Shown here: in pieces, positions 1 through 64,000 of the stretch
Numbering within the stretch: position 1 is the first letter of the stretch
How the letters are laid out: every line of letters starts with the position of its first letter
Assembly: GCA_036517375.1 (NCBI GenBank)
Contig: DATDWM010000017.1
Span: forward strand, 3,208 to 67,207
Reading direction: 5' to 3'
Source: Minisyncoccota bacterium
Lineage (GTDB): Bacteria; Patescibacteriota; Minisyncoccia; Phycocordibacterales; UBA9973
Length of the DNA stretch: 64,000 nucleotides
Notes under the pieces: model-generated
Databases searched by the model: none
Seen by the model: only the letters and a program-made list of their open reading frames with translations
Told to the model about the DNA's origin: nothing
Program-made: the position numbers and the translations under genes

Positions 1-1
1 T

Positions 2-448
2 TCTGGCTCTTCCATGCTTCCAACCTTTGAAGATAAAAATTATCTTGTGATCGATGAACTCTCCTATAGGCTAAGTGACCCCCAAAGAAACGATGTAATA
101 GTTTTCAAATATCCGCTCGATACCAAGAAGTTTTTCATAAAAAGGATCATCGCCTTACCAAATGAAACTCTAGATGTGAGGGGTAGTACCGTTACAATAA
201 CGAACGAAGAACATAAAGATGGATTTGTTCTGGATCAGCCCTATATTAACAACAAGTCCAACAACGACATACACATTACTTTAAAAGACGATGAATATTA
301 TGTAATGGGTGACAATAGAGACTTTAGCTCTGATTCTAGATCCTGGGGCGCATTACCTAGGGAGCTTATAGTCGGAAGAGTTTATGCGAGACTGTGGCCA
401 CTAAAGTATCTTGATATATTACCAGGCAAATACGTCCAAGAAGAATAA
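2..448 (+). CDS. lepB: Signal peptidase I, C-terminal part (5' end lies outside window)
   Basis: ORF open to window edge; S26 peptidase C-terminal motifs (YVMGDNRDFSSDSRSWG, GRVYARLWP). Confidence 0.8.
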   Translation, partial: SGSSMLPTFEDKNYLVIDELSYRLSDPQRNDVIVFKYPLDTKKFFIKRIIALPNETLDVRGSTVTITNEEHKDGFVLDQPYINNKSNNDIHITLKDDEYYVMGDNRDFSSDSRSWGALPRELIVGRVYARLWPLKYLDILPGKYVQEE

Positions 449-461
449 GTAATAAAATTAT

Positions 462-1772
462 ATGAGTAAAGTAAAAAAGTCCGCAAAGGAAGCAAAGGCA
501 CGGGAAGTAGCAACTCCGAAGGGAATGCGCGACATAATGAGTGAAGAGTATTATAATTTTCAGGGATTCTTTGAAAAAGCCCAAGAAGTAGCTGTTTATT
601 ACGGATATAAGCCTATCGACACTCCTATCATGGAGCACGAAGACGTTTTCACGGGCGCCATCGGTGAAGGTACTGATATTATCGACAAGGAAATGTACAC
701 TCTGAAAACTAAAGGGGGTGACCATTTAGCGCTAAGACCGGAACACACTGCTCCGCTTATGCGAGCATATATTGAACACGGTATGCAGAGCATGCCTCAG
801 CCCGTTATGTTTTACCACTATGGTCCAATATTCAGGCATGACAAGCCTCAGCGCGGACGTTATCGTCAATTCTGGCAGTTTGATGCAGATGTTCTAGGAA
901 GCGAGAAAAGTATTATGGATGCTCTGACAATAAAGACTTGTGTAAGTATCCTAGAAGAAGCTGGTGCATCCGAGCTATCCGTGGATATCAACTCAATTGG
1001 AGATAAAGAGTGCCGCAATGGATACCTTAAAGAATTAACTAGTTATTACAGGAAACACATAAGCGCACTCGCTCCCATAGACAGAGAACGCTTAAAAACA
1101 AATCCTCTGCGTATTTTAGATTCAAAAGAAGAGAAGACAAAGGAAGTAAATGCTGGTGCTCCAGACTCAGTGAGTTTCCTGTGTGCTCCGTGCAAAAAAC
1201 ATTTCAAAGAAGTGCTTGAATACTTAGAGGAACTTGGTATAAATTACAATATAAATAAAAATTTAGTGCGCGGTCTTTCCTATTATACTCGTACAGTTTT
1301 TGAGATTATAGAACAAAAAGGTGGAGACGAAGGTACTCCACTTACACTTGCTGCTGGCGGCCGTTATGACTATTTAGCCAAGCAAGTCGGTGGAAAAAAA
1401 GATGTCCCATCTGTAGGTTTTTCTATCGGCGTAGACAGAATCGTAGCGTCCTCTTGGTACAAGAAGCTCTCCCCACGCATCCTAAAGAAACCAAAAATTT
1501 ATTTCATTCAGCTAGGAGGGGAAGCTAAGCTAAAGAGTCTAAATATAATAGAAGCTCTGCGGAAGGCACACATTCCTTTAGCTCAATCCATTTCCAAAGA
1601 CAGCCTCGGTTCCCAACTCGCCATTGCTGAGAAGCTTGCCATACCGTACGCTCTTATCTTCGGAGTAAAAGAAGCACTCGACAATTCTGTGATTGTACGC
1701 GACATGTCCAACAGGTCTCAAGACACAGTGAAGCTCTCAAAGCTTGTAGAATATTTAAAGGAACTAAAATAA
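462..1772 (+). CDS. hisS: Histidyl-tRNA synthetase
   Basis: Class II aaRS; N-terminal GMRD, RPEHTAP, GGRYDYL motifs typical of HisRS; 436 aa. Confidence 0.9.
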   Translation: MSKVKKSAKEAKAREVATPKGMRDIMSEEYYNFQGFFEKAQEVAVYYGYKPIDTPIMEHEDVFTGAIGEGTDIIDKEMYTLKTKGGDHLALRPEHTAPLMRAYIEHGMQSMPQPVMFYHYGPIFRHDKPQRGRYRQFWQFDADVLGSEKSIMDALTIKTCVSILEEAGASELSVDINSIGDKECRNGYLKELTSYYRKHISALAPIDRERLKTNPLRILDSKEEKTKEVNAGAPDSVSFLCAPCKKHFKEVLEYLEELGINYNINKNLVRGLSYYTRTVFEIIEQKGGDEGTPLTLAAGGRYDYLAKQVGGKKDVPSVGFSIGVDRIVASSWYKKLSPRILKKPKIYFIQLGGEAKLKSLNIIEALRKAHIPLAQSISKDSLGSQLAIAEKLAIPYALIFGVKEALDNSVIVRDMSNRSQDTVKLSKLVEYLKELK

Positions 1773-1778
1773 AATAGG

Positions 1779-2378
1779 ATGAAGAAAATTCTAGGACAAA
1801 AGGAAAAAGTCTTGAGAATGGTGGCAGTGGATGTGCCAATAGCAGAGATAAAAACACCAAAAATAAAGAAGGTGCTGAAGGAAATGTCGGATTCGTTAGC
1901 AAGCCAAGGTGACGGTGTCGCCATCGCTGCGCCCCAGATTGGATACTCGCTTCGAATTTTCGTTGTGTCTGGGAAAATATTTGAGGCGGGGTTTTCTAGG
2001 CGGGGTGTTTCGCAAGCTGAAGATCCGAGAGGTAGCGCTCCATTGGCAAATGAAGACAGCGACCCCGCCGGGGAAATGCCTCCCGTAAAAGATTTGGTTT
2101 TTATTAATCCTAAAATTTCCAAACTCTCCCGTGATAAAGAATGGCTCCAGGAAGGCTGCCTCTCTGTGCGTTGGCTATACGGGAAGACCCACCGATCTAA
2201 GAAAGCGATGATTACAGCCTATGACGAAAATGGTAAAAAATTCATCCGTGGAGGCTCGGGTTTACTGGCTCAAATTTTCCAGCACGAGACGGACCATTTA
2301 AACGGCATACTCTTCATTGACCACGCCAAGGAAATAAGGGAAGAATTACCCGCAAACGAAGAAGGAAAACCAAAATAA
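1779..2378 (+). CDS. def: Peptide deformylase, with ~35-aa GC-rich internal insertion
   Basis: GVAIAAPQIG, EGCLSV, HETDHLNG metal-binding motifs; extra low-complexity segment between motif 1 and 2. Confidence 0.85.
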   Translation: MKKILGQKEKVLRMVAVDVPIAEIKTPKIKKVLKEMSDSLASQGDGVAIAAPQIGYSLRIFVVSGKIFEAGFSRRGVSQAEDPRGSAPLANEDSDPAGEMPPVKDLVFINPKISKLSRDKEWLQEGCLSVRWLYGKTHRSKKAMITAYDENGKKFIRGGSGLLAQIFQHETDHLNGILFIDHAKEIREELPANEEGKPK

Positions 2379-2392
2379 CTATAGTAAAAAAT

Positions 2393-3253
2393 ATGAATTA
2401 TAATTTTGCATACTTTGGTGGTGAACCTTTATCAGTCCCAACACTGGATAAATTACACGAACAAGGATTTATTCCCAGGCTTATTATAAGCAACCCCGAT
2501 AAACCAAAAGGAAGAAATTTAGAAATTACCTCTCCTCCAACAGCCATCTGGGCAAAGGAACACAACATTCCACTTATTCAGCCAGAGAGTAATGCTAAAC
2601 TTCTTTCTACTTTTTCGAGTGAGGAATTCGGCTTGGCCGTACGTAGCGAGAAAAAATTGGAAAAAATGAAATATGATTTCTTCATAGTAGTCTCTTACGG
2701 AAAAATAATTCCTAAAGAAATTCTAGATTTACCTAAATTAGGAACTATCAACATCCATCCGTCACTGCTTCCTAAATATCGAGGTCCTTCCCCCATCGTT
2801 TCACCTGTTTTAAATGGTGACTCTCAAACAGGGGTAACTATTATACAAATAGACGAAGAAATGGATCATGGTCCAATACTGGCGCAAGAGGAAATAAGTC
2901 TTAAGGGGGACGAAAATATTGGAGATTTAGAAAAGTCTTTAGCTCTATTAGGGGGAGAATTATTAATAAAAATTATTCCGGAATTTGTTGCGGGCAAAAT
3001 TAAGCCCATAGAACAAGACCACAGTAAGGCCACCTTTTGCAAAAAGATTAAAAAGGAAGACGGATTAATAGATTTAAATGATGAGGGAGTTAAAAACTAT
3101 AATAAATTTAGAGCCTACGCCACTTGGCCTAGAACTTTCCTATTCCGCGACGGCAAAAGAGTTATAATTACCGACGCAGTCCTAGAAGACGGTAAATTCG
3201 TCATCAAAAAAGTTATTCCCGAAGGTGGAAAAGAAGTGGATTATAAGAATTAG
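2393..3253 (+). CDS. fmt: Methionyl-tRNA formyltransferase
   Basis: Formyl transferase N-domain (INIHPSLLPKYRGPSPI); follows def as in the conserved def-fmt pair. Confidence 0.85.
   Translation: MNYNFAYFGGEPLSVPTLDKLHEQGFIPRLIISNPDKPKGRNLEITSPPTAIWAKEHNIPLIQPESNAKLLSTFSSEEFGLAVRSEKKLEKMKYDFFIVVSYGKIIPKEILDLPKLGTINIHPSLLPKYRGPSPIVSPVLNGDSQTGVTIIQIDEEMDHGPILAQEEISLKGDENIGDLEKSLALLGGELLIKIIPEFVAGKIKPIEQDHSKATFCKKIKKEDGLIDLNDEGVKNYNKFRAYATWPRTFLFRDGKRVIITDAVLEDGKFVIKKVIPEGGKEVDYKN
2611..2658. repeat. 48-bp GC-rich intragenic element, copy A (inside fmt, in frame)
   Basis: tttttcgagtgaggaattcggcttggccgtacgtagcgagaaaaaatt; about 45/48 identical to 37648-37695. Confidence 0.65.
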
Positions 3254-3278
3254 AAGTATAATTACAAATATCTCAAGT

Positions 3279-3677
3279 TTAGTATTTAGAAGTAAAAGGA
3301 TTTCGCTTCGATAAACCTTTCATCATTTTTTTAACGCTGGCAGCGCCTCGCTTAAAGAGAGTCTGCTTGCGGTCTTTGCTCTTATTTATTTCTCGAAAGA
3401 GGCTGTCTTTAACACTATCAATAGCTTGATATAAGTCTTCTTCGTCGGTACCTCCATAGAACTTCTCCCCTTTAATATTGATCAAACAATCCGCATGAAA
3501 GATCTTGCCGGACTTGTGATGGTTGGTATTCTTTGCAACTTCGAAGTTTACGTGCACTTCTCCCCCCTTCTCTTCAATGGCCGAGAGTAATTTGTCGAGG
3601 TTGGTTACCCGCTTCATGACATAATCATGTATCGCAGGCGTCATCTCCATATTGGTGCTTTTTAAATTTATCTGCAT
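3279..3677 (-). CDS. hpf: Ribosome hibernation promoting factor / RaiA family
   Basis: MQINLKSTNMEMTPAIHDYV start and overall ~110-aa HPF-like fold signature. Confidence 0.75.
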   Translation of the reverse strand: MQINLKSTNMEMTPAIHDYVMKRVTNLDKLLSAIEEKGGEVHVNFEVAKNTNHHKSGKIFHADCLINIKGEKFYGGTDEEDLYQAIDSVKDSLFREINKSKDRKQTLFKRGAASVKKMMKGLSKRNPFTSKY

Positions 3678-3721
3678 ACCTACATTATACTCCCTTTTTC
3701 TTAGATTGTAACCAGTCTGTT

Positions 3722-3745
3722 GAAAAAGCAGTCCCCTTAGGGGTC
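3722..3745 (-). terminator. Weak rho-independent terminator candidate downstream of phosphorylase gene
   Basis: cccc-tta-gggg mini-hairpin followed on minus strand by UGCUUUUU. Confidence 0.25.
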
Positions 3746-3765
3746 ACAATCCACCCGCTGTTGGT

Positions 3766-5436
3766 TTACTTATGAGTATGCTTTTGTTTTAGAGTCGGGA
3801 TATACAATTTTTCTATGTATCCCTGCAGTGTCCGCGAAGTAGAAAAGTTATTTTGTATTAAATTCCGCGCGCGCTCCATCCTCCCCGCCCAAATAGAATC
3901 AATCGGGTTTTTTAAATGTTCTAAATAAACTGGAATAATTTCATTCTCAATTATCCTCATTATTTCCTCTCCATTTTGCTCATTTTTCAATACCCAGCCC
4001 ACATCTTCCTCGGCTACTTCATGAATCCATCCATCGTTAGTGGATAAAGCCAAGGCTCCATTGAGAGCTGCTTTCATTCCACTAGTACCGCAAGCTTCCG
4101 TGCCCGCCATAGGGGTGTTAAGCCAAACATCTGCTCCAGCCGTTAAGACTTCAGCAACGTCTAAACTATAATTCGGAATAAAAATGGCGGTGCCCTTCAA
4201 TTTATCTTCAATAATTTTTTTAATTTCTTTCACGAACGGATTTTCCACTTCGCCCGTAGGTCCAGAGAAAATTACTCTAATGGGCACTGATGAATTTTTT
4301 GAAATTTCAACTAGTTTATCGACATTATCGAAAAACAATAACGGTTGTTTATATTCGACTAACCGCCTTGCCCAGACAAATATCAAGTCCGTACTACTCC
4401 ACACATCCCCTGTCTTCTCTTTCACCATGTCTAAAAGTTTTATTTTGTTCTCTAAGTGTTTTTCCCAAATATCCCCTTTCCCCAACCCTCCTAGTTTATC
4501 CCATCTTTTTATAAAAATTCCATTAGTAATGTTTTCCATCTTCTGGTTCGGCCAAATCTCTTTTGCTTTTTGTGTATGGAATTTGCTAACACCATTTGAT
4601 TTTTCTGAAAGTTTGAAAGAAAGAGTAGTCATGGAGAAAGTGCTTGAATCATCCTCGAAGGAACCAAGCTTTACTATGTCGCTACTATTTATGCATATTT
4701 CCTTAGCGCACGGATCTATCAACAAGCCCACTTTTTCATTTGTAAACTGCTCCTGTCCAGCTGGCACTAAAGTATGATTAGTAAAAATTATATGTTTCTG
4801 GGCAAAGTCACATGCGGTTTTAAAATCCACCTTTTGATGTTCCATTTCGTGTCGCACAAGCTCAAGAGCCAAGAAAGCCGAGTGTCCTTCATTAAGATGA
4901 TAAACCGAAGCGTGGTAGCCAAGTCCCGCAAGTAGTCTGAATCCCCCTATGCCGAGTAATATTTCCTGCTTGAGCCGGACGTCTCTATCCTCGTCATAAA
5001 GCTTATTGGTAATGAGCCTGTCCTGTGGATCATTCTCTTCTATGTCTGTATCTAACAAGTAAACTTTTGTACCATTATCTTCCCATTGCCAAGCTTTAGC
5101 TTTTAAAACTCGGTGATCCATTGGTATAAAGACAATCAATTCTTGATTATTTTTATCCTTTACAATTTTTAATTTATTTTCACTATTATTTCCTTCTAAA
5201 GAAAGTATGCTTTGTGCTTTTTTATAAAAAAGTCCTACTGCTACCAATGGAAATTCTTGCATCGCCACTTCCCGCACATAGTCACCAGCTAAGACTCCTA
5301 GGCCTCCAGCATAGGTGGGCATAGCGGAATCTAGCGCATACTCGGCAGAGAAATAAGCCACTGGATTCTTCACAAAGGTCTGATATCCGTCACTTTTTTT
5401 AAAATTTATAAACCAGTCAGAAGGATTTGTTTGCAT
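3766..5436 (-). CDS. Alpha-glucan (glycogen/maltodextrin) phosphorylase, GT35 family
   Basis: EACGTSGMKAALNG PLP-site motif; 556 aa. Confidence 0.8.
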   Translation of the reverse strand: MQTNPSDWFINFKKSDGYQTFVKNPVAYFSAEYALDSAMPTYAGGLGVLAGDYVREVAMQEFPLVAVGLFYKKAQSILSLEGNNSENKLKIVKDKNNQELIVFIPMDHRVLKAKAWQWEDNGTKVYLLDTDIEENDPQDRLITNKLYDEDRDVRLKQEILLGIGGFRLLAGLGYHASVYHLNEGHSAFLALELVRHEMEHQKVDFKTACDFAQKHIIFTNHTLVPAGQEQFTNEKVGLLIDPCAKEICINSSDIVKLGSFEDDSSTFSMTTLSFKLSEKSNGVSKFHTQKAKEIWPNQKMENITNGIFIKRWDKLGGLGKGDIWEKHLENKIKLLDMVKEKTGDVWSSTDLIFVWARRLVEYKQPLLFFDNVDKLVEISKNSSVPIRVIFSGPTGEVENPFVKEIKKIIEDKLKGTAIFIPNYSLDVAEVLTAGADVWLNTPMAGTEACGTSGMKAALNGALALSTNDGWIHEVAEEDVGWVLKNEQNGEEIMRIIENEIIPVYLEHLKNPIDSIWAGRMERARNLIQNNFSTSRTLQGYIEKLYIPTLKQKHTHK

Positions 5437-5439
5437 AAT

Positions 5440-6930
5440 TTATGAACCGCGTTGCTCTGGTTGTCCGCCACGAATTTTGAAATATTTCGCCTTATATTTT
5501 TCTATAATCTCTTCCACTTCTTTGTGAGGAATTTCCACCCGCAAAAGATCTATCGCATTTATAGTATCATAAATATCTAATTTATTCTCCAGTTTATACA
5601 TAGCGTCGCGCCAGAGTATCGCTTTTTCATATTCATGCCTCGCTACCGCCTGATCTTCCAGCCTTTTCATCATATCCATAAAAGCAAAATACACACCCTC
5701 CTCCGCGCCCCCTTTACTTACCGTCCTATCCTTAAAAGGGATACGTAAAATGTTGCCCTGCGACTGCATCATGGTTCTAATTTTCCCAGTACGTTGCCAA
5801 TTAAAAGCAGTACTAATTATTTTTTCATAATAATCCCTTCCTTCTTCCGTTGCTTTCTTGTTTACGTCCGGCACGTGTCTTAAGGTATCGAGTAGGTTAT
5901 ACGCGCCGTCTTCTATCATTTCCAGGCTCCACCACGGCTTAGCCGATGCCCACCAAAAGTGGTCAGATGCAAGAGCCTTGTCCATCTTACTACGCACTAG
6001 CTCGTAACGTGGATGCTTTTTATCTATAGTGTACACTTCGTTCAAAACCAGTTCAGTGAATTCCCACTGATACTTATGAATGATATTTTCCGGATCATTC
6101 CAGGAAAGGAATTGAACACCCGCTTCGATATCCTCCTTACTTGATGCCCAAGTTGCGCGAGCGGGAGCTATTTCTTTTTTTTCTTTATAGTACTTTTCTA
6201 CATCTGTTATTTTTATGAGTTCAAATTCAGGAGTATCAAAAACTTCGAAAAGCATTTTCTCCAGTCCTGGGCGATGATGCCCAAAGGTCTCCGCATCCAT
6301 AGCAGTTACAATATAATTACCGCTTTTTAATTCTTCGTGCATTGCCTCGAGGAGTGTGTCTCGGGAGCGGACGACAGCGCTCATAATCAAGTTCGAAAGT
6401 CGCCGATTACGGAAAAACACTTGGAGATTTGTATTTTCTAATGTGTAAATTTGACCATAATCCACCTGCCCCACCTCTCCTCCGCAAGAAATCTCATCCA
6501 GAATTATCCATTTAAATCCTAGCTTTTTTATAATTCCGCCAATCTTTTCGTTATAAGCCATTTCTGGAGCAAAAAAACCATTAGGCGTATAACCTTTCAA
6601 GAAATGCTTGAGTGTCTCCGTGTTAAGCTTAATTTGTCGCTCAATTTCCTCTACTGACAAAAGTGGTAGGAGCGCGTGGTATTTTGCAGACCCAGTTACT
6701 TCCAAACGTCCCTCGGCTACGAGGGTTTGTATATCTTTAATCAAATCTTGATAGCCGTATCGATGTAAAAGTTCGAATAAAGCGCCGTTGATATTTATTG
6801 CCAACTGCACGTTCTTATTTTTTTTAAGACCTTCAATGATTGGTCTATAGCTTTGCACTACAATAGCTTCCAGAATATCTGGCTGTTGATCAGCTGGTTG
6901 ATAAAAATGTAGAAAGTTTGCCCATTTCAT
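5440..6930 (-). CDS. Glycoside hydrolase family 57 protein (alpha-amylase/branching-enzyme-like)
   Basis: N-terminal LHFYQP motif like GH57 HxHQP; sits between glgA and phosphorylase. Confidence 0.6.
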   Translation of the reverse strand: MKWANFLHFYQPADQQPDILEAIVVQSYRPIIEGLKKNKNVQLAININGALFELLHRYGYQDLIKDIQTLVAEGRLEVTGSAKYHALLPLLSVEEIERQIKLNTETLKHFLKGYTPNGFFAPEMAYNEKIGGIIKKLGFKWIILDEISCGGEVGQVDYGQIYTLENTNLQVFFRNRRLSNLIMSAVVRSRDTLLEAMHEELKSGNYIVTAMDAETFGHHRPGLEKMLFEVFDTPEFELIKITDVEKYYKEKKEIAPARATWASSKEDIEAGVQFLSWNDPENIIHKYQWEFTELVLNEVYTIDKKHPRYELVRSKMDKALASDHFWWASAKPWWSLEMIEDGAYNLLDTLRHVPDVNKKATEEGRDYYEKIISTAFNWQRTGKIRTMMQSQGNILRIPFKDRTVSKGGAEEGVYFAFMDMMKRLEDQAVARHEYEKAILWRDAMYKLENKLDIYDTINAIDLLRVEIPHKEVEEIIEKYKAKYFKIRGGQPEQRGS

Positions 6931-6936
6931 AATGTT

Positions 6937-8439
6937 TTATAGATTAAACTGGTTCAGAGCTCGTAAAAAGAGTTTTTCATATTCCTTGGCAGATTTTTCC
7001 CAAGAAAAATTCTCCTTCATGGCTCGCTTTTGTATGCCTTGCCAAATTTTAGGATATTTATACATTTCATACGCTCGCATAAATGTCCCCAAAAAAGCAT
7101 ATTTATCATAATTTTCAAATACAAAACCCGTTCCAGGATCCTCAGCTGAGGTATGGTCTTTGACACTGTCTGCTAGTCCACCGATCTTTCTCACAATAGG
7201 CACAACTCCGTAACGCATTGACTCCATTTGGGTTAAGCCACAAGGTTCAAACCTTGAAGGTATCAACATTGCATCCGCTCCGGCGTAAATAGCGTGTGGC
7301 AAAATATTGTCAAAAGACAGATGGGTTGCAACATTTTTATGCCTTTTATCTAGTTCGCTGAAAAAAGAAACGTAACGCGAATCCCCCGTTCCAAGCACAA
7401 TAAATTGAAAGTCAAAGCTCGTGAGTAACGGCTCGATTGATTCCACTACTAAGTCCAGACCTTTCTGTTCCGCGAGGCGACCTATGATACATACCACAAA
7501 AGCGTCTTTCTTTTCCGGCAAATTAAATTTTTGCTGGAGTATTTTTTTGTTTTTTATCCGCTCAATCAGGCTATCCTCGTTATATTTGAATTCGACATAG
7601 GGGTTAGTCTCTGGATTATAATTTTCGTAATTTATGCCATTTAAAATTCCAAAAAGTCTGGAGCGTCGTTCTTGTAAAATCTGGTCCATAAACTCTCCAT
7701 ACTCTGGAGTGGTTATTTCCCGCGCATAACTCGGTGATACGGTATTTATTACGTCGGCATAGCGTATGCCCCGGCGCATAAAATTCATTTTCAACAGGCG
7801 CGCATCCGTGATAGAAGGAATCTGGGATTGTCCGTCATCATAGTCTAGCTCGCTTATGTTTCGATGGTCAAACATTCCTTGCCAATAAATATTGTGGATT
7901 ATAAATACTGATGCAATTTTTGAAATTATTGGATCTTTAATATATTCACTCTTCATATAGTTAGGAATAAGTCCACCCTGCCAGTCATTGGCAACGACGA
8001 TGTCCGGCTTCCAATCGTTTTCCTTATGCCTTATAAATTCTAGAGAACCTCGAGCAAGCAGAGCCCATCGAGCCGGGTCATCGTCATAACCGTACACACT
8101 GCCTCTTTTTTCATAATATTCTTGATTTTCCAAGAAATAATTGACCACATTATTCCCATTTTTATATTTTTTAACATTGCAGATTAAATCTTCACTTCCG
8201 GAGTTAGGCACCAAGAGACCCTCCAGAATAGTCGTCATTGGAAATTCTTCTTCATTTATAGAGGCATATTTAGGAGCCATTGTCCTAATGTCGTGCCCCA
8301 ACTCCACCAATGCTTCCGGTAAAGAATGCAAAACTTCACCCAGACCTCCAATCTTCACGAATGGGGCCACTTCCGCTCCTACAAATAAAATTTTTAGCGG
8401 ATGAGTTTTCTTATTTAAATTAGTTGAAAATATTTTCAT
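6937..8439 (-). CDS. glgA: Glycogen synthase (GT5)
   Basis: N-terminal KIGGLGEV motif, 500 aa. Confidence 0.85.
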   Translation of the reverse strand: MKIFSTNLNKKTHPLKILFVGAEVAPFVKIGGLGEVLHSLPEALVELGHDIRTMAPKYASINEEEFPMTTILEGLLVPNSGSEDLICNVKKYKNGNNVVNYFLENQEYYEKRGSVYGYDDDPARWALLARGSLEFIRHKENDWKPDIVVANDWQGGLIPNYMKSEYIKDPIISKIASVFIIHNIYWQGMFDHRNISELDYDDGQSQIPSITDARLLKMNFMRRGIRYADVINTVSPSYAREITTPEYGEFMDQILQERRSRLFGILNGINYENYNPETNPYVEFKYNEDSLIERIKNKKILQQKFNLPEKKDAFVVCIIGRLAEQKGLDLVVESIEPLLTSFDFQFIVLGTGDSRYVSFFSELDKRHKNVATHLSFDNILPHAIYAGADAMLIPSRFEPCGLTQMESMRYGVVPIVRKIGGLADSVKDHTSAEDPGTGFVFENYDKYAFLGTFMRAYEMYKYPKIWQGIQKRAMKENFSWEKSAKEYEKLFLRALNQFNL

Positions 8440-8459
8440 AAATTAAATATTTACTATGG

Positions 8460-9029
8460 TTATTCTATAATTATTTCTGGTGTATTTTTATAATTCTCAT
8501 TTTTAACAAAAAAAGGTTTACCATCTTTCTTCACCACATAGTAAGCAAAGCCGTGCATCTTCTTAACTGGAGCATAGTCAGCATGTTCCGGCCATGCGCT
8601 CTCGCTACTCTTGCCTGAACTCACTGGACTGTCGTCAGAAGTTACGAGCCATGATGCGCCAGTATTTACCATTAAATGCCCAACTCTCGCGGGTATTGGT
8701 ATTTCATCACCAGCCTTTACAAAAATAGCCCGTACAGACTCGACTTCGTCGTCTACTGGTTCACCCCCTGCATTAATCTTGCGTGTCTGTAACATTAAAA
8801 TTCCTTCACCTTCTAAAATTTTATATGTTTCAATAAAGTCATCTACATGATAATGCCCGTATGCTTTAATGTATTCATCTCCCACAAGTCCGCCTTGCCA
8901 AATAGTGATATTCCTACGTTCACTCCCTCCTCTAATCATAAAGTAGTGAATGGTGGGACCACTACATTTAGGGTCCATTAAAACATCAGACATTTCTTTA
9001 TGGGTTCGCTCCGCTAAAGGATTAGCCAT
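8460..9029 (-). CDS. Cupin-type (archaeal-type) glucose-6-phosphate isomerase candidate
   Basis: ~189 aa cupin with GHYH metal motif, similar size/pattern to cPGI; adjacent to glycogen genes. Confidence 0.45.
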   Translation of the reverse strand: MANPLAERTHKEMSDVLMDPKCSGPTIHYFMIRGGSERRNITIWQGGLVGDEYIKAYGHYHVDDFIETYKILEGEGILMLQTRKINAGGEPVDDEVESVRAIFVKAGDEIPIPARVGHLMVNTGASWLVTSDDSPVSSGKSSESAWPEHADYAPVKKMHGFAYYVVKKDGKPFFVKNENYKNTPEIIIE

Positions 9030-9079
9030 GCTTTTAATATAGCATTTTTAAGGATCCTAGACAATTCACCTTGAAATAC

Positions 9080-9481
9080 TTACCCATTTCTAATCCTTTC
9101 TCTTAAACTTGTACTACTGAAATTGTGATCTCGGCTGTTGTAAATAACCTTCATCTCGGGCAATCTGTCCTTAGAATAGTTAGGTCTATTTTTCCAGTCG
9201 GCGCCCATAAAACGAACATCTGGATTCACTTTCTTTAAAAGATCTAGAAGATCAACTTCACTCTCGTATGTAATGATCTCATCAACATACTTACAACCTT
9301 GCAACCGAATCATTCTTTCTTCTAGAGTTTCGATGGGTTTCTTTTTATCAGGCCTATCCACAGATGGATCAATCTCAAGACCAACTATTAAATAATCGCA
9401 CTGTGTCCTACACTCCTTCAACATCAGCACGTGTCCCGCGTGCAGTAAATCAAACGCCCCACATGTAAATCCTTTAATCAT
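9080..9481 (-). CDS. Cytidylyltransferase-like nucleotidyltransferase (TagD/glycerol-3-phosphate cytidylyltransferase-like)
   Basis: GAFDLLHAGH (HxGH) motif, 133 aa. Confidence 0.6.
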   Translation of the reverse strand: MIKGFTCGAFDLLHAGHVLMLKECRTQCDYLIVGLEIDPSVDRPDKKKPIETLEERMIRLQGCKYVDEIITYESEVDLLDLLKKVNPDVRFMGADWKNRPNYSKDRLPEMKVIYNSRDHNFSSTSLRERIRNG

Positions 9482-9488
9482 GTTGTTT

Positions 9489-10292
9489 TTATTTTATTGC
9501 TAAAATTTGACGAATTATATTTTTGGTTTCTTCAGGATTTTTAACTGTCATATAGTCCACTCCAGTTTTAATAACCGGATAATCATTACCACCTGGAAAC
9601 ATTGCGTCACCTATAAAAAGCATTTTGTTTACCGGTACTTTTAAGTATTTTTTAAATTGCCGAATACCAAATGCTTTATCAATTCCCTTTTTCGTTACAT
9701 CAATAGTAGTGAACCCAGCTGCGCGCACTTCTAAGTTAGGAAGTTTCTTCTGAACCTCTCTGGTAATTTTCATTTTTGTTTTTAAATTATTTTTTAACCA
9801 CTCTTCTTTCATTTTGACACCCTTGTCACCCAAAACACGCACTATATCCTGCCCGTATACCGAAAAGGCCATCTGGGAGCCTCCCCTGTTTTCAATGAGT
9901 TCCCCATAAGTTTTCTTTGGATGTTGATACCCTATTTCTTTAAAAACTTCATAGAAGGCTTTCCTGATTTGAGAAATTTCAAAAGGGGTTAAAGATAAAG
10001 AGTAAACTCTCTTCCATCCACGCTCGTATTTATAAAAAGCGGTAGCGGTAGTTGGAAATAGAAAAAGATTTTTCAGAGATTCTTTGGAACATTTAAGTTG
10101 CCGTACGAGTAACTCCTGGAAAACTGAGTACTTTCCACCACCAATTACAACCACTCTTTTAACTAAAAGAAGTCTTGCTACTAATTCGGACATCTCGACA
10201 TCCATGGGTGACTTTGTCCGGACTAGCGTCCCATCTAAATCAAACACAATCAAATCTTTACTTCCAATATTTTTTAAATTTAAAATTTTCAT
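9489..10292 (-). CDS. HAD-superfamily hydrolase (IIB-like phosphatase); start set at internal MKILNLKN
   Basis: FDLDGTL motif I, C-terminal GDAMFPGGNDYP motif; upstream in-frame extension overlaps next gene so later start preferred. Confidence 0.55.
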   Translation of the reverse strand: MKILNLKNIGSKDLIVFDLDGTLVRTKSPMDVEMSELVARLLLVKRVVVIGGGKYSVFQELLVRQLKCSKESLKNLFLFPTTATAFYKYERGWKRVYSLSLTPFEISQIRKAFYEVFKEIGYQHPKKTYGELIENRGGSQMAFSVYGQDIVRVLGDKGVKMKEEWLKNNLKTKMKITREVQKKLPNLEVRAAGFTTIDVTKKGIDKAFGIRQFKKYLKVPVNKMLFIGDAMFPGGNDYPVIKTGVDYMTVKNPEETKNIIRQILAIK

Positions 10293-10293
10293 T

Positions 10294-10794
10294 TTAGCGT
10301 TTCTTTTTATTGTGATTTTCCTTGGAATATTCTTTAAGGAGTAGTGAGGAACTGCGTACCTTACCTCCATGCCCCACATTGAAAGCCATTTTGATACCTA
10401 AATTTTGGCACAATTCATATTCGGGAATATTGTCTGCAAATCTGTCCCCACCGTTAGCAAAGATGTAAGGTTTCACTTTCATTAACTCCTTACAAACACT
10501 TATATCTTTCGTGTCTTTACTATGCCCGGTGATTACTACTTCGTCCACGCAGGCCAGAGCCTCTAGAATTTCCTTACGCTCGGTTGCCGGCATAAAGACA
10601 GACTTACCCTTAACTCGGAACCAATGATCATTGTTTAAAATTATTACCAGCTTGTCACCCAAAGCCTTAGCTGCCTGAAAGAGTCGCACATGCCCGATGT
10701 GCACCGGGTCAAAACCGCCAGACACTGCCACCACCTTACTCCCTTTTACTCTATTGATTCTCTTAGTTCTCTTGATTTTAGTTGTTTTCTTCAT
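10294..10794 (-). CDS. RfaE domain II-like adenylyl/cytidylyltransferase
   Basis: SGGFDPVHIGH motif and similarity of layout to HldE C-terminal domain; 166 aa. Confidence 0.6.
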   Translation of the reverse strand: MKKTTKIKRTKRINRVKGSKVVAVSGGFDPVHIGHVRLFQAAKALGDKLVIILNNDHWFRVKGKSVFMPATERKEILEALACVDEVVITGHSKDTKDISVCKELMKVKPYIFANGGDRFADNIPEYELCQNLGIKMAFNVGHGGKVRSSSLLLKEYSKENHNKKKR

Positions 10795-10849
10795 AAATAA
10801 CCGACTATTTAGTATCCAAATTGTAGCAAATTTATGCTAAAATTGTAAT

Positions 10850-11515
10850 ATGGTGAAAAAGATAATCTACTTTGTACGACACGGGGAAACAGATCGTAAT
10901 GCCGAAGGCATTAGGCAGGGAGCAGAAGGACCCCTGAGCGAAAAAGGTCGTACTCAAGCCTCTCAAACAGCCAAAAAATTTCCAAAATATAAAGGAAGGC
11001 CAGAAGTGATTATCGCGAGTCCTTATGAACGTACCAAGGAAACTGCAGCCATAATCGGCCAGGAATTATCCATGCAGGTGGAATATTCCGACCTTCTAGT
11101 GGAGCGTAAAAATCCTTCAGAGATAGTGGATCATAAAGGAGAAGAGCGAGAAGTCAGAACAATAGTGGACCGCATTGATAAAAGTTTCCATGATGACAAC
11201 CTTAGATATTCCGACGAAGAAAACTTCACTGACCTTAAAGAAAGGGCTCGAAAATTATTGGAATATATTAAATCTCGCCCTGAGGAGCACATAATCATGG
11301 TAACGCACGGCATCTTTTTAAAGATGGTAGTAAGTTATATGAACTACGGGGACAAATTAACTGCCTCTGAATACAACAAACTCAGCTTTTTTAACCCGAT
11401 CAACAACGCTGGAATGACTATAGTAAAATATATGTCTCATTGGTTTACTAAAGATGAATGGAAGCTCATCACCTGGAACGACAACCTGATTTTAGAAGAA
11501 AAACCAAAAAAATAG
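10850..11515 (+). CDS. Histidine phosphatase family protein (phosphoglycerate mutase-like)
   Basis: RHGETDRN catalytic motif near N-terminus. Confidence 0.7.
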   Translation: MVKKIIYFVRHGETDRNAEGIRQGAEGPLSEKGRTQASQTAKKFPKYKGRPEVIIASPYERTKETAAIIGQELSMQVEYSDLLVERKNPSEIVDHKGEEREVRTIVDRIDKSFHDDNLRYSDEENFTDLKERARKLLEYIKSRPEEHIIMVTHGIFLKMVVSYMNYGDKLTASEYNKLSFFNPINNAGMTIVKYMSHWFTKDEWKLITWNDNLILEEKPKK

Positions 11516-11525
11516 TATGTGCGTG

Positions 11526-11969
11526 CTAGCTAGGCGGATGATCCTTCATTCTTTTCTCTAGATGCACCAGCTTGTCTTCAATGCCCACTAAGGCGTCTTT
11601 GATACTAGAGATAGCGCCTACTTCATTCTTTACTTCGCCTTCTGTTTTTTCAGTCAGTCTTTTTTCACCGCGAAGCCCGGAGAGGATAAGCTCATTACCG
11701 ATGAAGCTCGAAATAAAAGCACCAGTAAAATATAAAATAGTACCTCCAACTAAAAGCGAAAAGGGTCCATCCCACCAAGGAGAGTTAAAAGCATCTGTAC
11801 TAAAATAGTCCTGGCCATAAGTTAAATAAGCATGAATCTGATCCGCGCTATGCCATATCCCCCGCCAGAACAACACAACGCCGATACCCACAATAAATGC
11901 GTAAGTCTTGGGTCGGTGGCTTAAAAATATAGTAATCCTCTGCTCCAATCTAGAAGTGATGCTTTTCAT
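11526..11969 (-). CDS. Hypothetical membrane protein
   Basis: Two predicted TM helices, C-terminal coiled-coil-like region; no recognisable family. Confidence 0.45.
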   Translation of the reverse strand: MKSITSRLEQRITIFLSHRPKTYAFIVGIGVVLFWRGIWHSADQIHAYLTYGQDYFSTDAFNSPWWDGPFSLLVGGTILYFTGAFISSFIGNELILSGLRGEKRLTEKTEGEVKNEVGAISSIKDALVGIEDKLVHLEKRMKDHPPS

Positions 11970-11992
11970 ATTACAAATATATCATACTTTTT

Positions 11993-12030
11993 AGAAATTA
12001 CTATAGTATGACTTGGCCGTAGTGGCACAG
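11993..12030. repeat. Left copy of 38-bp imperfect direct repeat flanking GC-rich insertion
   Basis: tagaaattactatagta exact 17-mer plus 16/21 following bases shared with 12996-13033; reverse complement encodes ...TTAKSYYSNF*. Confidence 0.7.
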
Positions 12031-12184
12031 ACCTACCGCTAGGTCTTGCCTAGCGGAGAAAAAATTTTTATCTTCACTTAAAATCAGATAGTTAAACGAA
12101 ACTCCCCGGATAAATCCGAGGAGAAATGAAAAGAGTTACGAACACCACCGAAGCGATAGTTCCGATTCACCAAGTCCTGAGGAC

Positions 12185-12811
12185 TTACTTACGGACACCA
12201 CCGAAGCGATAGCGCCGACGCCGCTGATAGGCGCACTGGTAAACGTACACCTCGCGCAAGTCGCCGTAGCGGTCGAACGAAGCGTAGCTAGCACTGCCGT
12301 TCTCCGAGAGATCCCACTGGCAACTATTAGGTCTCTCGGCCTTGTCGGCTCCGTTGACAGCACACTGCCAGTAAAAGTCCGGCACGAGATTTCGGAGTCC
12401 GTACTCGCGCGCGAGCTCCGTCGGTGTCGGATCGTAGTCGAGGTCGAAGAACCAGCCCTCGACCTCAACCACACCGTGCCCGGTCTTCGGTGCACGCTCG
12501 AGCACCTTGTCGTCAAGGTAACAGACAATCCGACCCATTGCGTCGAGTGCCTGTCGTTCCGTGCGGGTGTAATCCACCCGCGCCCGACGCGATATCATCT
12601 TCGCACGACGTTCCACGCGAGAGCGAAGACAGTTGAACATCTCCTCCACAAGCGCGTCACCTTCCTCTTCGAGCACCACCTGAACATCAGGGTGTGCGAG
12701 GGTTCCTCCGTCCTCACGGCACTTAGTCATGAACCAATCAGCTGCGCTGCTGGCCTGACCCATGTCCATGGGGACGAAGGAGACGGGGGCAACAACTTTT
12801 TTTTTAGTCAT
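12185..12811 (-). CDS. Hypothetical protein encoded in GC-rich foreign segment
   Basis: Sharp GC/codon-usage shift versus surroundings; AGGAG 9 nt upstream of ATG (MTKKKVVAPV); no recognisable domain. Confidence 0.5.
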   Translation of the reverse strand: MTKKKVVAPVSFVPMDMGQASSAADWFMTKCREDGGTLAHPDVQVVLEEEGDALVEEMFNCLRSRVERRAKMISRRARVDYTRTERQALDAMGRIVCYLDDKVLERAPKTGHGVVEVEGWFFDLDYDPTPTELAREYGLRNLVPDFYWQCAVNGADKAERPNSCQWDLSENGSASYASFDRYGDLREVYVYQCAYQRRRRYRFGGVRK

Positions 12812-12994
12812 CGGCGTCATCTCCTGGTTGTACCAATAGGGCTAAGTCCCTTTCGCCACAGCAGAAAAAATCCTTATCTAAAAGATACTCTCTGCTGTAG
12901 CGAATTTCACAAGTATTTAAAAGAGCATATATTTGCGCATTATACACCTTTTATGCTTAAAGGTCAATATTCTAAATACTCTTTATACTAAAGC

Positions 12995-14182
12995 CTAGAA
13001 ATTACTATAGTAGGATTTGGCGGTGGTGGTACAAATATCCTTATCGTTACCGCCCAATATCTTACAATATTCGAGCGCTTCTTTGTCGGAATGATAATAA
13101 GAAATTATTTCTTTAACTGCCCCGATCACGCAGTTGGTGATGTCATTTGGGTCAGTTGCCATCTCACACATTTCTTTTGTTTTTTGCTTCTCATGATGCG
13201 CTTGGTTGGCCACGTCTCGGCCCATGCTCTGGTTGCAGATATCCCGATACGGCTGCTCTACGGTGGCGCATAAGTCAAAGACTTTTTTATAATTAAATCC
13301 GGTAACCTGGAGCGCGTAAGAAGTCTGCCCTAGGTAACATTGACCTTTATATTTAGTATCCACCGCAGTACAAGGATATAGTGGCTCCGCGGGTTTCAAA
13401 TATTTTACTCCGTTTTTATGATCCGCTACATTGGTACTATCAATGATATTCTGCATGTACACCCCGCCATAACAAGACTCTTGCTCCCAGAAGCCAGTCA
13501 AGCTGTCGCACATTTTAAGTGAATCAAAAAGCTCATCTTTTAAAATTGCCATGATGCCGTGCCCTAGCCCATGCACGCAATTGTAATAATTAAAATTATA
13601 AGTATCTTTACCGGGAATATCAGCGCAGATAGTATTTAATTCTTTGGATAAATTTTCAAGCCCAATGTTCGCGATCATGCCTTCCATAATTCCATGATAA
13701 TATCCGCTCCAACAAAAAGAATCCCCGTTCGCAAATGCTTCGGAAATAGTTTTATAATTCCCTACCGCCTGCCTACCAATGACATGCATAAGCGGATGAC
13801 ACTGGGAGAGTATAGAGGAACTTTCCTGGGAACGTTTCTGTATATCAGCACTCGCAGTAGTCACGCCATAGTCTTTTACTAAAGTTTTATAATGATCTAC
13901 GTAACAGCCGTATAAAGCAGGCGAATTTTCACACAAATCAGCATCGTAAACATAGGGCACACCCTTCGCATTGATGGGATTATCCGCGAGGATCGATCTG
14001 CTTCTGGTTAAATTATTGGTCTCACCCATGGCTCGACTTAATACTTGGCTGTCCGGCTGGAAAACCATCGGGCTCGCATTCTCCTCCCCGGGATTTTGGA
14101 AATATTTCGCATATACTATTCCAAACCCTACCGCGAGCACCAGAAGAGCGATCAGTACTTTTACTATAGTTCCAGTTTTCAT
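12995..14182 (-). CDS. Secreted/anchored Cys-rich repeat protein, hypothetical
   Basis: N-terminal TM/signal segment; repeated Cys-Gly-His containing units (CVHGLGHG, CHPLMHVIG, CYGGVYMQ). Confidence 0.55.
   Translation of the reverse strand: MKTGTIVKVLIALLVLAVGFGIVYAKYFQNPGEENASPMVFQPDSQVLSRAMGETNNLTRSRSILADNPINAKGVPYVYDADLCENSPALYGCYVDHYKTLVKDYGVTTASADIQKRSQESSSILSQCHPLMHVIGRQAVGNYKTISEAFANGDSFCWSGYYHGIMEGMIANIGLENLSKELNTICADIPGKDTYNFNYYNCVHGLGHGIMAILKDELFDSLKMCDSLTGFWEQESCYGGVYMQNIIDSTNVADHKNGVKYLKPAEPLYPCTAVDTKYKGQCYLGQTSYALQVTGFNYKKVFDLCATVEQPYRDICNQSMGRDVANQAHHEKQKTKEMCEMATDPNDITNCVIGAVKEIISYYHSDKEALEYCKILGGNDKDICTTTAKSYYSNF
12996..13033. repeat. Right copy of 38-bp direct repeat (forms true 3' end of downstream gene)
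   Basis: Same 17-mer and similar extension; reverse complement encodes ...TTTAKSYYSNF*. Confidence 0.7.
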
Positions 14183-14252
14183 ATTTGTGTTTTAATAATA
14201 GCATTTTAAAAAACAAATTGAAGTCTAGGTTGTTAATTGATATAATCAGGCT

Positions 14253-14945
14253 ATGGCTTCACGAATAATGGATAAAATCATAGCTTTCGTAAATCCAGTC
14301 AGGTTTAAGGAAGAAACAAGCTACCTGGAAAACATATTAAATGAATATAAGAGCAAACGTCCCAATTACGAAGAGTTCCGCGTAGCCGCCCACAAGACGC
14401 TTGAGGCATTGCTCAAGGAATTTGAGTATAAGTACCAGATTGTCTCTCGTACGAAGACCCATGCCCGCCTAGAGGAGAAACTCTTACGTAAAGCGGAAAA
14501 AGGCACGTATTATCATTCCGTAGAGGAAGTAGAGGACTTGGTGGGAATCCGGGTTATTTTCTATACCGAGAGTGACCGAGAAAAATTCGCTAAACAAATC
14601 AAGGATGAGATAGGTGGCTTTATGAAAATAGAAGAGAGGCAGAATGAAAATGGCTACAAGGCAACGCACATAGTAATGTCCTTCGGCCCAAAAAGAGTAA
14701 AGCTTAGTGAATATAAGCACTTCCATGGCCTCAAGAGTGAAGTACAGATTACTTCCATCCTGCATCATGCCTGGGCAGAAGTGGAACACGACCTCATTTA
14801 CAAAGACATCAACAACTTGAAAAGTCGCGACCCAGCAAAATTCGAACTCATGAAAGAAAAGATGAATAAACTACTAGAAAAATACATCAAAAAAGCCGCT
14901 GAAGAGCTAGAGAATATAATGCGTGACAGTATGGATCCGAAATAA
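14253..14945 (+). CDS. RelA/SpoT-domain protein (small alarmone synthetase-like)
   Basis: VSRTKTHARLEEKL..DLVGIRVIFY..GYKATHIVM..EVQITSILHHAWAEVEHDLIYK pattern of (p)ppGpp synthetase domain. Confidence 0.7.
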   Translation: MASRIMDKIIAFVNPVRFKEETSYLENILNEYKSKRPNYEEFRVAAHKTLEALLKEFEYKYQIVSRTKTHARLEEKLLRKAEKGTYYHSVEEVEDLVGIRVIFYTESDREKFAKQIKDEIGGFMKIEERQNENGYKATHIVMSFGPKRVKLSEYKHFHGLKSEVQITSILHHAWAEVEHDLIYKDINNLKSRDPAKFELMKEKMNKLLEKYIKKAAEELENIMRDSMDPK

Positions 14946-14946
14946 A

Positions 14947-15078
14947 TTATTTAGATCTTTTTCCTTTGCGAGCTCTCTTAGCCGCAAGCATAGCGTGCTT
15001 GATAGCTAGGCGCTTCTTGGTTTTGTGTGAACGTCTTGATTTTTTCTTCGGACTTAAAGTTGTGCTTCGTTTTGCCAT
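14947..15078 (-). CDS. 43-aa highly basic protein, possibly ribosomal protein bL34-like (not in ORF track)
   Basis: MAKRSTTLSPKKKSRRSHKTKKRLAIKHAMLAAKRARKGKRSK; length/composition and KRARKGKR tail resemble bL34. Confidence 0.4.
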   Translation of the reverse strand: MAKRSTTLSPKKKSRRSHKTKKRLAIKHAMLAAKRARKGKRSK

Positions 15079-15149
15079 GATATTTTAATTAAATTTATAA
15101 GCTAAGCCAGTATACCTTAATTCAATGATTTATGGAAGGCCCAGAAGAT

Positions 15150-16922
15150 CTAAGACCTTTCTCCTATCTGCTGGCGCCACATAGCGCTATAGAGTCCCCC
15201 TTTATCCAAGAGCTCAGTGTGTGAGCCATGTTCGGTAATGCTACCTTTTTCTAATACATAAATAGTGTCGGCATGCATGATGGTAGAGAGTCTATGTGCG
15301 ATGAGTATGGTAATGTGAGAACTCTTCGTAGATATTTTTTTGGAAAGATCTTTTATGGTTTTACTTATTTCTTCTTCCGTCAGAGAGTCAAGTGAACTCG
15401 TAGCTTCGTCAAAGATTAAAATATTGGGTTTGCGGAGTAAGGCGCGCGCAATGGATAAACGTTGTTTTTCTCCGCCGGAAACCTTGACCCCACCCTCACC
15501 AATGAGCGTGTCGAGCCCTTTACCCGCCCGTTCCAACAAGTTCTGACATTGGGCTTTATTTAAAGCGTCCATACATTCTGCATCTGTAGCAGTAGGCCGA
15601 ACGAAAAGCAAGTTCTCGCGTATCGTGCCGGCAAAGAGCTGCGTATCTTGGGTCACGAATCCGATCTGCACTCTTAGGTCTTCTTTATTCACAAGTTCGA
15701 AAGGTATATCATTATAATATATTCCCCCCTCTGTGGGCAAATAAAGCCCCACCAATAATTTGACTAGCGAGGTCTTCCCTGAGCCAGAGGGACCCACGAA
15801 AGCAATAGTCTGCCCACGAGTAACATTGTAGGAAATATTTTTAAGAGCCTTCTCACTGCTTGAATCATACTTGAAGGACACATCCTTGAAAGATAGATTT
15901 TCTATTGCGCCAATGTGTTTGGGGTCAGTGGCTACCTTTTCCTTGGGCGTGTTCATTAACTTTTCGAAATTCGCGAGGGAAGCTTCTGCTTCACGATACG
16001 TTCCTATTATGGCGCCAAGTTCTTGCAATGGAGTAAAGATATAAAAAGAGTATATGTAGAGGGAAAAGAATTGCCCGAAAGTAATAGTGCGATTAAAAAT
16101 TAAATATAACAAAAAGAATAAAATACTAGTGCGCAAGAAATTGATCACAGTGCCTTGAATAAAAGAAAGTGACCGTAGATAGCGGAGTTTTTTTAATTCT
16201 AAGATTAAGATCTTCTCGGTGGTGCTGTTTAGGCGTTCTACTTCCTGACCTGCTAGGCCTAGGCTCTTCACAAGCTCAATGTTCCGGAGTGACTCAGTAG
16301 TGGAGCCTGCTAAAGCCGTAGTTTCCGCCACTATCAGTGTCTGAATGTCTTTTATTTTCTTTGAAAGAAGTAGACTCATGCCAGAAATAACGGGAATGGT
16401 TGCAAAAAAAGCTACCGCTACCCCCCAATATATACTAGTGGCATAGATAGCTACAAAAATAAAACCGATTAAAGAAATAAATAGTATATTGACCAGTGCT
16501 GCTATTAACTTTTCTGTATCTTGTCTTACTTTTTGTAATTTACCCAGCGTCTCCCCGCTCCGTTCATCTTCAAAGATGCTATAAGGAAGTGACAGTGAGT
16601 GGGATATACCGTCCCGATACAAGTCCGCCCCTACTCTCTGACTGATACCATTTAGGAAATAGTCTTGGAAATTCTTGGCCACTCGGGATACGAAGGCCAC
16701 CCCCACAATAGCTAGTAGTAGTAGCCCAATCCCTTTGAAAAATTCAGGTTTGGTATACATATCCGGCTTTGTAGCATATTCATCGATAACATGCTGGAAG
16801 ATGTAAGGGTCAAGCAAAGAAAAAGTCTGGTTGATGGTGGCCAGCGTCAGGGTTAAAACACAGAGTTTCCAATATTTCTTTAAATAACTATAAAAAATAC
16901 GCATAAGGCTCCATCTTAGCAC
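15150..16922 (-). CDS. ABC transporter, fused permease/ATPase exporter (MsbA-like)
   Basis: 6 TM N-domain; Walker A GPSGSGKTS, signature LSGGEKQRLSIARAL, Walker B ILIFDEATS. Confidence 0.85.
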   Translation of the reverse strand: MLRWSLMRIFYSYLKKYWKLCVLTLTLATINQTFSLLDPYIFQHVIDEYATKPDMYTKPEFFKGIGLLLLAIVGVAFVSRVAKNFQDYFLNGISQRVGADLYRDGISHSLSLPYSIFEDERSGETLGKLQKVRQDTEKLIAALVNILFISLIGFIFVAIYATSIYWGVAVAFFATIPVISGMSLLLSKKIKDIQTLIVAETTALAGSTTESLRNIELVKSLGLAGQEVERLNSTTEKILILELKKLRYLRSLSFIQGTVINFLRTSILFFLLYLIFNRTITFGQFFSLYIYSFYIFTPLQELGAIIGTYREAEASLANFEKLMNTPKEKVATDPKHIGAIENLSFKDVSFKYDSSSEKALKNISYNVTRGQTIAFVGPSGSGKTSLVKLLVGLYLPTEGGIYYNDIPFELVNKEDLRVQIGFVTQDTQLFAGTIRENLLFVRPTATDAECMDALNKAQCQNLLERAGKGLDTLIGEGGVKVSGGEKQRLSIARALLRKPNILIFDEATSSLDSLTEEEISKTIKDLSKKISTKSSHITILIAHRLSTIMHADTIYVLEKGSITEHGSHTELLDKGGLYSAMWRQQIGERS

Positions 16923-16938
16923 AAAATTCGGAAATTAT

Positions 16939-17688
16939 TTAGGGTGCGGGATACCACTCGAGCTGTATAACTTCAACCTCTTTATTCCCTGCATTTACAA
17001 TTTGTTTGAATTTAGCCACGTCACTGAAACCCTCTGGTGTGCGATAGTGATATGGATAAACTGCGCCAGGCTTGAACGCCAAGACTGCATCCGCAGCTTC
17101 CTCAACGCCCATGGTGTACGGTAAATTCATTGCGACAAAGGCTAGATCAATACCTATTAAATTCCTCATCTCCGGGATGCCTGCGGTGTCGCCAGAGATA
17201 TATACTCTCTTGTCACCTCTCTCCACTACGTAACCATTACCACGGCCCTTCAGGTGATAACTCGTAGGAGACTCTGGTAAATTATACATTGGTATTGCTT
17301 CTATTTTAAAACCAGCATGGTCCAGCACCTCACCATTGTTCATTACTAACACTTGAGGTTTGAGCTCTTCTGGTATTTCGTCCGCTACCGCCTGAGGCGC
17401 CACGATTATTGTCTGTGCTTTTGTGACAGTCTTTAAGGCTTCTACGTCTAAATGATCACCGTGAATATCTGTAAGTAAAATCAAGTCCGGAATAGCTAGA
17501 CCTTCGAACACCTTCGCCTCCCCAACTGGATCAGTATATACCGTCATTCCATCCCAGTTTAAAACCATACTGGCATGGGAAATAGGCACAACGCTCACCT
17601 GGCTCACATTTTCCTCAATTTGATTTTTATTCATTTTAACAAAAAAAATTAAACCTAATACAACTATCACTATAAATATTATTTTCAT
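16939..17688 (-). CDS. Metallo-beta-lactamase-fold hydrolase, secreted
   Basis: Signal peptide; TDIHGDHLD (HxHxDH) motif. Confidence 0.7.
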   Translation of the reverse strand: MKIIFIVIVVLGLIFFVKMNKNQIEENVSQVSVVPISHASMVLNWDGMTVYTDPVGEAKVFEGLAIPDLILLTDIHGDHLDVEALKTVTKAQTIIVAPQAVADEIPEELKPQVLVMNNGEVLDHAGFKIEAIPMYNLPESPTSYHLKGRGNGYVVERGDKRVYISGDTAGIPEMRNLIGIDLAFVAMNLPYTMGVEEAADAVLAFKPGAVYPYHYRTPEGFSDVAKFKQIVNAGNKEVEVIQLEWYPAP

Positions 17689-17782
17689 AGTTTAATTGAG
17701 TAATTAATTGTAATATAGCACTGTATAATTTTAGCATAAAATTTAAAAAGCTATGATCCACAGAATTTGATAGAATATCTGA

Positions 17783-18043
17783 ATGGTAACTAAAAAAGAA
17801 ACTACTCTTTGGGGGGTACATAAAATGCCCGCGGATTTAAAAAAGTCCCTAATGTCTAACAGGGCGGCACAAGCCATATGGGAGGACATCACCCCACTCG
17901 CGCGCAATGAGTGGATCTGCTGGGTTATATCTGGGAAGCGGGCCGAAACGCGAAACATCCGTATAAAGAAAACAATCTCAAAGCTTAAAAGCGGGATGCG
18001 CCGACCGTGCTGCTGGACTGGCTGTATTCATCGCACCTTATAA
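17783..18043 (+). CDS. YdeI/OmpD-associated (OmdA) family protein
   Basis: WEDITPLARNEWICWV...KRAETRNIRIKKTISKL pattern of the family. Confidence 0.6.
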   Translation: MVTKKETTLWGVHKMPADLKKSLMSNRAAQAIWEDITPLARNEWICWVISGKRAETRNIRIKKTISKLKSGMRRPCCWTGCIHRTL

Positions 18044-18103
18044 TAACATCAGTAGTAAAAGATCACTGAAAATATTCCTAAAATAAAAAAAACCTGAAGG
18101 GGG

Positions 18104-18640
18104 TTATTTTTTCTTGTTTAAATCTTTCATCATCTCCGTCCCCCTGTGAAGTTGCACGGCATTAGTATTTTGTGATTGTCCATTGATATCAGACATTTCT
18201 TTTAGTGTTAAGTCCTGCTTATAACGCATAAACATTATCTTTTGATACTTTATTGGAAGTCGACGAATTAAAAGAAGTGCCATCTTGCCGTCTAACTTGT
18301 TTACAAGTTTTGGAATATCGTTTACCATTGGCTCAAAACCTTTTTTCATAAGTGAATCTAAAGATACTGGTTTATGCTTTCTGTATTGGTCTATAATCAG
18401 ATTGTTTAGGATGTGATATAGAAAAGCTTTCATTAGATCTATCTTGCCTCCTTTTACGAGATATTTCCATGTTTTAAGGAATGTATCTTGGACTAGATCT
18501 TCCCCTAGCATGTGGTCGCTGACCTTAAAAAAGGCGCGCTTATTAAGCCCAACCTCATAATCCTTATGAGCTTCAGTCAAAATCGCGTCTATTTTATTAG
18601 TCTGTTCCGGAGTCATTACAATAGTAAGCCGTATGGGCAA
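18104..18640 (-). CDS. ECF-type RNA polymerase sigma factor
   Basis: Region 2 (DLVQDTFLKTWK) and region 4 HTH (LTLKEMSDINGQSQNTNAVQLHRG). Confidence 0.8.
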   Translation of the reverse strand: MPIRLTIVMTPEQTNKIDAILTEAHKDYEVGLNKRAFFKVSDHMLGEDLVQDTFLKTWKYLVKGGKIDLMKAFLYHILNNLIIDQYRKHKPVSLDSLMKKGFEPMVNDIPKLVNKLDGKMALLLIRRLPIKYQKIMFMRYKQDLTLKEMSDINGQSQNTNAVQLHRGTEMMKDLNKKK

Positions 18641-18761
18641 GCATTATATTACAATGGAGTAGAAGGAACCTATATCTGATAGGTCTATCGATTAGATTGA
18701 TTATAGCATGTATTAGAATAAAAAGGGGTTGTAATAGTTTCCATCCTTAAACGGCTTAAGT

Positions 18762-19361
18762 TTGCATATGAAAAAAGACAAAACGGGCATGGAGCAAAAT
18801 ATTAAAAATAAGTGGTCTGGAGCTGACTTTATAAACCGGCTGGGTGAAGAAAGTTGGACATATATCAAAACAGTTGTGGACATAGTGCGAGAACCAATTT
18901 TGGTTCTCGATCAAGACCTGCGGATAATGGCTGCCAACGAACCTTTCTATCAAACTTTCCAAGTTGAGCAGAAAGATACAGAAAACAAAGTGGTATATGA
19001 ATTAGGAAATGGTCAATGGAACATCCCAGACTTACGGAAACTTTTAGAAAATATTTTACCGAAAAATACATTCTTTAAAGGTTTTGAGGTTACTCATGAC
19101 TTCCCTATTATTGGACGCAAGATAATGATATTGAACGCTCGTGAGATTCACTGTAAAGAAGACGCTGTCTTGGGTCCGTGTCCACCTATTATTCTTCTCG
19201 CAATAGAAGATGTTACGGAAATGATGGACGTTACTGAAATGCTTACTCGCCATACGAATCAATTTGAGACGACAATGGCAAAACGGACAGAAAAATTAGA
19301 AATACATATCAAAAAATTACAAGAAGAAATAAAACTACTTATTGATAGAGTTAAAATTTAG
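18762..19361 (+). CDS. PAS-domain protein (possible sensor/regulator)
   Basis: PILVLDQDLRIMAANEPFYQTF PAS-like core; divergent from ECF sigma gene. Confidence 0.5.
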   Translation: MHMKKDKTGMEQNIKNKWSGADFINRLGEESWTYIKTVVDIVREPILVLDQDLRIMAANEPFYQTFQVEQKDTENKVVYELGNGQWNIPDLRKLLENILPKNTFFKGFEVTHDFPIIGRKIMILNAREIHCKEDAVLGPCPPIILLAIEDVTEMMDVTEMLTRHTNQFETTMAKRTEKLEIHIKKLQEEIKLLIDRVKI

Positions 19362-19378
19362 TTTTTATTGATATCATC

Positions 19379-19409
19379 TGCTCCGAACTTGGGATGATGT
19401 TTGAATGAT
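19379..19409. repeat. Copy 1 of ~30-bp intergenic motif
   Basis: CTCCGAACTTGGGATGATGTTTGAATGA; shares consensus with copies at 20489 and 21204. Confidence 0.5.
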
Positions 19410-19460
19410 AATTCAACGACAAAATAAATATATCTACATACCTGATTTGAGAGATGCACA

Positions 19461-20039
19461 CTATATATAAAAAAATACGCTTTTAAGAAAACTATAAGCA
19501 TATACTGCGAGATATGCGAGGGAGATGTTAAATACAAAATTGCCCAACCCCAAAGGAATCATTACCCTCCAAAACGAATAGCGTGCTAAGCCCATTGAAA
19601 TAACAATAAAATCGTTTGAGAAAGGAACGAGTGAGCCGTAGATGAAAAAGGCAATCGGCAGTACTCTCGGACGAGCTAGACAAAAAGCGCAAAACTTTTT
19701 GAGGGTTTTTTGTATTCCCTGCGGAATTATAGCTCCGCCGCTATACCCAAGGTAATAAGAAGTTGAGTCGCCCACTATCACGCCGCTTGCAGCAGAAATA
19801 CCAACTAAAAGAGGATTCAGTCCGCCACTTGCCAACATTACAAGAACCACGTGATATGGTACGCCGCTAAAAGTTGACAAACCGCCAAGCAGGGCAAGGA
19901 CGAACATAAGTACATAGGCATTTTCTATCCCGATAATACGAATTATTTCTTCGGGTGAAGAATAATAGAAAAAAACCGTGGCTCCAATAAAAAGTAATAA
20001 CGGAGTTAAGCGTAAAATATACCAAGAGTTTATTTTCAT
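19461..20039 (-). CDS. DedA/TVP38-family membrane protein
   Basis: Multi-TM with VIVGDSTSYYLG motif typical of SNARE-associated/DedA family. Confidence 0.65.
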   Translation of the reverse strand: MKINSWYILRLTPLLLFIGATVFFYYSSPEEIIRIIGIENAYVLMFVLALLGGLSTFSGVPYHVVLVMLASGGLNPLLVGISAASGVIVGDSTSYYLGYSGGAIIPQGIQKTLKKFCAFCLARPRVLPIAFFIYGSLVPFSNDFIVISMGLARYSFWRVMIPLGLGNFVFNISLAYLAVYAYSFLKSVFFYI

Positions 20040-20389
20040 AAAGAGGGTTGAGGATGAGGTGGCACAACAATGCGTATAACCCTCGCCTCAACAAGACCTT
20101 CTTGATTGGTCGGTCCGACCACAATGACGAAATCGCCTACTTTTAATGGTTCCGTCCAGGTTCTTCTGCCCTTTCTTATGTCGGTATCTTGATTGGTCAA
20201 TATAAGCACTTCGGAACCCTCGTTGGTTTTTATCACGAAATTACCTTCCTTAACTTCAACAGCCTCGCCAAAATACTGCACTCGTGTCCAGTGAAAATAA
20301 GCTCGCATACCGCCAAGCGCTACAAAAATAGCAAATATGAATATGCTAATCAATAAATAAATTGTTTTTCGGGAGATTTTACGATTCAT
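20036..20389 (-). CDS. Membrane-anchored hypothetical protein
   Basis: N-terminal TM; 4-bp overlap with DedA gene suggests operon. Confidence 0.5.
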   Translation of the reverse strand: MNRKISRKTIYLLISIFIFAIFVALGGMRAYFHWTRVQYFGEAVEVKEGNFVIKTNEGSEVLILTNQDTDIRKGRRTWTEPLKVGDFVIVVGPTNQEGLVEARVIRIVVPPHPQPSL

Positions 20390-20488
20390 ATTTATATTGT
20401 ACTACTTTCTAACCCACGCCGCTATTTAAAAGTTCTAACCCCACGATAGGTATAAAAAATAACCATTATAAAATATGATTTAAAATTT

Positions 20489-20518
20489 GGCTCCGAACGT
20501 GGGAGGATGTTCGCAAGG
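20489..20518. repeat. Copy 2 of ~30-bp intergenic motif
   Basis: GGCTCCGAACGTGGGAGGATGTTCGCAAGG; contains CGAAC/GTTCG 5-bp inverted repeat. Confidence 0.5.
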
Positions 20519-20566
20519 CTATTATACAGGAAAATTAGGCTTAATTCCGTTATCCTGTATGGATTT

Positions 20567-20893
20567 TCACCCAAATACCAATACTTTATCCGAACTCTCC
20601 ACCATTTTGAGCAAGTCGGACATCGTGGAAACGGGGCAAACTTTGCTTTCTTCCTTTCCACGAACTTTAAGACAACTACCACAAGCATAAATCTCGCCTT
20701 TTAATTCTTTGAATTCCGACACCTTTTTTGAAATATCAAAATCTTTTGTATCGGGAATGATATCCAATTCTGAACCTTCGCTCATTAAAAAGATTTCTAC
20801 TTGATGTCCAGCTTTAAGCGAAGTAATTCCAAGGCGGAATGTATTCCATATATGTTCGGGTTTATTTGATTGTAAAATCATTCCTAGTTTCAT
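20567..20893 (-). CDS. DsrE/DsrF-like family protein
   Basis: ~108 aa, conserved Cys (ACGSC) and fold-typical hydrophobic pattern. Confidence 0.45.
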   Translation of the reverse strand: MKLGMILQSNKPEHIWNTFRLGITSLKAGHQVEIFLMSEGSELDIIPDTKDFDISKKVSEFKELKGEIYACGSCLKVRGKEESKVCPVSTMSDLLKMVESSDKVLVFG

Positions 20894-20899
20894 AGTAGC

Positions 20900-21142
20900 T
20901 TAACTTAAATCTTTCTTCTTTTCTTCAAACTCTTTCTTATCAATTTCGCCTTTAGCATATCTTTCCTTTAAAATATCCAGAGCCTTTTTACTACTGTCCA
21001 TCCCGTTTGCCTTGCTATTACGGACAAGCCAAACAATAAAATAAATAACCGCTACCCAAAATAAAAGCATCATAATTCCACCTCCGAACCAGCCCATCAT
21101 ATTACCCCAACTCCCAAAACCATCATATATTCCATACATCAT
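20900..21142 (-). CDS. SHOCT-domain membrane protein
   Basis: TM helix followed by [31 protein letters not shown]-like tail. Confidence 0.6.
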
Positions 21143-21203
21143 AGTTTTTATAGTTAATATTAATAATTTTTATTTCTATAACATTTTATCATAAGAAGTC
21201 ACT

Positions 21204-21232
21204 GGCTCAAACTTGAAATGATATTCGTAAGG
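21204..21232. repeat. Copy 3 of ~30-bp intergenic motif
   Basis: GGCTCAAACTTGAAATGATATTCGTAAGG. Confidence 0.45.
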
Positions 21233-21252
21233 TAATAATTAATAATCCATAA

Positions 21253-21918
21253 CTATTTTTCGTCAATAACTCCAATTGATTGCTCATACAGTTTTTCTGT
21301 CTGTGAAAACATCCAGTTGATAAATTTTAGTACTTTTGGATGAAACTCGCAAAGGTTGAAATTGAAGTTAGACAGCAATAGAATCAAGTGACTCCCAACC
21401 CAACTCGTAGAACCTCCTTCTAGGCTTAGAAGTACTTCTTTGTGCAAGCTTTCATCCTCTCCACGTGGGTAATCAACAGACCGATGAGATGCCCATTTGT
21501 TAGAAAGGACATTTACCATTCCTTCTTTATCCACAACTGAATCCCATATCTCTTTTAACTCTAAATCTTTTGGAGGATTTAATTTTAAGGATTTAATAAA
21601 AAAACTAGCACGCCTTAATTGACAAAGGTATGCTTGTACCTCGAACTTTATATTTGCTTGTGATTTTTTAATTTCTGCCCATTCTTCATCTGTATGAAAT
21701 CTGTTTACATATAATGATGGAACTCCTTTTTCTTCTAATTTCCTAAAATTGGCAAAATGATATTCTAAAGCCTCAGGTAGAACTCTTTGAAAAGTTAAGA
21801 TTTGAAAGTTTTTTAAGCCTTGCCATTTTTTCTTATCAGCAATATTTTTCTCACGCGATTGTACTGGAACAAAAGTACTTATAAGAATTCTTTTAGAAGA
21901 GTTGTTATTTTTTGACAT
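21253..21918 (-). CDS. Hypothetical protein, 3rd gene of NTPase operon
   Basis: Co-directional, 38-bp gap to upstream gene; no recognisable domain. Confidence 0.5.
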   Translation of the reverse strand: MSKNNNSSKRILISTFVPVQSREKNIADKKKWQGLKNFQILTFQRVLPEALEYHFANFRKLEEKGVPSLYVNRFHTDEEWAEIKKSQANIKFEVQAYLCQLRRASFFIKSLKLNPPKDLELKEIWDSVVDKEGMVNVLSNKWASHRSVDYPRGEDESLHKEVLLSLEGGSTSWVGSHLILLLSNFNFNLCEFHPKVLKFINWMFSQTEKLYEQSIGVIDEK

Positions 21919-21956
21919 ATAGATTTGAGTTTATTTTTTGATTCATAATATTTAGA

Positions 21957-23474
21957 CTATCTGGGGATTTTAGACACTTCAAAAATAAAACGTTTACGTC
22001 TTGTGTCTTCAGGCTTATACTCCCACCCTGTGCCATATCTATCTATTTTACTTTTATCTAGGTCTCCACAGGTTATAAGTCTTAATTTATTTTTTCTTAA
22101 AAATGTTTTAAGATACTTACCTTTAATAACTAAAACACTACCGTGGTCTGCCAAATGATGTTTATCCTCTCCATAGTTACTAACACTTGATACAAAGCCA
22201 TTTTGCCAATTTATAGTTTTAATCACTAATTCATTTTTACTAGTATAGTATTCCAGTGTCCCTTTGCGTTGTTTTAATTTAAGCTGTTCAACTATTTCTG
22301 GTGCAGGAAAGACAGGATTAAAAATATCGCCAAAATTTGTTTCTGAAATTATTCCGTAAGCAGGAAACAACTTACCATTTAGTTCTGTTCTATTGTGGTC
22401 AGAAACAAATAATTTCTTACTTTTATAAGCAAATATTGGAACTTCATCAATTAAACAGTTGTTACAACTATAAGAAGGCGGGAAAACTTCTTTTTTATCA
22501 TTTATTTTATTTAAATTTTCTGTCGTAAAACCGCTAAAAGTCTTACGGGAGAGCAATTTATCTTCAAAACGAATGCGTGTGTCCTCATATAACACAACCC
22601 ACGGCTGGTTTAAACCTGTTAGATTATAGATGTTCTTCCTCTTTAATTTGTCTTTCAACCAAAATTCTGTTTTTACCTTAATATTCTCGAATTTTATAAA
22701 ATCTGGTCTATCGGTAATCAAGTCCTCAACCCACACTGGTTCATAATTATAATTCTCCTGTAAAAACTCCCTCCAGCGAGATTCTTCGACTGGTAAGTTT
22801 TTTATACACCACATTAGAAAAGTTTGTATCCCGTGATAGGCACAATAATGCAATTTAGTTTTATAGGACTCATTTCTGGAGTAACCCCGATTCCACCTAG
22901 TAGGTACATCTTCCCAGTATTTTTTACCCTTTCGATAACCAAGCACCTTCATATTCTGCAACAATTTCTTGTAACCTTTTTTGCCCGCATATTTAAATGT
23001 ATTGCATATGTTATCAAGCTTATATTTGTAGTCACCCCCTCCTAGGGTGTACTCTACGAAATGTTCAGAACTATATCGATACCAATCTTGCTGGGTATCG
23101 GGAGTAAACTGTGTGGGGGTAACTAATTTAAGAGACTCCGCAAATATATTCTTAGCAGAAGATTTAAAATTACTTAGATTTTCCAAGATATTTTTTGATA
23201 AATAAGCAATCTTGAAATGGTTACAGCGTTTTGCAGTTTTTAAGATACTTTCTTTGATGGAAAGTATTCTTTCGGGAGCCTTGTAGCTAAGACGAAATAA
23301 AACTTTTAGAGAGTTCTCGACTATATCTAGGTTCTCAGAAAGTAGATTTTTCCTTAGTTCATTAATGGTTTTTTCATTAATTAGAGCATTTTCATATAGT
23401 GCTTTTTCTGCACTACCTCTCCATTTAAAAGGGGCAACACCGAGATATTTAGATATAAATTGTAAGGATTTCAT
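21957..23474 (-). CDS. Hypothetical protein, 2nd gene of NTPase operon
   Basis: Starts 4 bp after stop of 1578-aa gene; no recognisable domain. Confidence 0.5.
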   Translation of the reverse strand: MKSLQFISKYLGVAPFKWRGSAEKALYENALINEKTINELRKNLLSENLDIVENSLKVLFRLSYKAPERILSIKESILKTAKRCNHFKIAYLSKNILENLSNFKSSAKNIFAESLKLVTPTQFTPDTQQDWYRYSSEHFVEYTLGGGDYKYKLDNICNTFKYAGKKGYKKLLQNMKVLGYRKGKKYWEDVPTRWNRGYSRNESYKTKLHYCAYHGIQTFLMWCIKNLPVEESRWREFLQENYNYEPVWVEDLITDRPDFIKFENIKVKTEFWLKDKLKRKNIYNLTGLNQPWVVLYEDTRIRFEDKLLSRKTFSGFTTENLNKINDKKEVFPPSYSCNNCLIDEVPIFAYKSKKLFVSDHNRTELNGKLFPAYGIISETNFGDIFNPVFPAPEIVEQLKLKQRKGTLEYYTSKNELVIKTINWQNGFVSSVSNYGEDKHHLADHGSVLVIKGKYLKTFLRKNKLRLITCGDLDKSKIDRYGTGWEYKPEDTRRKRFIFEVSKIPR

Positions 23475-23478
23475 AGTA

Positions 23479-26400
23479 TTATGCTTTTGTTAAAGATAAC
23501 CGCATAGATTCTTCGACCGTTTCTTTTAGAGGATGGAAAGCATACTTCTTCAATTCAGGAAAAAAAGAATCTATAACGTCTGAGGTTCTGACTAATAAAT
23601 AATTCAAATAATAACTACTTTCTGATGACTTATAAATAGAGAGACGGATAACTTTTTTTAGAAATTCCTTTTTATTTTCAAATTCCATTTGTGCTAGCTT
23701 ATTAACAAGCTCTGGAAGATTGTATGGATATTCTTGGTTGTTGCAAAAATCCAAAATGTCCCCCTTAATCTCCTTAAGGTAAGCTTTGTCCTTATTTTTT
23801 ACAGACAAATCAAGTAGTGAACATAGAATATTGTAGGTAAGAAATTCAACGTTATTTTCTTTACACCACAGTTTTACCTTGCTAATAATTTTAAGGTCAG
23901 AGTTTGAAACAATCTCTAGTATTAAACCATCAATTTTATATTTTTTATCTTCCTTAATAAAAGAATCTAGTAATCCAGTTATCTTTTTCATAGACCTGTT
24001 CCGTGCAAAAGATTTAGCCTGTTTAATGACTGCTAGCGGTATTAACTCTGAGTTAGGGGTAGTTGGTATCACTGAATATCCGTCAAGTTCTAATTGGGCG
24101 ATATACTTCTTTATATCCCCATACTCTCTTTTTAAATCATTCTTTTGTTTTATAAACGTTACTAATTCATTTAATAGGGTTAATCTTGCCCCAACATATA
24201 CATATCTACGCAAGTAAATACAATATCTACTTAAAAATAATCTGGCGTTAGGAATATCATTATTTTTTAGAGAGTGGTCAATCAAGGCGTAGTAAATAGC
24301 TTTGATATTTGGTTGTTCTCGGTCAGTCTCTTCATCAAATCTTACTAAACCTAGCAATGGCATTAGTTCTGGAGCAATAGTTTGATATTTATACCTATCA
24401 AGACTAGCCAGAATTACTTTTTTTAACCCCTCATTCAAATTAACTTCTCCTTTGTTTGTCAGTTCTATTAGATAATCAAGACCTAATTCATAATTTGAAT
24501 ATGCAACTGATTCTATAAAACCTAATTTATAATACCAGCTACCCTCAACAACACTACTGATTTTATCGATATATTTAAGAATGGTTTCAAAATCATCTTT
24601 TTTATTTTGAGTTCTAAGACAGTCAATTAAATTCAAAATTCTCAAATCCTCTTTTGCCCATAAGCCACGAGAATATTTAAGAGAATGCTTATAGATATTC
24701 TCTGCTGATTCTCTATAACCCTTACTATTTACTGTTCTTGCTAATTCCTTCAGACCATCACTTTTTGCAAAATTATCTTGCTTTTCTTTGGTTTTAAATT
24801 CAAGTATCTTTTTTTGGTATAACACTACCTTTGATACTAAGGCGGGGGTGATTGGCAACAGTTCATCGAAGGTGGTCTCTAATAAACTTTGATTTTTCTC
24901 TAAGATTGTATTTTTGAAAACCGATTCGACGACATCAACAAAAGATTCTAATTTTTTAGGAAAATACTTAGCTACAGTATTCAAACAAATCCCTACGAAT
25001 GAAGTTGCATTTTGATAGTAGACAAAAGCTGTTTTCTCAAAAGGAGATTCTCTTAGTTGTTTATACTCACTAACTTGTGAAATTTCCTTTTTAAATACAC
25101 TAAGACTTTCCATAATAAAATGGTTTAATCTTTTCCAGTCCATTTTTTTATTTTTTACAAAAAGAATATTACGGTAAAGCAATATGTAGGTTGAAACTAT
25201 GTTAGCGAAAGCATCATTCTCATAGTCCTTAAAATGTTCTTTATGATATTTTTTCTGGGCATCAATGAGAAATTCCTTCGGATTAAAATTTTTAGTAACA
25301 ATACTTAACAAAGCGGTTCTTCGGAGGAATAACCCCTTGCCGTTTATTCCCCAGTTAGAATACATATCTCTGTGATAAGGTGGCTCAAAGTCAACTCCAG
25401 AAATTAATTTAGATATGGAAGATTTTGATTCGCTTGTGTTTAACAAATATGAGACTTCGGCTATATCTAGTTTCTGATTTATATATCGGTCGTTGATTAA
25501 ATATTTGAATAACTGATACTGTTTAATAAGAGTTTTGAGTTTCTTTTTGGCAGTAGTATCTTTTTTCTCTATATAAAGATACGCATAGGTTATGAGCTGT
25601 ATTGCCTTGGATTGCCTATTTATAAAATGTAACACTGCCTTTTTTTCTTTTGGGTATTGAACTCTATTCAACTTTATTAACATACTAGCTCGGAATCCCA
25701 CTGTATAAGGTTTAGGCTCTTTAAAACGAATATTTTCAATATATCTTACAGCTCCATCGTATCTACCTAAGTTAATACAAGCTTCTAAATACTCTACGAT
25801 ATTATCCCAGTACATATCCGTATTACCATTTTCCATCATTTTTCTATCCCAAAGAATATCTTTATTAAAAGAAATACGAGCTAATCCATCTTCTAAAAAT
25901 CGAAGGGCTAAATTTTTAGAAGGACTGTCTTCTCTGGTATATAAAAAATTACCCAATCTAATTCGCTTCATTACCCATTCTCTTAAATTGTACAGAGATT
26001 GGTTTTGTAATACATCAAGTTCAGCCTCAACTTCTTTAAGAAGGTTCGGTGTACCGATACTGCTTTTCAGAAAAGTATCGTCATCGGACATCCGAGCAGG
26101 ACTTAAATTACTAATCTTAACTGAATATTTAATAAAATTCTCTAAATCATTTTTTGCATCAAAGTATTTTGTAAAATAATGTAAAGATTCAATTTTTGAA
26201 CCATAATCTAGTTTAGAATCAAAAATTGTTTGAATGAAATTATTTTGAATTAACTTCTTTGTAATTTGCTTAGTAAACGGGTCAGAACTGCCAATTACCC
26301 GCAAATGATTAGTTAAGTATTTTTTCGGATAGGCTAATTTGAGATTACCTTTAGTTGAATAGAATCTTATTATTTTTCGGTTATATTCTTTCTGAACACT

Positions 26401-28215
26401 TGTTAGTTTATTACGAATGAATCTTCTAAAACTATCGTGGTATGGTTCGATATATCCTCCACGCAAGTTCACGAAGGGACTTATTTTTTCGTTAAGGTCA
26501 TTAAAATTCTCTAACTTAATTTTCGCTACCTTATAGAGTGTGTCTCTTTGGATTTCAGCAAAATGAAAACTTAGACAACCAAGACAGTGTTTCTGTCTTG
26601 TGTTCAGGCTGTCCCAGATGGGTTTATACCAATCGAAGACTTCTTTATAATCTTCTTTGCTGTCTATAATGCTGTCATAGTCTTTTCTTGAAATCTTTTT
26701 TAACTTTTGTGTTAAATAAAAAATAGAAATAGCCAACCCTTTCGTTTTTTTAGATATTTTTCTTAATTGGTCAATAGTTAGATTAATTTCCGCATTTTTA
26801 AAATATTCTTTTATTTCATTCTCGCTAAATGACAAACTAATAGAAATCTTTCTAGAAGTTTTGTCTGGAAGGTTTTTTATCTGTTGCGGAAGATATTCTT
26901 TTGTCCAAGTACTTAACAAAAAGACTACGCCAGCATATTGAATTGAAGGTATGGCATTTAGGATAGACTTATCTTTGTAGTTGTCAGTTTCTACTTGGTC
27001 TAAAGCGTCTACAATTATTACAATTTTTTTATCCTTACGTTTTAATGCTGATTCGCTTACTTGATTTAATGTTTTCTCAAACATTTTATTTATAAATTCT
27101 TCATTATCCTTAAGGCTGACAGTTTCTTTTGTAAGTCCCAAGTCAAAAAAGCGTTGAATCAGGTCAACCTTAAACCACATACTACTTAAACGTTCTTTCT
27201 CATAATTTAAATTCGAGTCAATTTTCTCAAAAGGTCTAATACGACAAAGGTAGGGTAAAAAATCAGCGTTGGTTTGTGTAAGCTTTGAGAGTAAGACTGT
27301 TTTCCCCGAACCAGAGGGGGCAAAAAGGAAAACGAAACCACCTTTCTTTTTTTGTTTATTTACAGCTTTAAGTATCTCAACTTCAACCGCTTTTCTTTGA
27401 ATGTAATTTTTAGGAGTATTTATCTCGTGAACTAAACTCGTTTTAATAATTTCAATCAATCCAAGTACATCCGCCTTTCTAATGATAGTTTCTTTTTGAG
27501 TAAATTTTTTAAAGGTTCTACTTATAAAAGCATCAACTCTATCATTATCAGAAATGCCAAGAAGCCCTAATTCTTTTTTGAGTTTGGATTCTATGCCGTC
27601 ATTGTCTGTGGAAATTTGAAATTCAAAAGATTTTATAAAAGCTTCTAGTTCGCCACGCTTTAGACGAGTTTTAGTGAAATTAGATTTAATGTTTAAAAGT
27701 TCCGTTTTATATTTATCACTAAATTTACTCCAAGTTATCTTTTTCTGATTCAACTTTTTTATATCACTAAGAAACTTCTTCAAGTCTGACCCAAGTGGTT
27801 TGTTGCTAGCAAGAATTAACTTAACTTTATTCTTTTGTCCTTTATGAAATCTCCAAGCTTTAAGGAATTTAAAAATTACAGTTCCTTCGTACTTAGAATT
27901 TTTCTTAGCACTTTTTTTCTTGGCAGTTTCCTTGGATTCCCATAGACCACTATAAGTCCAACTACTGCTTACTACATCAGTGTACTTAAGTTGAATGACT
28001 TCAATGGACTTATCTTCAAAAAATCGGGTTATGTCCTCTATACGTCTTTTTGCTCCTCCTTTCCTGTCTGGTTTGATTTCGACATAAGAAAGCTTACTAT
28101 CGGTCTTTATTAATTTTGTAAACTCTAGAGCAGAAAAAACCTTTTCGAAGTACTGAGAAGTATCTTCGTTTCGATTTAGTATATGACTTTTGGATGTCTT
28201 CTTTTTTCCTTTCAT
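23479..28215 (-). CDS. Giant (1578 aa) P-loop NTPase, STAND/AVAST-like candidate defence protein
   Basis: Walker A GGFVFLFAPSGSGKTVLLSK (~aa 297), Walker B KIVIIVDALDQVE (~aa 400), >1100-aa helical C-terminal region, N-terminal region with PD..QLK (PD-(D/E)xK-like) pattern. Confidence 0.6.
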   Translation of the reverse strand: MKGKKKTSKSHILNRNEDTSQYFEKVFSALEFTKLIKTDSKLSYVEIKPDRKGGAKRRIEDITRFFEDKSIEVIQLKYTDVVSSSWTYSGLWESKETAKKKSAKKNSKYEGTVIFKFLKAWRFHKGQKNKVKLILASNKPLGSDLKKFLSDIKKLNQKKITWSKFSDKYKTELLNIKSNFTKTRLKRGELEAFIKSFEFQISTDNDGIESKLKKELGLLGISDNDRVDAFISRTFKKFTQKETIIRKADVLGLIEIIKTSLVHEINTPKNYIQRKAVEVEILKAVNKQKKKGGFVFLFAPSGSGKTVLLSKLTQTNADFLPYLCRIRPFEKIDSNLNYEKERLSSMWFKVDLIQRFFDLGLTKETVSLKDNEEFINKMFEKTLNQVSESALKRKDKKIVIIVDALDQVETDNYKDKSILNAIPSIQYAGVVFLLSTWTKEYLPQQIKNLPDKTSRKISISLSFSENEIKEYFKNAEINLTIDQLRKISKKTKGLAISIFYLTQKLKKISRKDYDSIIDSKEDYKEVFDWYKPIWDSLNTRQKHCLGCLSFHFAEIQRDTLYKVAKIKLENFNDLNEKISPFVNLRGGYIEPYHDSFRRFIRNKLTSVQKEYNRKIIRFYSTKGNLKLAYPKKYLTNHLRVIGSSDPFTKQITKKLIQNNFIQTIFDSKLDYGSKIESLHYFTKYFDAKNDLENFIKYSVKISNLSPARMSDDDTFLKSSIGTPNLLKEVEAELDVLQNQSLYNLREWVMKRIRLGNFLYTREDSPSKNLALRFLEDGLARISFNKDILWDRKMMENGNTDMYWDNIVEYLEACINLGRYDGAVRYIENIRFKEPKPYTVGFRASMLIKLNRVQYPKEKKAVLHFINRQSKAIQLITYAYLYIEKKDTTAKKKLKTLIKQYQLFKYLINDRYINQKLDIAEVSYLLNTSESKSSISKLISGVDFEPPYHRDMYSNWGINGKGLFLRRTALLSIVTKNFNPKEFLIDAQKKYHKEHFKDYENDAFANIVSTYILLYRNILFVKNKKMDWKRLNHFIMESLSVFKKEISQVSEYKQLRESPFEKTAFVYYQNATSFVGICLNTVAKYFPKKLESFVDVVESVFKNTILEKNQSLLETTFDELLPITPALVSKVVLYQKKILEFKTKEKQDNFAKSDGLKELARTVNSKGYRESAENIYKHSLKYSRGLWAKEDLRILNLIDCLRTQNKKDDFETILKYIDKISSVVEGSWYYKLGFIESVAYSNYELGLDYLIELTNKGEVNLNEGLKKVILASLDRYKYQTIAPELMPLLGLVRFDEETDREQPNIKAIYYALIDHSLKNNDIPNARLFLSRYCIYLRRYVYVGARLTLLNELVTFIKQKNDLKREYGDIKKYIAQLELDGYSVIPTTPNSELIPLAVIKQAKSFARNRSMKKITGLLDSFIKEDKKYKIDGLILEIVSNSDLKIISKVKLWCKENNVEFLTYNILCSLLDLSVKNKDKAYLKEIKGDILDFCNNQEYPYNLPELVNKLAQMEFENKKEFLKKVIRLSIYKSSESSYYLNYLLVRTSDVIDSFFPELKKYAFHPLKETVEESMRLSLTKA

Positions 28216-28396
28216 TTATAGGCACATATTAACATTTTGCCCAGAAAAGAACCAAAGATAAACATCTGGGCTTTAGAGTTTCCAACATTCATCCAGAATG
28301 CCTATTTAATGGGGTAAAATGCCCCCTTCCTCTTTGGTATGTGAGGTTTTGAACAATGGTATAATTAGAGTAGCTTTTGAAAAATAAGCTCATTAA

Positions 28397-28831
28397 ATGC
28401 CAGCAGGAAGACCAACAGAATACAGTGAAAACATACTCTCTAAATCAAGAGAGTATGTTGATTCTTGTGTGGATGAGCTAGAAGACCGACCAAAAACAGT
28501 TGGGACAAAATCCACTTCCTACGAGAGGGTTATCAAGGTTAATTTACCTACAATAGAAGGTCTGGCGAGCCATTTAGGGCTTGCTAGAAGCACTTTATAC
28601 GAGTGGAAGGACAAATACACTGAATTTTCGGACATCTTAGAGATACTTTTAGCACATCAGGCAACTGCTCTTATTAATAATGGTTTGTCAGGAGACTATA
28701 ATGCGACCATAGCTAAGCTTCTTCTAATGAAGCACGGCTATAAGGAAGATGCCCGAATATACGAGAGAATCACTGGGAACGAAATTATCTTCAAGGATAT
28801 GTCTGTGGTAGGAGTTAGTGAGTCCGATTAA
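28397..28831 (+). CDS. HTH DNA-binding protein resembling phage terminase small subunit
   Basis: N-terminal GRPTEY and HTH LPTIEGLASHLGLARSTLYEW pattern typical of TerS-like proteins. Confidence 0.45.
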   Translation: MPAGRPTEYSENILSKSREYVDSCVDELEDRPKTVGTKSTSYERVIKVNLPTIEGLASHLGLARSTLYEWKDKYTEFSDILEILLAHQATALINNGLSGDYNATIAKLLLMKHGYKEDARIYERITGNEIIFKDMSVVGVSESD

Positions 28832-28840
28832 AGAAAGTAT

Positions 28841-29305
28841 TTATTCTGTGAAATATTGGCTATGTTTTTCCTTAAAATCACTATCATTAATAGAACCAAT
28901 ATCTGTGCAACCACCATCAACGTCTGAAAAAGCCCCTGCTCCACACTGGAAAATTACTTTGTTTTCATATCCGTCTCTCATCATTGAATAAAAAAATTCA
29001 TCTGTATTTCTACTCAAATTTTTGTTTACAATTCTGTAAACTTCTGTATAAACATAGCATTTATTTTTAACTGAATTGAAATGGTTAGTTGTATATACAG
29101 AATAATTATTATCCAACTTACTTTTTTCCTCCTTGTCTACTTCTATGGCTTTTTGTGAACAATTGTAAGCATATTCTCCATACTTAGTGTCAGAAATTAT
29201 ACCTACCTTACTTTCATTGTTACTTTTTATTACATAGGTAAATATCAGTATCAATAAAACGATAACCCCAATTTTAAACCAGTTTTCTTTTAAGAATTTT
29301 GTCAT
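28841..29305 (-). CDS. Secreted/membrane-anchored hypothetical protein
   Basis: N-terminal TM/signal; several Cys. Confidence 0.5.
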   Translation of the reverse strand: MTKFLKENWFKIGVIVLLILIFTYVIKSNNESKVGIISDTKYGEYAYNCSQKAIEVDKEEKSKLDNNYSVYTTNHFNSVKNKCYVYTEVYRIVNKNLSRNTDEFFYSMMRDGYENKVIFQCGAGAFSDVDGGCTDIGSINDSDFKEKHSQYFTE

Positions 29306-29308
29306 ATG

Positions 29309-30172
29309 TTAGTTGCAATAAACTGTGTTACCGATAAAATTACAAATTGTTGTTGGGTGAGGTGGTGTTGAATAATAAGCATCGGGTTCACACGCTTGAT
29401 AATATTTGTTCATAAGCGGAGTAGATTTTATTGCCAAATCAGCTCCCTTAGAAGCTAGTTCGCTTGACTCTTGTGAACCAGCATCAGCTTCTTCCATACG
29501 AGCCAAGTTGTCGTCTAGTTGTTTTTGTATACTGTCATAAGCTTTCTTGGCACTTACGCATTCTGGGCTATTGTGTATTTTATCTTCGGCTTCTTGTTTA
29601 GCATTGGCTTGGTCTTTAAGCTGTTGATTTAAAATATCATATGCAGAGGGTTGAGAAGATGTTGGACTAGGTTGTCCGCAGGAAGCTTCACCTATGGCTG
29701 GGCAGTAAAAAGGATTCTCAACAGAACAATTGGAAATATTGTAAGATTTTCCATTGCATACTCTTATATTATCCAGTTCACTTTGAGTGTAACAACCAGA
29801 AGCGTTGTCGGGGCTACAGAAAAACTTTTTACCAAGAGATGGACAGGTGTCTTTTATTTGTTGACCATTGCACATCACTATATTTTCTTGGGTGGGTATA
29901 CTCTTTTTAACTGGGGCTGTTACTTTAGGAGCAGGTGTAGTTGTTTTGGGTTGTTGATTTTTTAAATCATCAATTTGTTTTTGTAGTTCTTGAATTTGCA
30001 CTGTCTGGTCTGGTGCTGGTTTAGTATCCGTTACTTGCACTTGTGGTGCAGGAACTTCTTTTTTATGGAATATGCTCCAGCTAAAAGGATTCCACCAAGA
30101 GGCAAAAGTAATTTGTGGAATCAAAATGATTGCGACCAAGATAACAGAAACTATATTTAACTTATTTTTCAT
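29309..30172 (-). CDS. Secreted Cys-rich protein with Pro/Gln-rich linker (start set at MKNKLNIV signal peptide)
   Basis: Signal-peptide-like segment begins at internal Met; upstream 50 codons of ORF-track call overlie a structured GC-rich non-coding-looking element. Confidence 0.55.
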   Translation of the reverse strand: MKNKLNIVSVILVAIILIPQITFASWWNPFSWSIFHKKEVPAPQVQVTDTKPAPDQTVQIQELQKQIDDLKNQQPKTTTPAPKVTAPVKKSIPTQENIVMCNGQQIKDTCPSLGKKFFCSPDNASGCYTQSELDNIRVCNGKSYNISNCSVENPFYCPAIGEASCGQPSPTSSQPSAYDILNQQLKDQANAKQEAEDKIHNSPECVSAKKAYDSIQKQLDDNLARMEEADAGSQESSELASKGADLAIKSTPLMNKYYQACEPDAYYSTPPHPTTICNFIGNTVYCN

Positions 30173-30363
30173 AAAATAAAAAGCTAGCTGATAAGAGCTA
30201 GCGTGGAAAACACAGAACCCCACGCCAGCTAGGTCTTGCGACCCCATATCAGTTTCCCGATATAGCCCTTGGAAGAGTTGCTGAACGCAGGGTTCAGTAT
30301 CTTCCAAGGGTCTTTTGACCATATCCTAAAGGTGTCTTTAGGGGTTAGGTCGCATATTAAGTT
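30173..30363 (-). promoter_or_regulatory. Highly structured GC-rich leader/intergenic RNA element ending in terminator-like hairpin + U-run
   Basis: Nested inverted repeats (CCCTTGGAAG...CTTCCAAGGG 10 bp; CTGAAC/GTTCAG; CCTAAAG/CTTTAGG; CGTGG/CCACG; GCTAGC x2) and on minus strand GCTAGCucuuaucaGCTAGC followed by UUUUUAUUUU right before ATG. Confidence 0.4.
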
Positions 30364-30723
30364 TTACTTATTCATCGTATCATTATATAGCTCTTTTGTT
30401 AATCTAACTCTAGCTAAGATGTGGAGCTTTAATGCAGTAGAAAAGTAATAAAGACGTGGATTTTTTATTACACGCTTAGCTTCAAGTGGTGTTATCTTGA
30501 TAATTACACCATTAGCACGATACCAAAATCTTCTATCTTTTCTAATAACCTCCGCATTGTATTGAAAAAGATTACGACCGTGAATCCTCGCAAGGTTGCC
30601 TTCAATGAGTCTAATGCTCAATTTAACTATTTCCATAAAATCTCGGCTTAAACTAAAAAAATCTTTCCCACACGGAAAAAGATTTACGACTATTATCTCT
30701 CCCTTGTGGGTTGGATTTAGCAC
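30364..30723 (-). CDS. Hypothetical protein
   Basis: 119-aa ORF, no recognisable motif. Confidence 0.4.
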   Translation of the reverse strand: MLNPTHKGEIIVVNLFPCGKDFFSLSRDFMEIVKLSIRLIEGNLARIHGRNLFQYNAEVIRKDRRFWYRANGVIIKITPLEAKRVIKNPRLYYFSTALKLHILARVRLTKELYNDTMNK

Positions 30724-31202
30724 CTTACTTTCGCAGGTCGCTGGGCGGATTAAAATGAGCCAATTCTCTACTCGCCACTCTCGATAGACTTATTTAGTTG
30801 TGAGATAAGTTTATATAAGGCAAAAAATAAAAGCAAGTATACACCCAAATTTCAAGGGATTTTCGGACATCATAAGAGAGTTTTTACACGTTTTTAGAAT
30901 CCTAAAATAACCATATTTTATAGCTTATATTAGCCGTTTAGCCCTATGCTATAATAGTGGTAGAAGTTCCTTAAATAGCTCTGACTACAACTCCTGCCAC
31001 CAAGCAGTCAAAAAACTGGAATAAACTGGTTCAGTCAGATACCGTTTTGGATAATACTGTGAAATTGGTGATGATATGTGAGGAGGTCAACCTCTTAAAA
31101 ATGATTTAAGAAAATGCGTCAGCCAATTGTGCAAGATTAGACCGAGATAACAAAAAATACTTATGGTGTTTTGTTATTTCAGTCTAGTTTTGGAACAAAA
31201 AC

Positions 31203-31230
31203 AAACACCCTATGTTGGTGTTTTTATTTT
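31203..31230 (+). terminator. Terminator-like hairpin + T-run in non-coding stretch
   Basis: AAACACC-ctatgtt-GGTGTTT followed by TTATTTT. Confidence 0.3.
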
Positions 31231-31376
31231 GCCCAAAAGCTTCCTAAAAATATCGTTGCGTTAATTCATTGGTAAATATACACAAAGTCCTTTTATGGCT
31301 TTGCGGGTCGCATTACCAATGAACCTGCACAGCCATAAGTGGATTTTTTTGTTTCTTAGTAGCTAGCTTAAATAAA

Positions 31377-31631
31377 ATGCGAAGCATAGAAAGAAGTTAT
31401 AAGAAAATTCAAACTCGTAATCCTAATCTAGGAACATATCCTTGTTTAGCACAAGCGGTTAGAGAAAGAAGATTTTCGAGAAAATCTTTAGTAAAGGTAT
31501 TTAGTAAATTAATGCCTGAAAATGAATACGCCAAAAGCGAAACAAAAGAACTAATTGATTATCTAGAGAATATCACCAACTCATCCGAGGAGGGCGAATT
31601 TCGCACTAAATTTCATTCGAGAGGCATTTAA
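31377..31631 (+). CDS. Small hypothetical protein upstream of recombinase
   Basis: 84-aa ORF co-directional with recombinase; weak support. Confidence 0.3.
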   Translation: MRSIERSYKKIQTRNPNLGTYPCLAQAVRERRFSRKSLVKVFSKLMPENEYAKSETKELIDYLENITNSSEEGEFRTKFHSRGI

Positions 31632-32196
31632 AAAAACAAAATGGAATTGAGTGCGGAAGCAGTAAAAGATTTGAGGGAAACACTAGAACTGGAAATAGGA
31701 GTGAGGAATACAAACAGGATGAGTGATAACGACTTAGAACATATAGGTTGTTTTTTCCTTGAAACTTTTAAGCAGGGTTTGAAGAGAAGAGTGTCTAAAA
31801 TTTAATATCTAAAACAGCTTTAGGGGTTCGCTGTATAAACCACTCCTATAAACGAAACCAGTAAATCGGACTCAAATGCGAAAGCACGGAAAAACAGTTT
31901 ATCCCTCTGTCCGTGCCATCTGATTTGTGCCTGATTGCTGATTACAGAAAATGGATTTTCAAAGGTAAGTCGCATTTGTTTGTAAAAGATATTGATAAAT
32001 ATAGCTGTAATAATTACCTTTTAGAGAGAATCAGAGGTAAAAGGGAGGGTGTGTCTAAAATGAGAAAAATGTTATAATGAGGAAGCCAGACCGAGTGAAA
32101 ATCTATAAGCCACATTTAGTAATGCTTGTAGGTAAGAATGAGGTAGCAACCACTTGGTCTGGCGATTAAGTAAAGTTGTTACCTCATTTTTATTTT

Positions 32197-33876
32197 ATGA
32201 ATCCAATAGATTTTACAAAGTTAAAGGTAGGAAATTACAATCGTAAGTCGTCAGAGAGTGAAGATAGGCAGGTTCTTTCAATTCAATCACAGATTGATGA
32301 AGCTAAAAGAATAGCGGATTATTATAAACTCTCTCCATATGTAGAGGTATACAAAGAATCAAAATCAGCTAAAACAGAAGGTGTGAGACCAGAGTTTTCG
32401 AGGATGATGAAAAGAATAAGAAATAAAGAGATTGATGCGATAGCGTGTTGGAAAGCTGATAGACTAGCAAGAAATATGGCAGAGGGCGGTGAACTAATTG
32501 ACCTTTTGAGTTCTGGAACTTTAAAGGCAATAATCACTCACGATAAAGTATTCTATCCTTGGGATAATGTTATGGTTTTAGCAATAGAGTTTAGCCAAGG
32601 AAAACAATTCGTAAAAGAACTCTCTATAAATGTTAAGAGGGGTCAAACTAAAAAGGCAACTATGGGTTATCCGCACGGACTAGCCACTCTTGGCTTCACA
32701 AACGACAAAACAGAAGAGAAAGGAAATCGTAAATGGCTAGTGGACGAAGTTCGTCTTCCTGTAGTTAAGCAAATGTTAGAAATGTTTTTATCTGGTAATT
32801 ACTCTGGCACACAAATCTATGATTGGGCTATTAATGTTGCCAAACTAACTACCCCTAATCACAAAAAATGTGGTGGAAATTTTATTGCCTACTCTAGGGT
32901 TTATACAATTCTTAAAGACTCTATCTATGCTGGATTTTTCTACCAGCAAGGACAAAGGTATGAATTGTCTAAAGAACTCCCTCGTCTTATTTCAGAAGAT
33001 GACCATAAGAAGATTTTAAGAATGTTGTCTAGTAGAAAACTTCCAAAGACTCAAACTCACGAAAATCCTTACTCTGGTTTTATAGAATCTCCTTCTGGTG
33101 AATTTGTAGGAGCAGATATGAAGTTTCAAATAATTTGCCAGTGTAAACACAAGTTTGCATATCAAAATAAAACAAACTGTCCTAAATGCGAAATAGCCAT
33201 AAACGATATTAAAAACCCTAAGTATCTTAGTTATGCTTATTACTACAACGTGCCAAAAAGAAAGAAGAGAGAATCCGTAAAATACATCGAGGAGGGCAAA
33301 ATTACCACTTTTTTTCGCTTATATGCAGAGAAAAATCTAACTATGTCAAAATCCCTAGCCCAATGGTGCAAAAGACACATTAAGGAGATAAAAGACAAAG
33401 AGATAGAGACAGGTTTAATTGAATCCTCTGGTAATACTCAACGATTAGAGCAATTAGAGGGACGATTAACTAGATACCGTCAAATGCTTGCAGATGGTCA
33501 AATTGAAACTTCTGAATATGATTCCGATGTAAAATCAATAAAGGATGAAATTTCAGAAATTAAAAATCCTAAAATTAAAAATCGTGATTGGCATCAAGTT
33601 GCAGAAGATATTGTTGATTTAACTACTGAAATAATTGAAACGCTGGAAAATGGTTTGGTAAAAGACCAAAGAGCGATGTTTACAAAGCTTGGTTCGAACC
33701 TAATATGGAATGAGGAAATACTAAATATTATCAACGCAGAACCAATGCAGAAGCTGATTGATGGCTTAAATGAAGCTAAACAAAAGAATCCCAAGTTCGA
33801 ACCTGAAAATATTGTTGATACAACAGAACAGAATGAGGTTTTTGAGGACATTTGTCCTATCTTGCTCCGGGGGTAG
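32197..33876 (+). CDS. Large serine recombinase (resolvase/invertase-type catalytic domain + recombinase/zinc-ribbon/coiled-coil C-terminal region)
   Basis: N-terminal YNRKSSESEDRQVLSIQSQ (catalytic Ser), ...ARL..., Cys pairs (CQCKHKF...CPKC), ~560 aa; ATG at 32197 preferred over upstream TTG. Confidence 0.85.
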   Translation: MNPIDFTKLKVGNYNRKSSESEDRQVLSIQSQIDEAKRIADYYKLSPYVEVYKESKSAKTEGVRPEFSRMMKRIRNKEIDAIACWKADRLARNMAEGGELIDLLSSGTLKAIITHDKVFYPWDNVMVLAIEFSQGKQFVKELSINVKRGQTKKATMGYPHGLATLGFTNDKTEEKGNRKWLVDEVRLPVVKQMLEMFLSGNYSGTQIYDWAINVAKLTTPNHKKCGGNFIAYSRVYTILKDSIYAGFFYQQGQRYELSKELPRLISEDDHKKILRMLSSRKLPKTQTHENPYSGFIESPSGEFVGADMKFQIICQCKHKFAYQNKTNCPKCEIAINDIKNPKYLSYAYYYNVPKRKKRESVKYIEEGKITTFFRLYAEKNLTMSKSLAQWCKRHIKEIKDKEIETGLIESSGNTQRLEQLEGRLTRYRQMLADGQIETSEYDSDVKSIKDEISEIKNPKIKNRDWHQVAEDIVDLTTEIIETLENGLVKDQRAMFTKLGSNLIWNEEILNIINAEPMQKLIDGLNEAKQKNPKFEPENIVDTTEQNEVFEDICPILLRG

Positions 33877-33936
33877 GGATCGAACCTACGACCAATCGCT
33901 TAACAGGCGACCGCTCTACCGCTGAGCTACCCCGGA
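33865..33936 (-). tRNA. tRNA-Asn (anticodon GTT)
   Basis: Cloverleaf folded manually: acceptor TCCGGGG/CCCCGGA, D-arm GCTC-AGCGGTA-GAGC, anticodon stem GTCGC/GCGAT loop CTGTTAA, T-arm GTAGG-TTCGATC-CCTAC; no encoded CCA. Confidence 0.85.
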
Positions 33937-34083
33937 ATTTTATTTTCAAAAGAGGAAAGAAAACCGTACAATACTCTCGACCTACGGTCGCTGGTACTTT
34001 TCCATCTCTTCGCAAATTGGCGAATCGTACGAAAAAGCCTTTCTCATCCTGGCGCAAGCAAAGCAGTTTGCTTGCTTACGATG

Positions 34084-34156
34084 TGGACCGTACAGGACTC
34101 GAACCTGCCACCCCCTCATTGCAAATGAGGTGCTCTACCAGATGAGCTAACGGCCC
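34084..34156 (-). tRNA. tRNA-Ala (anticodon TGC)
   Basis: Acceptor GGGCCGT/ACGGTCC with G3:U70 Ala identity pair, anticodon loop TTTGCAA, T-loop TTCGAGT. Confidence 0.85.
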
Positions 34157-34490
34157 GTCATTAGTTAGAAGTATTCTATCCTATTTTACCCATAATGCAA
34201 ATAAAACACCCATTAAGGTGCCATTTAAGTACAGCCACCCGAACGCTAAGCGCTCGGGGGTCTGTGTGCTTTTAAGAACGACGGGTTTCGCGCTCTGCCT
34301 ACTGCTTCCTCCTCTTTTTGTCGGACCATCCTCCCCACAAGACCAGGAGTGGAACCGAAATTCCGACAAAACATCCGGCAACTGCACCTATCCACAAAAA
34401 GAAGAGGCTTACTTGAACCACGAGTTCATGCATCTCATTCGCCTCCTAAGCTATCATATCACACACAAATAATATTAGAATTAATAAAAC

Positions 34491-34516
34491 AAAAAGCGCC
34501 CCGAAGGGCGCTTTTT
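34491..34516. terminator. Strong bidirectional rho-independent terminator
   Basis: AAAAA-GCGCCC-cgaa-GGGCGC-TTTTT. Confidence 0.7.
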
Positions 34517-34617
34517 GCGGCACATATATTGTTTCGATAAAGAGTGAGAATAACCTCACACTCACACCGTCAGTATAGCATATTGGAATAAAAAAAGCAA
34601 GTGTGTTATGATAAATA

Positions 34618-34972
34618 GGTAGGTGCTGGATAACTACTCTGTATTTATACAGGGAGGAAAGTCCGAACACAGTCCCGATTTATCGGGAAAATAAGTAGTG
34701 GGTAACGCCCACATGTAGTGATACATAGGTGCGAGCAGAGACGCCGATGCCGAAAGGCTAGGACCCCTTTGGGGTAGCCTGATAGGAATATCAGGGTGAA
34801 ACGGCTAAATCCTTACTTCTGTGCAAGATCGCGCCCTTTGAATGCCTCAGGACTAGTTCCGAGCGTAGTCGAGGGGAGAATCGCTTGATCCGCCTGGTAA
34901 CAGGCACGACAGATAAATTGTTATCATTCCAACGCAAGTTGAAAAACAGAATTCGGCTTATAGGCACCTACA
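34618..34972 (+). ncRNA. rnpB: RNase P RNA (bacterial type)
   Basis: GGGAGGAAAGTCCGAACAC (P4 5' strand) and ACAGAATTCGGCTTATAG (P4 3' strand); P1 pairing GGTAGGTGC/GCACCTAC defines ends. Confidence 0.8.
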
Positions 34973-35087
34973 AGAAAATGAGAGTCCCCTACAGAAATGT
35001 GGGGGATTTTCTTTTAAATAATTACCTGAAATCTTTTCAGCATTTTAGCATTTACGTACGACCGTTTCTTATTGCTAAAATAAAATA

Positions 35088-35564
35088 TTACAAACTTAAA
35101 CGTACCCGATCCCCCACTTTAATATTATTTTTATCCGAAAATCCAGACTCTACTTCTAGTACATACTTAGAGTTTTCTCTGGGACCATAAGTTTCCAGTT
35201 GCTTTTCCGACTGTGGCTCGGCACCTTTTTTGATATAAATTATTTCCAAATTCTCATCTATCCAAATTATATCAATGGCAAATTTCATATCCTTCATCCA
35301 GAAATAATGCTCGAACGAATTTTCAAAAACAAATAGCATCCCTCGGGATGCACCAAGCCCCTCTCTCCCTGAGAGGCCGAGTTGTTGTTCCTCTGCCGAG
35401 CGCGCAAGCTCTACTTCCACCTTACTTTCTCCTAGTCTCACGTATTTAATACTCTCTGGGCTCGCGAGATCTACACCGCTCGGCGCATAGTTAAGAAAAG
35501 AAAAAACAACTATTAGGAAAAATATAACGATAGCAAAGCTTTTCATCATTTTAGTGGTCGCCAT
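35088..35564 (-). CDS. DUF192-family protein
   Basis: GMLFVFE..FWMKDM..IDIIWIDENLEII..YVLEV..IKVGDRV pattern; N-terminal TM. Confidence 0.6.
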   Translation of the reverse strand: MATTKMMKSFAIVIFFLIVVFSFLNYAPSGVDLASPESIKYVRLGESKVEVELARSAEEQQLGLSGREGLGASRGMLFVFENSFEHYFWMKDMKFAIDIIWIDENLEIIYIKKGAEPQSEKQLETYGPRENSKYVLEVESGFSDKNNIKVGDRVRLSL

Positions 35565-36954
35565 TTGTCCAGCCGAAGAGCTTGCCTATAGATTCAGCGT
35601 TTTCACGTTTGCGAGCAATTTTTACCGTTCCGTCTTGGACAATTATTTTCATTGGAGCTGAGAGCAAGCAGTGGTGAGAAGAAAGTCCGTCTTGATAAGC
35701 GCCAGTGTCGAGTACTGAAACAAATTGGTCCTTGCCCTCATGAATCTTGGGTAATAGAATATAATTCCCGCCGTCAGTATATTTATCATCGGAATCACAA
35801 GTACTCCCCGCAAGCCAGGTACGCTTGAGCGGCTCCTGCATATTGTTTGCTGGTATGACATGCCACTTCTGGTGTATCGCCCAGGTATCCTTCAAGTCAT
35901 TCATAAAGCTACCATCTATAATGTACCAGGCATTCGCATTCGCCTTGGGAATATTTTTTTCTGAGAGCACTTTATACATTGTTATCTGTGCCGGAGCCAC
36001 CACATACTGCCCCCATTCTACAGCCAGGTTCGGGTGTCTGACGCCTGCCTTATCAGATAAATTCTTAAGCGTCTTGATAATTTTACTAGATACGCCCTTG
36101 GCAGTATAGAATTTCTTTTTCTCGTAAGGTACGCCAAATCCGCCACCGATGTCGAGCGTATCGAGCGATGGATGAGTTTTCTGTAATTGCGCATAAATAC
36201 TAAAAGCATGCTTTACTCCGTCTAGAATACTCTTCTGAGTTTTTATTTGGGAACCCATATGGTAATGCATGATTTTAAGATTTTTAATCTTGCCTAAACC
36301 AAGCACGTCTTTCTCGGAAAGTCCGAAGCGGTCAAACTTTTTATCCCAATGCGTGTCCGCCTTTATGTTGAGGTCCACACGCACACCACTATCACCTTTC
36401 AATTTTGAGATTCTCTCTATCTCTTCATTAGATTCTATTATCGGTACTATATTCATGCCCTTAGCCCGAAGTTCTTCAATCAGGTCCAAGTACTGGTCCG
36501 TCTTTGGGCCGTTACATAATACGCGAATTTTGGCATTAAATTTTTCCCCTTCCCAGAGCTTTTTTACCAACCATAGTTCGTTGGCAGAAGTTACTTCCAA
36601 ATTTGCACCCTCAGATAGAAGTGGGAGTAAGAATTCTTTATTCTGGTTTACTTTCATTGGATAGTGGTAAAAGAACTTACCTTTGTAGCCATAAATTTTC
36701 ATATATGCTTGAAAATATCCGATCAAGTCCTTGAGCCTGTCTTCAATAATGAATGGGAAAATAACTTGGAGAGGTGTGCCATACTTTTGCGCTAAATCAT
36801 TTAGGTTATAAATATGGTGGCCTTCCGTTGCAGTCAAATCACCATCTTTATTTACACCGAAGAACTGAGTGTTGAATTCATCAACACCCAGCTTCCAAAA
36901 TTTTCTCCAATTCTTCTGCTGCTTCTTTGTTTTTTTATTTTTATTTTTATCCAC
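35551..36954 (-). CDS. speA: Arginine decarboxylase-like PLP decarboxylase (short SpeA-type)
   Basis: TPLQVIFPFIIEDRL...YHYPMKVNQNKEF (SpeA N-terminal pattern), YHMGSQ, LDIGGGFGVPY. Confidence 0.65.
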   Translation of the reverse strand: MDKNKNKKTKKQQKNWRKFWKLGVDEFNTQFFGVNKDGDLTATEGHHIYNLNDLAQKYGTPLQVIFPFIIEDRLKDLIGYFQAYMKIYGYKGKFFYHYPMKVNQNKEFLLPLLSEGANLEVTSANELWLVKKLWEGEKFNAKIRVLCNGPKTDQYLDLIEELRAKGMNIVPIIESNEEIERISKLKGDSGVRVDLNIKADTHWDKKFDRFGLSEKDVLGLGKIKNLKIMHYHMGSQIKTQKSILDGVKHAFSIYAQLQKTHPSLDTLDIGGGFGVPYEKKKFYTAKGVSSKIIKTLKNLSDKAGVRHPNLAVEWGQYVVAPAQITMYKVLSEKNIPKANANAWYIIDGSFMNDLKDTWAIHQKWHVIPANNMQEPLKRTWLAGSTCDSDDKYTDGGNYILLPKIHEGKDQFVSVLDTGAYQDGLSSHHCLLSAPMKIIVQDGTVKIARKRENAESIGKLFGWTNGDH

Positions 36955-37069
36955 TTCTTTATTCGAGGGCGAATTGAATTAGTATATCAAGCTGTCAACA
37001 AATGTAAATGCTAAAACACCCTACATCTGTATATTATACACCCATTCTGTCTTTTTGTCAAGCTAATTT

Positions 37070-38359
37070 TTACTTCTTCAAATACCCTTTTAAAAATCGC
37101 TCTTTTAGCTCATAGAAAGTGTCGTCTATGACAGCCTGGCGGATGTCCTTTACTAGGTTCACGATAAAGTAGAGGTTGTGAATGGAGGCCAGAGTGCCAG
37201 CCAGCATTTCCTTAGCATGAAAGAGGTGCGCGATGTAGGCCCGAGTGTAGTTAGTACAGCTATAACAGCCACAACCCTTTTCGATCGGAGTGAAATCACT
37301 TCTAAAAACCTTGTTCATAATTATGATCTTCCCCTCTTTAGTATAAATGGTGCCATTACGGCCCAGACGCGTCGGCGCCACACAGTCGAAGAGATCTACG
37401 CCATTCTCCACACCTTCAAATAAATCCTCGGGCTCGCCTATGCCAAGCAGATGCCGCGGCTTCCCCTCGGGCAGAATTTCATTTACCCATTTCACAGCAC
37501 TCGACATATCCTCCTTAGCAAAGGATCCGCCGATGCCATATCCATCAAAGTCTAAAGTTTTTAAAAACTCTGCGGATTTTTTCCTCAAATTTTCATCCCG
37601 CCCGCCTTGCACAATGCCGAAGAGGGCGGGAACGAAGCTTCCTCCGGTTTTTCTGAGTGAGGAATTCGGCTCGGCCGTACGTAGCGAGGAAAAATCGGAG
37701 GAAGCGGAAAGACGCTGGTGCTCAGCTAAGCTCCTCTCCGCCCAAGCGTGCGTACGATTGAGCGCCTCTTCCTGATATTTTAAATCTTCTGCTGGTGACG
37801 TACATTCGTCAAAAGCAAAAATTATATCCGCTCCCAGGTTGTGCTGAATTTGAATAGACTTCTCAGGAGTGATGTAATGAATAGAGCCGTCGAGATGCGA
37901 TTTGAAGGACACACCGTCCTGCCCTATTTTAGCCAAGCGTGGCGCAGCGCTATCATCAAAGCGTTCAGGTACCAAGAGCGATGGATCGATAATTTTTAAA
38001 ATTTTTGAAATATCTTTGCCGTAAGCTGCGCCTAAAGAGAAAACTTGGAACCCTCCAGAGTCCGTCATAGTGGGGCCAATATTTCCGTCCCCGCCACACC
38101 AGTTCATAAATTTACCAACGCCTCCAGCCTCTCTCACTAGTTCATCCCCAGGCTGTAAATATAAATGATAGGTATTGCCCAAAACGACTTCCGCGCCTAA
38201 GTCTCGAACCATGTCTGGAGTAAGAGATTTTACCGAAGACTTAGTTCCCACTGGAACAAAAGCCGGTGTATGAATAACTCCGTGTGGCGTCCGCAGAACC
38301 CCCGCACGGCCAAGACTACCTTTTAACTTTTTTTCTATTTCAAAAGAAAAATTTTCCAT
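37070..38359 (-). CDS. tgt: Queuine tRNA-ribosyltransferase with ~20-aa in-frame insertion
   Basis: FVPVGTKSSVKSL..LGNTYHL, zinc site CGCYSCTNYTRAYIAHL; extra segment relative to canonical Tgt between RS and ALFG. Confidence 0.85.
   Translation of the reverse strand: MENFSFEIEKKLKGSLGRAGVLRTPHGVIHTPAFVPVGTKSSVKSLTPDMVRDLGAEVVLGNTYHLYLQPGDELVREAGGVGKFMNWCGGDGNIGPTMTDSGGFQVFSLGAAYGKDISKILKIIDPSLLVPERFDDSAAPRLAKIGQDGVSFKSHLDGSIHYITPEKSIQIQHNLGADIIFAFDECTSPAEDLKYQEEALNRTHAWAERSLAEHQRLSASSDFSSLRTAEPNSSLRKTGGSFVPALFGIVQGGRDENLRKKSAEFLKTLDFDGYGIGGSFAKEDMSSAVKWVNEILPEGKPRHLLGIGEPEDLFEGVENGVDLFDCVAPTRLGRNGTIYTKEGKIIIMNKVFRSDFTPIEKGCGCYSCTNYTRAYIAHLFHAKEMLAGTLASIHNLYFIVNLVKDIRQAVIDDTFYELKERFLKGYLKK
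37648..37695. repeat. 48-bp GC-rich intragenic element, copy B (inside tgt, antisense to the gene, in frame)
   Basis: tttttctgagtgaggaattcggctcggccgtacgtagcgaggaaaaat flanked by 9-bp inverted repeat CTTCCTCCG/CGGAGGAAG. Confidence 0.65.
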
Positions 38360-39162
38360 TAAATTTCCACTTCCACAAATTTTAACTCCTGAATATTTAC
38401 TGGACTCGCAAGCAATGCTTTTGTAAAGGAGTCTCTAGGGTCAGAGAGAATAGTTTCCACCACTCCCAGCACATACGGCGTGATCCCCGGCAGAACAACT
38501 GTGTCCCCCTTCGAAATTATAAAATCTCTAGGCACAATCATTTCGAAATTCCCTCCCCCTCGCCCAACCACTGAAATGAAAGCACCATCACTTGCTATTA
38601 CTACTTCTGTTTTCTCGCCCGGATTCGTAAATAAAATTACCTTAGATGAAAATGGATTCACCTCGCCTACCCGCCCGATCGGCACGTTACCTAATGCAAA
38701 AACCAAATTCCCCACAGCAATATTTTTATTCTGATTATTGCTACTGCCCACATCGATGATTAGAGTGTCGTAGGGGCTCCGGTTCGGCTTGGCTAGGATA
38801 GCCGAGAGGAGCAAGTTCTGATTTTCGGTTTTTCGGCCCAATGCTTCCTTAAAAGAAATATTTTCCGCTACTGTGGCATGATAGTTCGACATTTCCGCAT
38901 CTCTTTGAGCTAATTCGGATTTTAAATTTTCATTTTCCTCTGACAGGGATTTCTTTGACGAAAAGTAAGAGAAAAACCCACCAAGCTTCCCCCCGACACT
39001 ATTACCGGCTACAAAGACAGGTCTTAGTGTAGTACTACTTACATAGGAAAGCGCAGAGAAAATACTAGACCTAAAATAAATCAAAATAAGAAAAAACAAA
39101 ACACCGAAAACGATGCTATAGGTTTTCTTCTTTCGTGTTTTTTTATCTTGGAGGTAGCTCAT
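38359..39162 (-). CDS. mreC: Rod shape-determining protein MreC
   Basis: N-terminal TM, coiled coil, beta-rich C-domain; immediately downstream of mreB with overlap. Confidence 0.7.
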   Translation of the reverse strand: MSYLQDKKTRKKKTYSIVFGVLFFLILIYFRSSIFSALSYVSSTTLRPVFVAGNSVGGKLGGFFSYFSSKKSLSEENENLKSELAQRDAEMSNYHATVAENISFKEALGRKTENQNLLLSAILAKPNRSPYDTLIIDVGSSNNQNKNIAVGNLVFALGNVPIGRVGEVNPFSSKVILFTNPGEKTEVVIASDGAFISVVGRGGGNFEMIVPRDFIISKGDTVVLPGITPYVLGVVETILSDPRDSFTKALLASPVNIQELKFVEVEI

Positions 39163-40189
39163 CTTGATTCTTGATCAAAACATCCCGATAGGACTCTAGG
39201 TCGTCTAATATTACTCCTGTTCCGCGCGCCACAGCCGAGAGCGGGTCATCCACCACGTAGACAGGAATCTTGAGCACACTCCCGAGCAGCTGGTCGAGCC
39301 CCGGTAGAAGAGCGCCACCTCCCGAGAGAGTGATACCGCGATGCATAATGTCGGAGAGAATTTCAGGTGGAGTTGTTTCTAGCGTGTCTTTGACCCCGTT
39401 TACCAGCTCCCGAACAGAAGTTGAGATTGCCTCCCTCACATCTGAGTCCGTCACCACCACTTCCCGTGGAAGCCCTGTTAGTAAATCCCGGCCGTGGACT
39501 TCCGTCTCCATATACTCTCCCGGAATTACCGAACCGATAGCTATTTTAATATTTTCCGCAGTTCGCTCGCCGATAAGTATTTTAAATTCATCTCGCATGT
39601 AACTCATGATGTCATTGTTTAGTCGGTCTCCCGCTATTTTTAAATTCTTTGATTTCACAATGCCGCCTAAAGATATAACCGCAATGTCCGTGGTTCCTCC
39701 ACCGATGTCTATAATCATAGAACCTACTGGGTCCTGTATCGGCATCCGTACGCCGATTGCTGCGGCCATGGGTTCCTCCACTAGATAAACCGCGCGAGCA
39801 CCGGCCGAGCGAGCCGCATCATATACTGCGCGAGTCTCTACGTTGGTGGTGCCAGAAGGCACTCCCACCACTACTCTGGGCTTGCCTAACTTCTTGGATA
39901 TTTTATCCGCCTTGCCGATAAGGTAAGAGAGCATTTCTTCCGTTACTTCGAAATCTGAAATAACTCCGTCCACCAGAGGGCGTATCGCCCGGATGTGCCC
40001 CGGTGTCCGCCCCAGCATTTCTTTAGCCTTCATGCCGACAGCTAGAACTTGATTTGTCTTAATGTTAACTGCCACCACGGAAGGCTCGTTAATAACGATG
40101 CCGTGACCTTTCAAGTAGACTAAGGTATTAGAAGTACCCAAGTCTATACCTATATCGTTTGAAATTAATTTATAAAATTTTTTAAACAT
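39143..40189 (-). CDS. mreB: Rod shape-determining protein MreB (actin-like)
   Basis: IGIDLGTSNTLVY phosphate-1 motif, 348 aa. Confidence 0.9.
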   Translation of the reverse strand: MFKKFYKLISNDIGIDLGTSNTLVYLKGHGIVINEPSVVAVNIKTNQVLAVGMKAKEMLGRTPGHIRAIRPLVDGVISDFEVTEEMLSYLIGKADKISKKLGKPRVVVGVPSGTTNVETRAVYDAARSAGARAVYLVEEPMAAAIGVRMPIQDPVGSMIIDIGGGTTDIAVISLGGIVKSKNLKIAGDRLNNDIMSYMRDEFKILIGERTAENIKIAIGSVIPGEYMETEVHGRDLLTGLPREVVVTDSDVREAISTSVRELVNGVKDTLETTPPEILSDIMHRGITLSGGGALLPGLDQLLGSVLKIPVYVVDDPLSAVARGTGVILDDLESYRDVLIKNQDELPPR

Positions 40190-40209
40190 TTTAAATTAGG
40201 TGCTAGGTG

Positions 40210-41499
40210 CTAGCTTCTAGGTTTTAGTAAACTCAGCAATTCAGCCAAAGACACTATTTTCCCTTTTTCTTCCACACGTTTTTTTATTTCGATTCCGCCC
40301 CCCGCCCCAGCGGATAAATCCTTAATACTCCTCGCGGATACTACCGCCCGAAGCGGTATGCCTAACAAGTCCGAATCAGCAAACTTCTCCCCCGGCATTA
40401 CTCCCGTGCGGTCGTCAAATAGTACTTCAATATTATTTTTTACTAAATTATTGTAAATATTTTCCGCTTCTTTTGAGACCTCTCCGTCTTCACCTAAGAC
40501 CAGTAGATGCACCGCAAACGGCGCAATAGCTTCCGGCCAGATAATACCCTTATCATCAGAGAGAACCTCAACCACCGTGCCCATGAGCCGTCCTAGGCCT
40601 ATACCGTAGCAACCCATTAAAACTTCGTGCTTTTCCCCCTTGGGGTCCGTAAAAGACAAGTCAAAAGGCTTGGAATATTTAGTCTTAAGATCAAAGATAT
40701 TCCCTACTTCTATCGCTTTATGCTCCACTAACTTTTCTTTATTTAAGGACAGCAACCCGAGAACTTCGTCGTTATAGACTTCCTTGTTCACTGCCACGGA
40801 ACTTGCCTCATCAACATAAATGGTGTCCTCACCCGCCGGAGTGATAGTCTGAAATTCGTGAGAATATTTTGCGAAAGTTCCACCAGAAGCAAAAGTAAGA
40901 TAGGTCAAGTGTCCGATGCCCACGCGAGTAAAAATATTTTTATATACTTCTTTCATTTTTTCGTAGAATTTTTCAAAATCTTCCTGCGAAGCATGGAAAG
41001 AATACATATCTTTCATAAAAAATTCCCGTCCTCGCAAAATACCAGACTTGGCCCGAAGTTCGTTTCGGAATTTGGTCTGAAATTGATAAACCGACAGTGG
41101 CAGATCCTTGTATGAAGAAATAAAACCGGTAAGTAAATTTACTAAGGGTTCTTCGTGTGAAAAACCTAGCCCTAGTTCCGCATCATTTTTTAATTTTGTT
41201 TTAAACCAGTTGTCTACCACATCATCACTCCAGCGATCCGTCTTTTTAAAGAGTTCTGGATTTTGAAGCGCAGTCAGTGACACCTCCTGCCCTCCCGCCT
41301 TATTCATTTCTTCACGGACAATGCCTTCAATTTTATTGAGCACCCGAAGCCCTAAGGGTAGATAGTCATAAACCCCTGCCATTTCCTTGTTAATAAAGCC
41401 TCCCCGGATTAGAAGTTCGGCGTTTTTGGACACCTCATCGCTAGGGGCTTCTTTTTTGGTTTTAGTGAAAAGGCGGGATTGTTTCATAACGTCCATCAT
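40210..41499 (-). CDS. proS: Prolyl-tRNA synthetase (short form lacking editing domain)
   Basis: N-terminal region collinear with ProRS (…GGFINKEMAGVYDYLPLGLRVLNKIEGIVREEM…); class II motifs; 429 aa. Confidence 0.8.
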   Translation of the reverse strand: MMDVMKQSRLFTKTKKEAPSDEVSKNAELLIRGGFINKEMAGVYDYLPLGLRVLNKIEGIVREEMNKAGGQEVSLTALQNPELFKKTDRWSDDVVDNWFKTKLKNDAELGLGFSHEEPLVNLLTGFISSYKDLPLSVYQFQTKFRNELRAKSGILRGREFFMKDMYSFHASQEDFEKFYEKMKEVYKNIFTRVGIGHLTYLTFASGGTFAKYSHEFQTITPAGEDTIYVDEASSVAVNKEVYNDEVLGLLSLNKEKLVEHKAIEVGNIFDLKTKYSKPFDLSFTDPKGEKHEVLMGCYGIGLGRLMGTVVEVLSDDKGIIWPEAIAPFAVHLLVLGEDGEVSKEAENIYNNLVKNNIEVLFDDRTGVMPGEKFADSDLLGIPLRAVVSARSIKDLSAGAGGGIEIKKRVEEKGKIVSLAELLSLLKPRS

Positions 41500-41567
41500 A
41501 CCCCTAAAAAGTTATTTGGTCAAAAAACTCAAAAGAAAAGAGTCTAAAGACACCACCTCCAAACAAG

Positions 41568-42356
41568 TTGCAAAAGGCAGAACTTTCTGTTAATATGATA
41601 CCTATGCAGAAAATCAAAACCACAGCAAAAACAGCCGACGCTCAAATTGAAGAGATGTTTGGCGCGGGGGTACATTATGGCTATTCGAAGACTCGAAGGC
41701 ACCCTTCTGTGTCTACTTATATATATGCAACCAAAAATAAAGGCGACATCATAAACCTAGAGATGACTGGAGAGATGCTCGCCCGCGCAGTAGAGTTCGT
41801 AAAGGACTTGGGCGCTCGAAACAAGGTACTGCTTTTCGTAGGTACCAAGCCTGAAGCCAAGAACGCGGTAAGGAATGGCGCGGAATCCTTAAATATGCCC
41901 TACGTAGTAGAGCGCTGGATTGGGGGCACTATTTCTAACTTCTCTGAAATAAAAAAGAGAATCAACGAACTTGAGAACTACCGCAAGGATAGCTCTCTCG
42001 GAAACTTGGATAAATATACCAAGAAGGAACGTGTAGTCATGGCTAAAAAAATGGAAAAGCTCGCAAAGTACTACGGCGGACTTATCGGACTCAAGAAGAC
42101 ACCAGATGCAATGTTCATAGTAGATGGAAGGAATGAACACATTGCTCTTACTGAAGCCCAGAAGGGTGATGCAACTGTTATTTCCCTAGTGAACTCTGAT
42201 TCTAATATCAAAGGCATAGACTACCCGATACTAGGCAATGATGCTTCTGTCCCTTCTATCAACCTCTTCACCGCAGCTATTGTGAACGCCTACAAAGAAG
42301 GTCAGATGTCTGTACCTGCTAAGAAAGAAGAGGTTAAAGAAACTAAGAAAGCTTAA
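41568..42356 (+). CDS. rpsB: 30S ribosomal protein S2
   Basis: MFGAGVHYGYSKTRRHPS... S2 signature; followed by tsf. Confidence 0.9.
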   Translation: MQKAELSVNMIPMQKIKTTAKTADAQIEEMFGAGVHYGYSKTRRHPSVSTYIYATKNKGDIINLEMTGEMLARAVEFVKDLGARNKVLLFVGTKPEAKNAVRNGAESLNMPYVVERWIGGTISNFSEIKKRINELENYRKDSSLGNLDKYTKKERVVMAKKMEKLAKYYGGLIGLKKTPDAMFIVDGRNEHIALTEAQKGDATVISLVNSDSNIKGIDYPILGNDASVPSINLFTAAIVNAYKEGQMSVPAKKEEVKETKKA

Positions 42357-42362
42357 TAAAAT

Positions 42363-43142
42363 ATGTCTCTCCCTATAACAACTGAGTTAATAAAGGAACT
42401 TAGAGATGCAACTGGCATTTCAGTTATGCAATGCAAGCGCGCCTTAGAAGAAGCGGAGGGCGACATGAATAAGGCTTTAGCCATATTGAAGAAGACAAGT
42501 TCTGACATCGCGCTTAAGAAAGCTGGCCGCGAAGCTAATGATGGTGCCGTGATGATAAAAGGCAATGCCAACAAGTCCGTACTTGTATCACTCCATTGTG
42601 AAACTGATTTCGTTTCCCGAAACGAGGACTTTACGAACCTTCTCTCTACCCTCTCCGACAAAGCTCTAGATAGTGGGATAGAAAATATGCAGAACGCTTC
42701 CAAAGAAATGATTGATCCTATAATCCAGAAGACAGGTGAAAACATTCAGTTGGGAGACGTATATGAAGTGGAAGGCAATGTGCTTGGAAACTACGTCCAC
42801 AACAACAAGATGGCGGTCATAGTATCTCTCGAAGGCGGCACTCCAGAGCTCGCGCGTGATATAGCTATGCATATCACTGCAATGAAACCAGAATACATAA
42901 ACGCAGATGAAATAAACGAAGAATCCAGGAAAACGATTACTGAAGTTTTCGAAAAGGAGGTAGCCAGCATAAATAAACCAGAAGAGATAAAGAAGAAGAT
43001 GCTAGAAGGTAAAATAAATACTTATTTCAAAGAAAAGACTCTGCTCGAACAGCCATTCATAAAAAACGGAGATGAAACGATAGCTAAGCTTCTAGAGAAA
43101 AACAAAGCCAAGATAATTCTGGTAAAACGATATTCTATTTAA
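42363..43142 (+). CDS. tsf: Elongation factor Ts
   Basis: LIKELRDATGISVMQCKRALEEAEGDMNKALAILKK UBA-like N-terminus of EF-Ts. Confidence 0.9.
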   Translation: MSLPITTELIKELRDATGISVMQCKRALEEAEGDMNKALAILKKTSSDIALKKAGREANDGAVMIKGNANKSVLVSLHCETDFVSRNEDFTNLLSTLSDKALDSGIENMQNASKEMIDPIIQKTGENIQLGDVYEVEGNVLGNYVHNNKMAVIVSLEGGTPELARDIAMHITAMKPEYINADEINEESRKTITEVFEKEVASINKPEEIKKKMLEGKINTYFKEKTLLEQPFIKNGDETIAKLLEKNKAKIILVKRYSI

Positions 43143-43174
43143 TCTGGACGGTAACTGTGTTTTAAATAAATGAT

Positions 43175-43582
43175 ATGTATATAATATTAATTTTATTTTT
43201 TGTTTCTCTGGCCTCTATCATCTTCATGATTGGACGGAAGTTGGTATTGGTTAAGGGTGGACATGTGGCAGAAACAGAACACTCACACATCTTCGTACCG
43301 GATATTGAAAAAATTAAACAAGTCACCACTGTTCATGCTAAAAAATATGGATACGCGGCCCTAGTCACTACCCTCAGGCTTTATATCAAGTCTTCGAACA
43401 TTCTGAAAGACAAATATAATAAATTAAGAACGAAAATCAAAGAAAGGAGAAATAGAAATAAAGGCGATGCGGAAATAATCCTAGAAGAGCAAAAAGCCAA
43501 CAAGTTTCTAAAAATGATTTCAGACTACAAGCACAAGATCCGGGAGATAAAGCACAAGATCAAGAGAGAAGAAGATAAGTAG
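43175..43582 (+). CDS. Hypothetical small membrane protein with basic tail
   Basis: N-terminal TM, Lys/Arg-rich C-terminus. Confidence 0.4.
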   Translation: MYIILILFFVSLASIIFMIGRKLVLVKGGHVAETEHSHIFVPDIEKIKQVTTVHAKKYGYAALVTTLRLYIKSSNILKDKYNKLRTKIKERRNRNKGDAEIILEEQKANKFLKMISDYKHKIREIKHKIKREEDK

Positions 43583-43629
43583 AACAAATTTGGAAAGTGT
43601 GTTAGTGTCTTTAAGTAATAAAAAATATC

Positions 43630-43702
43630 GCCGGAATAGCTCAGTTGGTAGAGCAACGCTTTTGTAAAGCGAAGGTCGTGGGTTCGAATCCCTCTTCCGG
43701 CT
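43630..43702 (+). tRNA. tRNA-Thr (anticodon TGT)
   Basis: Acceptor GCCGGAA/TTCCGGC, D-arm GCTC-AGTTGGTA-GAGC, anticodon loop TTTGTAA, T-loop TTCGAAT. Confidence 0.8.
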
Positions 43703-43708
43703 CCGCAA

Positions 43709-44353
43709 TTAAAGTGAGATTTTGATGCACATTTCTCCGAGTGAGGTTGTCTGGTAACTTGGCAGGATAGACGGCCAACCACCTTCGTTTCCTCTGGCAT
43801 TGCCTGTTGAAAGGTCACCATCATCCAAAATGGCGTCAATCTGCTCTAAAGCGCTTACTGGTACCTGTCCACCGTTGTCCGAGGCAGAAGTACCCGGACG
43901 GTCGTCGTTCAAAAAAATACAATAGTCATAAGTACCATCCCCGTCCCAATCCAACGGATTAGTACTGTCACCATTCTCAAATCCAATTTGACCTTTCCAT
44001 GGATGAGAAAGATTGTAAAGGCCCAGATAGGGTCCGTTCCACCCAGGCACTCCTAAACTTCTTAAGAATGGATCATCAGCATCTGTTGAACACGAATATC
44101 CTGCCAAGCAGGTAGGAGGATATTCTCCGGTATCTAAAAGATAAAGATATATGCTTTTCTGCACCTCGCGAACCTGCGATACCACCGCTGCCACTTTCCC
44201 CTTCTCCCGGGACGGACTTAAAGCTATCACGACGACGCTTGCCAGTATGCCAATGATTGCAACTACCACTAAAAGCTCAATGAGCGTGAACCCGAATGCT
44301 GTCGTTTTCTCGGCAGTTTTTGTTTTCTTGTTCAGGCACACTATTTCACTCAT
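43709..44353 (-). CDS. Type IV pilin / pseudopilin-like protein
   Basis: Class III signal peptide: charged leader then G-FTLIELLVVVAIIGILA methylation motif. Confidence 0.7.
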   Translation of the reverse strand: MSEIVCLNKKTKTAEKTTAFGFTLIELLVVVAIIGILASVVVIALSPSREKGKVAAVVSQVREVQKSIYLYLLDTGEYPPTCLAGYSCSTDADDPFLRSLGVPGWNGPYLGLYNLSHPWKGQIGFENGDSTNPLDWDGDGTYDYCIFLNDDRPGTSASDNGGQVPVSALEQIDAILDDGDLSTGNARGNEGGWPSILPSYQTTSLGEMCIKISL

Positions 44354-44459
44354 AACTTTAAGTTACACTATTAAGAAATTATTGTCTAGTGATAAAACAA
44401 GACGCTCCTTAATTAAAATCTATTGAAAAGTGTTAAGAAGTGTACGTGGAAATCTAGAC

Positions 44460-45179
44460 CTAAAAATTCTTTTTGTTTGTCTCTGTTGCAGGTAATGTTT
44501 CTTCGGGTAATGTCTCTTGAAGTTTGAAGGACTCTTTTATCTGAGATTCAAGTTCATCTATTCCATGAAAACCGGTCAATACATCGCCATCTACCACCAG
44601 GGCCGGCAGGACTGTGTCTTTTATTTTGTATATTTGTAGCATAGCTTTAACCGCAGAGAGGTCCGTGCTGTAGTCAAAGGAGTACACTCGAAGCTCCGGA
44701 TACTTATTTCGAAGAGCGGAAAGAACTATCCCCTGTTGCTGGCACTCACTGCAATTCTCGGCCGTAGTATAAAAATAAAGTATAAAAGCAGACTTGACCT
44801 TACAGCGTTCACTTATTCTTTTCATTAGAAGATAATCCTTAATTTGTAGAAGTGAATAATACTTTCGAAGATAGGACACTTCCTCGGTGGCGCCAAGGTT
44901 GCTCTCACCCCATTCGAGCTTGCCGCCTAACTCCCTTAACTCCGGAGAGAGAGCGCCATCAGAAATATTCTTACAAGAGAGCTCCGAGAGCAGAGAGAAC
45001 TGCGTTTCAGAAGAGAGTATGTCGATAGCTATTTTATCTTGAATGGCTTTCAACTGATCAATCTTTTTATCACCGAAATAATTGCTGACATAGCTCGCAG
45101 ATAGAAAAAGCCCCAAAGTAATAGCGAACACAATTAAATATTTCTTCCAATCAATATTATTATTCATATTTATCTCCAA
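44460..45179 (-). CDS. Membrane-anchored hypothetical protein with CxxC motif (thioredoxin-like?)
   Basis: N-terminal TM; ENCSEC motif. Confidence 0.4.
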   Translation of the reverse strand: MEINMNNNIDWKKYLIVFAITLGLFLSASYVSNYFGDKKIDQLKAIQDKIAIDILSSETQFSLLSELSCKNISDGALSPELRELGGKLEWGESNLGATEEVSYLRKYYSLLQIKDYLLMKRISERCKVKSAFILYFYTTAENCSECQQQGIVLSALRNKYPELRVYSFDYSTDLSAVKAMLQIYKIKDTVLPALVVDGDVLTGFHGIDELESQIKESFKLQETLPEETLPATETNKKNF

Positions 45180-46423
45180 GCAGGAGTTCTGGATATTAAT
45201 GTATTATAGACTGCATTCATTATCCAAAATGGAGCAATGAAACTAAAAACTACAAAATAATAAATTACTTGATACGGGAAGCCCCACTTTTCCTTAGTCC
45301 CTCGAGTCATCTGCTTTCCGAAAATTATCGCAAAAATAACCATACTATAAGCTCCAATAGTAACAATGAAGGATGTCTGTGTATTTATGAAAAAGAAATC
45401 GAAGTTACCAGGCCAGCCACTAAAATGGAAACCGATAATCTGATACTCCAATATTTTTGAATATATAAACTGTCCGATATTGTAAAGACCGCTAAAGAAA
45501 ACATAGACAACTGCGAGAACTGTAAGCGAACCAGTCGGCAGAGTAAAGAGGGAAAAGTTTCCATACTTTCTGTCTAAAACTATTGCCCGATAGTCTAGGG
45601 TGTTGTTAATAAAACCGTAGATCCAGCGCAACCTTTGTTTAAAAAGTTTATTCAAAGCCACTGGTGTGTTGGTGTATACATAGGCGTCATTACAATGTTC
45701 TATCTTGTAATGATTCTTCTGCATTCTGTACGCTATCTCCATGTCTTCAGTGTTGTGCGCATGTTTGTAAGGACCTAAATCGTCGAAGACCTTTTTCCGG
45801 AAAATAGTAAAGGGTCCAGGGGTCACGTTGATTGCCCCCAAGAAGCCAAGCATTTTCTTAAAATAAATACCCATGTTGTACTCCACCCTCTGAGCATTCT
45901 GGAGTATTCCCTTGGGCTCATTCACGACAACTGCCGGAGCCACTGCCATAATGCTCGCGTCTTTTTCAAAATAGGTAAAGATGCGGCGCAAGGCTTCCTT
46001 GTCGACTATGGAATCTGCGTCCAAACAACCCACAAATTCGGTTTCCGTATTTTCAAGTCCGAAGTTTAAGGCAGTATATTTGCCTCCGTTTTCTTTGTGG
46101 AATATTTTAATATTTGCATACTTTTCGAATTTTTCGATGATATGCCAAGTACCGTCTGTCGAACCATCGTCAATCAAGAAAAATGTAATTTTGTCTTTTG
46201 GGTAATTAAGATTTAAAAGAGAACGAATGGTTTTATAAATTGTTGTCTCTTCATTCCAGCAAGGCACTATAATAGTCACGCGCGGGTACCGGGACAGCAC
46301 TACTTCTCGATCTCGAATAAATATTTTCTTCCTATTTTGGAGGAAAGTAACGAGGAAGAAAACCTGCACGTAGACAGAGGTAAAAATTACTATATAAAAT
46401 ATTGCGCTGGTAATAAAAGTCAT
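45170..46423 (-). CDS. Family 2 glycosyltransferase, processive membrane synthase type
   Basis: VTIIVPCWNEE, IDDGSTDGT, QRLRWIYG (QxxRW) motifs; multiple TM; start trimmed to avoid overlap with DUF378 gene. Confidence 0.75.
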   Translation of the reverse strand: MTFITSAIFYIVIFTSVYVQVFFLVTFLQNRKKIFIRDREVVLSRYPRVTIIVPCWNEETTIYKTIRSLLNLNYPKDKITFFLIDDGSTDGTWHIIEKFEKYANIKIFHKENGGKYTALNFGLENTETEFVGCLDADSIVDKEALRRIFTYFEKDASIMAVAPAVVVNEPKGILQNAQRVEYNMGIYFKKMLGFLGAINVTPGPFTIFRKKVFDDLGPYKHAHNTEDMEIAYRMQKNHYKIEHCNDAYVYTNTPVALNKLFKQRLRWIYGFINNTLDYRAIVLDRKYGNFSLFTLPTGSLTVLAVVYVFFSGLYNIGQFIYSKILEYQIIGFHFSGWPGNFDFFFINTQTSFIVTIGAYSMVIFAIIFGKQMTRGTKEKWGFPYQVIYYFVVFSFIAPFWIMNAVYNTLISRTPAWR

Positions 46424-46523
46424 AATATATAGCTTAAATATATCATTTTTAGCCCAAAAAGCAAACCCCTCAGGCGGACTGAAGGGGCGCTTTAAGGCTC
46501 TAATAGAACTTACCGTAACCTTA

Positions 46524-46790
46524 TTACATATTACTAGCTGTGTTGCTGGCGCCACTCGATGGAGCTATGCAGTTGGTGCAGACTCCAACCTTACACTTCT
46601 TGCATGGGCAACCAAATATCTTAAACACGGCCGCCACTCCCACAAGAATGTATACTACTGCCTCAACTGTAGGCATAGAACCCAAAAGTAGATATACAAC
46701 GTTCCAGTCAGAGTTCATGAGCATTCCAACCCCCACCAAACCCCAATTTAATCCTCCGATGACTAACAAGATTTTACCAATCTTAGACAT
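46524..46790 (-). CDS. DUF378-family small membrane protein with Cys-rich tail
   Basis: IGGLNWGLVG motif; C-terminal GCPCKKCKVGVCTNC. Confidence 0.55.
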   Translation of the reverse strand: MSKIGKILLVIGGLNWGLVGVGMLMNSDWNVVYLLLGSMPTVEAVVYILVGVAAVFKIFGCPCKKCKVGVCTNCIAPSSGASNTASNM

Positions 46791-46917
46791 TAGACATCGC
46801 TCTTTGTGACAACAACTTTCGTTCATCATAAATTTTTTAATTAATTGTTAATAACAGAATTATAGCATAACTATAAAAAATGCTATAATACAGGAATTAG
46901 TAAATAAATATAAAAAT

Positions 46918-47685
46918 ATGGAAGAAACTACACAAGAAAACAAGCCCGAGGATAAAATGAATACAATAAATACAAGCCCGCAAAGCGCACCTAGGACCTC
47001 CTTTACCAACCAGTCCCAGATAACCGGGGCCATAATATTAGCTGCGCTCATAATCGGAGGCGCAATACTCCTTCGTGGCTCTACTCCACTATCCGATACT
47101 GCCCAAAATAATCAGAACAATACTGCCAATCTACCAAGCGCCAATATGCGTGCTGTGTCAGCTGACGAACACATAACCGGAAATGTAAATGCAAGAGTTG
47201 TAATCGTAGAATATTCCGACCTTGAGTGTCCTTACTGTAAAGTATTCCACTATACAATGCGGAAAGTTCTAGAAAACAATCAAAACGTAGCGTGGGTCTT
47301 CCGGCACTACCCTATCCCACAACTCCACGCCAAAGCGACCCGTGAAGCTGAAGCAACCGAGTGCGCCTGGGAACAGGGTGGCAATACTGCCTTCTGGAAA
47401 TATGTAGACCGCGTCTTTGAAGTTACTACTTCAAACGATGGGCTACCGGACGCCGAGCTTCCTAAGATTGCTGCCTACATTGGGCTCAACGAAACATCTT
47501 TTAGTTCTTGTCTGTCCAGCGGTAAATACGCGTCCAAAGTGGAAGCTGACGTGTCCGACGGAAGAAACATGGGGGTAAATGGAACTCCGTCATCCTTTAT
47601 CTTATTAAATGGGAAAATAGTAGACACCATCCCGGGCGCCCAGCCATATGAGGTGGTCATGAAAGCTCTCAGCGAAATAAAATAA
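46918..47685 (+). CDS. DsbA-like thiol:disulfide oxidoreductase, membrane-anchored
   Basis: Thioredoxin-fold active site ECPYCKVFH. Confidence 0.7.
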   Translation: MEETTQENKPEDKMNTINTSPQSAPRTSFTNQSQITGAIILAALIIGGAILLRGSTPLSDTAQNNQNNTANLPSANMRAVSADEHITGNVNARVVIVEYSDLECPYCKVFHYTMRKVLENNQNVAWVFRHYPIPQLHAKATREAEATECAWEQGGNTAFWKYVDRVFEVTTSNDGLPDAELPKIAAYIGLNETSFSSCLSSGKYASKVEADVSDGRNMGVNGTPSSFILLNGKIVDTIPGAQPYEVVMKALSEIK

Positions 47686-47765
47686 TTTTTTAATCGAAAT
47701 ATAACTAGGTACAATATTTCGATGTCGCTCGGACATTACGCAAATAAATTTGCGCATGCTTCTCG

Positions 47766-48989
47766 CTAATCGAAATAATTCTTTAACCTTGAGATTTTGT
47801 CATGACTGCGAAGCTTTTCGTGCACTTTGGCTTCAATCTGACGAATACGTTCACGAGTGACGCCGAACTCTTCCCCTACACGCTCTAGGGTGTGCTGAAT
47901 GCCGTCGAGTAATCCATAGCGCATCTCTAGAATCTTGCGCTCTTTGGGATTAAGCTCATCTAAGACTTCCCTGATTTGATCCGACAGAATGCGACGAGAA
48001 GACTCCTGGTCCGGACGCAGGATTTTATCATCCGGAATAAAGTTCTCGAGAGTAGACTTGTCGTCATCGTCCCCCACCGGCTGTTCTAAGGAAACTGTTT
48101 CTTGGGAAATATTTTCAATGATGTGAATTTTCTCCACCGGTATACCCATCTCAGTGGCTATCTCTTCCGCTAATGGCTCACGTCCCAAATCCTGAGAGAG
48201 TTTACGGTGAGTTTGTTTATACTTTGAAATAGTCTCTACCATGTGCACCGGTATACGGATTGTTCGAGACTGGTCGGCTAGCGCGCGAGTAATAGACTGA
48301 CGGATCCACCAGGTCGCATAGGTAGAGAATTTAAATCCCCGATTCCAGTCGAACTTTTCCACCGCCTTGAATAACCCTAGGTTACCTTCTTGAATTAAGT
48401 CGAGAAGGGTCAAGTTGGCACTGCGGCCCACGTATTTCTTGGCAATAGAAACAACCAAGCGCAAGTTTGCCCGAGCGAGCAAATTCTTCGCTTCTAAATC
48501 CCCTTGTTCGATGCGCTTAGCCAAATCCTTTTCGTCACTCGCATGGATAAGAGGATATTGTCCTATCTCCTTCAAATACATTTGAATGGAGTCATACATG
48601 CCAGACTTATTTAAGTCTTTATCGGTGCCCTCCACATCAAGGTCAAGCAAGTTTCCACCTTCGAGCACGTCAATGCCTGCAACTGCCAACTTTTCATAGA
48701 GCTCGTCGAGAAAGAAAATATTATTTTCAATATCCGGGAAAGTTTTTAAAATCTCGTCATAAGTAACGAATCGACGCTTACGCCCCTTTTCAATCAGCAA
48801 GTTGGATAAACGGTCTAAGGTTTCCTTTTTCTTTTCGGCCACTGTTAGCTTCTTTGCCACAGGAGCAGTCTTCTTCGGAGACTTACTCTTTATAACTTTA
48901 GATTTTTTGACCTTCTTTTTCACCACTCCATGCGGCTTGGATACTTTTGCTTTTTTATGTAATTTTTTGTTTTTTGTTTTTTTCTTCAT
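47766..48989 (-). CDS. rpoD: RNA polymerase sigma-70 factor
   Basis: Region 2.x [35 protein letters not shown]; region 4 HTH. Confidence 0.9.
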
Positions 48990-49008
48990 TTTTCTTAATT
49001 TTATTTTG

Positions 49009-50754
49009 TTACTTTAGACGACTATTTTTAATATTTTGTATCAAATCATTTATTTCTTTTATCTCTTTTAAAATCTGGGGTGATTTATTAAATTCTTTCT
49101 TCTCTTCAGCCGTATAAAGCTCCTTCATCTTACACCCTAGGGCTTCTTTCAGATATTCTTCTCGGAGGTTATCTAGCATCTCCTGTACATCCTTCTCTAG
49201 ATTCCCATCCGCTCCATAGAAAACTTCCGCCTCATAAATCAAATCCTCCTTGGCGGTATCGGTCTTCTTGAGCACTTCTTCCTCGCTAGTATCAAGAATT
49301 AGAGCTATATCTTTTAAAATTTGAGCCGAATTAATCTTTTGTTCCTTGAGAGTCTTCTGCCATAAAATAATTCCCAGGAGCTTGCGGATAATATAATCTT
49401 TTCGAAATACTTGCCCCGAGGCTAAGGCCTTAGCACTTACTTCAGTCTTTTCATATTTTAATTCTTGTTCAACTTTTTTCAAATCATCCCCCAAGGCGGA
49501 CTCCGGTATCCCCGAACGGTCACTAATCTTTTTTATAAAATGCATCTTCTCGATAGAGCTCTCGAGAGCCGAGATGAAGGGAAGAATTTTATCTTTTATT
49601 TCTCTTCCCACCTTGCGCGAATCCTCAGTTGATCTCAGAACTTTTTCTAAAAGAAACTCTATGATGTGTTTCGACTTCTTCACTGCTTCCTTCCAAGCAG
49701 GTACCCCTTCTTTAGAAATTAAATCCGCCGGATCCACCCCCTCCGGCATGTCAGCCACCTTTACATCCATACCCAAAGAAAGCGCGATTCTACCGGCTCT
49801 TAGGCTCGCATTGAGCCCCGCCTTATCCCCATCAAAGGCAAGCACTAGATTGTCAGATAAGCGCCGTATGAGCCCCAGATTGCTCACAGTGCTGTCCTTG
49901 GTCTCCGTAGAGTCTGCTAAGGCTGTACCTGAGGTAGCCACCGTGTTGCGGTAGCCCGCCTGATGAGAGAGAATTAGGTCCATCTGTCCTTCTACTAGAA
50001 TAGAAAAGTTATTCTTACGGATAGAATCTTTCGCACGGTCGAGACCATAGAGCACGGAGGACTTACTAAAAATGGGTGTCTCGGGACTGTTTAAGTATTT
50101 CGCAGACTTTCCGTCGTCTACGAAAATTCTTCCAGAGAAAGCAATAATCCGGCCACTCGAGTCCGCAATTGGAAACATTACTCGGCCGCGAAATCTATCG
50201 TAAAAACCTTTTTCACTTTTCTTAACTAATCCTGCTTTTTCTAACTCTATATCTGTAAACCCGCCCTTCTTCAGATAATCATAGAGCTTGCGCCAGTCAT
50301 TGTGAGCAAAGCCTATTCGAAAGTCTGAGATGGTGTTAGCCTCAAGTCCGCGAGCCTTCAGGTACTCTTGTACTTCCCTGTTTCCTTCTAAGTTCTTAGA
50401 AAAATATAACGCCGACTCTTCCATCGCTCTGTATAATTTCTCCTTTTCATTTTCTTCCTCTTTGTTCTGGTACTCCAGGGTAACTCCAGCACGGCTTGCT
50501 AAAAGTTTAAGCGCTCCCTTGAAATCCAAGCCCTCGAATTCTTCCACGAAAGTAAAAATGTCTCCTGAAGCGGAACAACCGAAACAATAATAACTCTCCC
50601 GCCCGGGCGAAACGAAGAACGAAGGCGTCTTTTCGTTGTGAAATGGACACCTAGCGCGAAAGTTGGCGCCGGATCGTTCTAGCTTTATGTAAGAAGAGAC
50701 AACATCTTCGATTGAAAGTCTCTCCTTTATTTTTAGAACGGGAGAGTTGTTCAT
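49009..50754 (-). CDS. dnaG: DNA primase
   Basis: CHC2 zinc finger [17 protein letters not shown]; TOPRIM VEGQMD. Confidence 0.9.
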
Positions 50755-50762
50755 AAATATAT

Positions 50763-53700
50763 TTATTCTTCTGAACCCTTTTCGCCCGAGACGAATCCGC
50801 CCTTGGAGGAAAATCCGGTTCCTGCCGGAATGAGTCGTCCGATAATAACGTTTTCCTTGAGTCCGCGGAGAGAGTCCACTCCGCCCTTGATTGCATTCTC
50901 GATTAAGATACGGTTCGTGTTCTGAAATGAAGCAGCGGAAAGCCAGGACTTGGTTCGGAGGGACACTTCCGTAATACCGAGCACGACTGTCTCCGCCTTA
51001 GCTTCTTTACCTCCAGATTTTACCACTCGAACGTTTTCTTCAATGAACGCAGTGTTTTCCACAATATCTCCGATCGAGAAGTTCGTTTCACCGGCATCTT
51101 TTACTTTACGCCTAGAGAACATCTGGCGAACAATTATTTCTATGTGCTTTCTAGAAATCGAAGCACTTTGCAATTCGTAAACTTTGTTGATTTCCGCAAT
51201 GATATACTCTTCCACTAATTCCTTACCGCCGAATTTAAAGATCGAAGCGATGTCTGCGGATCCGTCCGTTAGGAGCTGTCCTCTGTGAACGCGGTCTCCG
51301 GACTTCACGAATGGCACACGACGAAACGGAACAATGTATGCAACTTCATTTGCCTTGCCGTCGAGCTTGGTGTCGGAAAGCACTTTAATTATTTTTTCTT
51401 TTCCATCTTTGTCAGTCACGGAGATGACTTCACCATCTGTTTCAGATATTATTGCCGGGTTCTTAGGAATTCTTCTTTCAAATATTTCTTCAACACGAGG
51501 TAGACCCGTAGTAATGTCAGTACCTGCCACCCCTCCGGCGTGAAAAGTACGAAGTGTAAGCTGAGTACCCGGCTCACCTATAGCTTGCGCCGCGATGATA
51601 CCTACCGCCTCACCTTCTTTTACTAAATGATTTCTACCCAAGTCTAGTCCGTAACAACTTACACAAATTCCATGAACAGTGTGGCAAGTAAGTGGTGAAC
51701 GAACAAATACTTCCGTGAATCCGGCCGCCTCAATAGCATAAGCTTCTTCCTTGGTAACCAGGAATCCTTTCTTGTAGGCAACTTTCCCGTCTTTGTCTTT
51801 CAAGTCTCCAGCTAATATCCGACCCCGGATATTCTTAGAAAGTGGAATTTCTATACCAGAAATATTTTCCTTAGTTACTACCTTGCCTTCCTTGGTTCCA
51901 CAATCCTCTTCAGTCACCACCACGTCCTGAGCCACGTCAACGAGTCTCCGAGTTAGGTATCCGGCCTTAGCAGTGTTAAGCGCCGTATCAGACGCACCCT
52001 TACGCGCACCGTGAGTAGTCACGAAGTACTCAATTGGGGAAAGTCCTTCTTGATATGAAGGAATAATCGGGAATTCTAAAGTTCTACCTTGGTTGTTTTG
52101 GATAAGTCCTTTCATCCCACTCATCTGAGTAAGCTGACCCATTGATCCACGGGCTCCAGAAGTAAATATGTCATAAGCAGAACCATTTTTATCTAACGCA
52201 CCTGGTAAAACTTTCTCCAAATCTTTTTTAGCATGAGTCCAGATTTCAATAATTTTCTGATATCGTTCTTCTTGTGAGAGTAATCCGTCTTTCCATTCAG
52301 AAATTACTTGCTCCTCAAGTTTCCTGCCCATAGCTATAATTTTTGGTTTTTCTATCGGTACTTTTACGTTATCTAATCCCCAGGTTGTACCGGATACTGT
52401 CGAATACTTAAATCCGAATTCTTTTATCTTGTCTAGAATTGGAGGCGTACTGTCGATACCATAAGACATAATAAGCTCGTCCACTAATGAAGACATTCTT
52501 TTTTGCGTCATTTCATCGTTCACGTAAGAGAAATCGTTCGGCAAGATACTGTTGAATAGAAGTTTCCCCACTGAAGTTTCGAAAATATTACCATCGAACT
52601 TTTTGTATTTTGGAGTATCAGTTGCTAGAACTTTTATTTTAGCGCGGAGAGAAACAACCCCGTATTCATATGCAGTAATCGCAGTGTTTGGATTAGGGAA
52701 ATGTTTTCCCTCTCCAATTTCTTCATCTGATGATTTAGTCATCCAAAAAGACCCTAGCACTATGTCCTTACTTGGATTTACTATAGGATCACCATTTTGT
52801 GGCTTGAGCAAGTTCTTGTTGGAAGCCATGAGCTCTCGAGCTTCAGCTTGTGCTTCATCTAGAAGAGGTACGTATACGGCCATCTGGTCTCCATCGAAGT
52901 CCGCGTTGAAAGCAGTACAAACAAGTGGATGCACCTGAATAGCGTTTCCTTCGATAAGAATAGGGTTGAAAGCTTGAATACCGAGACGGTGAAGGGTTGG
53001 CGCACGGTTTAGAAGCACGTACTTACCTTGGATCACCTCTTCGAGCATGGCCCAGACTTCGGGGGTACGCTCTTCGATAAGTTTATTTGCGCCACGGATG
53101 TTGAACGCGAGTTCCGCTTGCAGAATTTTAGAAATAACGAACGGTCGGAAAAGTTCCAAGGCCATATGCTTTGGGAGTCCACATTGGTTAAGCTTGAGCT
53201 GAGGACCAACGACGATAACCGAACGTCCGGAATAGTCCACACGCTTACCGAGCAAGTTCTGACGGAATAGTCCTTGCTTGGATTTCAAATTATCTGATAG
53301 AGATTTAAGCGGACGCTTCTGAGACTGACTCATAGCGGCAGAATCATTCTGCTTAGCGATAGAGTTATCTATAAGCGCATCCACAGCTTCCTGAATAATT
53401 CTTTTTTCATTTCTCAATATTACGTCTGGAGCATTTATTTCTTTAAGCTTTCTTAGACGATTGTTTCTATTTATCACTCGACGATACAGGTCGTTTAGAT
53501 CACTGGTTGCATGACGTCCACCATCTAGCGCCACCATCGGACGAAGTACTGGAGGAATAACCGGAATCACGGTTAAGAACATCCATTCTGGACGAATAGA
53601 TGCGTAGTTCATAGCACGAATGAGAGATAGCCTCTTTTGCAACTTCTCTTTCTCGACAGCACTCGCCTTTACAAGCATAGCTTCCGTGAGAGTTTTTAAT

Positions 53701-54386
53701 TTATTTAGGTCAAGATTTTTGAAAATAGAATAGATGGCTTCGGCTCCGATGTTAGCTTCGAAACAAGTGCCGTACTTGAGGGAATAATGATGGAAGGATA
53801 TTTCATTCAAAACTTTTCCCTCGTAAATCTCACCTATTTCTTTCTTGGTGATGGATAGCAAGTTTTTAAGTCTCTCTCGAGTTTCTTCATCTGGAACATT
53901 TTTAAGCTTAGCTTTATACTCTTTGTCTAAATTTTCTATCACGCTTGCCTTTTCCTCCTCGTGAACCCTAGTAATGATGTACCCGGCAAAGTAGATAACC
54001 TTCTCCAAGTCGGAAACTGAAATATTGAGCAAGATACTCATACGAGAAGGTACTCCACGGAGGAACCAAATATGGGAAACAGGAGTAGAGAGTTCGATGT
54101 GGCCCATGCGCTCTCGCCGCACAATAGAGCGAGTTACTTCCACTCCACACTTTTCACAGATTATATCTTTGTAACGAATCCTTCGGTATTTACCGCAGTA
54201 GCACTCATAATCCTTTTCTGGTCCGAATATTTTCTCGTCAAAGAGTCCTCCACGCTCGGACCTGCCGGTGCGGTAGTTTATAGTTTCGGGCTTGGTAACT
54301 TCTCCGTAAGACCATTCCTTTATTTGCTCAGGAGAAGCCAGACGTAGGGTGATGTGATCAAATTCAGTTATATTTAATGTTTTCAT
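50763..54386 (-). CDS. rpoC: DNA-directed RNA polymerase subunit beta'
   Basis: [11 protein letters not shown] catalytic motif; 1207 aa. Confidence 0.95.
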
Positions 54387-54425
54387 ATGTTTTGCTTATT
54401 ATTTCTTAATTATTTTCTTGTATTT

Positions 54426-57400
54426 TTAATTTTCTTCTATTTCTTTAGATGTATATTTTTTTAAATTTACATCTAAGGCTAGACCTCTTAAATAGTTAAG
54501 CAAGACATTGAATGATGCGGGAGAGTTAGGTGATCGAATTTTCTCGCTTTTGATAATAGAATCAAATGTGGCTGAACGCCCTAGGATGTCGTCGGACTTG
54601 ATAGTAAGCATTTCGCGTAGGGTGTAAGCCGCACCGTACCCTTCGAGTGCCCACACTTCCATCTCTCCGAATCTCTGTCCTCCACCTTGAGCTTTACCGC
54701 CCAATGGCTGTTGAGTAATGAGGGAGTAGGGACCAATAGAACGCATGTGTATCTTATCTTCCACCATGTGATGCAGTTTCAAGATATACATATAGCCCAC
54801 AGCGATGTCCTGTTCGAAGCTCTCCCCAGTGCGTCCGTCAAAGAGCTTCATCTTACCACTCTCTGGAAGCCCGGCTTTTTTTAACTCTTCTTTTATCTCT
54901 TCGTGCTTAGCTCCTAAGAACGGAGGCACGATAGCTTGGTAGCCCAGAGTATTAGCCGCCATACCGAGATGGATTTCAAAAATTTGTCCCAAGTTCATAC
55001 GCGATGGAACTCCGAGCGGTGAAAGGATAAGGTCTATCGGTGTACCGTCAGCCATGTATGGCATATCTTCTTCTGGTAGCACAGTAGAAATAACTCCCTT
55101 GTTTCCATGACGTCCAGAGAGCTTGTCTCCGACTGAAATATTTCGGATCTGCGCAACTTCAATAACTATTTTCTTGATTATGCCGGCTTCGAGAGAATGC
55201 CCGAGGTCACGAGAAAATATCTTAACTCCCACAATGCGGCCACGCTTGCCGTGCTCCATACGTAGAGATGTGTCCTTCACATCACGCGCCTTCTCGGCAA
55301 AGATGGAACGAAGGAGTCTTTCTTCTGGAGTAAGTTCTGTCTCACCCTTAGGAGTGATTTTACCAACCAGAATATCGTTTTCTCTTACTTCCGCTCCGAT
55401 ACGCACGATACCGTCTTCATCTAGGTCTTTCAATTTAAGTTCCCCCACATTCGGAATGTCACGAGTAGTTATTTCGGGTCCAAGCTTGGTGTCGCGGACA
55501 GTACAAATAAATTCCTCCACATACACAGATGTAAATTTACTATTTTTTACTAATCTTTCAGAAATAATTATCGCATCCTCGTAAGTAGAACCAGACCAGG
55601 ACAAGAAGGCAACTAAAATATTCTGCCCGATGGAAATCTGCCCGCCTACAGTACTTGAAGTATCTGCTAAAACATCACCCTTCTTTACCTTGTCACCCAC
55701 ATTCACCGCTCCACGCTGATGGAATACGGAAAAGTTGTTGTTGCGGAGGAAGTTTACTAACGGATAAGTTTTTTCTTTATCTGATTTACCTTTGACTATT
55801 ACTTTCTTGCCGTCTACATAAGTAACTACTCCTTCTTCTTCGTTTAGCACCAAGCGGCCAGAATCCCGAGAAGCTAACTCTTCTATGCCTGTGGCAACTA
55901 GCGGCACTTCCGGCAACACGCAAGGCACTGCTTGCTTCTGCATGTTCGAGCCCATGAGTGCTCGGTTAGCATCATTGTGTTCTAGAAAAGGAATCATGGA
56001 AGTCGCCAAGGAGAAAGCTTGGTTCGCAGCTACGTCAATAAAGTCTACTTCCTCGCGTGGTATGGTGCCTGGCTCAGTCTTCACTCGAGCTTCTACTCGC
56101 TCTTCAGTTATTTTTCCATTCTCATCATAAGGAATGCCCGCGTGCGCAATGTTATACTTTTCTTCCTCAAGCGCGTTCAAGTAGACCATCTCTCCAGTGA
56201 TCTTTCCATTTTTAACTTTAATGTAGGGAGTTTCGATGATACCAAACTCGTTTAATTTGGAATAGGTTGCTAGGTGCACGATAAGCCCAATGTTCGGACC
56301 TTCTGGAGTATGGATCGGACAAACTCGGCCGTAGTGGGATGGATGCACGTCACGTACTTCAAGCCCCGCCCTCTCACGTGTAAGCCCTCCTGGTCCTAGG
56401 GCGGACAACAATCGAATATGCTCCATTTCCGCCAAGATATTTTCTTGGTTCATGAATTGGGAAAGCTGGTTGGTAGTGAAAAATTCTTTAATGCGAGCTT
56501 GTAGTGGGCGCTGATTTATTATCTGTATCGGCATCGCGGTCTGTACATCAATGATGGACATTCGGTCCTGAATATTTCTTTTGATCTGCATCATACCGGT
56601 GCGGATCTTTTGCTGTAAAATTTCTCCCACAAAGCGAACTCGGCGCTGACCTAAGTGGTCAATATCGTCTCCCTTGGCTCCTGGAGTACTGTTAAGGACA
56701 ATGATATTTGTAATCACAGTCATCAAGTCTTCTTTGGAAATAGTTCGGCGAGCAAGCTCTGCTTCGTCCATCGGCTTTTCGAATCTTTGATTAAATCGGA
56801 AACGTCCTACAGGAGATAGGTCATAACGCTCAGCGGTAAAAAGAGAGTTAATAAACTCTTTCGCATTCTCGGCAGTAGCCATGTCTCCATCCCTTAGCCT
56901 CTTGTATATTTCAATATATGTATCATTTAAACTCTTAACTCCATCCTTAGCGAGGCATGCCTTTATCACCTCTTCACACATAGGATTCTTGGAAAAAGCC
57001 TTTAGAATCTGCTCATTCGTCTCATAGCCCATCGCTCGAAGGAGGGCGGTAGCTGGAAATTTTCTCTTTTTGTCTATTCTTATATAAATTGCTCCATCTG
57101 CCTCAGACTCTATTTCAATCCAGACTCCGCGAGCTGGAATCATCTTCGCACCGAAATATCTTTTACCTTTGCTTTCAGATTCAGTAAAGAAAACTCCGAA
57201 GCTGCGAGCTAGCTGTGGTACGATGACGCGCTCCACGCCGTTTATGATGAAGGTTCCGTGCGGAGTCATTAGCGGCAAGTCGGACATAAATATTTCCTGT
57301 TCCTTAACTGTACCTAAAATTTTATTGGTTAACTTCACGCGTACCTTGAGCGCTCCCTGATATGAGAGTTTGTTTACCTTAGCATCGTTCTCATCTGTCT

Positions 57401-57638
57401 TAGACTCTCCCAAAGTAAAAGATGAAAACTCAAGTTGAAACTTTTTTCCTGAATAATCCGAAATTGGAGAAAATTCCTTAAAGACTTCCTTAATACCCTG
57501 CTCCACGAGCCAGTTGAAGGACTTGTTTTGAGCCTCTATTAAATTAGGAAAATCCACAAGAGGCTTCTTGTATCTTCCAAAATACTTCTTCGGACGCTTT
57601 TGTTCTGTTTGCATAGTTATTGCACTCAAATAAAGCAA
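54426..57638 (-). CDS. rpoB: DNA-directed RNA polymerase subunit beta
   Basis: Conserved beta-subunit blocks throughout; 1070 aa. Confidence 0.95.
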   Translation of the reverse strand: MLYLSAITMQTEQKRPKKYFGRYKKPLVDFPNLIEAQNKSFNWLVEQGIKEVFKEFSPISDYSGKKFQLEFSSFTLGESKTDENDAKVNKLSYQGALKVRVKLTNKILGTVKEQEIFMSDLPLMTPHGTFIINGVERVIVPQLARSFGVFFTESESKGKRYFGAKMIPARGVWIEIESEADGAIYIRIDKKRKFPATALLRAMGYETNEQILKAFSKNPMCEEVIKACLAKDGVKSLNDTYIEIYKRLRDGDMATAENAKEFINSLFTAERYDLSPVGRFRFNQRFEKPMDEAELARRTISKEDLMTVITNIIVLNSTPGAKGDDIDHLGQRRVRFVGEILQQKIRTGMMQIKRNIQDRMSIIDVQTAMPIQIINQRPLQARIKEFFTTNQLSQFMNQENILAEMEHIRLLSALGPGGLTRERAGLEVRDVHPSHYGRVCPIHTPEGPNIGLIVHLATYSKLNEFGIIETPYIKVKNGKITGEMVYLNALEEEKYNIAHAGIPYDENGKITEERVEARVKTEPGTIPREEVDFIDVAANQAFSLATSMIPFLEHNDANRALMGSNMQKQAVPCVLPEVPLVATGIEELASRDSGRLVLNEEEGVVTYVDGKKVIVKGKSDKEKTYPLVNFLRNNNFSVFHQRGAVNVGDKVKKGDVLADTSSTVGGQISIGQNILVAFLSWSGSTYEDAIIISERLVKNSKFTSVYVEEFICTVRDTKLGPEITTRDIPNVGELKLKDLDEDGIVRIGAEVRENDILVGKITPKGETELTPEERLLRSIFAEKARDVKDTSLRMEHGKRGRIVGVKIFSRDLGHSLEAGIIKKIVIEVAQIRNISVGDKLSGRHGNKGVISTVLPEEDMPYMADGTPIDLILSPLGVPSRMNLGQIFEIHLGMAANTLGYQAIVPPFLGAKHEEIKEELKKAGLPESGKMKLFDGRTGESFEQDIAVGYMYILKLHHMVEDKIHMRSIGPYSLITQQPLGGKAQGGGQRFGEMEVWALEGYGAAYTLREMLTIKSDDILGRSATFDSIIKSEKIRSPNSPASFNVLLNYLRGLALDVNLKKYTSKEIEEN

Positions 57639-57781
57639 TAAAAAAACGAAAGAAAAACACAGGAAAAGATGCTTTTCTTTAGCTTCTTATAGGTTTATTT
57701 AGAATTATGATTAAGCTAACCCTAGTAATAAAACACTTTACACCGAGGATTGCATCCGATACTCAATCAATGAATCTAACG

Positions 57782-57809
57782 TAGTATACTCATATCTAAA
57801 CTTTTGTCA
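57782..57809 (-). promoter_or_regulatory. Sigma-70-like promoter candidate for rpoB operon
   Basis: Minus strand TTGACA - 16 nt - TATACT. Confidence 0.35.
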
Positions 57810-57821
57810 AATCTTGAGCTG

Positions 57822-58499
57822 TTAACTACTTCTCTGCTTCCACTCTTCAATCTTTTTATGATTGCCGGAAAGTAGAACTTTCGGCACTTTGTAATTTTTT
57901 GTTTTCTTGCCCCGTCCTCCTGGCGGGGTATATTTTAAAACTTCTGGACGCGTATAAAATTCACTACTTGATACCCTTTCTTCTTCTAAAGACTCATATT
58001 TACCCAGAACGCCTTTGATCTGGCGGGAAATGGAGTCAATAAGGACCATGGCTGGCAGTTCCCCTCCGGTAAGAACATAATCCCCGATCGAAATATCCTC
58101 TGCCTTTAAAATCTTTTTAACCCTAGCATCAATTCCTTCATACCGGCCGGAAATTAAAATGATATCAGTATATTTTTTGACTGATTCTTTAGCATAAGCA
58201 GTAGTAAATTTCTTGCCAGTGGGAGAAAAATTTATGATCTTGATTTTTTTGCCTTTTATTTTTTTTATAGCGGCTTCAACTGCCTTAAGGATGGGCTCGG
58301 CTCGCATAACCATGCCAGGTCCCCCGCCATAAGGCTTGTCATCCACCGGCTTGTAGTTACTTTTATTACCTTTGACGAAATCCCTAGGATTATAAAATTT
58401 TATTGCTATATGTTTATTCTTGATCGCTCGTCCAATAATAGACTCGTTTAAATATGAATCAAAGATGTCTGGAAAAATTGTAATAATATGAAAGCGCAC
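57822..58499 (-). CDS. trmD: tRNA (guanine37-N1)-methyltransferase
   Basis: SPOUT-fold TrmD pattern (MRFHIITIFPDIF..., GGELPAMVLID). Confidence 0.9.
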   Translation of the reverse strand: MRFHIITIFPDIFDSYLNESIIGRAIKNKHIAIKFYNPRDFVKGNKSNYKPVDDKPYGGGPGMVMRAEPILKAVEAAIKKIKGKKIKIINFSPTGKKFTTAYAKESVKKYTDIILISGRYEGIDARVKKILKAEDISIGDYVLTGGELPAMVLIDSISRQIKGVLGKYESLEEERVSSSEFYTRPEVLKYTPPGGRGKKTKNYKVPKVLLSGNHKKIEEWKQRSS

Positions 58500-58505
58500 T
58501 TATCC

Positions 58506-58883
58506 TTATATTCCCTTCAAGTCCTCCATTGCTTCGTCTACTGTTTTAAGTGAGCTTGGGGCAGCGCCAGGAGAGCGCTCTCCAGCTGGCCTTGGGGGCA
58601 CCTGATTCATGTCATGCACTTCCTGCCTCATGCCTCCTTCCGGCTCGTTTATTTTTAAGTTAACTCGCGCGTTATTCTTCATACCGATGATGCGTAGGAG
58701 GGTTCGAATAGCCTTGGCAGTGTTACCCATGCGTCCGATAATTTTACCCATGTCTGCTGGATTTACAGTAAGTGTTATAAGCACACCCATTTCATCTACT
58801 GTTCTATCGATCTTCACATCATTCGGATTGTCCACCAGAGCCTTTACCACATATTCTAGAAATACTTTATCGTTGTCTTGCAT
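58506..58883 (-). CDS. KH-domain RNA-binding protein (YlqC/UPF0109-like)
   Basis: GKIIGRMGNTAKAIRTLL KH motif; positioned between rpsP and trmD as usual. Confidence 0.7.
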   Translation of the reverse strand: MQDNDKVFLEYVVKALVDNPNDVKIDRTVDEMGVLITLTVNPADMGKIIGRMGNTAKAIRTLLRIIGMKNNARVNLKINEPEGGMRQEVHDMNQVPPRPAGERSPGAAPSSLKTVDEAMEDLKGI

Positions 58884-58994
58884 ATTATAAATATTTGTAA
58901 TCTTTTAATGTTCAGTCGTGCAGTATCGACATAACTGCTAAGTATATTGTACAGCACCTACCAGAGACAGGCAAGCTTGCCCGCCTCTGGCGGG

Positions 58995-59315
58995 TTATTT
59001 CTTAGCCTTTAGTTCCTTTCTTTTTTGGGTTGGCTTTTTCTTAGGAAGCACATTTACTTTCTTACCAGTTATTGCTTTTTCATGCACTAGAAAATTGTGC
59101 ATAGTGTCAGAAAGCTTAGCGCCCTTACTAATCCAGTACTTCATTCTCTCAGTCTCAAATTTAGTCTCTTTGTTTTTATCTTTTGCTTTTGGGTTGTAAG
59201 TACCTAGAATTTCCAAGAACCTGCCGCTCTTGGTGCTGTTTTTGGAATCGGTCAAAACTGCCCGAAACGCTGGGTCATTCTTCCTGCCTATTCTCTGCAA
59301 TCTGATTTTTAACAT
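58995..59315 (-). CDS. rpsP: 30S ribosomal protein S16
   Basis: MLKIRLQRIGRKNDPAFRAV... S16 signature. Confidence 0.9.
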   Translation of the reverse strand: MLKIRLQRIGRKNDPAFRAVLTDSKNSTKSGRFLEILGTYNPKAKDKNKETKFETERMKYWISKGAKLSDTMHNFLVHEKAITGKKVNVLPKKKPTQKRKELKAKK

Positions 59316-59374
59316 AGAAGCAGTCTAACACAAAGATTTTTAAAAGCAATACGCCGTAATGTATATTAAGCTTT

Positions 59375-61366
59375 TTGTGTTATATTAAAAGAGTGAAAAA
59401 ACTACAAAATAAGCAAGTTCGGCATGAAGGCGTAATTTCCGTCTCCGCTAAAGGCACGGGTTATGTGAAATTAGTAGACTTTAAAGAAGACCCAGAAATA
59501 GACTTCAAGCATCTAAATACTGCCCTACACGGGGATACGGTAGAAATTTTACTCCATCCTAAAGGCCCCAGCCGGCAAACAGCAGAGGTAACCAAAGTGG
59601 TGAATCGAGTAAAGATGAGCTTTGCCGGAGTCTTGGAATTAGAAAATAGCATTTTTTTCCTGAAGCCCGATGATACTAAAATGTATACCGATATCGTAGT
59701 CCCCAATCAAGCTCTAAATGGCGCCAAGGCGAATGATAAAGTTTTTGTAAAAATTGTATCTTGGAAAGACCCTCGTAAAGCCCCGGAAGGAGTGGTGGAG
59801 AAAGTTTTAGGCAAGCCAGGCGACAACAACGTCGAGATGGAGTCCATCGCGCTCGAGAAAGGATTCGCAGCTAAGCTCCCAACGAATGTAGAACAAGAAG
59901 CGGAAAATATAAAAAAACTTGGAATCAGGGATGGAGACTATCGGGATAGGCGCGACTTCCGAAAGACTCTTACCTTCACCATTGATCCGTCGGACGCCAA
60001 GGACTTCGACGACGCCATATCTTTCCAGATCCTCCCCTCATTAAATAAGGAGGGGGCAGGGGGTGGTCAGGAAATTTATGAAATAGGTATTCATATTGCG
60101 GATGTATCACACTATGTCAGTGTTGGTTCCGCGCTCGACACAGAAGCGCGTGAACGCGGCACTTCCGTATACCTTGTCGACCGTACTATCCCCATGCTTC
60201 CGGAAGTGCTATCGAATGACCTATGCTCTTTGGTTCCAAATAAAGACCGTCTAACAATGAGTGCCGTATTTGTGGTAGATAAAAATGCGCAAGTTTTAAG
60301 CGGGTGGTACGGACGGACAGTGATACATTCGGGGAAGCGCTTCACCTATGAAGAAGCCGAAGAATCAATTAAAAAAGCTCACGCACCCCTCCATAAAGAA
60401 CTCACGATTTTAAATAATTTAGCGAAAAAGTTAACCAAAGAGAGGTTCAATAGTGGAGCTATCTCCCTAGACCAAGAAGAGGTAAAATTCGTCCTTGATG
60501 AGAAAGGTACGCCCATCAAAGTTATTAAAAAAGAGCGCGGCGACTCTAATAGGCTGATTGAGGAATTCATGCTACTGGCGAATAAAAAAGTGGCAGAGGT
60601 TATTTCACCCAAAAATAAAAAAGGTAAAAAGGGAGAGGGAGCGGACGACACGGTCTCTATCTACAGGATCCACGATCTGCCAAGTAAAGAAAAAATGACA
60701 GACTTAGCGTTCTTCCTGCGGAGCCTGGGACACAAGATAACTCTCCATGACGGACTAATCCCAACGCATGAAATAAATAAATTACTGGCGAGCCTAGCGG
60801 GTAAGGATGAAAAAGATGCGGTGCATCGCGCCGTTATCCGCTCCATGGCTAAAGCCATATATTCTACGAAAAATATCGGACACTATGGTCTCTCTTTTGT
60901 TTATTACACTCACTTCACCTCCCCTATTAGGCGCTATCCAGACATTATGGTGCACCGGCTACTGATGGAACATCTGAAAGGAAAGCCCGTCAGTCGGAGT
61001 AAACTCCAAATATATGAAAACATGGCTCGCACAGCCTCCGACCAAGAAAAACGCGCTTCGGACGCCGAGCGCGCATCCATAAAATATAAACAAGTAGAAT
61101 ACATGAGTGCGCGTCTGGGGAAAGTTTTCTCCGGTGTTATAAGCGGAATAACCGAATGGGGGCTCTATGTGGAAGAGCTAGAAACAAAATGTGAAGGGCT
61201 GGTGCGAGTACGGGACCTCAATGATGATTTCTATGTCTTTAATGAAAAGAAGCTTGAGCTGGTGGGTCAAAAGAAGAAAAAGAGGTATCGCCTGGGTGAC
61301 CGTGTTAAAATAAAAGTTAAGGTGGTGGATTTGGAACGCAAAACAATTGACTATGTTTTAGTATGA
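59375..61366 (+). CDS. rnr: Ribonuclease R / RNase II family exoribonuclease
   Basis: RNB catalytic region (RRDFRKTLTFTIDPSDAKDFDDAISF), C-terminal S1 domain; non-ATG start (TTG 59375 or GTG 59393). Confidence 0.85.
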   Translation: MCYIKRVKKLQNKQVRHEGVISVSAKGTGYVKLVDFKEDPEIDFKHLNTALHGDTVEILLHPKGPSRQTAEVTKVVNRVKMSFAGVLELENSIFFLKPDDTKMYTDIVVPNQALNGAKANDKVFVKIVSWKDPRKAPEGVVEKVLGKPGDNNVEMESIALEKGFAAKLPTNVEQEAENIKKLGIRDGDYRDRRDFRKTLTFTIDPSDAKDFDDAISFQILPSLNKEGAGGGQEIYEIGIHIADVSHYVSVGSALDTEARERGTSVYLVDRTIPMLPEVLSNDLCSLVPNKDRLTMSAVFVVDKNAQVLSGWYGRTVIHSGKRFTYEEAEESIKKAHAPLHKELTILNNLAKKLTKERFNSGAISLDQEEVKFVLDEKGTPIKVIKKERGDSNRLIEEFMLLANKKVAEVISPKNKKGKKGEGADDTVSIYRIHDLPSKEKMTDLAFFLRSLGHKITLHDGLIPTHEINKLLASLAGKDEKDAVHRAVIRSMAKAIYSTKNIGHYGLSFVYYTHFTSPIRRYPDIMVHRLLMEHLKGKPVSRSKLQIYENMARTASDQEKRASDAERASIKYKQVEYMSARLGKVFSGVISGITEWGLYVEELETKCEGLVRVRDLNDDFYVFNEKKLELVGQKKKKRYRLGDRVKIKVKVVDLERKTIDYVLV

Positions 61367-63270
61367 GACTTTTAAATACAAAAGTAGGGTGGATTTTTCT
61401 AGCGGTTTTTTCTACAGCCGCTTTGACTTTTACCGTGTCCTTAGGATCCTCTGTTTTAAGAAATATCAGTTTCGGAGAAGTACCTCAAGCAGCTAATGCG
61501 AGCAACACTCAAGAGGTAGCGGAAGACACTACGCCAAAATACTTTTATTTCAACAAGGGCGGTGCCGTAGCTCCTAAAATAAGCGCAGATGCCTACCTAG
61601 TGGGTGATTTGGACACAGGTGAAATCATCATGGCTAAAAATCAGGACCAAGTATTCCCCATCGCTTCCGTTACTAAGCTCATGACAGCGCTTGTATCTCG
61701 CGAAATACATCCCTCGGATAATCTGGCCAAGGTAAGTAAAAGTGCACTCGCTACCTATGGGGGCAATGGGGGATTCCGTCTGGGAGAGCAAATAAAAACC
61801 AGCAGCCTCTTGTACCCTCTTCTCTTAGAATCGAGCAACGATGCCGCGGAAATACTGGCGGAATTTTCCGACAGAGATATTTTTATACAAAAGATGAACC
61901 AGCAAGCCCAAATTCTGGAGATGAACAATACTCGATACGAAGACCCGAGTGGACTCTCTCCTAATAACAAGTCTACTCCTTCCGACCTCTTTAAACTTGC
62001 AGGTTATTTAAAAAAAGTGAAGCAGGACATCCTCTTCATTACGACCAAGAGGAGTTTTACCTACAAAGAGCACAACTGGTCTAGCAGTAATCAATTCTTA
62101 AAAGAAGAGGGATACCTGGGTGGCAAAAGCGGCTACACGGATCCTGCCGGCCAAACAGTGATCTCTATGTTCTCTGTCCCCTTATCAGAGTCCGGAACTC
62201 GACCAGTAGGAATTGTGCTCCTCCGCAGTGAAGACCGTTACAAAGACGTAAAAAATATTCTGAAATTTCTAAAGAAAAATATTTATTACGGTGGAGTAGC
62301 GGATGCAAACACAGCTTGGGTCAAACAGAAGGACGGAATTCCAGAAATTAGAGATCCGGACTTCGTCACCCTTGCCCTTCTTGGAGACATTATGCTCGAC
62401 CGGGGTGTGAAAAATTCCGTGATAAAAAATCATGCAGGAGACTACGCCGCTCTCTTTGAAAAGCCTAAAGAAATGTCTGAAATACTTAAAAAGTCCGACA
62501 TCGTCTTTGCTAACTTAGAAGGCCCAGCCTCCGACAAGGGCAAGGACCTTGGAAATCTGTATTCCTTCCGGATGGATCCTTCGGTCCTACCAGCGCTCAA
62601 GGGTGCCGGTATAAGTGTGCTATCAGTGGCCAATAATCATGTGGGTGACTATGGATCAGAGGCATTCGTGGACACCCTGGCTCGCCTAAAGGAAAATGAA
62701 TTACTCTACACCGGCGGTGGCCTAAACAAAGCGGAGGCGGAAGAGCCGGTGGTAATTGAAAAATACGGCATGAAAATAGGCTTCCTGGCATTTTCCGACA
62801 AAGGACCCGAGTATCTACGCACTACCGCAGATAGCGCTGGAATATTATTAGCCAACAATCCCCGCTTTGACGAAATAATCCAAAATGCAAAAAGTGAGGT
62901 TGATTACCTGGTAGTCTCCTTCCATTTTGGTGAAGAATATAAAACTAAGCACGACGCTAGGCAGGAATACCTCGCCCATAAAGCCATCGACGCTGGAGCG
63001 AAAGTTGTAATAGGGGCGCATCCGCATGTCATTCAAGACACGGAAGTTTACAAGGACGGATTTATTGCATATTCTTTAGGCAACTTCATCTTCGACCAGC
63101 AATTTAGTAAAGACACCATGCAGGGTATGCTACTTGAGCTCAAATTAAATCGTGACGGTAGTATGTCCACAACTCAAAATATCATTAAACTAAATAAATC
63201 TTTCCAGCCGGAGACAATAGTGAAAGGTAAGGAAGAGAAAGTTAAATTTGGAGAGTTAAAAACTCAATAA
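61363..63270 (+). CDS. Fusion protein: D-Ala-D-Ala carboxypeptidase (S11) domain + CapA-like metallophosphoesterase domain
   Basis: SVTKLM (SxxK), ESSNDAAE (SxN), GKSGYT (KTG) then ANNHVGDYG, GAHPHV CapA-like motifs. Confidence 0.7.
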   Translation: MRLLNTKVGWIFLAVFSTAALTFTVSLGSSVLRNISFGEVPQAANASNTQEVAEDTTPKYFYFNKGGAVAPKISADAYLVGDLDTGEIIMAKNQDQVFPIASVTKLMTALVSREIHPSDNLAKVSKSALATYGGNGGFRLGEQIKTSSLLYPLLLESSNDAAEILAEFSDRDIFIQKMNQQAQILEMNNTRYEDPSGLSPNNKSTPSDLFKLAGYLKKVKQDILFITTKRSFTYKEHNWSSSNQFLKEEGYLGGKSGYTDPAGQTVISMFSVPLSESGTRPVGIVLLRSEDRYKDVKNILKFLKKNIYYGGVADANTAWVKQKDGIPEIRDPDFVTLALLGDIMLDRGVKNSVIKNHAGDYAALFEKPKEMSEILKKSDIVFANLEGPASDKGKDLGNLYSFRMDPSVLPALKGAGISVLSVANNHVGDYGSEAFVDTLARLKENELLYTGGGLNKAEAEEPVVIEKYGMKIGFLAFSDKGPEYLRTTADSAGILLANNPRFDEIIQNAKSEVDYLVVSFHFGEEYKTKHDARQEYLAHKAIDAGAKVVIGAHPHVIQDTEVYKDGFIAYSLGNFIFDQQFSKDTMQGMLLELKLNRDGSMSTTQNIIKLNKSFQPETIVKGKEEKVKFGELKTQ

Positions 63271-63284
63271 CTCTTTTTAGCAAT

Positions 63285-64000
63285 CTATTTTGCAATCTGG
63301 ACTGCTTCGTCGAACTTTACGGATAGAAGCTTGGACGCGCTGTCCGGGCCGATCGTTACACCATAGAGCATACCTGCGCGAGACATAGTCTCGCGATTGT
63401 GAGTGACCACTATGAGCTGTGAGTGTTTAGATAATTTTTCGAGCATATCACCGTATTTCCTGGAATTAGATTCATCAAGCGCCGCGTCCGTCTCGTCTAA
63501 AACTAGAAAAGGTGGAGGATTTACCTGAGACATAGCAAAGAGGAGCGCGATAGAAGTAAGCGAGCGCTCACCTCCGGAAAGAGCTTGAAGTTCTTTTACT
63601 TTTTTATGCGGCAGTGAAATATCTATCTCTATACCCTGCTCTCTAACACCTTCTTCTTCCTCTATAGGTATTTCTACACCGTTTTCGTCCTCCATTATTT
63701 CTTTCTTCTTCTTTTTATTTTCCACTACTACAGAAAGTGAAGCTGATCCTCCTCCGAACATAAGTGTGAAAAATTCTTTAAATTCAACATTTATTTTCTT
63801 GATCCCCTCTTTGAATTCAACATCAATCTTATCTTTTAGGTCTAGCATTATCTTCTCCAAGGACTTCATACTCTCTGCCAGGTCCAAAACTTCCTTGGCT
63901 AGGAATTGGTCCCGCTCAGAAACTTCTTGGAATTCTTTCATTATTTCCGCCCCGCTTCCGAGCCCGGCGTCCTCGAGCTTTATCTTAATGCGTTCTATCT
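63285..64000 (-). CDS. smc: Chromosome segregation protein SMC, C-terminal part (5' end outside window)
   Basis: LSGGERSLTSIALLFA signature, PFLVLDETDAALD Walker B/D-loop, VVTHNRETM. Confidence 0.8.
   Translation of the reverse strand, partial: IERIKIKLEDAGLGSGAEIMKEFQEVSERDQFLAKEVLDLAESMKSLEKIMLDLKDKIDVEFKEGIKKINVEFKEFFTLMFGGGSASLSVVVENKKKKKEIMEDENGVEIPIEEEEGVREQGIEIDISLPHKKVKELQALSGGERSLTSIALLFAMSQVNPPPFLVLDETDAALDESNSRKYGDMLEKLSKHSQLIVVTHNRETMSRAGMLYGVTIGPDSASKLLSVKFDEAVQIAK

What the first reader, a model, noticed from the sequence alone, without database searches (positions are those of the whole stretch)
30173..30363. Roughly 190-nt highly structured GC-rich element between co-directional genes, ending in a terminator right at the start codon of a secreted-protein gene
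The six-frame track extends the 29309 ORF through this region, but the protein's signal peptide starts at an internal Met (30172) and the upstream 50 codons are featureless. The DNA has at least five hairpins, including a 10-bp stem enclosing a 6-bp stem (CCCTTGGAAG ... CTGAAC-gcagg-GTTCAG ... CTTCCAAGGG). On the minus strand it ends with GCUAGC-ucuuauca-GCUAGC followed by UUUUUAUUUU, immediately before the AUG. This is the architecture of a riboswitch or attenuator leader (aptamer plus terminator expression platform), but I do not recognise a known riboswitch class.
Basis: seen in the sequence. Interest (0 to 1): 0.55.

Follow-up and report, generated by a model that had tools for sequence, protein, structure and literature searches.

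The report
LOOT RNA leader in mobile island
The structured element is a copy of LOOT, a catalogued orphan bacterial RNA of unknown function. Related copies tie it to mobile DNA islands of ultra-small (Patescibacteria) bacteria, where it sits directly in front of membrane or secreted-protein genes and carries an undescribed built-in pseudoknot.

Summary
Window 30231-30351 (- strand) is a full-length match to Rfam RF03000 (LOOT RNA): 81 bits against a threshold of 46.4. The fold z-score is -7.6. The 50-codon N-terminal "extension" of the downstream ORF is absent from all 7 full-length homologues. So this is a known family of unknown function, which Rfam types as an sRNA.

I collected 76 further LOOT copies, at least 54 from genomes named as Patescibacteria/CPR. 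They show features outside the 121-nt Rfam model:
- An own promoter and a conserved 5' leader, ACAAYUNAAU.
- A conserved 3' tail that pairs with the P2a loop region: 8 bp, 97% paired, 6 of 8 pairs with compensatory changes. A U-run follows it.
- A co-directional ORF in 69 of 69 loci, median 55 nt downstream. 70% have a hydrophobic N-terminus, against 13% of background ORFs.
- A large serine recombinase within the 8-kb block in 29 of 76 loci. Its gene often overlaps a tRNA 3' end, as in the window.

In the window the tail can pair with the P2a loop, or with a downstream segment (hairpin H5) that masks the terminator in front of the AUG. I favour a cis-acting attenuator reading at about 0.45. 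The signal is unknown, and a trans-acting sRNA is not excluded.

The parts
30397..30402 (-). Promoter-like -35 hexamer TTAACA
   Evidence: Consensus scan: TTAACA-17-TACGAT, 9/12 matches, TG before the -10 hexamer. This is a pattern match only.
30374..30379 (-). Promoter-like -10 hexamer TACGAT
   Evidence: It lies 8 nt upstream of the conserved leader motif. In 24 of 27 other LOOT loci with the strict leader motif, a -10-like hexamer lies 5-8 nt upstream of it.
30356..30365 (-). Conserved 5' leader motif AAAACUUAAU (family consensus ACAAYUNAAU); probable start of the transcript
   Evidence: The strict motif is found 0-15 nt before P1 in 27 of 50 LOOT loci, with degenerate versions in most others. 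It is not part of the Rfam model.
30231..30351 (-). LOOT RNA core (Rfam RF03000, model positions 1-121): P1/P1a, P2/P2a, P3 (GAAA loop), P4 (GCAA loop)
   Evidence: cmscan 81.0 bits against gathering score 46.4, E = 1e-13, full length.
30266..30310 (-). P2 (11 bp) enclosing P2a (CUGAAC/GUUCAG, 30297-30281)
   Evidence: Sequence, Rfam alignment and per-sequence folds of 48 LOOTs.
30285..30295 (-). 5' strand of the long-range pseudoknot helix (GAACCCUGCGU: end of the P2a 5' arm, the loop, and the start of the 3' arm)
   Evidence: Alignment A1, columns 93-100 with 168-175: 97.1% paired, 6 of 8 pairs changed on both sides, against 37-40% paired when the partner is slid. Duplex energy -16.7 to -17.4 kcal/mol in the window.
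30215..30225 (-). 3' tail: 3' strand of the pseudoknot helix (GCGUGGGGUUC), followed by a degenerate U-rich run UGUGUUUU
   Evidence: Across the region 20-36 kb, this tail is the best - strand partner of the P2a hairpin.
30196..30230 (-). Hairpin H5: the tail (AGCUGGCGUGGGG) pairs with the downstream segment UUCCACGCUAGCU. It excludes both the pseudoknot and terminator T
   Evidence: -20.2 kcal/mol. An equivalent tail-to-downstream hairpin occurs in about 30 of 44 LOOT loci.
30173..30202 (-). Intrinsic terminator T: GCUAGCU-cuuauc-AGCUAGC plus UUUUUAUUUU, ending at the start codon
   Evidence: Terminator scan. T forms in the fold when the tail is withheld and is blocked when H5 forms.
29309..30172 (-). 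Downstream gene: 287-aa secreted Cys-rich protein with a signal peptide and an invariant SWWNPF(S/T)W motif
   Evidence: Homologues start at this Met. No Pfam family. AF2 pLDDT 70, no PDB fold match.
28841..29305 (-). Second gene of the putative LOOT operon: 154-aa protein with an N-terminal membrane helix
   Evidence: ORF list. The same gene order occurs in relatives L030 and L031.
32176..33876 (+). Large serine recombinase, upstream of LOOT and divergent from it; marks the edge of the island
   Evidence: Pfam Resolvase + Recombinase. Homologues lie within the 8-kb block in 29 of 76 LOOT loci against 0 of 44 non-LOOT loci; 20 of them are upstream and divergent.
33864..33936 (-). tRNA-Asn; its 3' end overlaps the recombinase stop by 13 nt (likely integration site)
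   Evidence: ARAGORN. The same overlap (12-69 nt) occurs in 11 other LOOT loci.

Best explanation
Identity (near certain). The element is a copy of the LOOT RNA (Rfam RF03000). It lies in an island about 13 kb long that a large serine recombinase apparently inserted at tRNA-Asn, in an AT-rich Patescibacteria-type genome.

Mechanism (inferred). LOOT is transcribed from its own promoter, starting at the conserved leader ACAAYUNAAU. It forms the 5' leader of a short operon for envelope proteins, here a secreted Cys-rich protein and a small membrane protein. It acts in cis as an attenuator.

The core folds into four hairpin domains. The invariant GAAA loop of P3 probably docks on the CCUAA/AUGG internal loop of P1, which resembles the 11-nt tetraloop receptor.

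The regulated step is whether the 3' tail pairs with the P2a loop region and displaces the short P2a stem, forming a pseudoknot with P2.
- In most LOOTs this long-range helix sits directly before a U-run, so it would itself act as the terminator or would occlude the nearby start codon.
- In the window the U-run is degenerate and a relay is used instead. If the tail is held in the pseudoknot, the segment CCACGCUAGCU is free and terminator T forms just before the AUG, which turns expression off. If the tail is free, it pairs with that segment to form H5, T cannot form, and transcription reads through.

What shifts the balance is unknown. It could be a small ligand, a protein, temperature or folding kinetics.
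For: Shown:
- Full-length LOOT match, 81 bits. 18 of 18 collected relatives that were tested also score as LOOT, at 73-105 bits.
- The N-terminal extension is absent from 7 of 7 homologues.
- The tail / P2a-loop helix is 97.1% paired, with 6 of 8 pairs showing double-sided changes; slid controls give 37-40%.
- Cognate duplex energy is -21.1 against -11.9 kcal/mol for non-cognate pairs, with 0 of 5000 permutations as low. The search pattern did not include the tail, so this result is not built in by the search.
- The pseudoknot strand overlaps the P2a stem by 2-7 nt in 46 of the 48 aligned sequences, and by 0 and 1 nt in the other two.
- A U-run follows the tail in 72 of 75 copies.
- A co-directional ORF follows in 69 of 69 evaluable loci, within 100 nt in 64. 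The gap from U-run to ATG has a median of about 36 nt, which leaves little room for a separate promoter.
- The upstream neighbour is divergent in 25 of 43 loci, so LOOT needs its own promoter. A -10-like box and the leader motif are present.
- In the window, withholding the tail gives terminator T, and freeing it gives H5, which masks T. The three states fall within about 6 kcal/mol of each other.
- In L038, L067 and L116 the 3' arm of H5 is complementary to the Shine-Dalgarno region instead.
- The closest relative, L031, keeps LOOT, tail, H5 and a start-proximal hairpin even though the leader is only 58.5% identical; the CDS is 85.6% identical.
Against: - No transcript data are available, so promoter, 3' ends and read-through are all inferred.
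- Rfam types LOOT as an sRNA. A pseudoknot helix plus U-run is equally what a stand-alone sRNA with an integrated terminator would look like.
- The downstream proteins share no family: 48 of 71 are singletons. That gives no hint of a ligand and is unusual for a riboswitch.
- LOOT appears to be about single-copy per genome in this sample: 76 hits come from about 75 assemblies, and no second copy was found in 136 kb.
- The family-wide test was only a trend. Sequestering the tail lowered start-site accessibility in 13 loci and raised it in 5 (Wilcoxon p = 0.064).
- H5 is absent from about one third of loci, and its cognate-versus-non-cognate energy gap is small (-9.3 against -7.6).
- In most LOOTs the 3' arm of H5 is transcribed after the U-run, so H5 cannot prevent termination there.
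- Gene calls are naive ORFs, and hydrophobicity is only a proxy for membrane or secreted location.
Confidence: 0.45

Rival explanations
1. LOOT is a stand-alone, trans-acting small RNA, as Rfam types it. It has its own promoter, and its terminator is built into the fold as the pseudoknot helix plus U-run; in the window, terminator T adds to this. The downstream envelope gene is simply the next gene of the island, expressed by leak-through or from its own signals.
For: - Rfam type 'Gene; sRNA'.
- A promoter-like site and a terminator flank the element.
- A U-run follows the tail in 72 of 75 copies.
- The downstream genes are unrelated to each other.
- LOOT is roughly one copy per genome in this sample.
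Against: - 69 of 69 loci have a co-directional ORF, with a median of 55 nt after P4 and about 36 nt after the U-run. That is too little room for a promoter in about half the loci.
- The N-terminal hydrophobic enrichment is strong: 70% against 13%, p = 9e-22.
- The additional alternative pairings (H5, T, anti-SD) have no role in a simple sRNA.
- No trans target stands out in the island.
Confidence: 0.3
2. LOOT is an island-encoded control RNA that acts on transcription of the element itself. One option is an immunity RNA like the CI RNA of satellite phage P4 or the c4 RNA of P1/P7, where a loop pairs with complementary sites in nascent transcripts and causes termination. The other is a put-like RNA that modifies RNA polymerase. 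The variable loop-tail sequence would set the specificity between elements.
For: - LOOT sits in serine-recombinase islands, usually divergent from the recombinase.
- Cro/CI-type HTH proteins, excisionase-like proteins and replication proteins are nearby.
- The loop-tail pair differs strongly between elements while staying complementary.
- The LOOT leader was exchanged, or diverged fast, relative to the adjacent CDS.
Against: - No second target site was found in the window island: the best partner is LOOT's own tail at -20.5, and the next is -17.7, at background level.
- No LOOT was found in IMG/VR viral contigs with two patterns or in GenBank phages.
- The downstream operon is only two genes long here.
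- The resemblance to P4, P1 and HK022 rests on my own knowledge and was not tested.
Confidence: 0.12
3. The region is coding: it is the N-terminal 50 codons of a 337-aa protein, as the ORF caller and the public gene call (P0001) have it.
For: An open frame runs from 30322 to 29309. P0001 was called as 337 aa.
Against: - All 7 homologues start at the internal Met; none has the extension.
- The region is a full-length LOOT match.
- In the closest relative the leader is 58.5% identical against 85.6% for the CDS, with helices kept through compensatory changes.
Confidence: 0.01

Closest known systems
LOOT RNA motif (Rfam RF03000; from Weinberg et al. 2017, PMC5737381; listed as a metagenome-based family in the Rfam 14 paper, PMC7779021)
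   Same: Full-length match at 81 bits. All six helices are present (P1, P1a, P2, P2a, P3, P4), as are the conserved CCUAA, AUGG and A-rich linker and the GAAA and GNAA loops.
   Different: - This copy has AUAUGG instead of GCAUGG, a P4 shorter by 1 nt, and one C-A mismatch in P1a.
- The features I describe lie outside the 121-position model. They are the 5' leader, the 3' tail and pseudoknot, hairpin H5, the link to envelope genes and the recombinase-island context.
- The main text of the 2017 paper does not name LOOT, and its supplement is not held here. Earlier notice of some of these features therefore cannot be excluded.
Transcription-terminating riboswitches whose aptamer includes a pseudoknot coupled to the expression platform (for example ZTP, preQ1-I, fluoride); from my own knowledge
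   Same: A conserved structured domain in a 5' leader. A long-range helix whose formation competes with an alternative hairpin and decides whether a terminator or a start-site mask forms.
   Different: - No ligand is known.
- The regulated genes share only an envelope location.
- In most LOOTs the pseudoknot helix itself abuts the U-run.
- No Rfam riboswitch family matches this stretch.
c-di-GMP-I (GEMM-I) riboswitch; from my own knowledge
   Same: The fold is stabilised by a GNRA tetraloop and a receptor. It occurs upstream of very heterogeneous genes, many for membrane or secreted proteins of unknown function, and some copies are on phages.
   Different: There is no sequence or structure match (no GEMM hit). 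The architecture differs: a series of hairpins plus a pseudoknot. Ligand binding is untested.
P4 CI RNA and P1/P7 c4 immunity RNAs, and HK022 put RNA; from my own knowledge
   Same: Structured RNAs carried by mobile elements close to the integration and immunity region, which act on transcription termination through RNA pairing or directly on RNA polymerase.
   Different: No trans target was found, and there is no homology. LOOT is followed by a short envelope-gene operon, not by the element's early operon.
11-nt GAAA tetraloop receptor (CCUAAG...UAUGG); from my own knowledge
   Same: The P1 internal loop reads CCUAAC...UAUGG in the window and CCUAAA...CAUGG in the family. The P3 loop is GAAA in every copy.
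   Different: The G-U position of the canonical receptor is C/U in the window and A/C in the family consensus. Docking is inferred, not tested. In my collected set these bases were fixed by the search pattern.

Membership tests
LOOT RNA (Rfam RF03000) | Covariance-model score at or above the curated gathering score (46.4 bits), over the full model | tested here: met
   81.0 bits, model positions 1-121 of 121, E = 1e-13.
LOOT RNA (Rfam RF03000) | Six helices kept by compensatory change relative to other members | tested here: met
   - P1, P1a, P3 and P4 are 91-98% paired across 48 sequences, with 2 of 4, 5 of 6, 8 of 8 and 5 of 6 pairs changed on both sides.
- P2 and P2a fold in all 48 sequences.
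- The window has one C-A mismatch in P1a and one A-C in P2a.
LOOT RNA (Rfam RF03000) | Conserved unpaired nucleotides (CCUAA, CAUGG, A-rich linker, GAAA and GNAA loops) | tested here: met
   The window has CCUAA, AUAUGG, AAAAG, GAAA and GCAA. It deviates at two consensus positions.
Riboswitch (cis-acting, ligand-sensing leader) | Conserved aptamer-like domain consistently in the 5' leader of co-directional genes | tested here: met
   69 of 69 evaluable LOOT loci, with a median of 55 nt to the ATG.
Riboswitch (cis-acting, ligand-sensing leader) | Expression platform with mutually exclusive structures that control a terminator or the ribosome-binding site | tested here: inconclusive
   The relay is clear in the window (pseudoknot / H5 / T) and in L038, L067 and L116 (anti-SD). 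Family-wide, the accessibility shift is only a trend (p = 0.064).
Riboswitch (cis-acting, ligand-sensing leader) | Downstream genes share a metabolic or transport theme that points to a ligand | tested here: not met
   No shared Pfam family among 45 proteins. 48 of 71 are singletons. The only common trait is a hydrophobic N-terminus.
Riboswitch (cis-acting, ligand-sensing leader) | Direct, selective ligand binding that changes the structure | not testable with these tools
   Needs in-line probing, SHAPE or ITC.
Intrinsic (Rho-independent) terminator | G+C-rich hairpin immediately followed by a U-run | tested here: met
   30202-30183: 7 pairs, 4 of them G-C, then UUUUUAUUUU. Hairpin energy -9.1 kcal/mol. 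Actual termination was not tested.
Trans-acting sRNA | Own promoter and terminator, and target sites elsewhere | tested here: inconclusive
   Promoter-like and terminator-like sites are present. No target beyond LOOT's own tail was found in 20-36 kb of the window. The rest of the genome is not available.
tRNA-targeting integrative island with a large serine recombinase | Resolvase + Recombinase domain protein at the island edge abutting a tRNA gene | tested here: met
   Pfam Resolvase 2.6e-15 and Recombinase 7.6e-8. The recombinase stop at 33876 overlaps tRNA-Asn 33864-33936. The same geometry occurs in 11 LOOT loci. The other boundary was not found.
SAM-I riboswitch (RF00162), for the neighbouring element at 30690-30790 | Score at or above the gathering score (44.4 bits) | tested here: not met
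   29.9 bits. The core conserved nucleotides align, but the outer 4 bp of P1 do not pair.

The most novel reading that the evidence does not exclude
LOOT is a sensor RNA carried by tRNA-integrating serine-recombinase islands throughout the Patescibacteria. An unknown signal (a small ligand, a protein or temperature) controls docking of a variable 3' tail into the P2a loop. This long-range pseudoknot is itself the terminator, or it triggers one by a relay. It thereby gates expression of whatever envelope 'cargo' gene the island carries. That would make LOOT a new class of riboswitch-like regulator: portable, not tied to one gene family, and the first regulatory RNA assigned to these ultra-small bacteria.
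Probability: 0.3. Interest if true: 0.75.

Novelty: new member of a known kind. Interest (0 to 1): 0.55.

Why it matters
LOOT has been an orphan since 2017. It was known only from metagenomes, had no host and no function, and was filed as an sRNA. This window and 76 relatives change that in five ways.
- They give it a host range: many Patescibacteria/CPR lineages.
- They give it a genomic home: islands with a large serine recombinase, many of them inserted at tRNA genes.
- They give it a fuller transcript model: promoter, 5' leader and 3' tail.
- They add a strongly covarying long-range helix that the Rfam model lacks.
- They show a near-universal link to a downstream envelope-protein gene.

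Together these turn 'function unknown' into specific experiments: termination assays with tail and loop mutants, probing with candidate ligands, and transcript mapping in cultured Saccharibacteria. Patescibacteria have tiny genomes and depend on their cell surface to attach to hosts. An RNA that controls surface proteins carried on mobile islands would therefore bear on how these organisms vary their envelope.

Tried and rejected
- blastn of the element against 50,697 GenBank phages: no match.
- Two LOOT patterns against IMG/VR viral contigs: 29 and 3 hits, all chance matches with no LOOT structure. I therefore do not call the islands prophages.
- More distant homologues of the secreted protein (L032-L037, about 36% identity): no LOOT upstream. 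LOOT is not a dedicated leader of that family.
- Pfam on the downstream, second downstream and upstream proteins of the window: no family.
- AlphaFold2 model of the secreted protein (pLDDT 70) against the PDB: best E = 0.18, only generic helical bundles.
- Search for the far end of the island: no direct repeat involving the tRNA, and no second copy of the tRNA-Asn 3' end with up to 3 mismatches.
- Scan for trans targets of the P2a loop in 20-36 kb: nothing above background except LOOT's own tail.
- Family-wide test that sequestering the tail lowers start-site accessibility: 13 loci down, 5 up, p = 0.064, not significant.
- P2 covariation could not be counted on the MAFFT alignment because helices of variable length were misaligned. 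Per-sequence folds were used instead.
- Literature: only Rfam papers and one CaCoFold paper name LOOT. The 2017 paper's main text does not mention it, and its supplement is not held. No paper links Patescibacteria, prophages and serine recombinases.
Full report
**1.

- An 11-bp helix, CCCUUGGAAGA / UCUUCCAAGGG, encloses CUGAAC-ccugc-GUUCAG.
- Several further hairpins follow.
- At the 3' end, GCUAGC-ucuuauca-GCUAGC is followed by UUUUUAUUUU and then the ATG at 30172. The terminator scan reports this site.

A 211-nt stretch folds at -81.7 kcal/mol, against -49.5 +/- 4.3 for dinucleotide shuffles (z = -7.55).

The ORF caller extends the downstream ORF to 30322 (337 aa), and a public gene call did the same (P0001). 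The seven full-length homologues (276-298 aa, 33-85% identity) all start at the Met that corresponds to 30172. They share a signal peptide and an invariant SWWNPF(S/T)W motif. The 50-codon extension is therefore not coding.

**2. What it is**

A scan of the window against Rfam gives a full-length match to RF03000, LOOT RNA, at 30351-30231 (-). The score is 81.0 bits against a gathering score of 46.4, E = 1e-13.

LOOT comes from the 2017 survey of 224 candidate structured RNAs (PMC5737381). The Rfam 14 paper shows it as a 'metagenomic-based' family (PMC7779021). The CaCoFold paper describes it as having about 43 base pairs in six helices (PMC7657543). Rfam types it 'Gene; sRNA'. I found no paper that assigns it a function or a host. 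The main text of the 2017 paper does not name it, and the supplement is not held here.

The Rfam model ends at P4 (window 30231). The last 58 nt of the finding, with two more hairpins, lie outside it.

**3. Relatives**

The closest homologue of the downstream protein (85% aa identity, locus L031) also has LOOT upstream: 68 bits, cut at the 5' end by the contig end. Its P2 and P4 sequences are entirely different. The leader is 58.5% identical while the CDS is 85.6% identical. Homologues at about 36% identity have no LOOT upstream, so LOOT is not a dedicated leader of this protein family.

One pattern built from the Rfam consensus was scanned over one genome per GTDB species.
- 76 pass a P3/P4 pairing filter.
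- 18 of 18 that were tested are confirmed as LOOT by Rfam, at 73-105 bits.
- By record title, 54 are Patescibacteria/CPR lineages. These include Levy-, Gottesman-, Roizman-, Shapirobacteria, Microgenomates, Saccharibacteria, Parcubacteria, Nomura-, Kaiser-, Adler-, Taylor-, Harrison-, Sung-, Vogel-, Terry-, Staskawicz-, Komeili- and Moraniibacteria.
- 12 are labelled only 'bacterium' and 10 carry other labels, which I did not verify.

Homologues of the window's protein are also named Nomurabacteria or Patescibacteria. The same and a related pattern found no LOOT in IMG/VR viral contigs, and blastn found none in GenBank phages.

One caveat applies. The bases CCUAA, GCAUGG, AAAA, GAAA and GNAA were fixed by the search pattern, so their invariance in my set is built in. 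Everything reported below lies outside the pattern.

**4. Features beyond the Rfam model** (alignment A1: window plus 47 loci with flanks)

(a) *5' side.* A motif ACAAYUNAAU lies 0-15 nt before P1. The strict form is present in 27 of 50 loci, and degenerate forms occur in most others. A -10-like hexamer lies 5-8 nt upstream of it in 24 of those 27. The window has AAAACUUAAU (30365-30356), 8 nt after TACGAT of a TTAACA-17-TACGAT site. The upstream neighbour is divergent in 25 of 43 loci, so LOOT needs its own promoter.

(b) *3' side.* A conserved tail, GGYGGYGRGCUUUUUGYGU, follows P4. Eight tail positions pair with the 5' arm and loop of P2a.
- 97.1% of cells are paired, and 6 of 8 pairs change on both sides. 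When the partner is slid, only 37-40% are paired. This is as good as P3 and P4.
- Cognate duplexes average -21.1 kcal/mol and non-cognate ones -11.9, with 0 of 5000 permutations as low (n = 75).
- The helix overlaps the short P2a stem by 2-7 nt in 46 of the 48 aligned sequences. It crosses P2, so it is a pseudoknot that must displace P2a.
- A U-run follows the tail in 72 of 75 copies.

In the window the helix is GAACCCUGCGU (30295-30285) with GCGUGGGGUUC (30225-30215), at -16.7 kcal/mol.

(c) *Hairpin H5.* In about 30 of 44 loci the tail can alternatively pair with a complement further downstream. This forms a hairpin (H5) with GCUUUUUGY at its tip. The cognate advantage is small but beats all permutations (-9.3 against -7.6).

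**5. Genomic context of the family**

*Downstream gene.* A co-directional ORF follows in 69 of 69 evaluable loci, within 100 nt in 64. The median distance is 55 nt from P4 and about 36 nt from the U-run. An independent greedy gene call agrees for 40 of 45 loci; the other 5 are short ORFs that overlap LOOT itself.

48 of 69 downstream proteins (70%) have a hydrophobic segment in their first 70 residues, against 64 of 476 (13%) for other ORFs in the same loci (p = 9e-22). They share no Pfam family. Among them are zinc-ribbon membrane proteins, Ig-like surface proteins, trypsin-, subtilase- and S26-type peptidases, and PG_binding, bPH_2 and SHOCT proteins. 48 of 71 are singletons. The window's SWWNPF-type protein recurs after LOOT in L055, L115, L137 and L144.

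*Recombinase islands.* A large serine recombinase related to the window's (32176-33876) lies in the same 8-kb block in 29 of 76 LOOT loci and in 0 of 44 non-LOOT loci. It is upstream and divergent in 20 of these, at 131-4159 nt, as in the window.

In 11 of the 23 loci where the recombinase 3' end is visible, the ORF overlaps the 3' end of a convergent tRNA gene by 12-69 nt. The tRNAs are Asn (4), Leu (2), Ala, Met, Trp, Lys and Glu. The window has the same geometry with tRNA-Asn (stop at 33876, tRNA at 33864-33936).

Other neighbours include Cro/CI-type HTH proteins, excisionase-like and replication proteins, DNA methylases, AAA_15/DUF2813, KAP NTPase, Ltp-type lipoprotein and GP3-like HTH proteins.

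The window island also holds a 1578-aa STAND-like NTPase and a GP3_package protein. Its far end could not be located. LOOT is thus a frequent component of tRNA-integrating serine-recombinase islands.

**6. How the window copy most likely works** (inferred)

Three pairings exclude one another.
- The tail (30225-30215) can pair with the P2a loop, forming the pseudoknot.
- The tail region (30230-30218) can instead pair with UUCCACGCUAGCU (30208-30196), forming H5 at -20.2 kcal/mol.
- GCUAGCU (30202-30196) can pair with AGCUAGC (30189-30183), forming terminator T at -9.1 kcal/mol, followed by U5AU4 and the AUG.

Folding the 3' region with the tail withheld gives T. Folding it with the tail free gives H5 and no T. 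Three estimated totals are close:
- core + H5: -78.0
- pseudoknot + T: about -74.8, with no pseudoknot penalty applied
- unconstrained optimum: -80.6; it pairs the 5' half of P2/P2a with the tail and keeps T

This is the logic of an attenuator. Docking of the tail into the LOOT core frees the terminator, and an undocked tail masks it.

In most other LOOTs the U-run follows the pseudoknot helix directly, so that helix would itself terminate transcription or would cover the nearby start codon. In L038, L067 and L116 the 3' arm of H5 is complementary to the Shine-Dalgarno region. Family-wide, the predicted accessibility shift is only a trend (13 loci down, 5 up, p = 0.064).

The CCUAA/AUGG internal loop of P1 resembles the 11-nt GAAA-tetraloop receptor, and the P3 loop is GAAA. 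I infer from this a compact fold in which the pseudoknot closes a junction of P2, P3 and P4. What controls docking is unknown.

**7. Rivals**

*A stand-alone sRNA with an integrated terminator* (Rfam's view) fits the promoter, the U-run, the unrelated downstream genes and the roughly single-copy occurrence. It does not explain the invariable, very close, co-directional envelope gene or the extra alternative pairings. I give it 0.30.

*An island control RNA* in the manner of P4 CI, P1 c4 or HK022 put fits the recombinase context and the highly variable but complementary loop-tail pair. No second target site was found. I give it 0.12.

*Coding sequence* is excluded.

**8. Verdict**

The finding is real. 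Its identity is settled as a new, somewhat divergent member of a known orphan family. The comparative results are, as far as the held literature shows, not described. They are the host range, the island context, the leader, the covarying pseudoknot tail and the link to envelope genes. They make LOOT's function directly testable.

Noticed in passing
window 30655-30790 (- strand): A SAM-I riboswitch-like element at 30690-30790 scores 29.9 bits, below the gathering score of 44.4. The core conserved bases align, but the outer P1 pairs are missing. It is followed by the hairpin AAAUCUUUUUCC-GUGU-GGGAAAGAUUU and a U-run, upstream of an unannotated 90-aa ORF (30364-30636). So two leader-plus-terminator cassettes sit in tandem on the same strand of the island.
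   Followed up: partly
window 32176-33936; loci L038, L039, L043, L055, L066, L080, L084, L094, L099, L105, L153: The 3' end of the large serine recombinase ORF overlaps the 3' end of a convergent tRNA gene by 12-69 nt (13 nt in the window, with tRNA-Asn). This looks like the signature of islands that insert into tRNA genes and bring a replacement 3' end. The far boundary of the window island was not found.
   Followed up: partly
window 29309-30172 (-); proteins P0002-P0041; loci L055, L115, L137, L144: A signal peptide followed by an invariant SWWNPF(S/T)W motif heads many otherwise unrelated Patescibacteria proteins; the partial hits cover only the N-terminus. It may be a lineage-specific sorting or anchoring signal.
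   Followed up: no
window 30173-30339 compared with L031 1-171: Between the two closest relatives the LOOT leader is 58.5% identical, while the adjacent CDS is 85.6% identical at the nucleotide level. The leader module was either exchanged by recombination or evolves much faster than the gene.
   Followed up: partly
window 23479-28215 (-) and 28397-28831 (+): The same island carries a 1578-aa STAND/NACHT-like P-loop NTPase (weak Pfam hits) and a GP3_package / HTH small-terminase-like protein. The close relative L030 has a Schlafen AlbA_2 protein there instead. This suggests a variable cargo region related to defence.
   Followed up: no
window 34618-34976 (+): The bacterial RNase P RNA (class A) scores 100.2 bits, barely above its gathering score of 100, with several regions missing or poorly aligned. 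This is a reduced or divergent RNase P RNA, as might be expected in a Patescibacteria genome.
   Followed up: no
loci L048, L059, L065, L082, L083, L101, L112 (Pelagibacteraceae): A group of SAR11 genomes matched the LOOT search pattern by chance, inside a conserved coding region (no P3/P4 pairing). This shows that the pattern alone is not specific.
   Followed up: yes
loci L060, L061, L076, L090, L102, L152, L109, L125: True LOOT copies occur in MAGs labelled Gammaproteobacteria or Pseudomonadales. Two of the isolate names contain 'PATE', and one contig is 840 kb. The labels are probably wrong, but I did not check.
   Followed up: no

Follow-up and report, generated by a model that had tools for sequence, protein, structure and literature searches.

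The window analysed here, 64,000 nt of DNA from a tiny groundwater bacterium of the Paceibacterota, carries a plus-strand open reading frame (32176 for a TTG or 32197 for an ATG start, to 33876) whose product counts 559 aa from the ATG. Four public assemblies have this ATG annotated as the start, and the N-terminal residues MNPIDFTKLK line up with those of homologs. Pfam detects a Resolvase domain (PF00239, E 2.6e-15) and a Recombinase domain (PF07508, E 7.6e-8), the catalytic residues Y14, R16, S18 and Q25 are invariant across 32 homologs (S18 being the serine of the YxRxS motif), and the zinc-ribbon cysteines C314, C316, C328 and C331 are invariant in 32/32 homologs, even though the Pfam zinc-ribbon model finds no match on the protein. 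A helical, charged stretch at residues ∼400–470 of the homolog alignment may correspond to the coiled-coil insertion by which the zinc-ribbon domain of serine integrases controls direction, the PHROG match is to an integrase family (phrog_95, E 3.3e-42), and matches in the PDB are limited to the LSR catalytic domain (3g13, 3bvp). Judged by its domains and conserved residues, the 559-aa protein is a large serine recombinase (LSR) with the full LSR architecture. Scanning one genome per species (GTDB) returned at least 555 confirmed homologs, most of them from Paceibacterota and related ultra-small bacteria; the family is almost missing from IMG/VR, where one distant homolog matched. The features of the locus are collected in Table 1.

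Table 1. Features of the island and its two junctions (positions are those of the window)
Feature	Position	Strand	Basis
Second, degenerate P′-type site (GCTCCGAACTTGGGATGATGTTTGAA)	19380–19405	+	Motif search: 1 mismatch, 0 expected by chance
B arm: displaced trailer (hairpin and T-run), originally 3′ of tRNA-Asn	20428–20489	−	Alignment to L168/L110
attL core GCTCCG, identical to attR core; crossover inferred inside	20490–20495		Sequence comparison
P′ arm of attL with in-frame integrase-tail codons (LRTWEDVRKAIIQEN, stop 20536–20538)	20491–20538	+	Motif search, alignment
DsrE-like protein, cargo	20567–20893	−	Pfam PF02635; inside att boundaries
SHOCT-domain membrane protein, cargo	20900–21142	−	Pfam PF09851; inside att boundaries
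Three co-oriented cargo genes (221, 505 and 1578 aa)	21253–28215	−	ORF list; GC 0.317
Small-terminase-like HTH protein (GP3_package), cargo	28397–28831	+	Pfam PF16677, E 1.4e-20; PHROG small-terminase families
Two exported or membrane-anchored cargo proteins (154 aa; Cys-rich, listed as 337 aa)	28841–30169	−	ORF analysis
LOOT RNA (Rfam RF03000), structured	30231–30351	−	Rfam, 81 bits vs gathering score 46.4
84-aa and 54-aa proteins, conserved integrase companions	31377–31805	+	Comparison with related islands
Large serine recombinase (integrase), integrated-state form, 559 aa	32197–33876	+	Pfam, PHROG, homolog alignment
P arm of attR, within last integrase codons (…VFEDICPIL)	33840–33863	+	P-arm profile of 57 homologs
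attR core GCTCCG: one trailer base, discriminator G73 and tRNA positions 72–69	33864–33869		Sequence
tRNA-Asn(GTT); acceptor 3′ strand, T-stem and T-loop (33867–33886) form the B′ arm	33864–33936	−	ARAGORN, Rfam

The 3′ end of the integrase gene runs into a minus-strand tRNA-Asn gene, beyond which ARAGORN places a tRNA-Ala(TGC) at 34083–34156 on the same strand; both had been pointed out in the initial annotation and both stand. The stop codon TAG (33874–33876) sits within the T-stem, and the preceding codons L-R-G (33865–33873) coincide with the discriminator and the acceptor 3′ strand, so that the overlap amounts to 12 nt with the tRNA ends given by Rfam (33865–33936, 70.2 bits) or 13 nt with those given by ARAGORN. 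An intact tRNA-Asn is overlapped by the end of the integrase ORF in 34/80 GTDB homolog loci, and in the large majority of these 34 the low coordinate of the tRNA equals the end of the stop codon minus 12. A further 6–9 of the 80 loci have a partial or intron-split tRNA-Asn and 7/80 have tRNAs other than Asn. Four loci (L014, L015, L018 and L031) had seemed to hold tRNA 3′ fragments only and were read as attP; this was ruled out because their tRNA-Asn genes are interrupted in the anticodon loop, each by a group I intron. As counted in these loci, the overlap of integrase and tRNA-Asn is far beyond chance, and its fixed offset recurs across the recombinase family. The ends of Logan contigs at 33891 were also considered as a crossover marker and dropped, as their reading is ambiguous.

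At the other end of the island, the initial annotation had set the boundary at about 21.2 kb; we reject a junction at 21.15–21.25 kb, where att-like sequence is absent, and the tRNA-Asn 3′ fragment suggested for 21.1–21.3 kb is not there either. The left end instead falls at 20490–20495 and is marked by a 26-nt conserved P′ site (20490–20515), for which 0 chance matches are expected. Copies of this motif number 43 in 80 integrase loci compared to 1 weak match in 80 integrase-less loci, and in homologs without a tRNA (L034, L055, L174 and the viral contig L172) it is fused to the 3′ end of the integrase gene; in viral collections a degenerate P′ pattern matched only a high-GC contig, by chance. 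The segment 20428–20489 together with the core is the window's best local alignment, on both strands, to the 165 nt 3′ of the tRNA-Asn of the related locus L168 (∼84% identity over 68 nt, the last 6 nt of the tRNA included). In L168 and in a second relative, L110, neither integrase nor P′ motif is present and the trailer joins tRNA-Asn directly, which marks the trailer of the window as displaced. The outcome that would have refuted an integrative element, no insertion polymorphism among relatives, did not arise. The neighbour predicted for the empty site is a 117-aa gene (20036–20389) and not the SHOCT/DsrE-like region named originally.

Identity between attL and attR is limited to the 6 bp GCTCCG. 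The earlier remark that the left junction has no obvious direct repeat is thus right for a long repeat, but overlooked this short one. A second copy of the tRNA 3′ half is absent from the window (best match anywhere 23–24/41 nt), and a displaced tRNA-Asn 3′ half was not found within 10 kb in ∼40 related loci; a model in which the element carries the tRNA 3′ half was abandoned since no such copy exists in the window or these loci. Three independent lines, namely the P′ att arm beside the displaced trailer, the contiguity of trailer and tRNA-Asn in L168 and L110, and the family-wide geometry, back the proposal of an integrative element with a serine recombinase flush against the tRNA-Asn 3′ end. 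We therefore consider it likely that 20490–33866 is an integrative island and that its own large serine recombinase inserted it where the host's tRNA-Asn gene ends on the 3′ side.

With these boundaries the island measures 13,377 bp rather than the ∼12.7 kb first estimated. It is AT-rich, as had been noted, with a GC content of 0.335 compared to 0.405 and 0.428 in the flanks, and the step falls at 20490. With the junction shifted ∼0.7 kb to the left of its first placement, island cargo also includes the genes for the DsrE-like and SHOCT proteins (GC 0.347 over their segment). The three large co-oriented genes had been described as a defence-like NTPase operon, a label that our searches do not establish: the 1578-aa protein has a P-loop NTPase segment with weak, sub-threshold NACHT/AAA-like matches, and comparison of the cargo with PADLOC, PHROG and Pfam recognised no defence system beyond one weak PADLOC match on this same protein. 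None of the three has homologs across 80 related islands. The TerS-like assignment of the HTH protein rests on Pfam and PHROG, and its gene is not conserved among related islands; this is the only PHROG match on the cargo, virion structural and lysis genes are lacking, and neither Pfam nor PHROG recognises a primase or replication protein on the island. The Cys-rich protein probably starts at an internal MKNKLNIV (∼30169), and the 337-aa ORF shares its first ∼50 codons with the LOOT RNA. LOOT is a recurrent feature of these islands, where it precedes a gene whose product is exported or membrane-bound, and our own model for it (R1) gives 33 matches in ∼29/81 integrase loci compared to 3 in 80 integrase-less loci. 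The 84-aa and 54-aa proteins, which have no Pfam or PHROG match, are the sole island proteins kept in related islands (10 and 14 of 80 loci, respectively), always just upstream of the integrase; that they are a candidate regulator and directionality factor, helping in direction control, is inference only.

In the mechanism that we propose, attP lies within the last integrase codons, with the end of the ORF as P arm (consensus in 57 homologs …GTTTTTTCTACTAT followed directly by GCTC), GCTCCG as core and CGAACNTGGGANGATGTTCGAA as P′ arm, and the host attB joins the tRNA trailer (B arm) through the GCTCCG core to the acceptor/T-arm of tRNA-Asn, which serves as B′ arm. The predicted sites of ∼50 bp read …TGTCCTATCTTGCTCCGAACGTGGGAGGATGTTCGC… for attP and …TTTAAAATTTGGCTCCGGGGGTAGGGATCGAACC… for attB, with CATTTGTCCTATCTTGCTCCGAACGTGGGAGGATGTTCGCAAGG and ATGATTTAAAATTTGGCTCCGGGGGTAGGGATCGAACCTACG as the respective predicted junction sequences. 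Crossover is presumed to occur inside GCTCCG, at about tRNA positions 73–70, so that the element would resupply only the last 2–4 nt of the tRNA; the tRNA is kept intact and, because only its last few bases are involved, no recognisable piece of it is duplicated. The inferred attP has a dyad symmetry of 0.32–0.34 compared to ∼0.25 for background, a signal too weak for our scan to fix the exact crossover dinucleotide. The two kinds of arm differ in spacing, TGCTC-N17-TCGAAC in attP-type sites vs TGCTC-N12-TCGAAC in the tRNA arm. The GATCGAA of the tRNA arm lies 12–18 bp from the inferred centre compared to 17–23 bp in P′, and the P′ arm of attL has a TTCGAA-type motif, GTTCGCA, whose distance from the core exceeds that of the motif in the tRNA arm by 5 bp. 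For the LI integrase the motif of the zinc-ribbon domain is shifted 5 bp inward in attB relative to attP (PMC3783163), and the shift found here matches this rule.

Under the same scheme the integrase would exist in two forms. In the integrated state its ORF runs three codons into the tRNA to the TAG in the T-stem, yielding 559 aa ending in LLRG, and in an excised circle it would run into the P′ arm, acquiring a conserved tail and ending as 571 aa with LLRTWEDVRKAIIQEN. Joining the island ends in silico gives an open 571-aa ORF whose tail matches those with which homologs, P0020 (…LLRTWDDVRKAIIDSS) among them, naturally end, and 42/45 P′ motif copies keep the tail open over 12 aa or more; the 90% cluster of the integrase contains the 559-aa form only. 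By analogy with known serine integrases the recombinase would perform attP × attB integration, with excision dependent on a directionality factor; a difference between the isoforms in activity, stability or direction is an inference.

Continued mobility of the present copy is also inferred. Public contigs of the same species yielded neither an excised circle nor an attP junction, nor an attB without insertion, and the contigs with identical flank proteins retrieved by identical-protein look-ups are all island-bearing or too short. The empty-site relatives belong to a different species (LysA ∼87% aa identity) in which only ∼68 nt of trailer can be aligned. A metagenome scan with the LysA-like flank as a source of empty sites returned relatives of at most 88% aa identity with mostly scrambled synteny, and only the trailer comparison proved usable; L123 and L126 were discarded as an occupied/empty pair as they diverge just past tRNA-Ala and not at tRNA-Asn. 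Some attP-type integrase ends lie within large chromosomal contigs (L055, L175), so that an attP-type end does not always denote a free element. It is possible, if on the unlikely side, that the island is an old immobilised remnant, integrated as described, whose recombinase no longer moves it and whose tRNA overlap is a fossil. The absence of both circle and empty site fits such a remnant, as do the identity of the island in every assembly containing it (at least five samples) and the uniqueness of most of its cargo to the present copy. Samples with this contig are SRR2090153, SRR3989344, ERZ27254767, SAMN03842431 and JGI 3300025323. Against a remnant, the integrase ORF is unbroken and keeps every invariant residue, neither att arm is damaged, an open conserved tail of 15 aa is still encoded in the P′ arm whereas the copy at 19380 has decayed, and the GC content is still strongly unlike that of the host.

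This second P′ copy, which in the integrase frame reads LRTWDDV and then a stop, raises the question of whether the left end lies there (∼14.5 kb), or whether successive insertions have produced a nested or composite element with both copies as alternative left ends. Its single mismatch to the motif and the series of 2–5 P′ sites in relatives, in which each interval usually contains one ORF, speak for this; we nevertheless regard it as improbable, given that the trailer homology of the empty site maps to 20428–20495, immediately left of the inner copy, that the tail of the outer copy has a premature stop, and that the interval 19380–20489 has a host-like GC content (0.391). The left flanks of extra P′ copies were tested for likeness to a P arm and mostly lack it. 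One integration alone does not account for the copy at 19380 or for the arrays seen in relatives, which remain unexplained.

Physical fusion of tRNA and integrase in many genomes could also mean that tRNA-Asn is part of the mobile element, in the manner of phage-borne tRNAs, with the true right boundary beyond it. This is very hard to reconcile with integrase-less relatives (L103, L115, L123, L168, L110) that keep tRNA-Asn by tRNA-Ala, near DUF192/LysA-like genes, with an acceptor-stem sequence that depends on the host while the integrase end is constant (tails LRG/LGR/LPR/LRE), or with the displacement of the trailer to the far end of the island. Least credible of all is a resolvase or invertase with another function and an incidental tRNA contact, which has in its favour a secondary PHROG match to a DNA invertase confined to the catalytic domain, and against it the full LSR architecture of 559 aa, the fixed offset to the tRNA in dozens of genomes and att arms that obey the serine-integrase spacing rule.

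Compared with known systems, the island's enzyme shares with phage-type large serine integrases (Listeria A118/LI, phiC31, Bxb1, TP901-1) the order of a catalytic domain with its serine, a recombinase domain and a Cys4 zinc ribbon, and likewise uses short att sites with few identical central bases. It differs in that it targets a tRNA gene at the 3′ end, that attP inside the integrase ORF makes integration alter the protein C-terminus, and that its island has no recognisable phage genes except one terminase-small-like gene. Islander/TIGER islands of tyrosine integrases also lie downstream of a tRNA 3′ end, with the integrase tRNA-proximal and the tRNA functional; here, however, the enzyme is a serine recombinase (Pfam finds serine domains only), and the far end has no displaced tRNA fragment and only 6 bp of identity. 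The myxophage Mx8 intP/attP and Sulfolobus SSV1 int systems are tyrosine integrases with attP in the int gene and a tRNA gene as target, in which integration alters or splits the integrase product and shared cores are longer; the serine recombinase of the island instead would trade a 13-aa tail for a 'G-stop' that the tRNA sequence supplies. Prochlorococcus tycheposons are integrative elements that carry cargo and lie next to tRNA genes; a minority of them (27/937) have a large serine recombinase, terS occurs in some, and copies build up in tandem or degraded form (10.1101/2020.12.28.424599); the island is in another host phylum and has no replication genes by Pfam or PHROG. Like integrons, the relatives (and weakly the window) have arrays, usually of one ORF per unit, with a repeated recombination-site-like sequence and one recombinase gene. 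Integrons, though, use the tyrosine recombinase IntI and folded attC sites with insertion beside the integrase, whereas the sites here are half of a serine-integrase attP at the integrase-distal end and mobility of single units has not been shown. PICI-like phage satellites combine an integrase, a terS-like packaging-redirection gene, a replication module and a helper-responsive regulator; on the island an integrase and a TerS-like gene are present and no primase or replication protein was recognised. Without virion structural or lysis genes the island does not qualify as a prophage.

Tyrosine integrases are the enzymes classically found to insert at tRNA genes. According to a standard reference, such use by serine integrases is not known (PMC4383910), and the window contains a serine integrase that does use one, as is the case in about half of the 80 loci examined, which sit on tRNA-Asn likewise. 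Island finders relying on a duplicated tRNA fragment will miss these elements. The locus suggests a control principle in which the C-terminus of the integrase is set by its integration state, and these islands give the orphan LOOT RNA a genomic home. A combined reading, in which an integron- or tycheposon-like hotspot at tRNA-Asn is run by a serine recombinase with state-set isoforms and LOOT is part of the control circuit, is doubtful at present. If it were true, single-gene units bounded by P′-type sites would be captured or shuffled, the circle would make the tail-bearing isoform and the chromosome the tRNA-truncated one, and through these isoforms either integration or excision would be favoured, or stability would change. 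The recombinase family offers naturally paired attP/attB sites readable from genomes, and these could be turned into a tool for bacteria in which genetic manipulation is very difficult.

The integrase ORF lies on the plus strand, ends at 33876 and encodes 559 aa from the ATG at 32197, a start that is backed by public gene calls and by the homolog alignment. Pfam assigns it Resolvase and Recombinase domains, its PHROG match is an integrase family, and the YxRxS serine and four zinc-ribbon cysteines are invariant among the aligned homologs; an identical protein is on record from Candidatus Paceibacterota. Its last codons (L-R-G) are also the discriminator and acceptor 3′ strand of tRNA-Asn, and its TAG stop (33874–33876), as read from the sequence, lies within the T-stem. 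The initial annotation had claimed an overlap of the two genes; this observation is confirmed, with the ARAGORN and Rfam tRNA ends and direct reading of the sequence giving 12–13 nt.

A protein database search retrieved 513 homologs (E ≤ 1e-10). The best 120 of these are mostly ~560 aa long and 50–85% identical, and their C-termini track the local tRNA acceptor-stem sequence (...LRG, LGR, LRE, LPR, LPG), with a readthrough end ...QGSNLRPI where the T-stem gives no stop codon. A scan of one genome per species yielded at least 555 confirmed relatives, and 80 loci were fetched for comparison (L-numbers below denote fetched loci with or without the integrase). The ORF end overlaps an intact minus-strand tRNA-Asn in 34 of the 80, the stop codon nearly always ending 12 nt beyond the low coordinate of the tRNA, and in 6–9 further loci tRNA-Asn runs off a contig end or is interrupted by an insertion. 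Another tRNA occupies the integrase end in seven loci (Tyr and Gln twice each, Ser, Leu and Trp), ~17 have no tRNA there, and the rest are truncated. The integrase/tRNA overlap is a family trait and not an accident. Separately, L111 carries at 10086–11630 a different large serine recombinase, only 26% identical, convergent with tRNA-Asn and ~140 nt from its 3′ end.

In the tRNA-less homologs the ORF runs on as ...ML(R/Q)xW(D/E)(D/N)VR..., and their DNA reads TGCTC-N17-TCGAAC, whereas the tRNA-joined copies have TGCTC-N12-TCGAAC. The second element-side att arm (P′) has the 26-nt motif GCTCCGAACTTGGGANGATGTTCGAA, of which the window holds two copies on one strand where chance predicts none. The 80 integrase loci contain 43 copies. 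With one exception these are on the integrase strand and, apart from two fused to the integrase end (L034, L055), they lie ~2.4–10 kb upstream of the integrase; 80 integrase-less relative loci gave one weak match. The motif is therefore part of these elements. Copies come in two settings: joined directly to the integrase end (attP-type), or at the island's distal end (attL-type).

The loci without integrase came from a metagenome scan with the LysA-like protein of the host flank. A hairpin and T-run trailer directly follows tRNA-Asn in L168, and the trailer in L110 is the same. When the 165 nt after the L168 tRNA were compared with both window strands, the best match was 20428–20495 (~84% identity over 68 nt), starting with the last six tRNA bases. 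In the window the trailer lies 13.4 kb from tRNA-Asn and adjoins the inner P′ copy, and this displacement therefore defines the junctions attL and attR. The integrative-island interpretation is supported, but its left boundary needed correction, as the trailer match and P′ copy place attL at 20490 and the edge first put at ~21.2 kb was ~0.7 kb too far right. The island spans 13,377 bp at a GC content of 0.335, versus 0.405 and 0.428 in its flanks; the DsrE-like/SHOCT segment is counted in the island because of its GC content (0.347), and the 19380–20489 interval (0.391) looks host-like. The window also shows a local GC spike at 12001–13000 (0.518 versus ~0.40 around it), and a bacterial RNase P RNA class A (34618–34976, plus strand; 100.2 bits, barely reaching the gathering score) is encoded in the host flank, to the right of the tRNAs.

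Coordinates of att sites, RNAs and introns (window positions unless a comparison locus is named)
Feature	Position	Strand	Details
attL	20490		trailer (B arm) / GCTCCG / P′ arm
attR	33864		integrase end (P arm) / GCTCCG / tRNA (B′ arm)
P′ motif, outer copy	19380–19405	plus	1 mismatch
P′ motif, inner copy	20490–20515	plus	2 mismatches
LOOT RNA (Rfam RF03000)	30231–30351	minus	function unknown; inside island
tRNA-Asn(GTT)	33864–33936 (ARAGORN), 33865–33936 (Rfam)	minus	
tRNA-Ala(TGC)	34083–34156	minus	ARAGORN
Group I intron, L015	11696–12007		tRNA-Asn(GTT) anticodon loop
Group I intron, L018	11678–12049		tRNA-Asn(GTT) anticodon loop
Group I intron, L031	11717–12002		tRNA-Asn(GTT) anticodon loop

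Comparing attL, attR, the attB homolog and the attP homologs four ways places the crossover within the common core GCTCCG; a dyad-symmetry scan gave too weak a signal to pick the crossover dinucleotide. The spacing of the arms agrees with that of LI integrase, for which the zinc-ribbon-domain motif occupies bp 16–24 of the attP half-site and 11–19 of the attB half-site, a 5-bp inward shift in attB (PMC3783163). With the centre taken as T/C within GCTCC, GTTCGAA lies at 17–23 in P′ and GATCGAA, from the tRNA T-loop, at 12–18 in B′ (the host-side arm), again 5 bp closer to the centre on the attB side, and MAFFT independently placed a 5-nt gap at exactly the same position between P′- and B′-type sites.

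No displaced tRNA 3′ half was found in the window or within 10 kb in ~40 related loci, and the element therefore duplicates no recognisable tRNA piece. In L014, L015, L018 and L031 the integrase is next to a tRNA-Asn 3′ half alone. Reading these loci as an attP with a piece of tRNA in it is rejected, as the 5′ half is found 250–600 nt farther on and Rfam detects a group I intron between the halves in the latter three. The three genomes with an intron-split tRNA-Asn, which ARAGORN misses, belong to Paceibacterota/Nomurabacteria. After the tRNA-Asn terminator in L165 (15505–15570) and L103 (5281–5350), the acceptor 3′ end is repeated in inverted orientation (...ATATTGCTCCGGGGAG...), so that this repeat and the end of the tRNA together form a long palindrome.

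Joining the P and P′ arms in silico gives an open 571-aa ORF ending ...ICPILLRTWEDVRKAIIQEN, an ending shared by natural attP-type homologs (e.g. protein P0020, ...VCPTLLRTWDDVRKAIIDSS); in the integrated form the last residues are ...ICPILLRG. At 42 of 45 motif copies the integrase frame stays open for a tail of 12 aa or more (median 16 aa), and conservation extends beyond the DNA motif into x-A-I-I codons. These sequence patterns suggest that the tail is under selection as protein. At the outer window copy it is cut off (LRTWDDV-stop). That the two integrase isoforms differ in function is an inference. Similar arrangements are not known outside the tyrosine integrases (Mx8, SSV1), and literature searches returned no serine-integrase example.

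Neither an excised circle nor a same-species empty site was found when searched for. Indirect evidence for heterogeneity in relatives comes from four independent assemblies (L060, L072, L074, L080) whose contigs end ≤2 nt from the GCTC(C/G) core at the integrase 3′ end, as expected if reads support two continuations. Relatives also carry cassette-like arrays of 2–5 intact P′ sites on one strand, 0.5–1.4 kb apart and usually with one ORF per interval (L015, L031, L073, L033, L027, L041, L047; in the window, the sites at 19380 and 20490). The left flanks of arrayed copies are mostly not P-arm-like, and some attP-type integrase ends are embedded in large chromosomes, with further island-like DNA after them. 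These data are compatible with tandem accretion, nested left ends and integron-like cassettes alike. On a 568-kb Bacteroidota-like contig (L175, 11746–19695) the genes that come after an attP-type homolog are OLD-like TOPRIM/AAA, DruA and HATPase, a defence-island context. The metagenome contigs L123 and L126, the latter with a distant serine-recombinase-like match and a LOOT RNA, are 99.99% identical until just past the tRNA-Ala 3′ end (position 14195) and then fully divergent, which may reflect a different element at tRNA-Ala.

Genes of 84 and 54 aa just upstream of the integrase are the only island genes that recur in related islands. The remaining cargo is unique to this island and comprises a DsrE-like protein, a SHOCT-domain protein, a gene trio (221/505/1578 aa), a small-terminase-like HTH protein and two exported or membrane-anchored proteins; the 1578-aa protein has only sub-threshold P-loop/NACHT matches and one weak PADLOC match. 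Given this content and the near-absence of the integrase family from IMG/VR, the element fits the description of a cargo island, possibly a satellite-like one, better than that of a prophage. LOOT RNA is also found in L012, L013, L015, L018, L031 and ~24 other integrase loci. A search model built from four copies gave 33 matches in ~29 of 81 integrase loci, mostly 0.5–3.8 kb upstream of the integrase, and three in the 80 integrase-less loci, two of these with other island traces. Usually an ORF whose N-terminus is a signal peptide or TM segment begins 20–80 nt after LOOT. In the 337-aa ORF (29309–30322, minus strand) the initial ~50 codons are LOOT RNA sequence wrongly read as protein, and the true start is probably MKNKLNIV at ~30169.

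Together these data support a serine-integrase island that targets the 3′ end of tRNA-Asn and carries attP inside the integrase ORF, and such islands are widespread in Patescibacteria.
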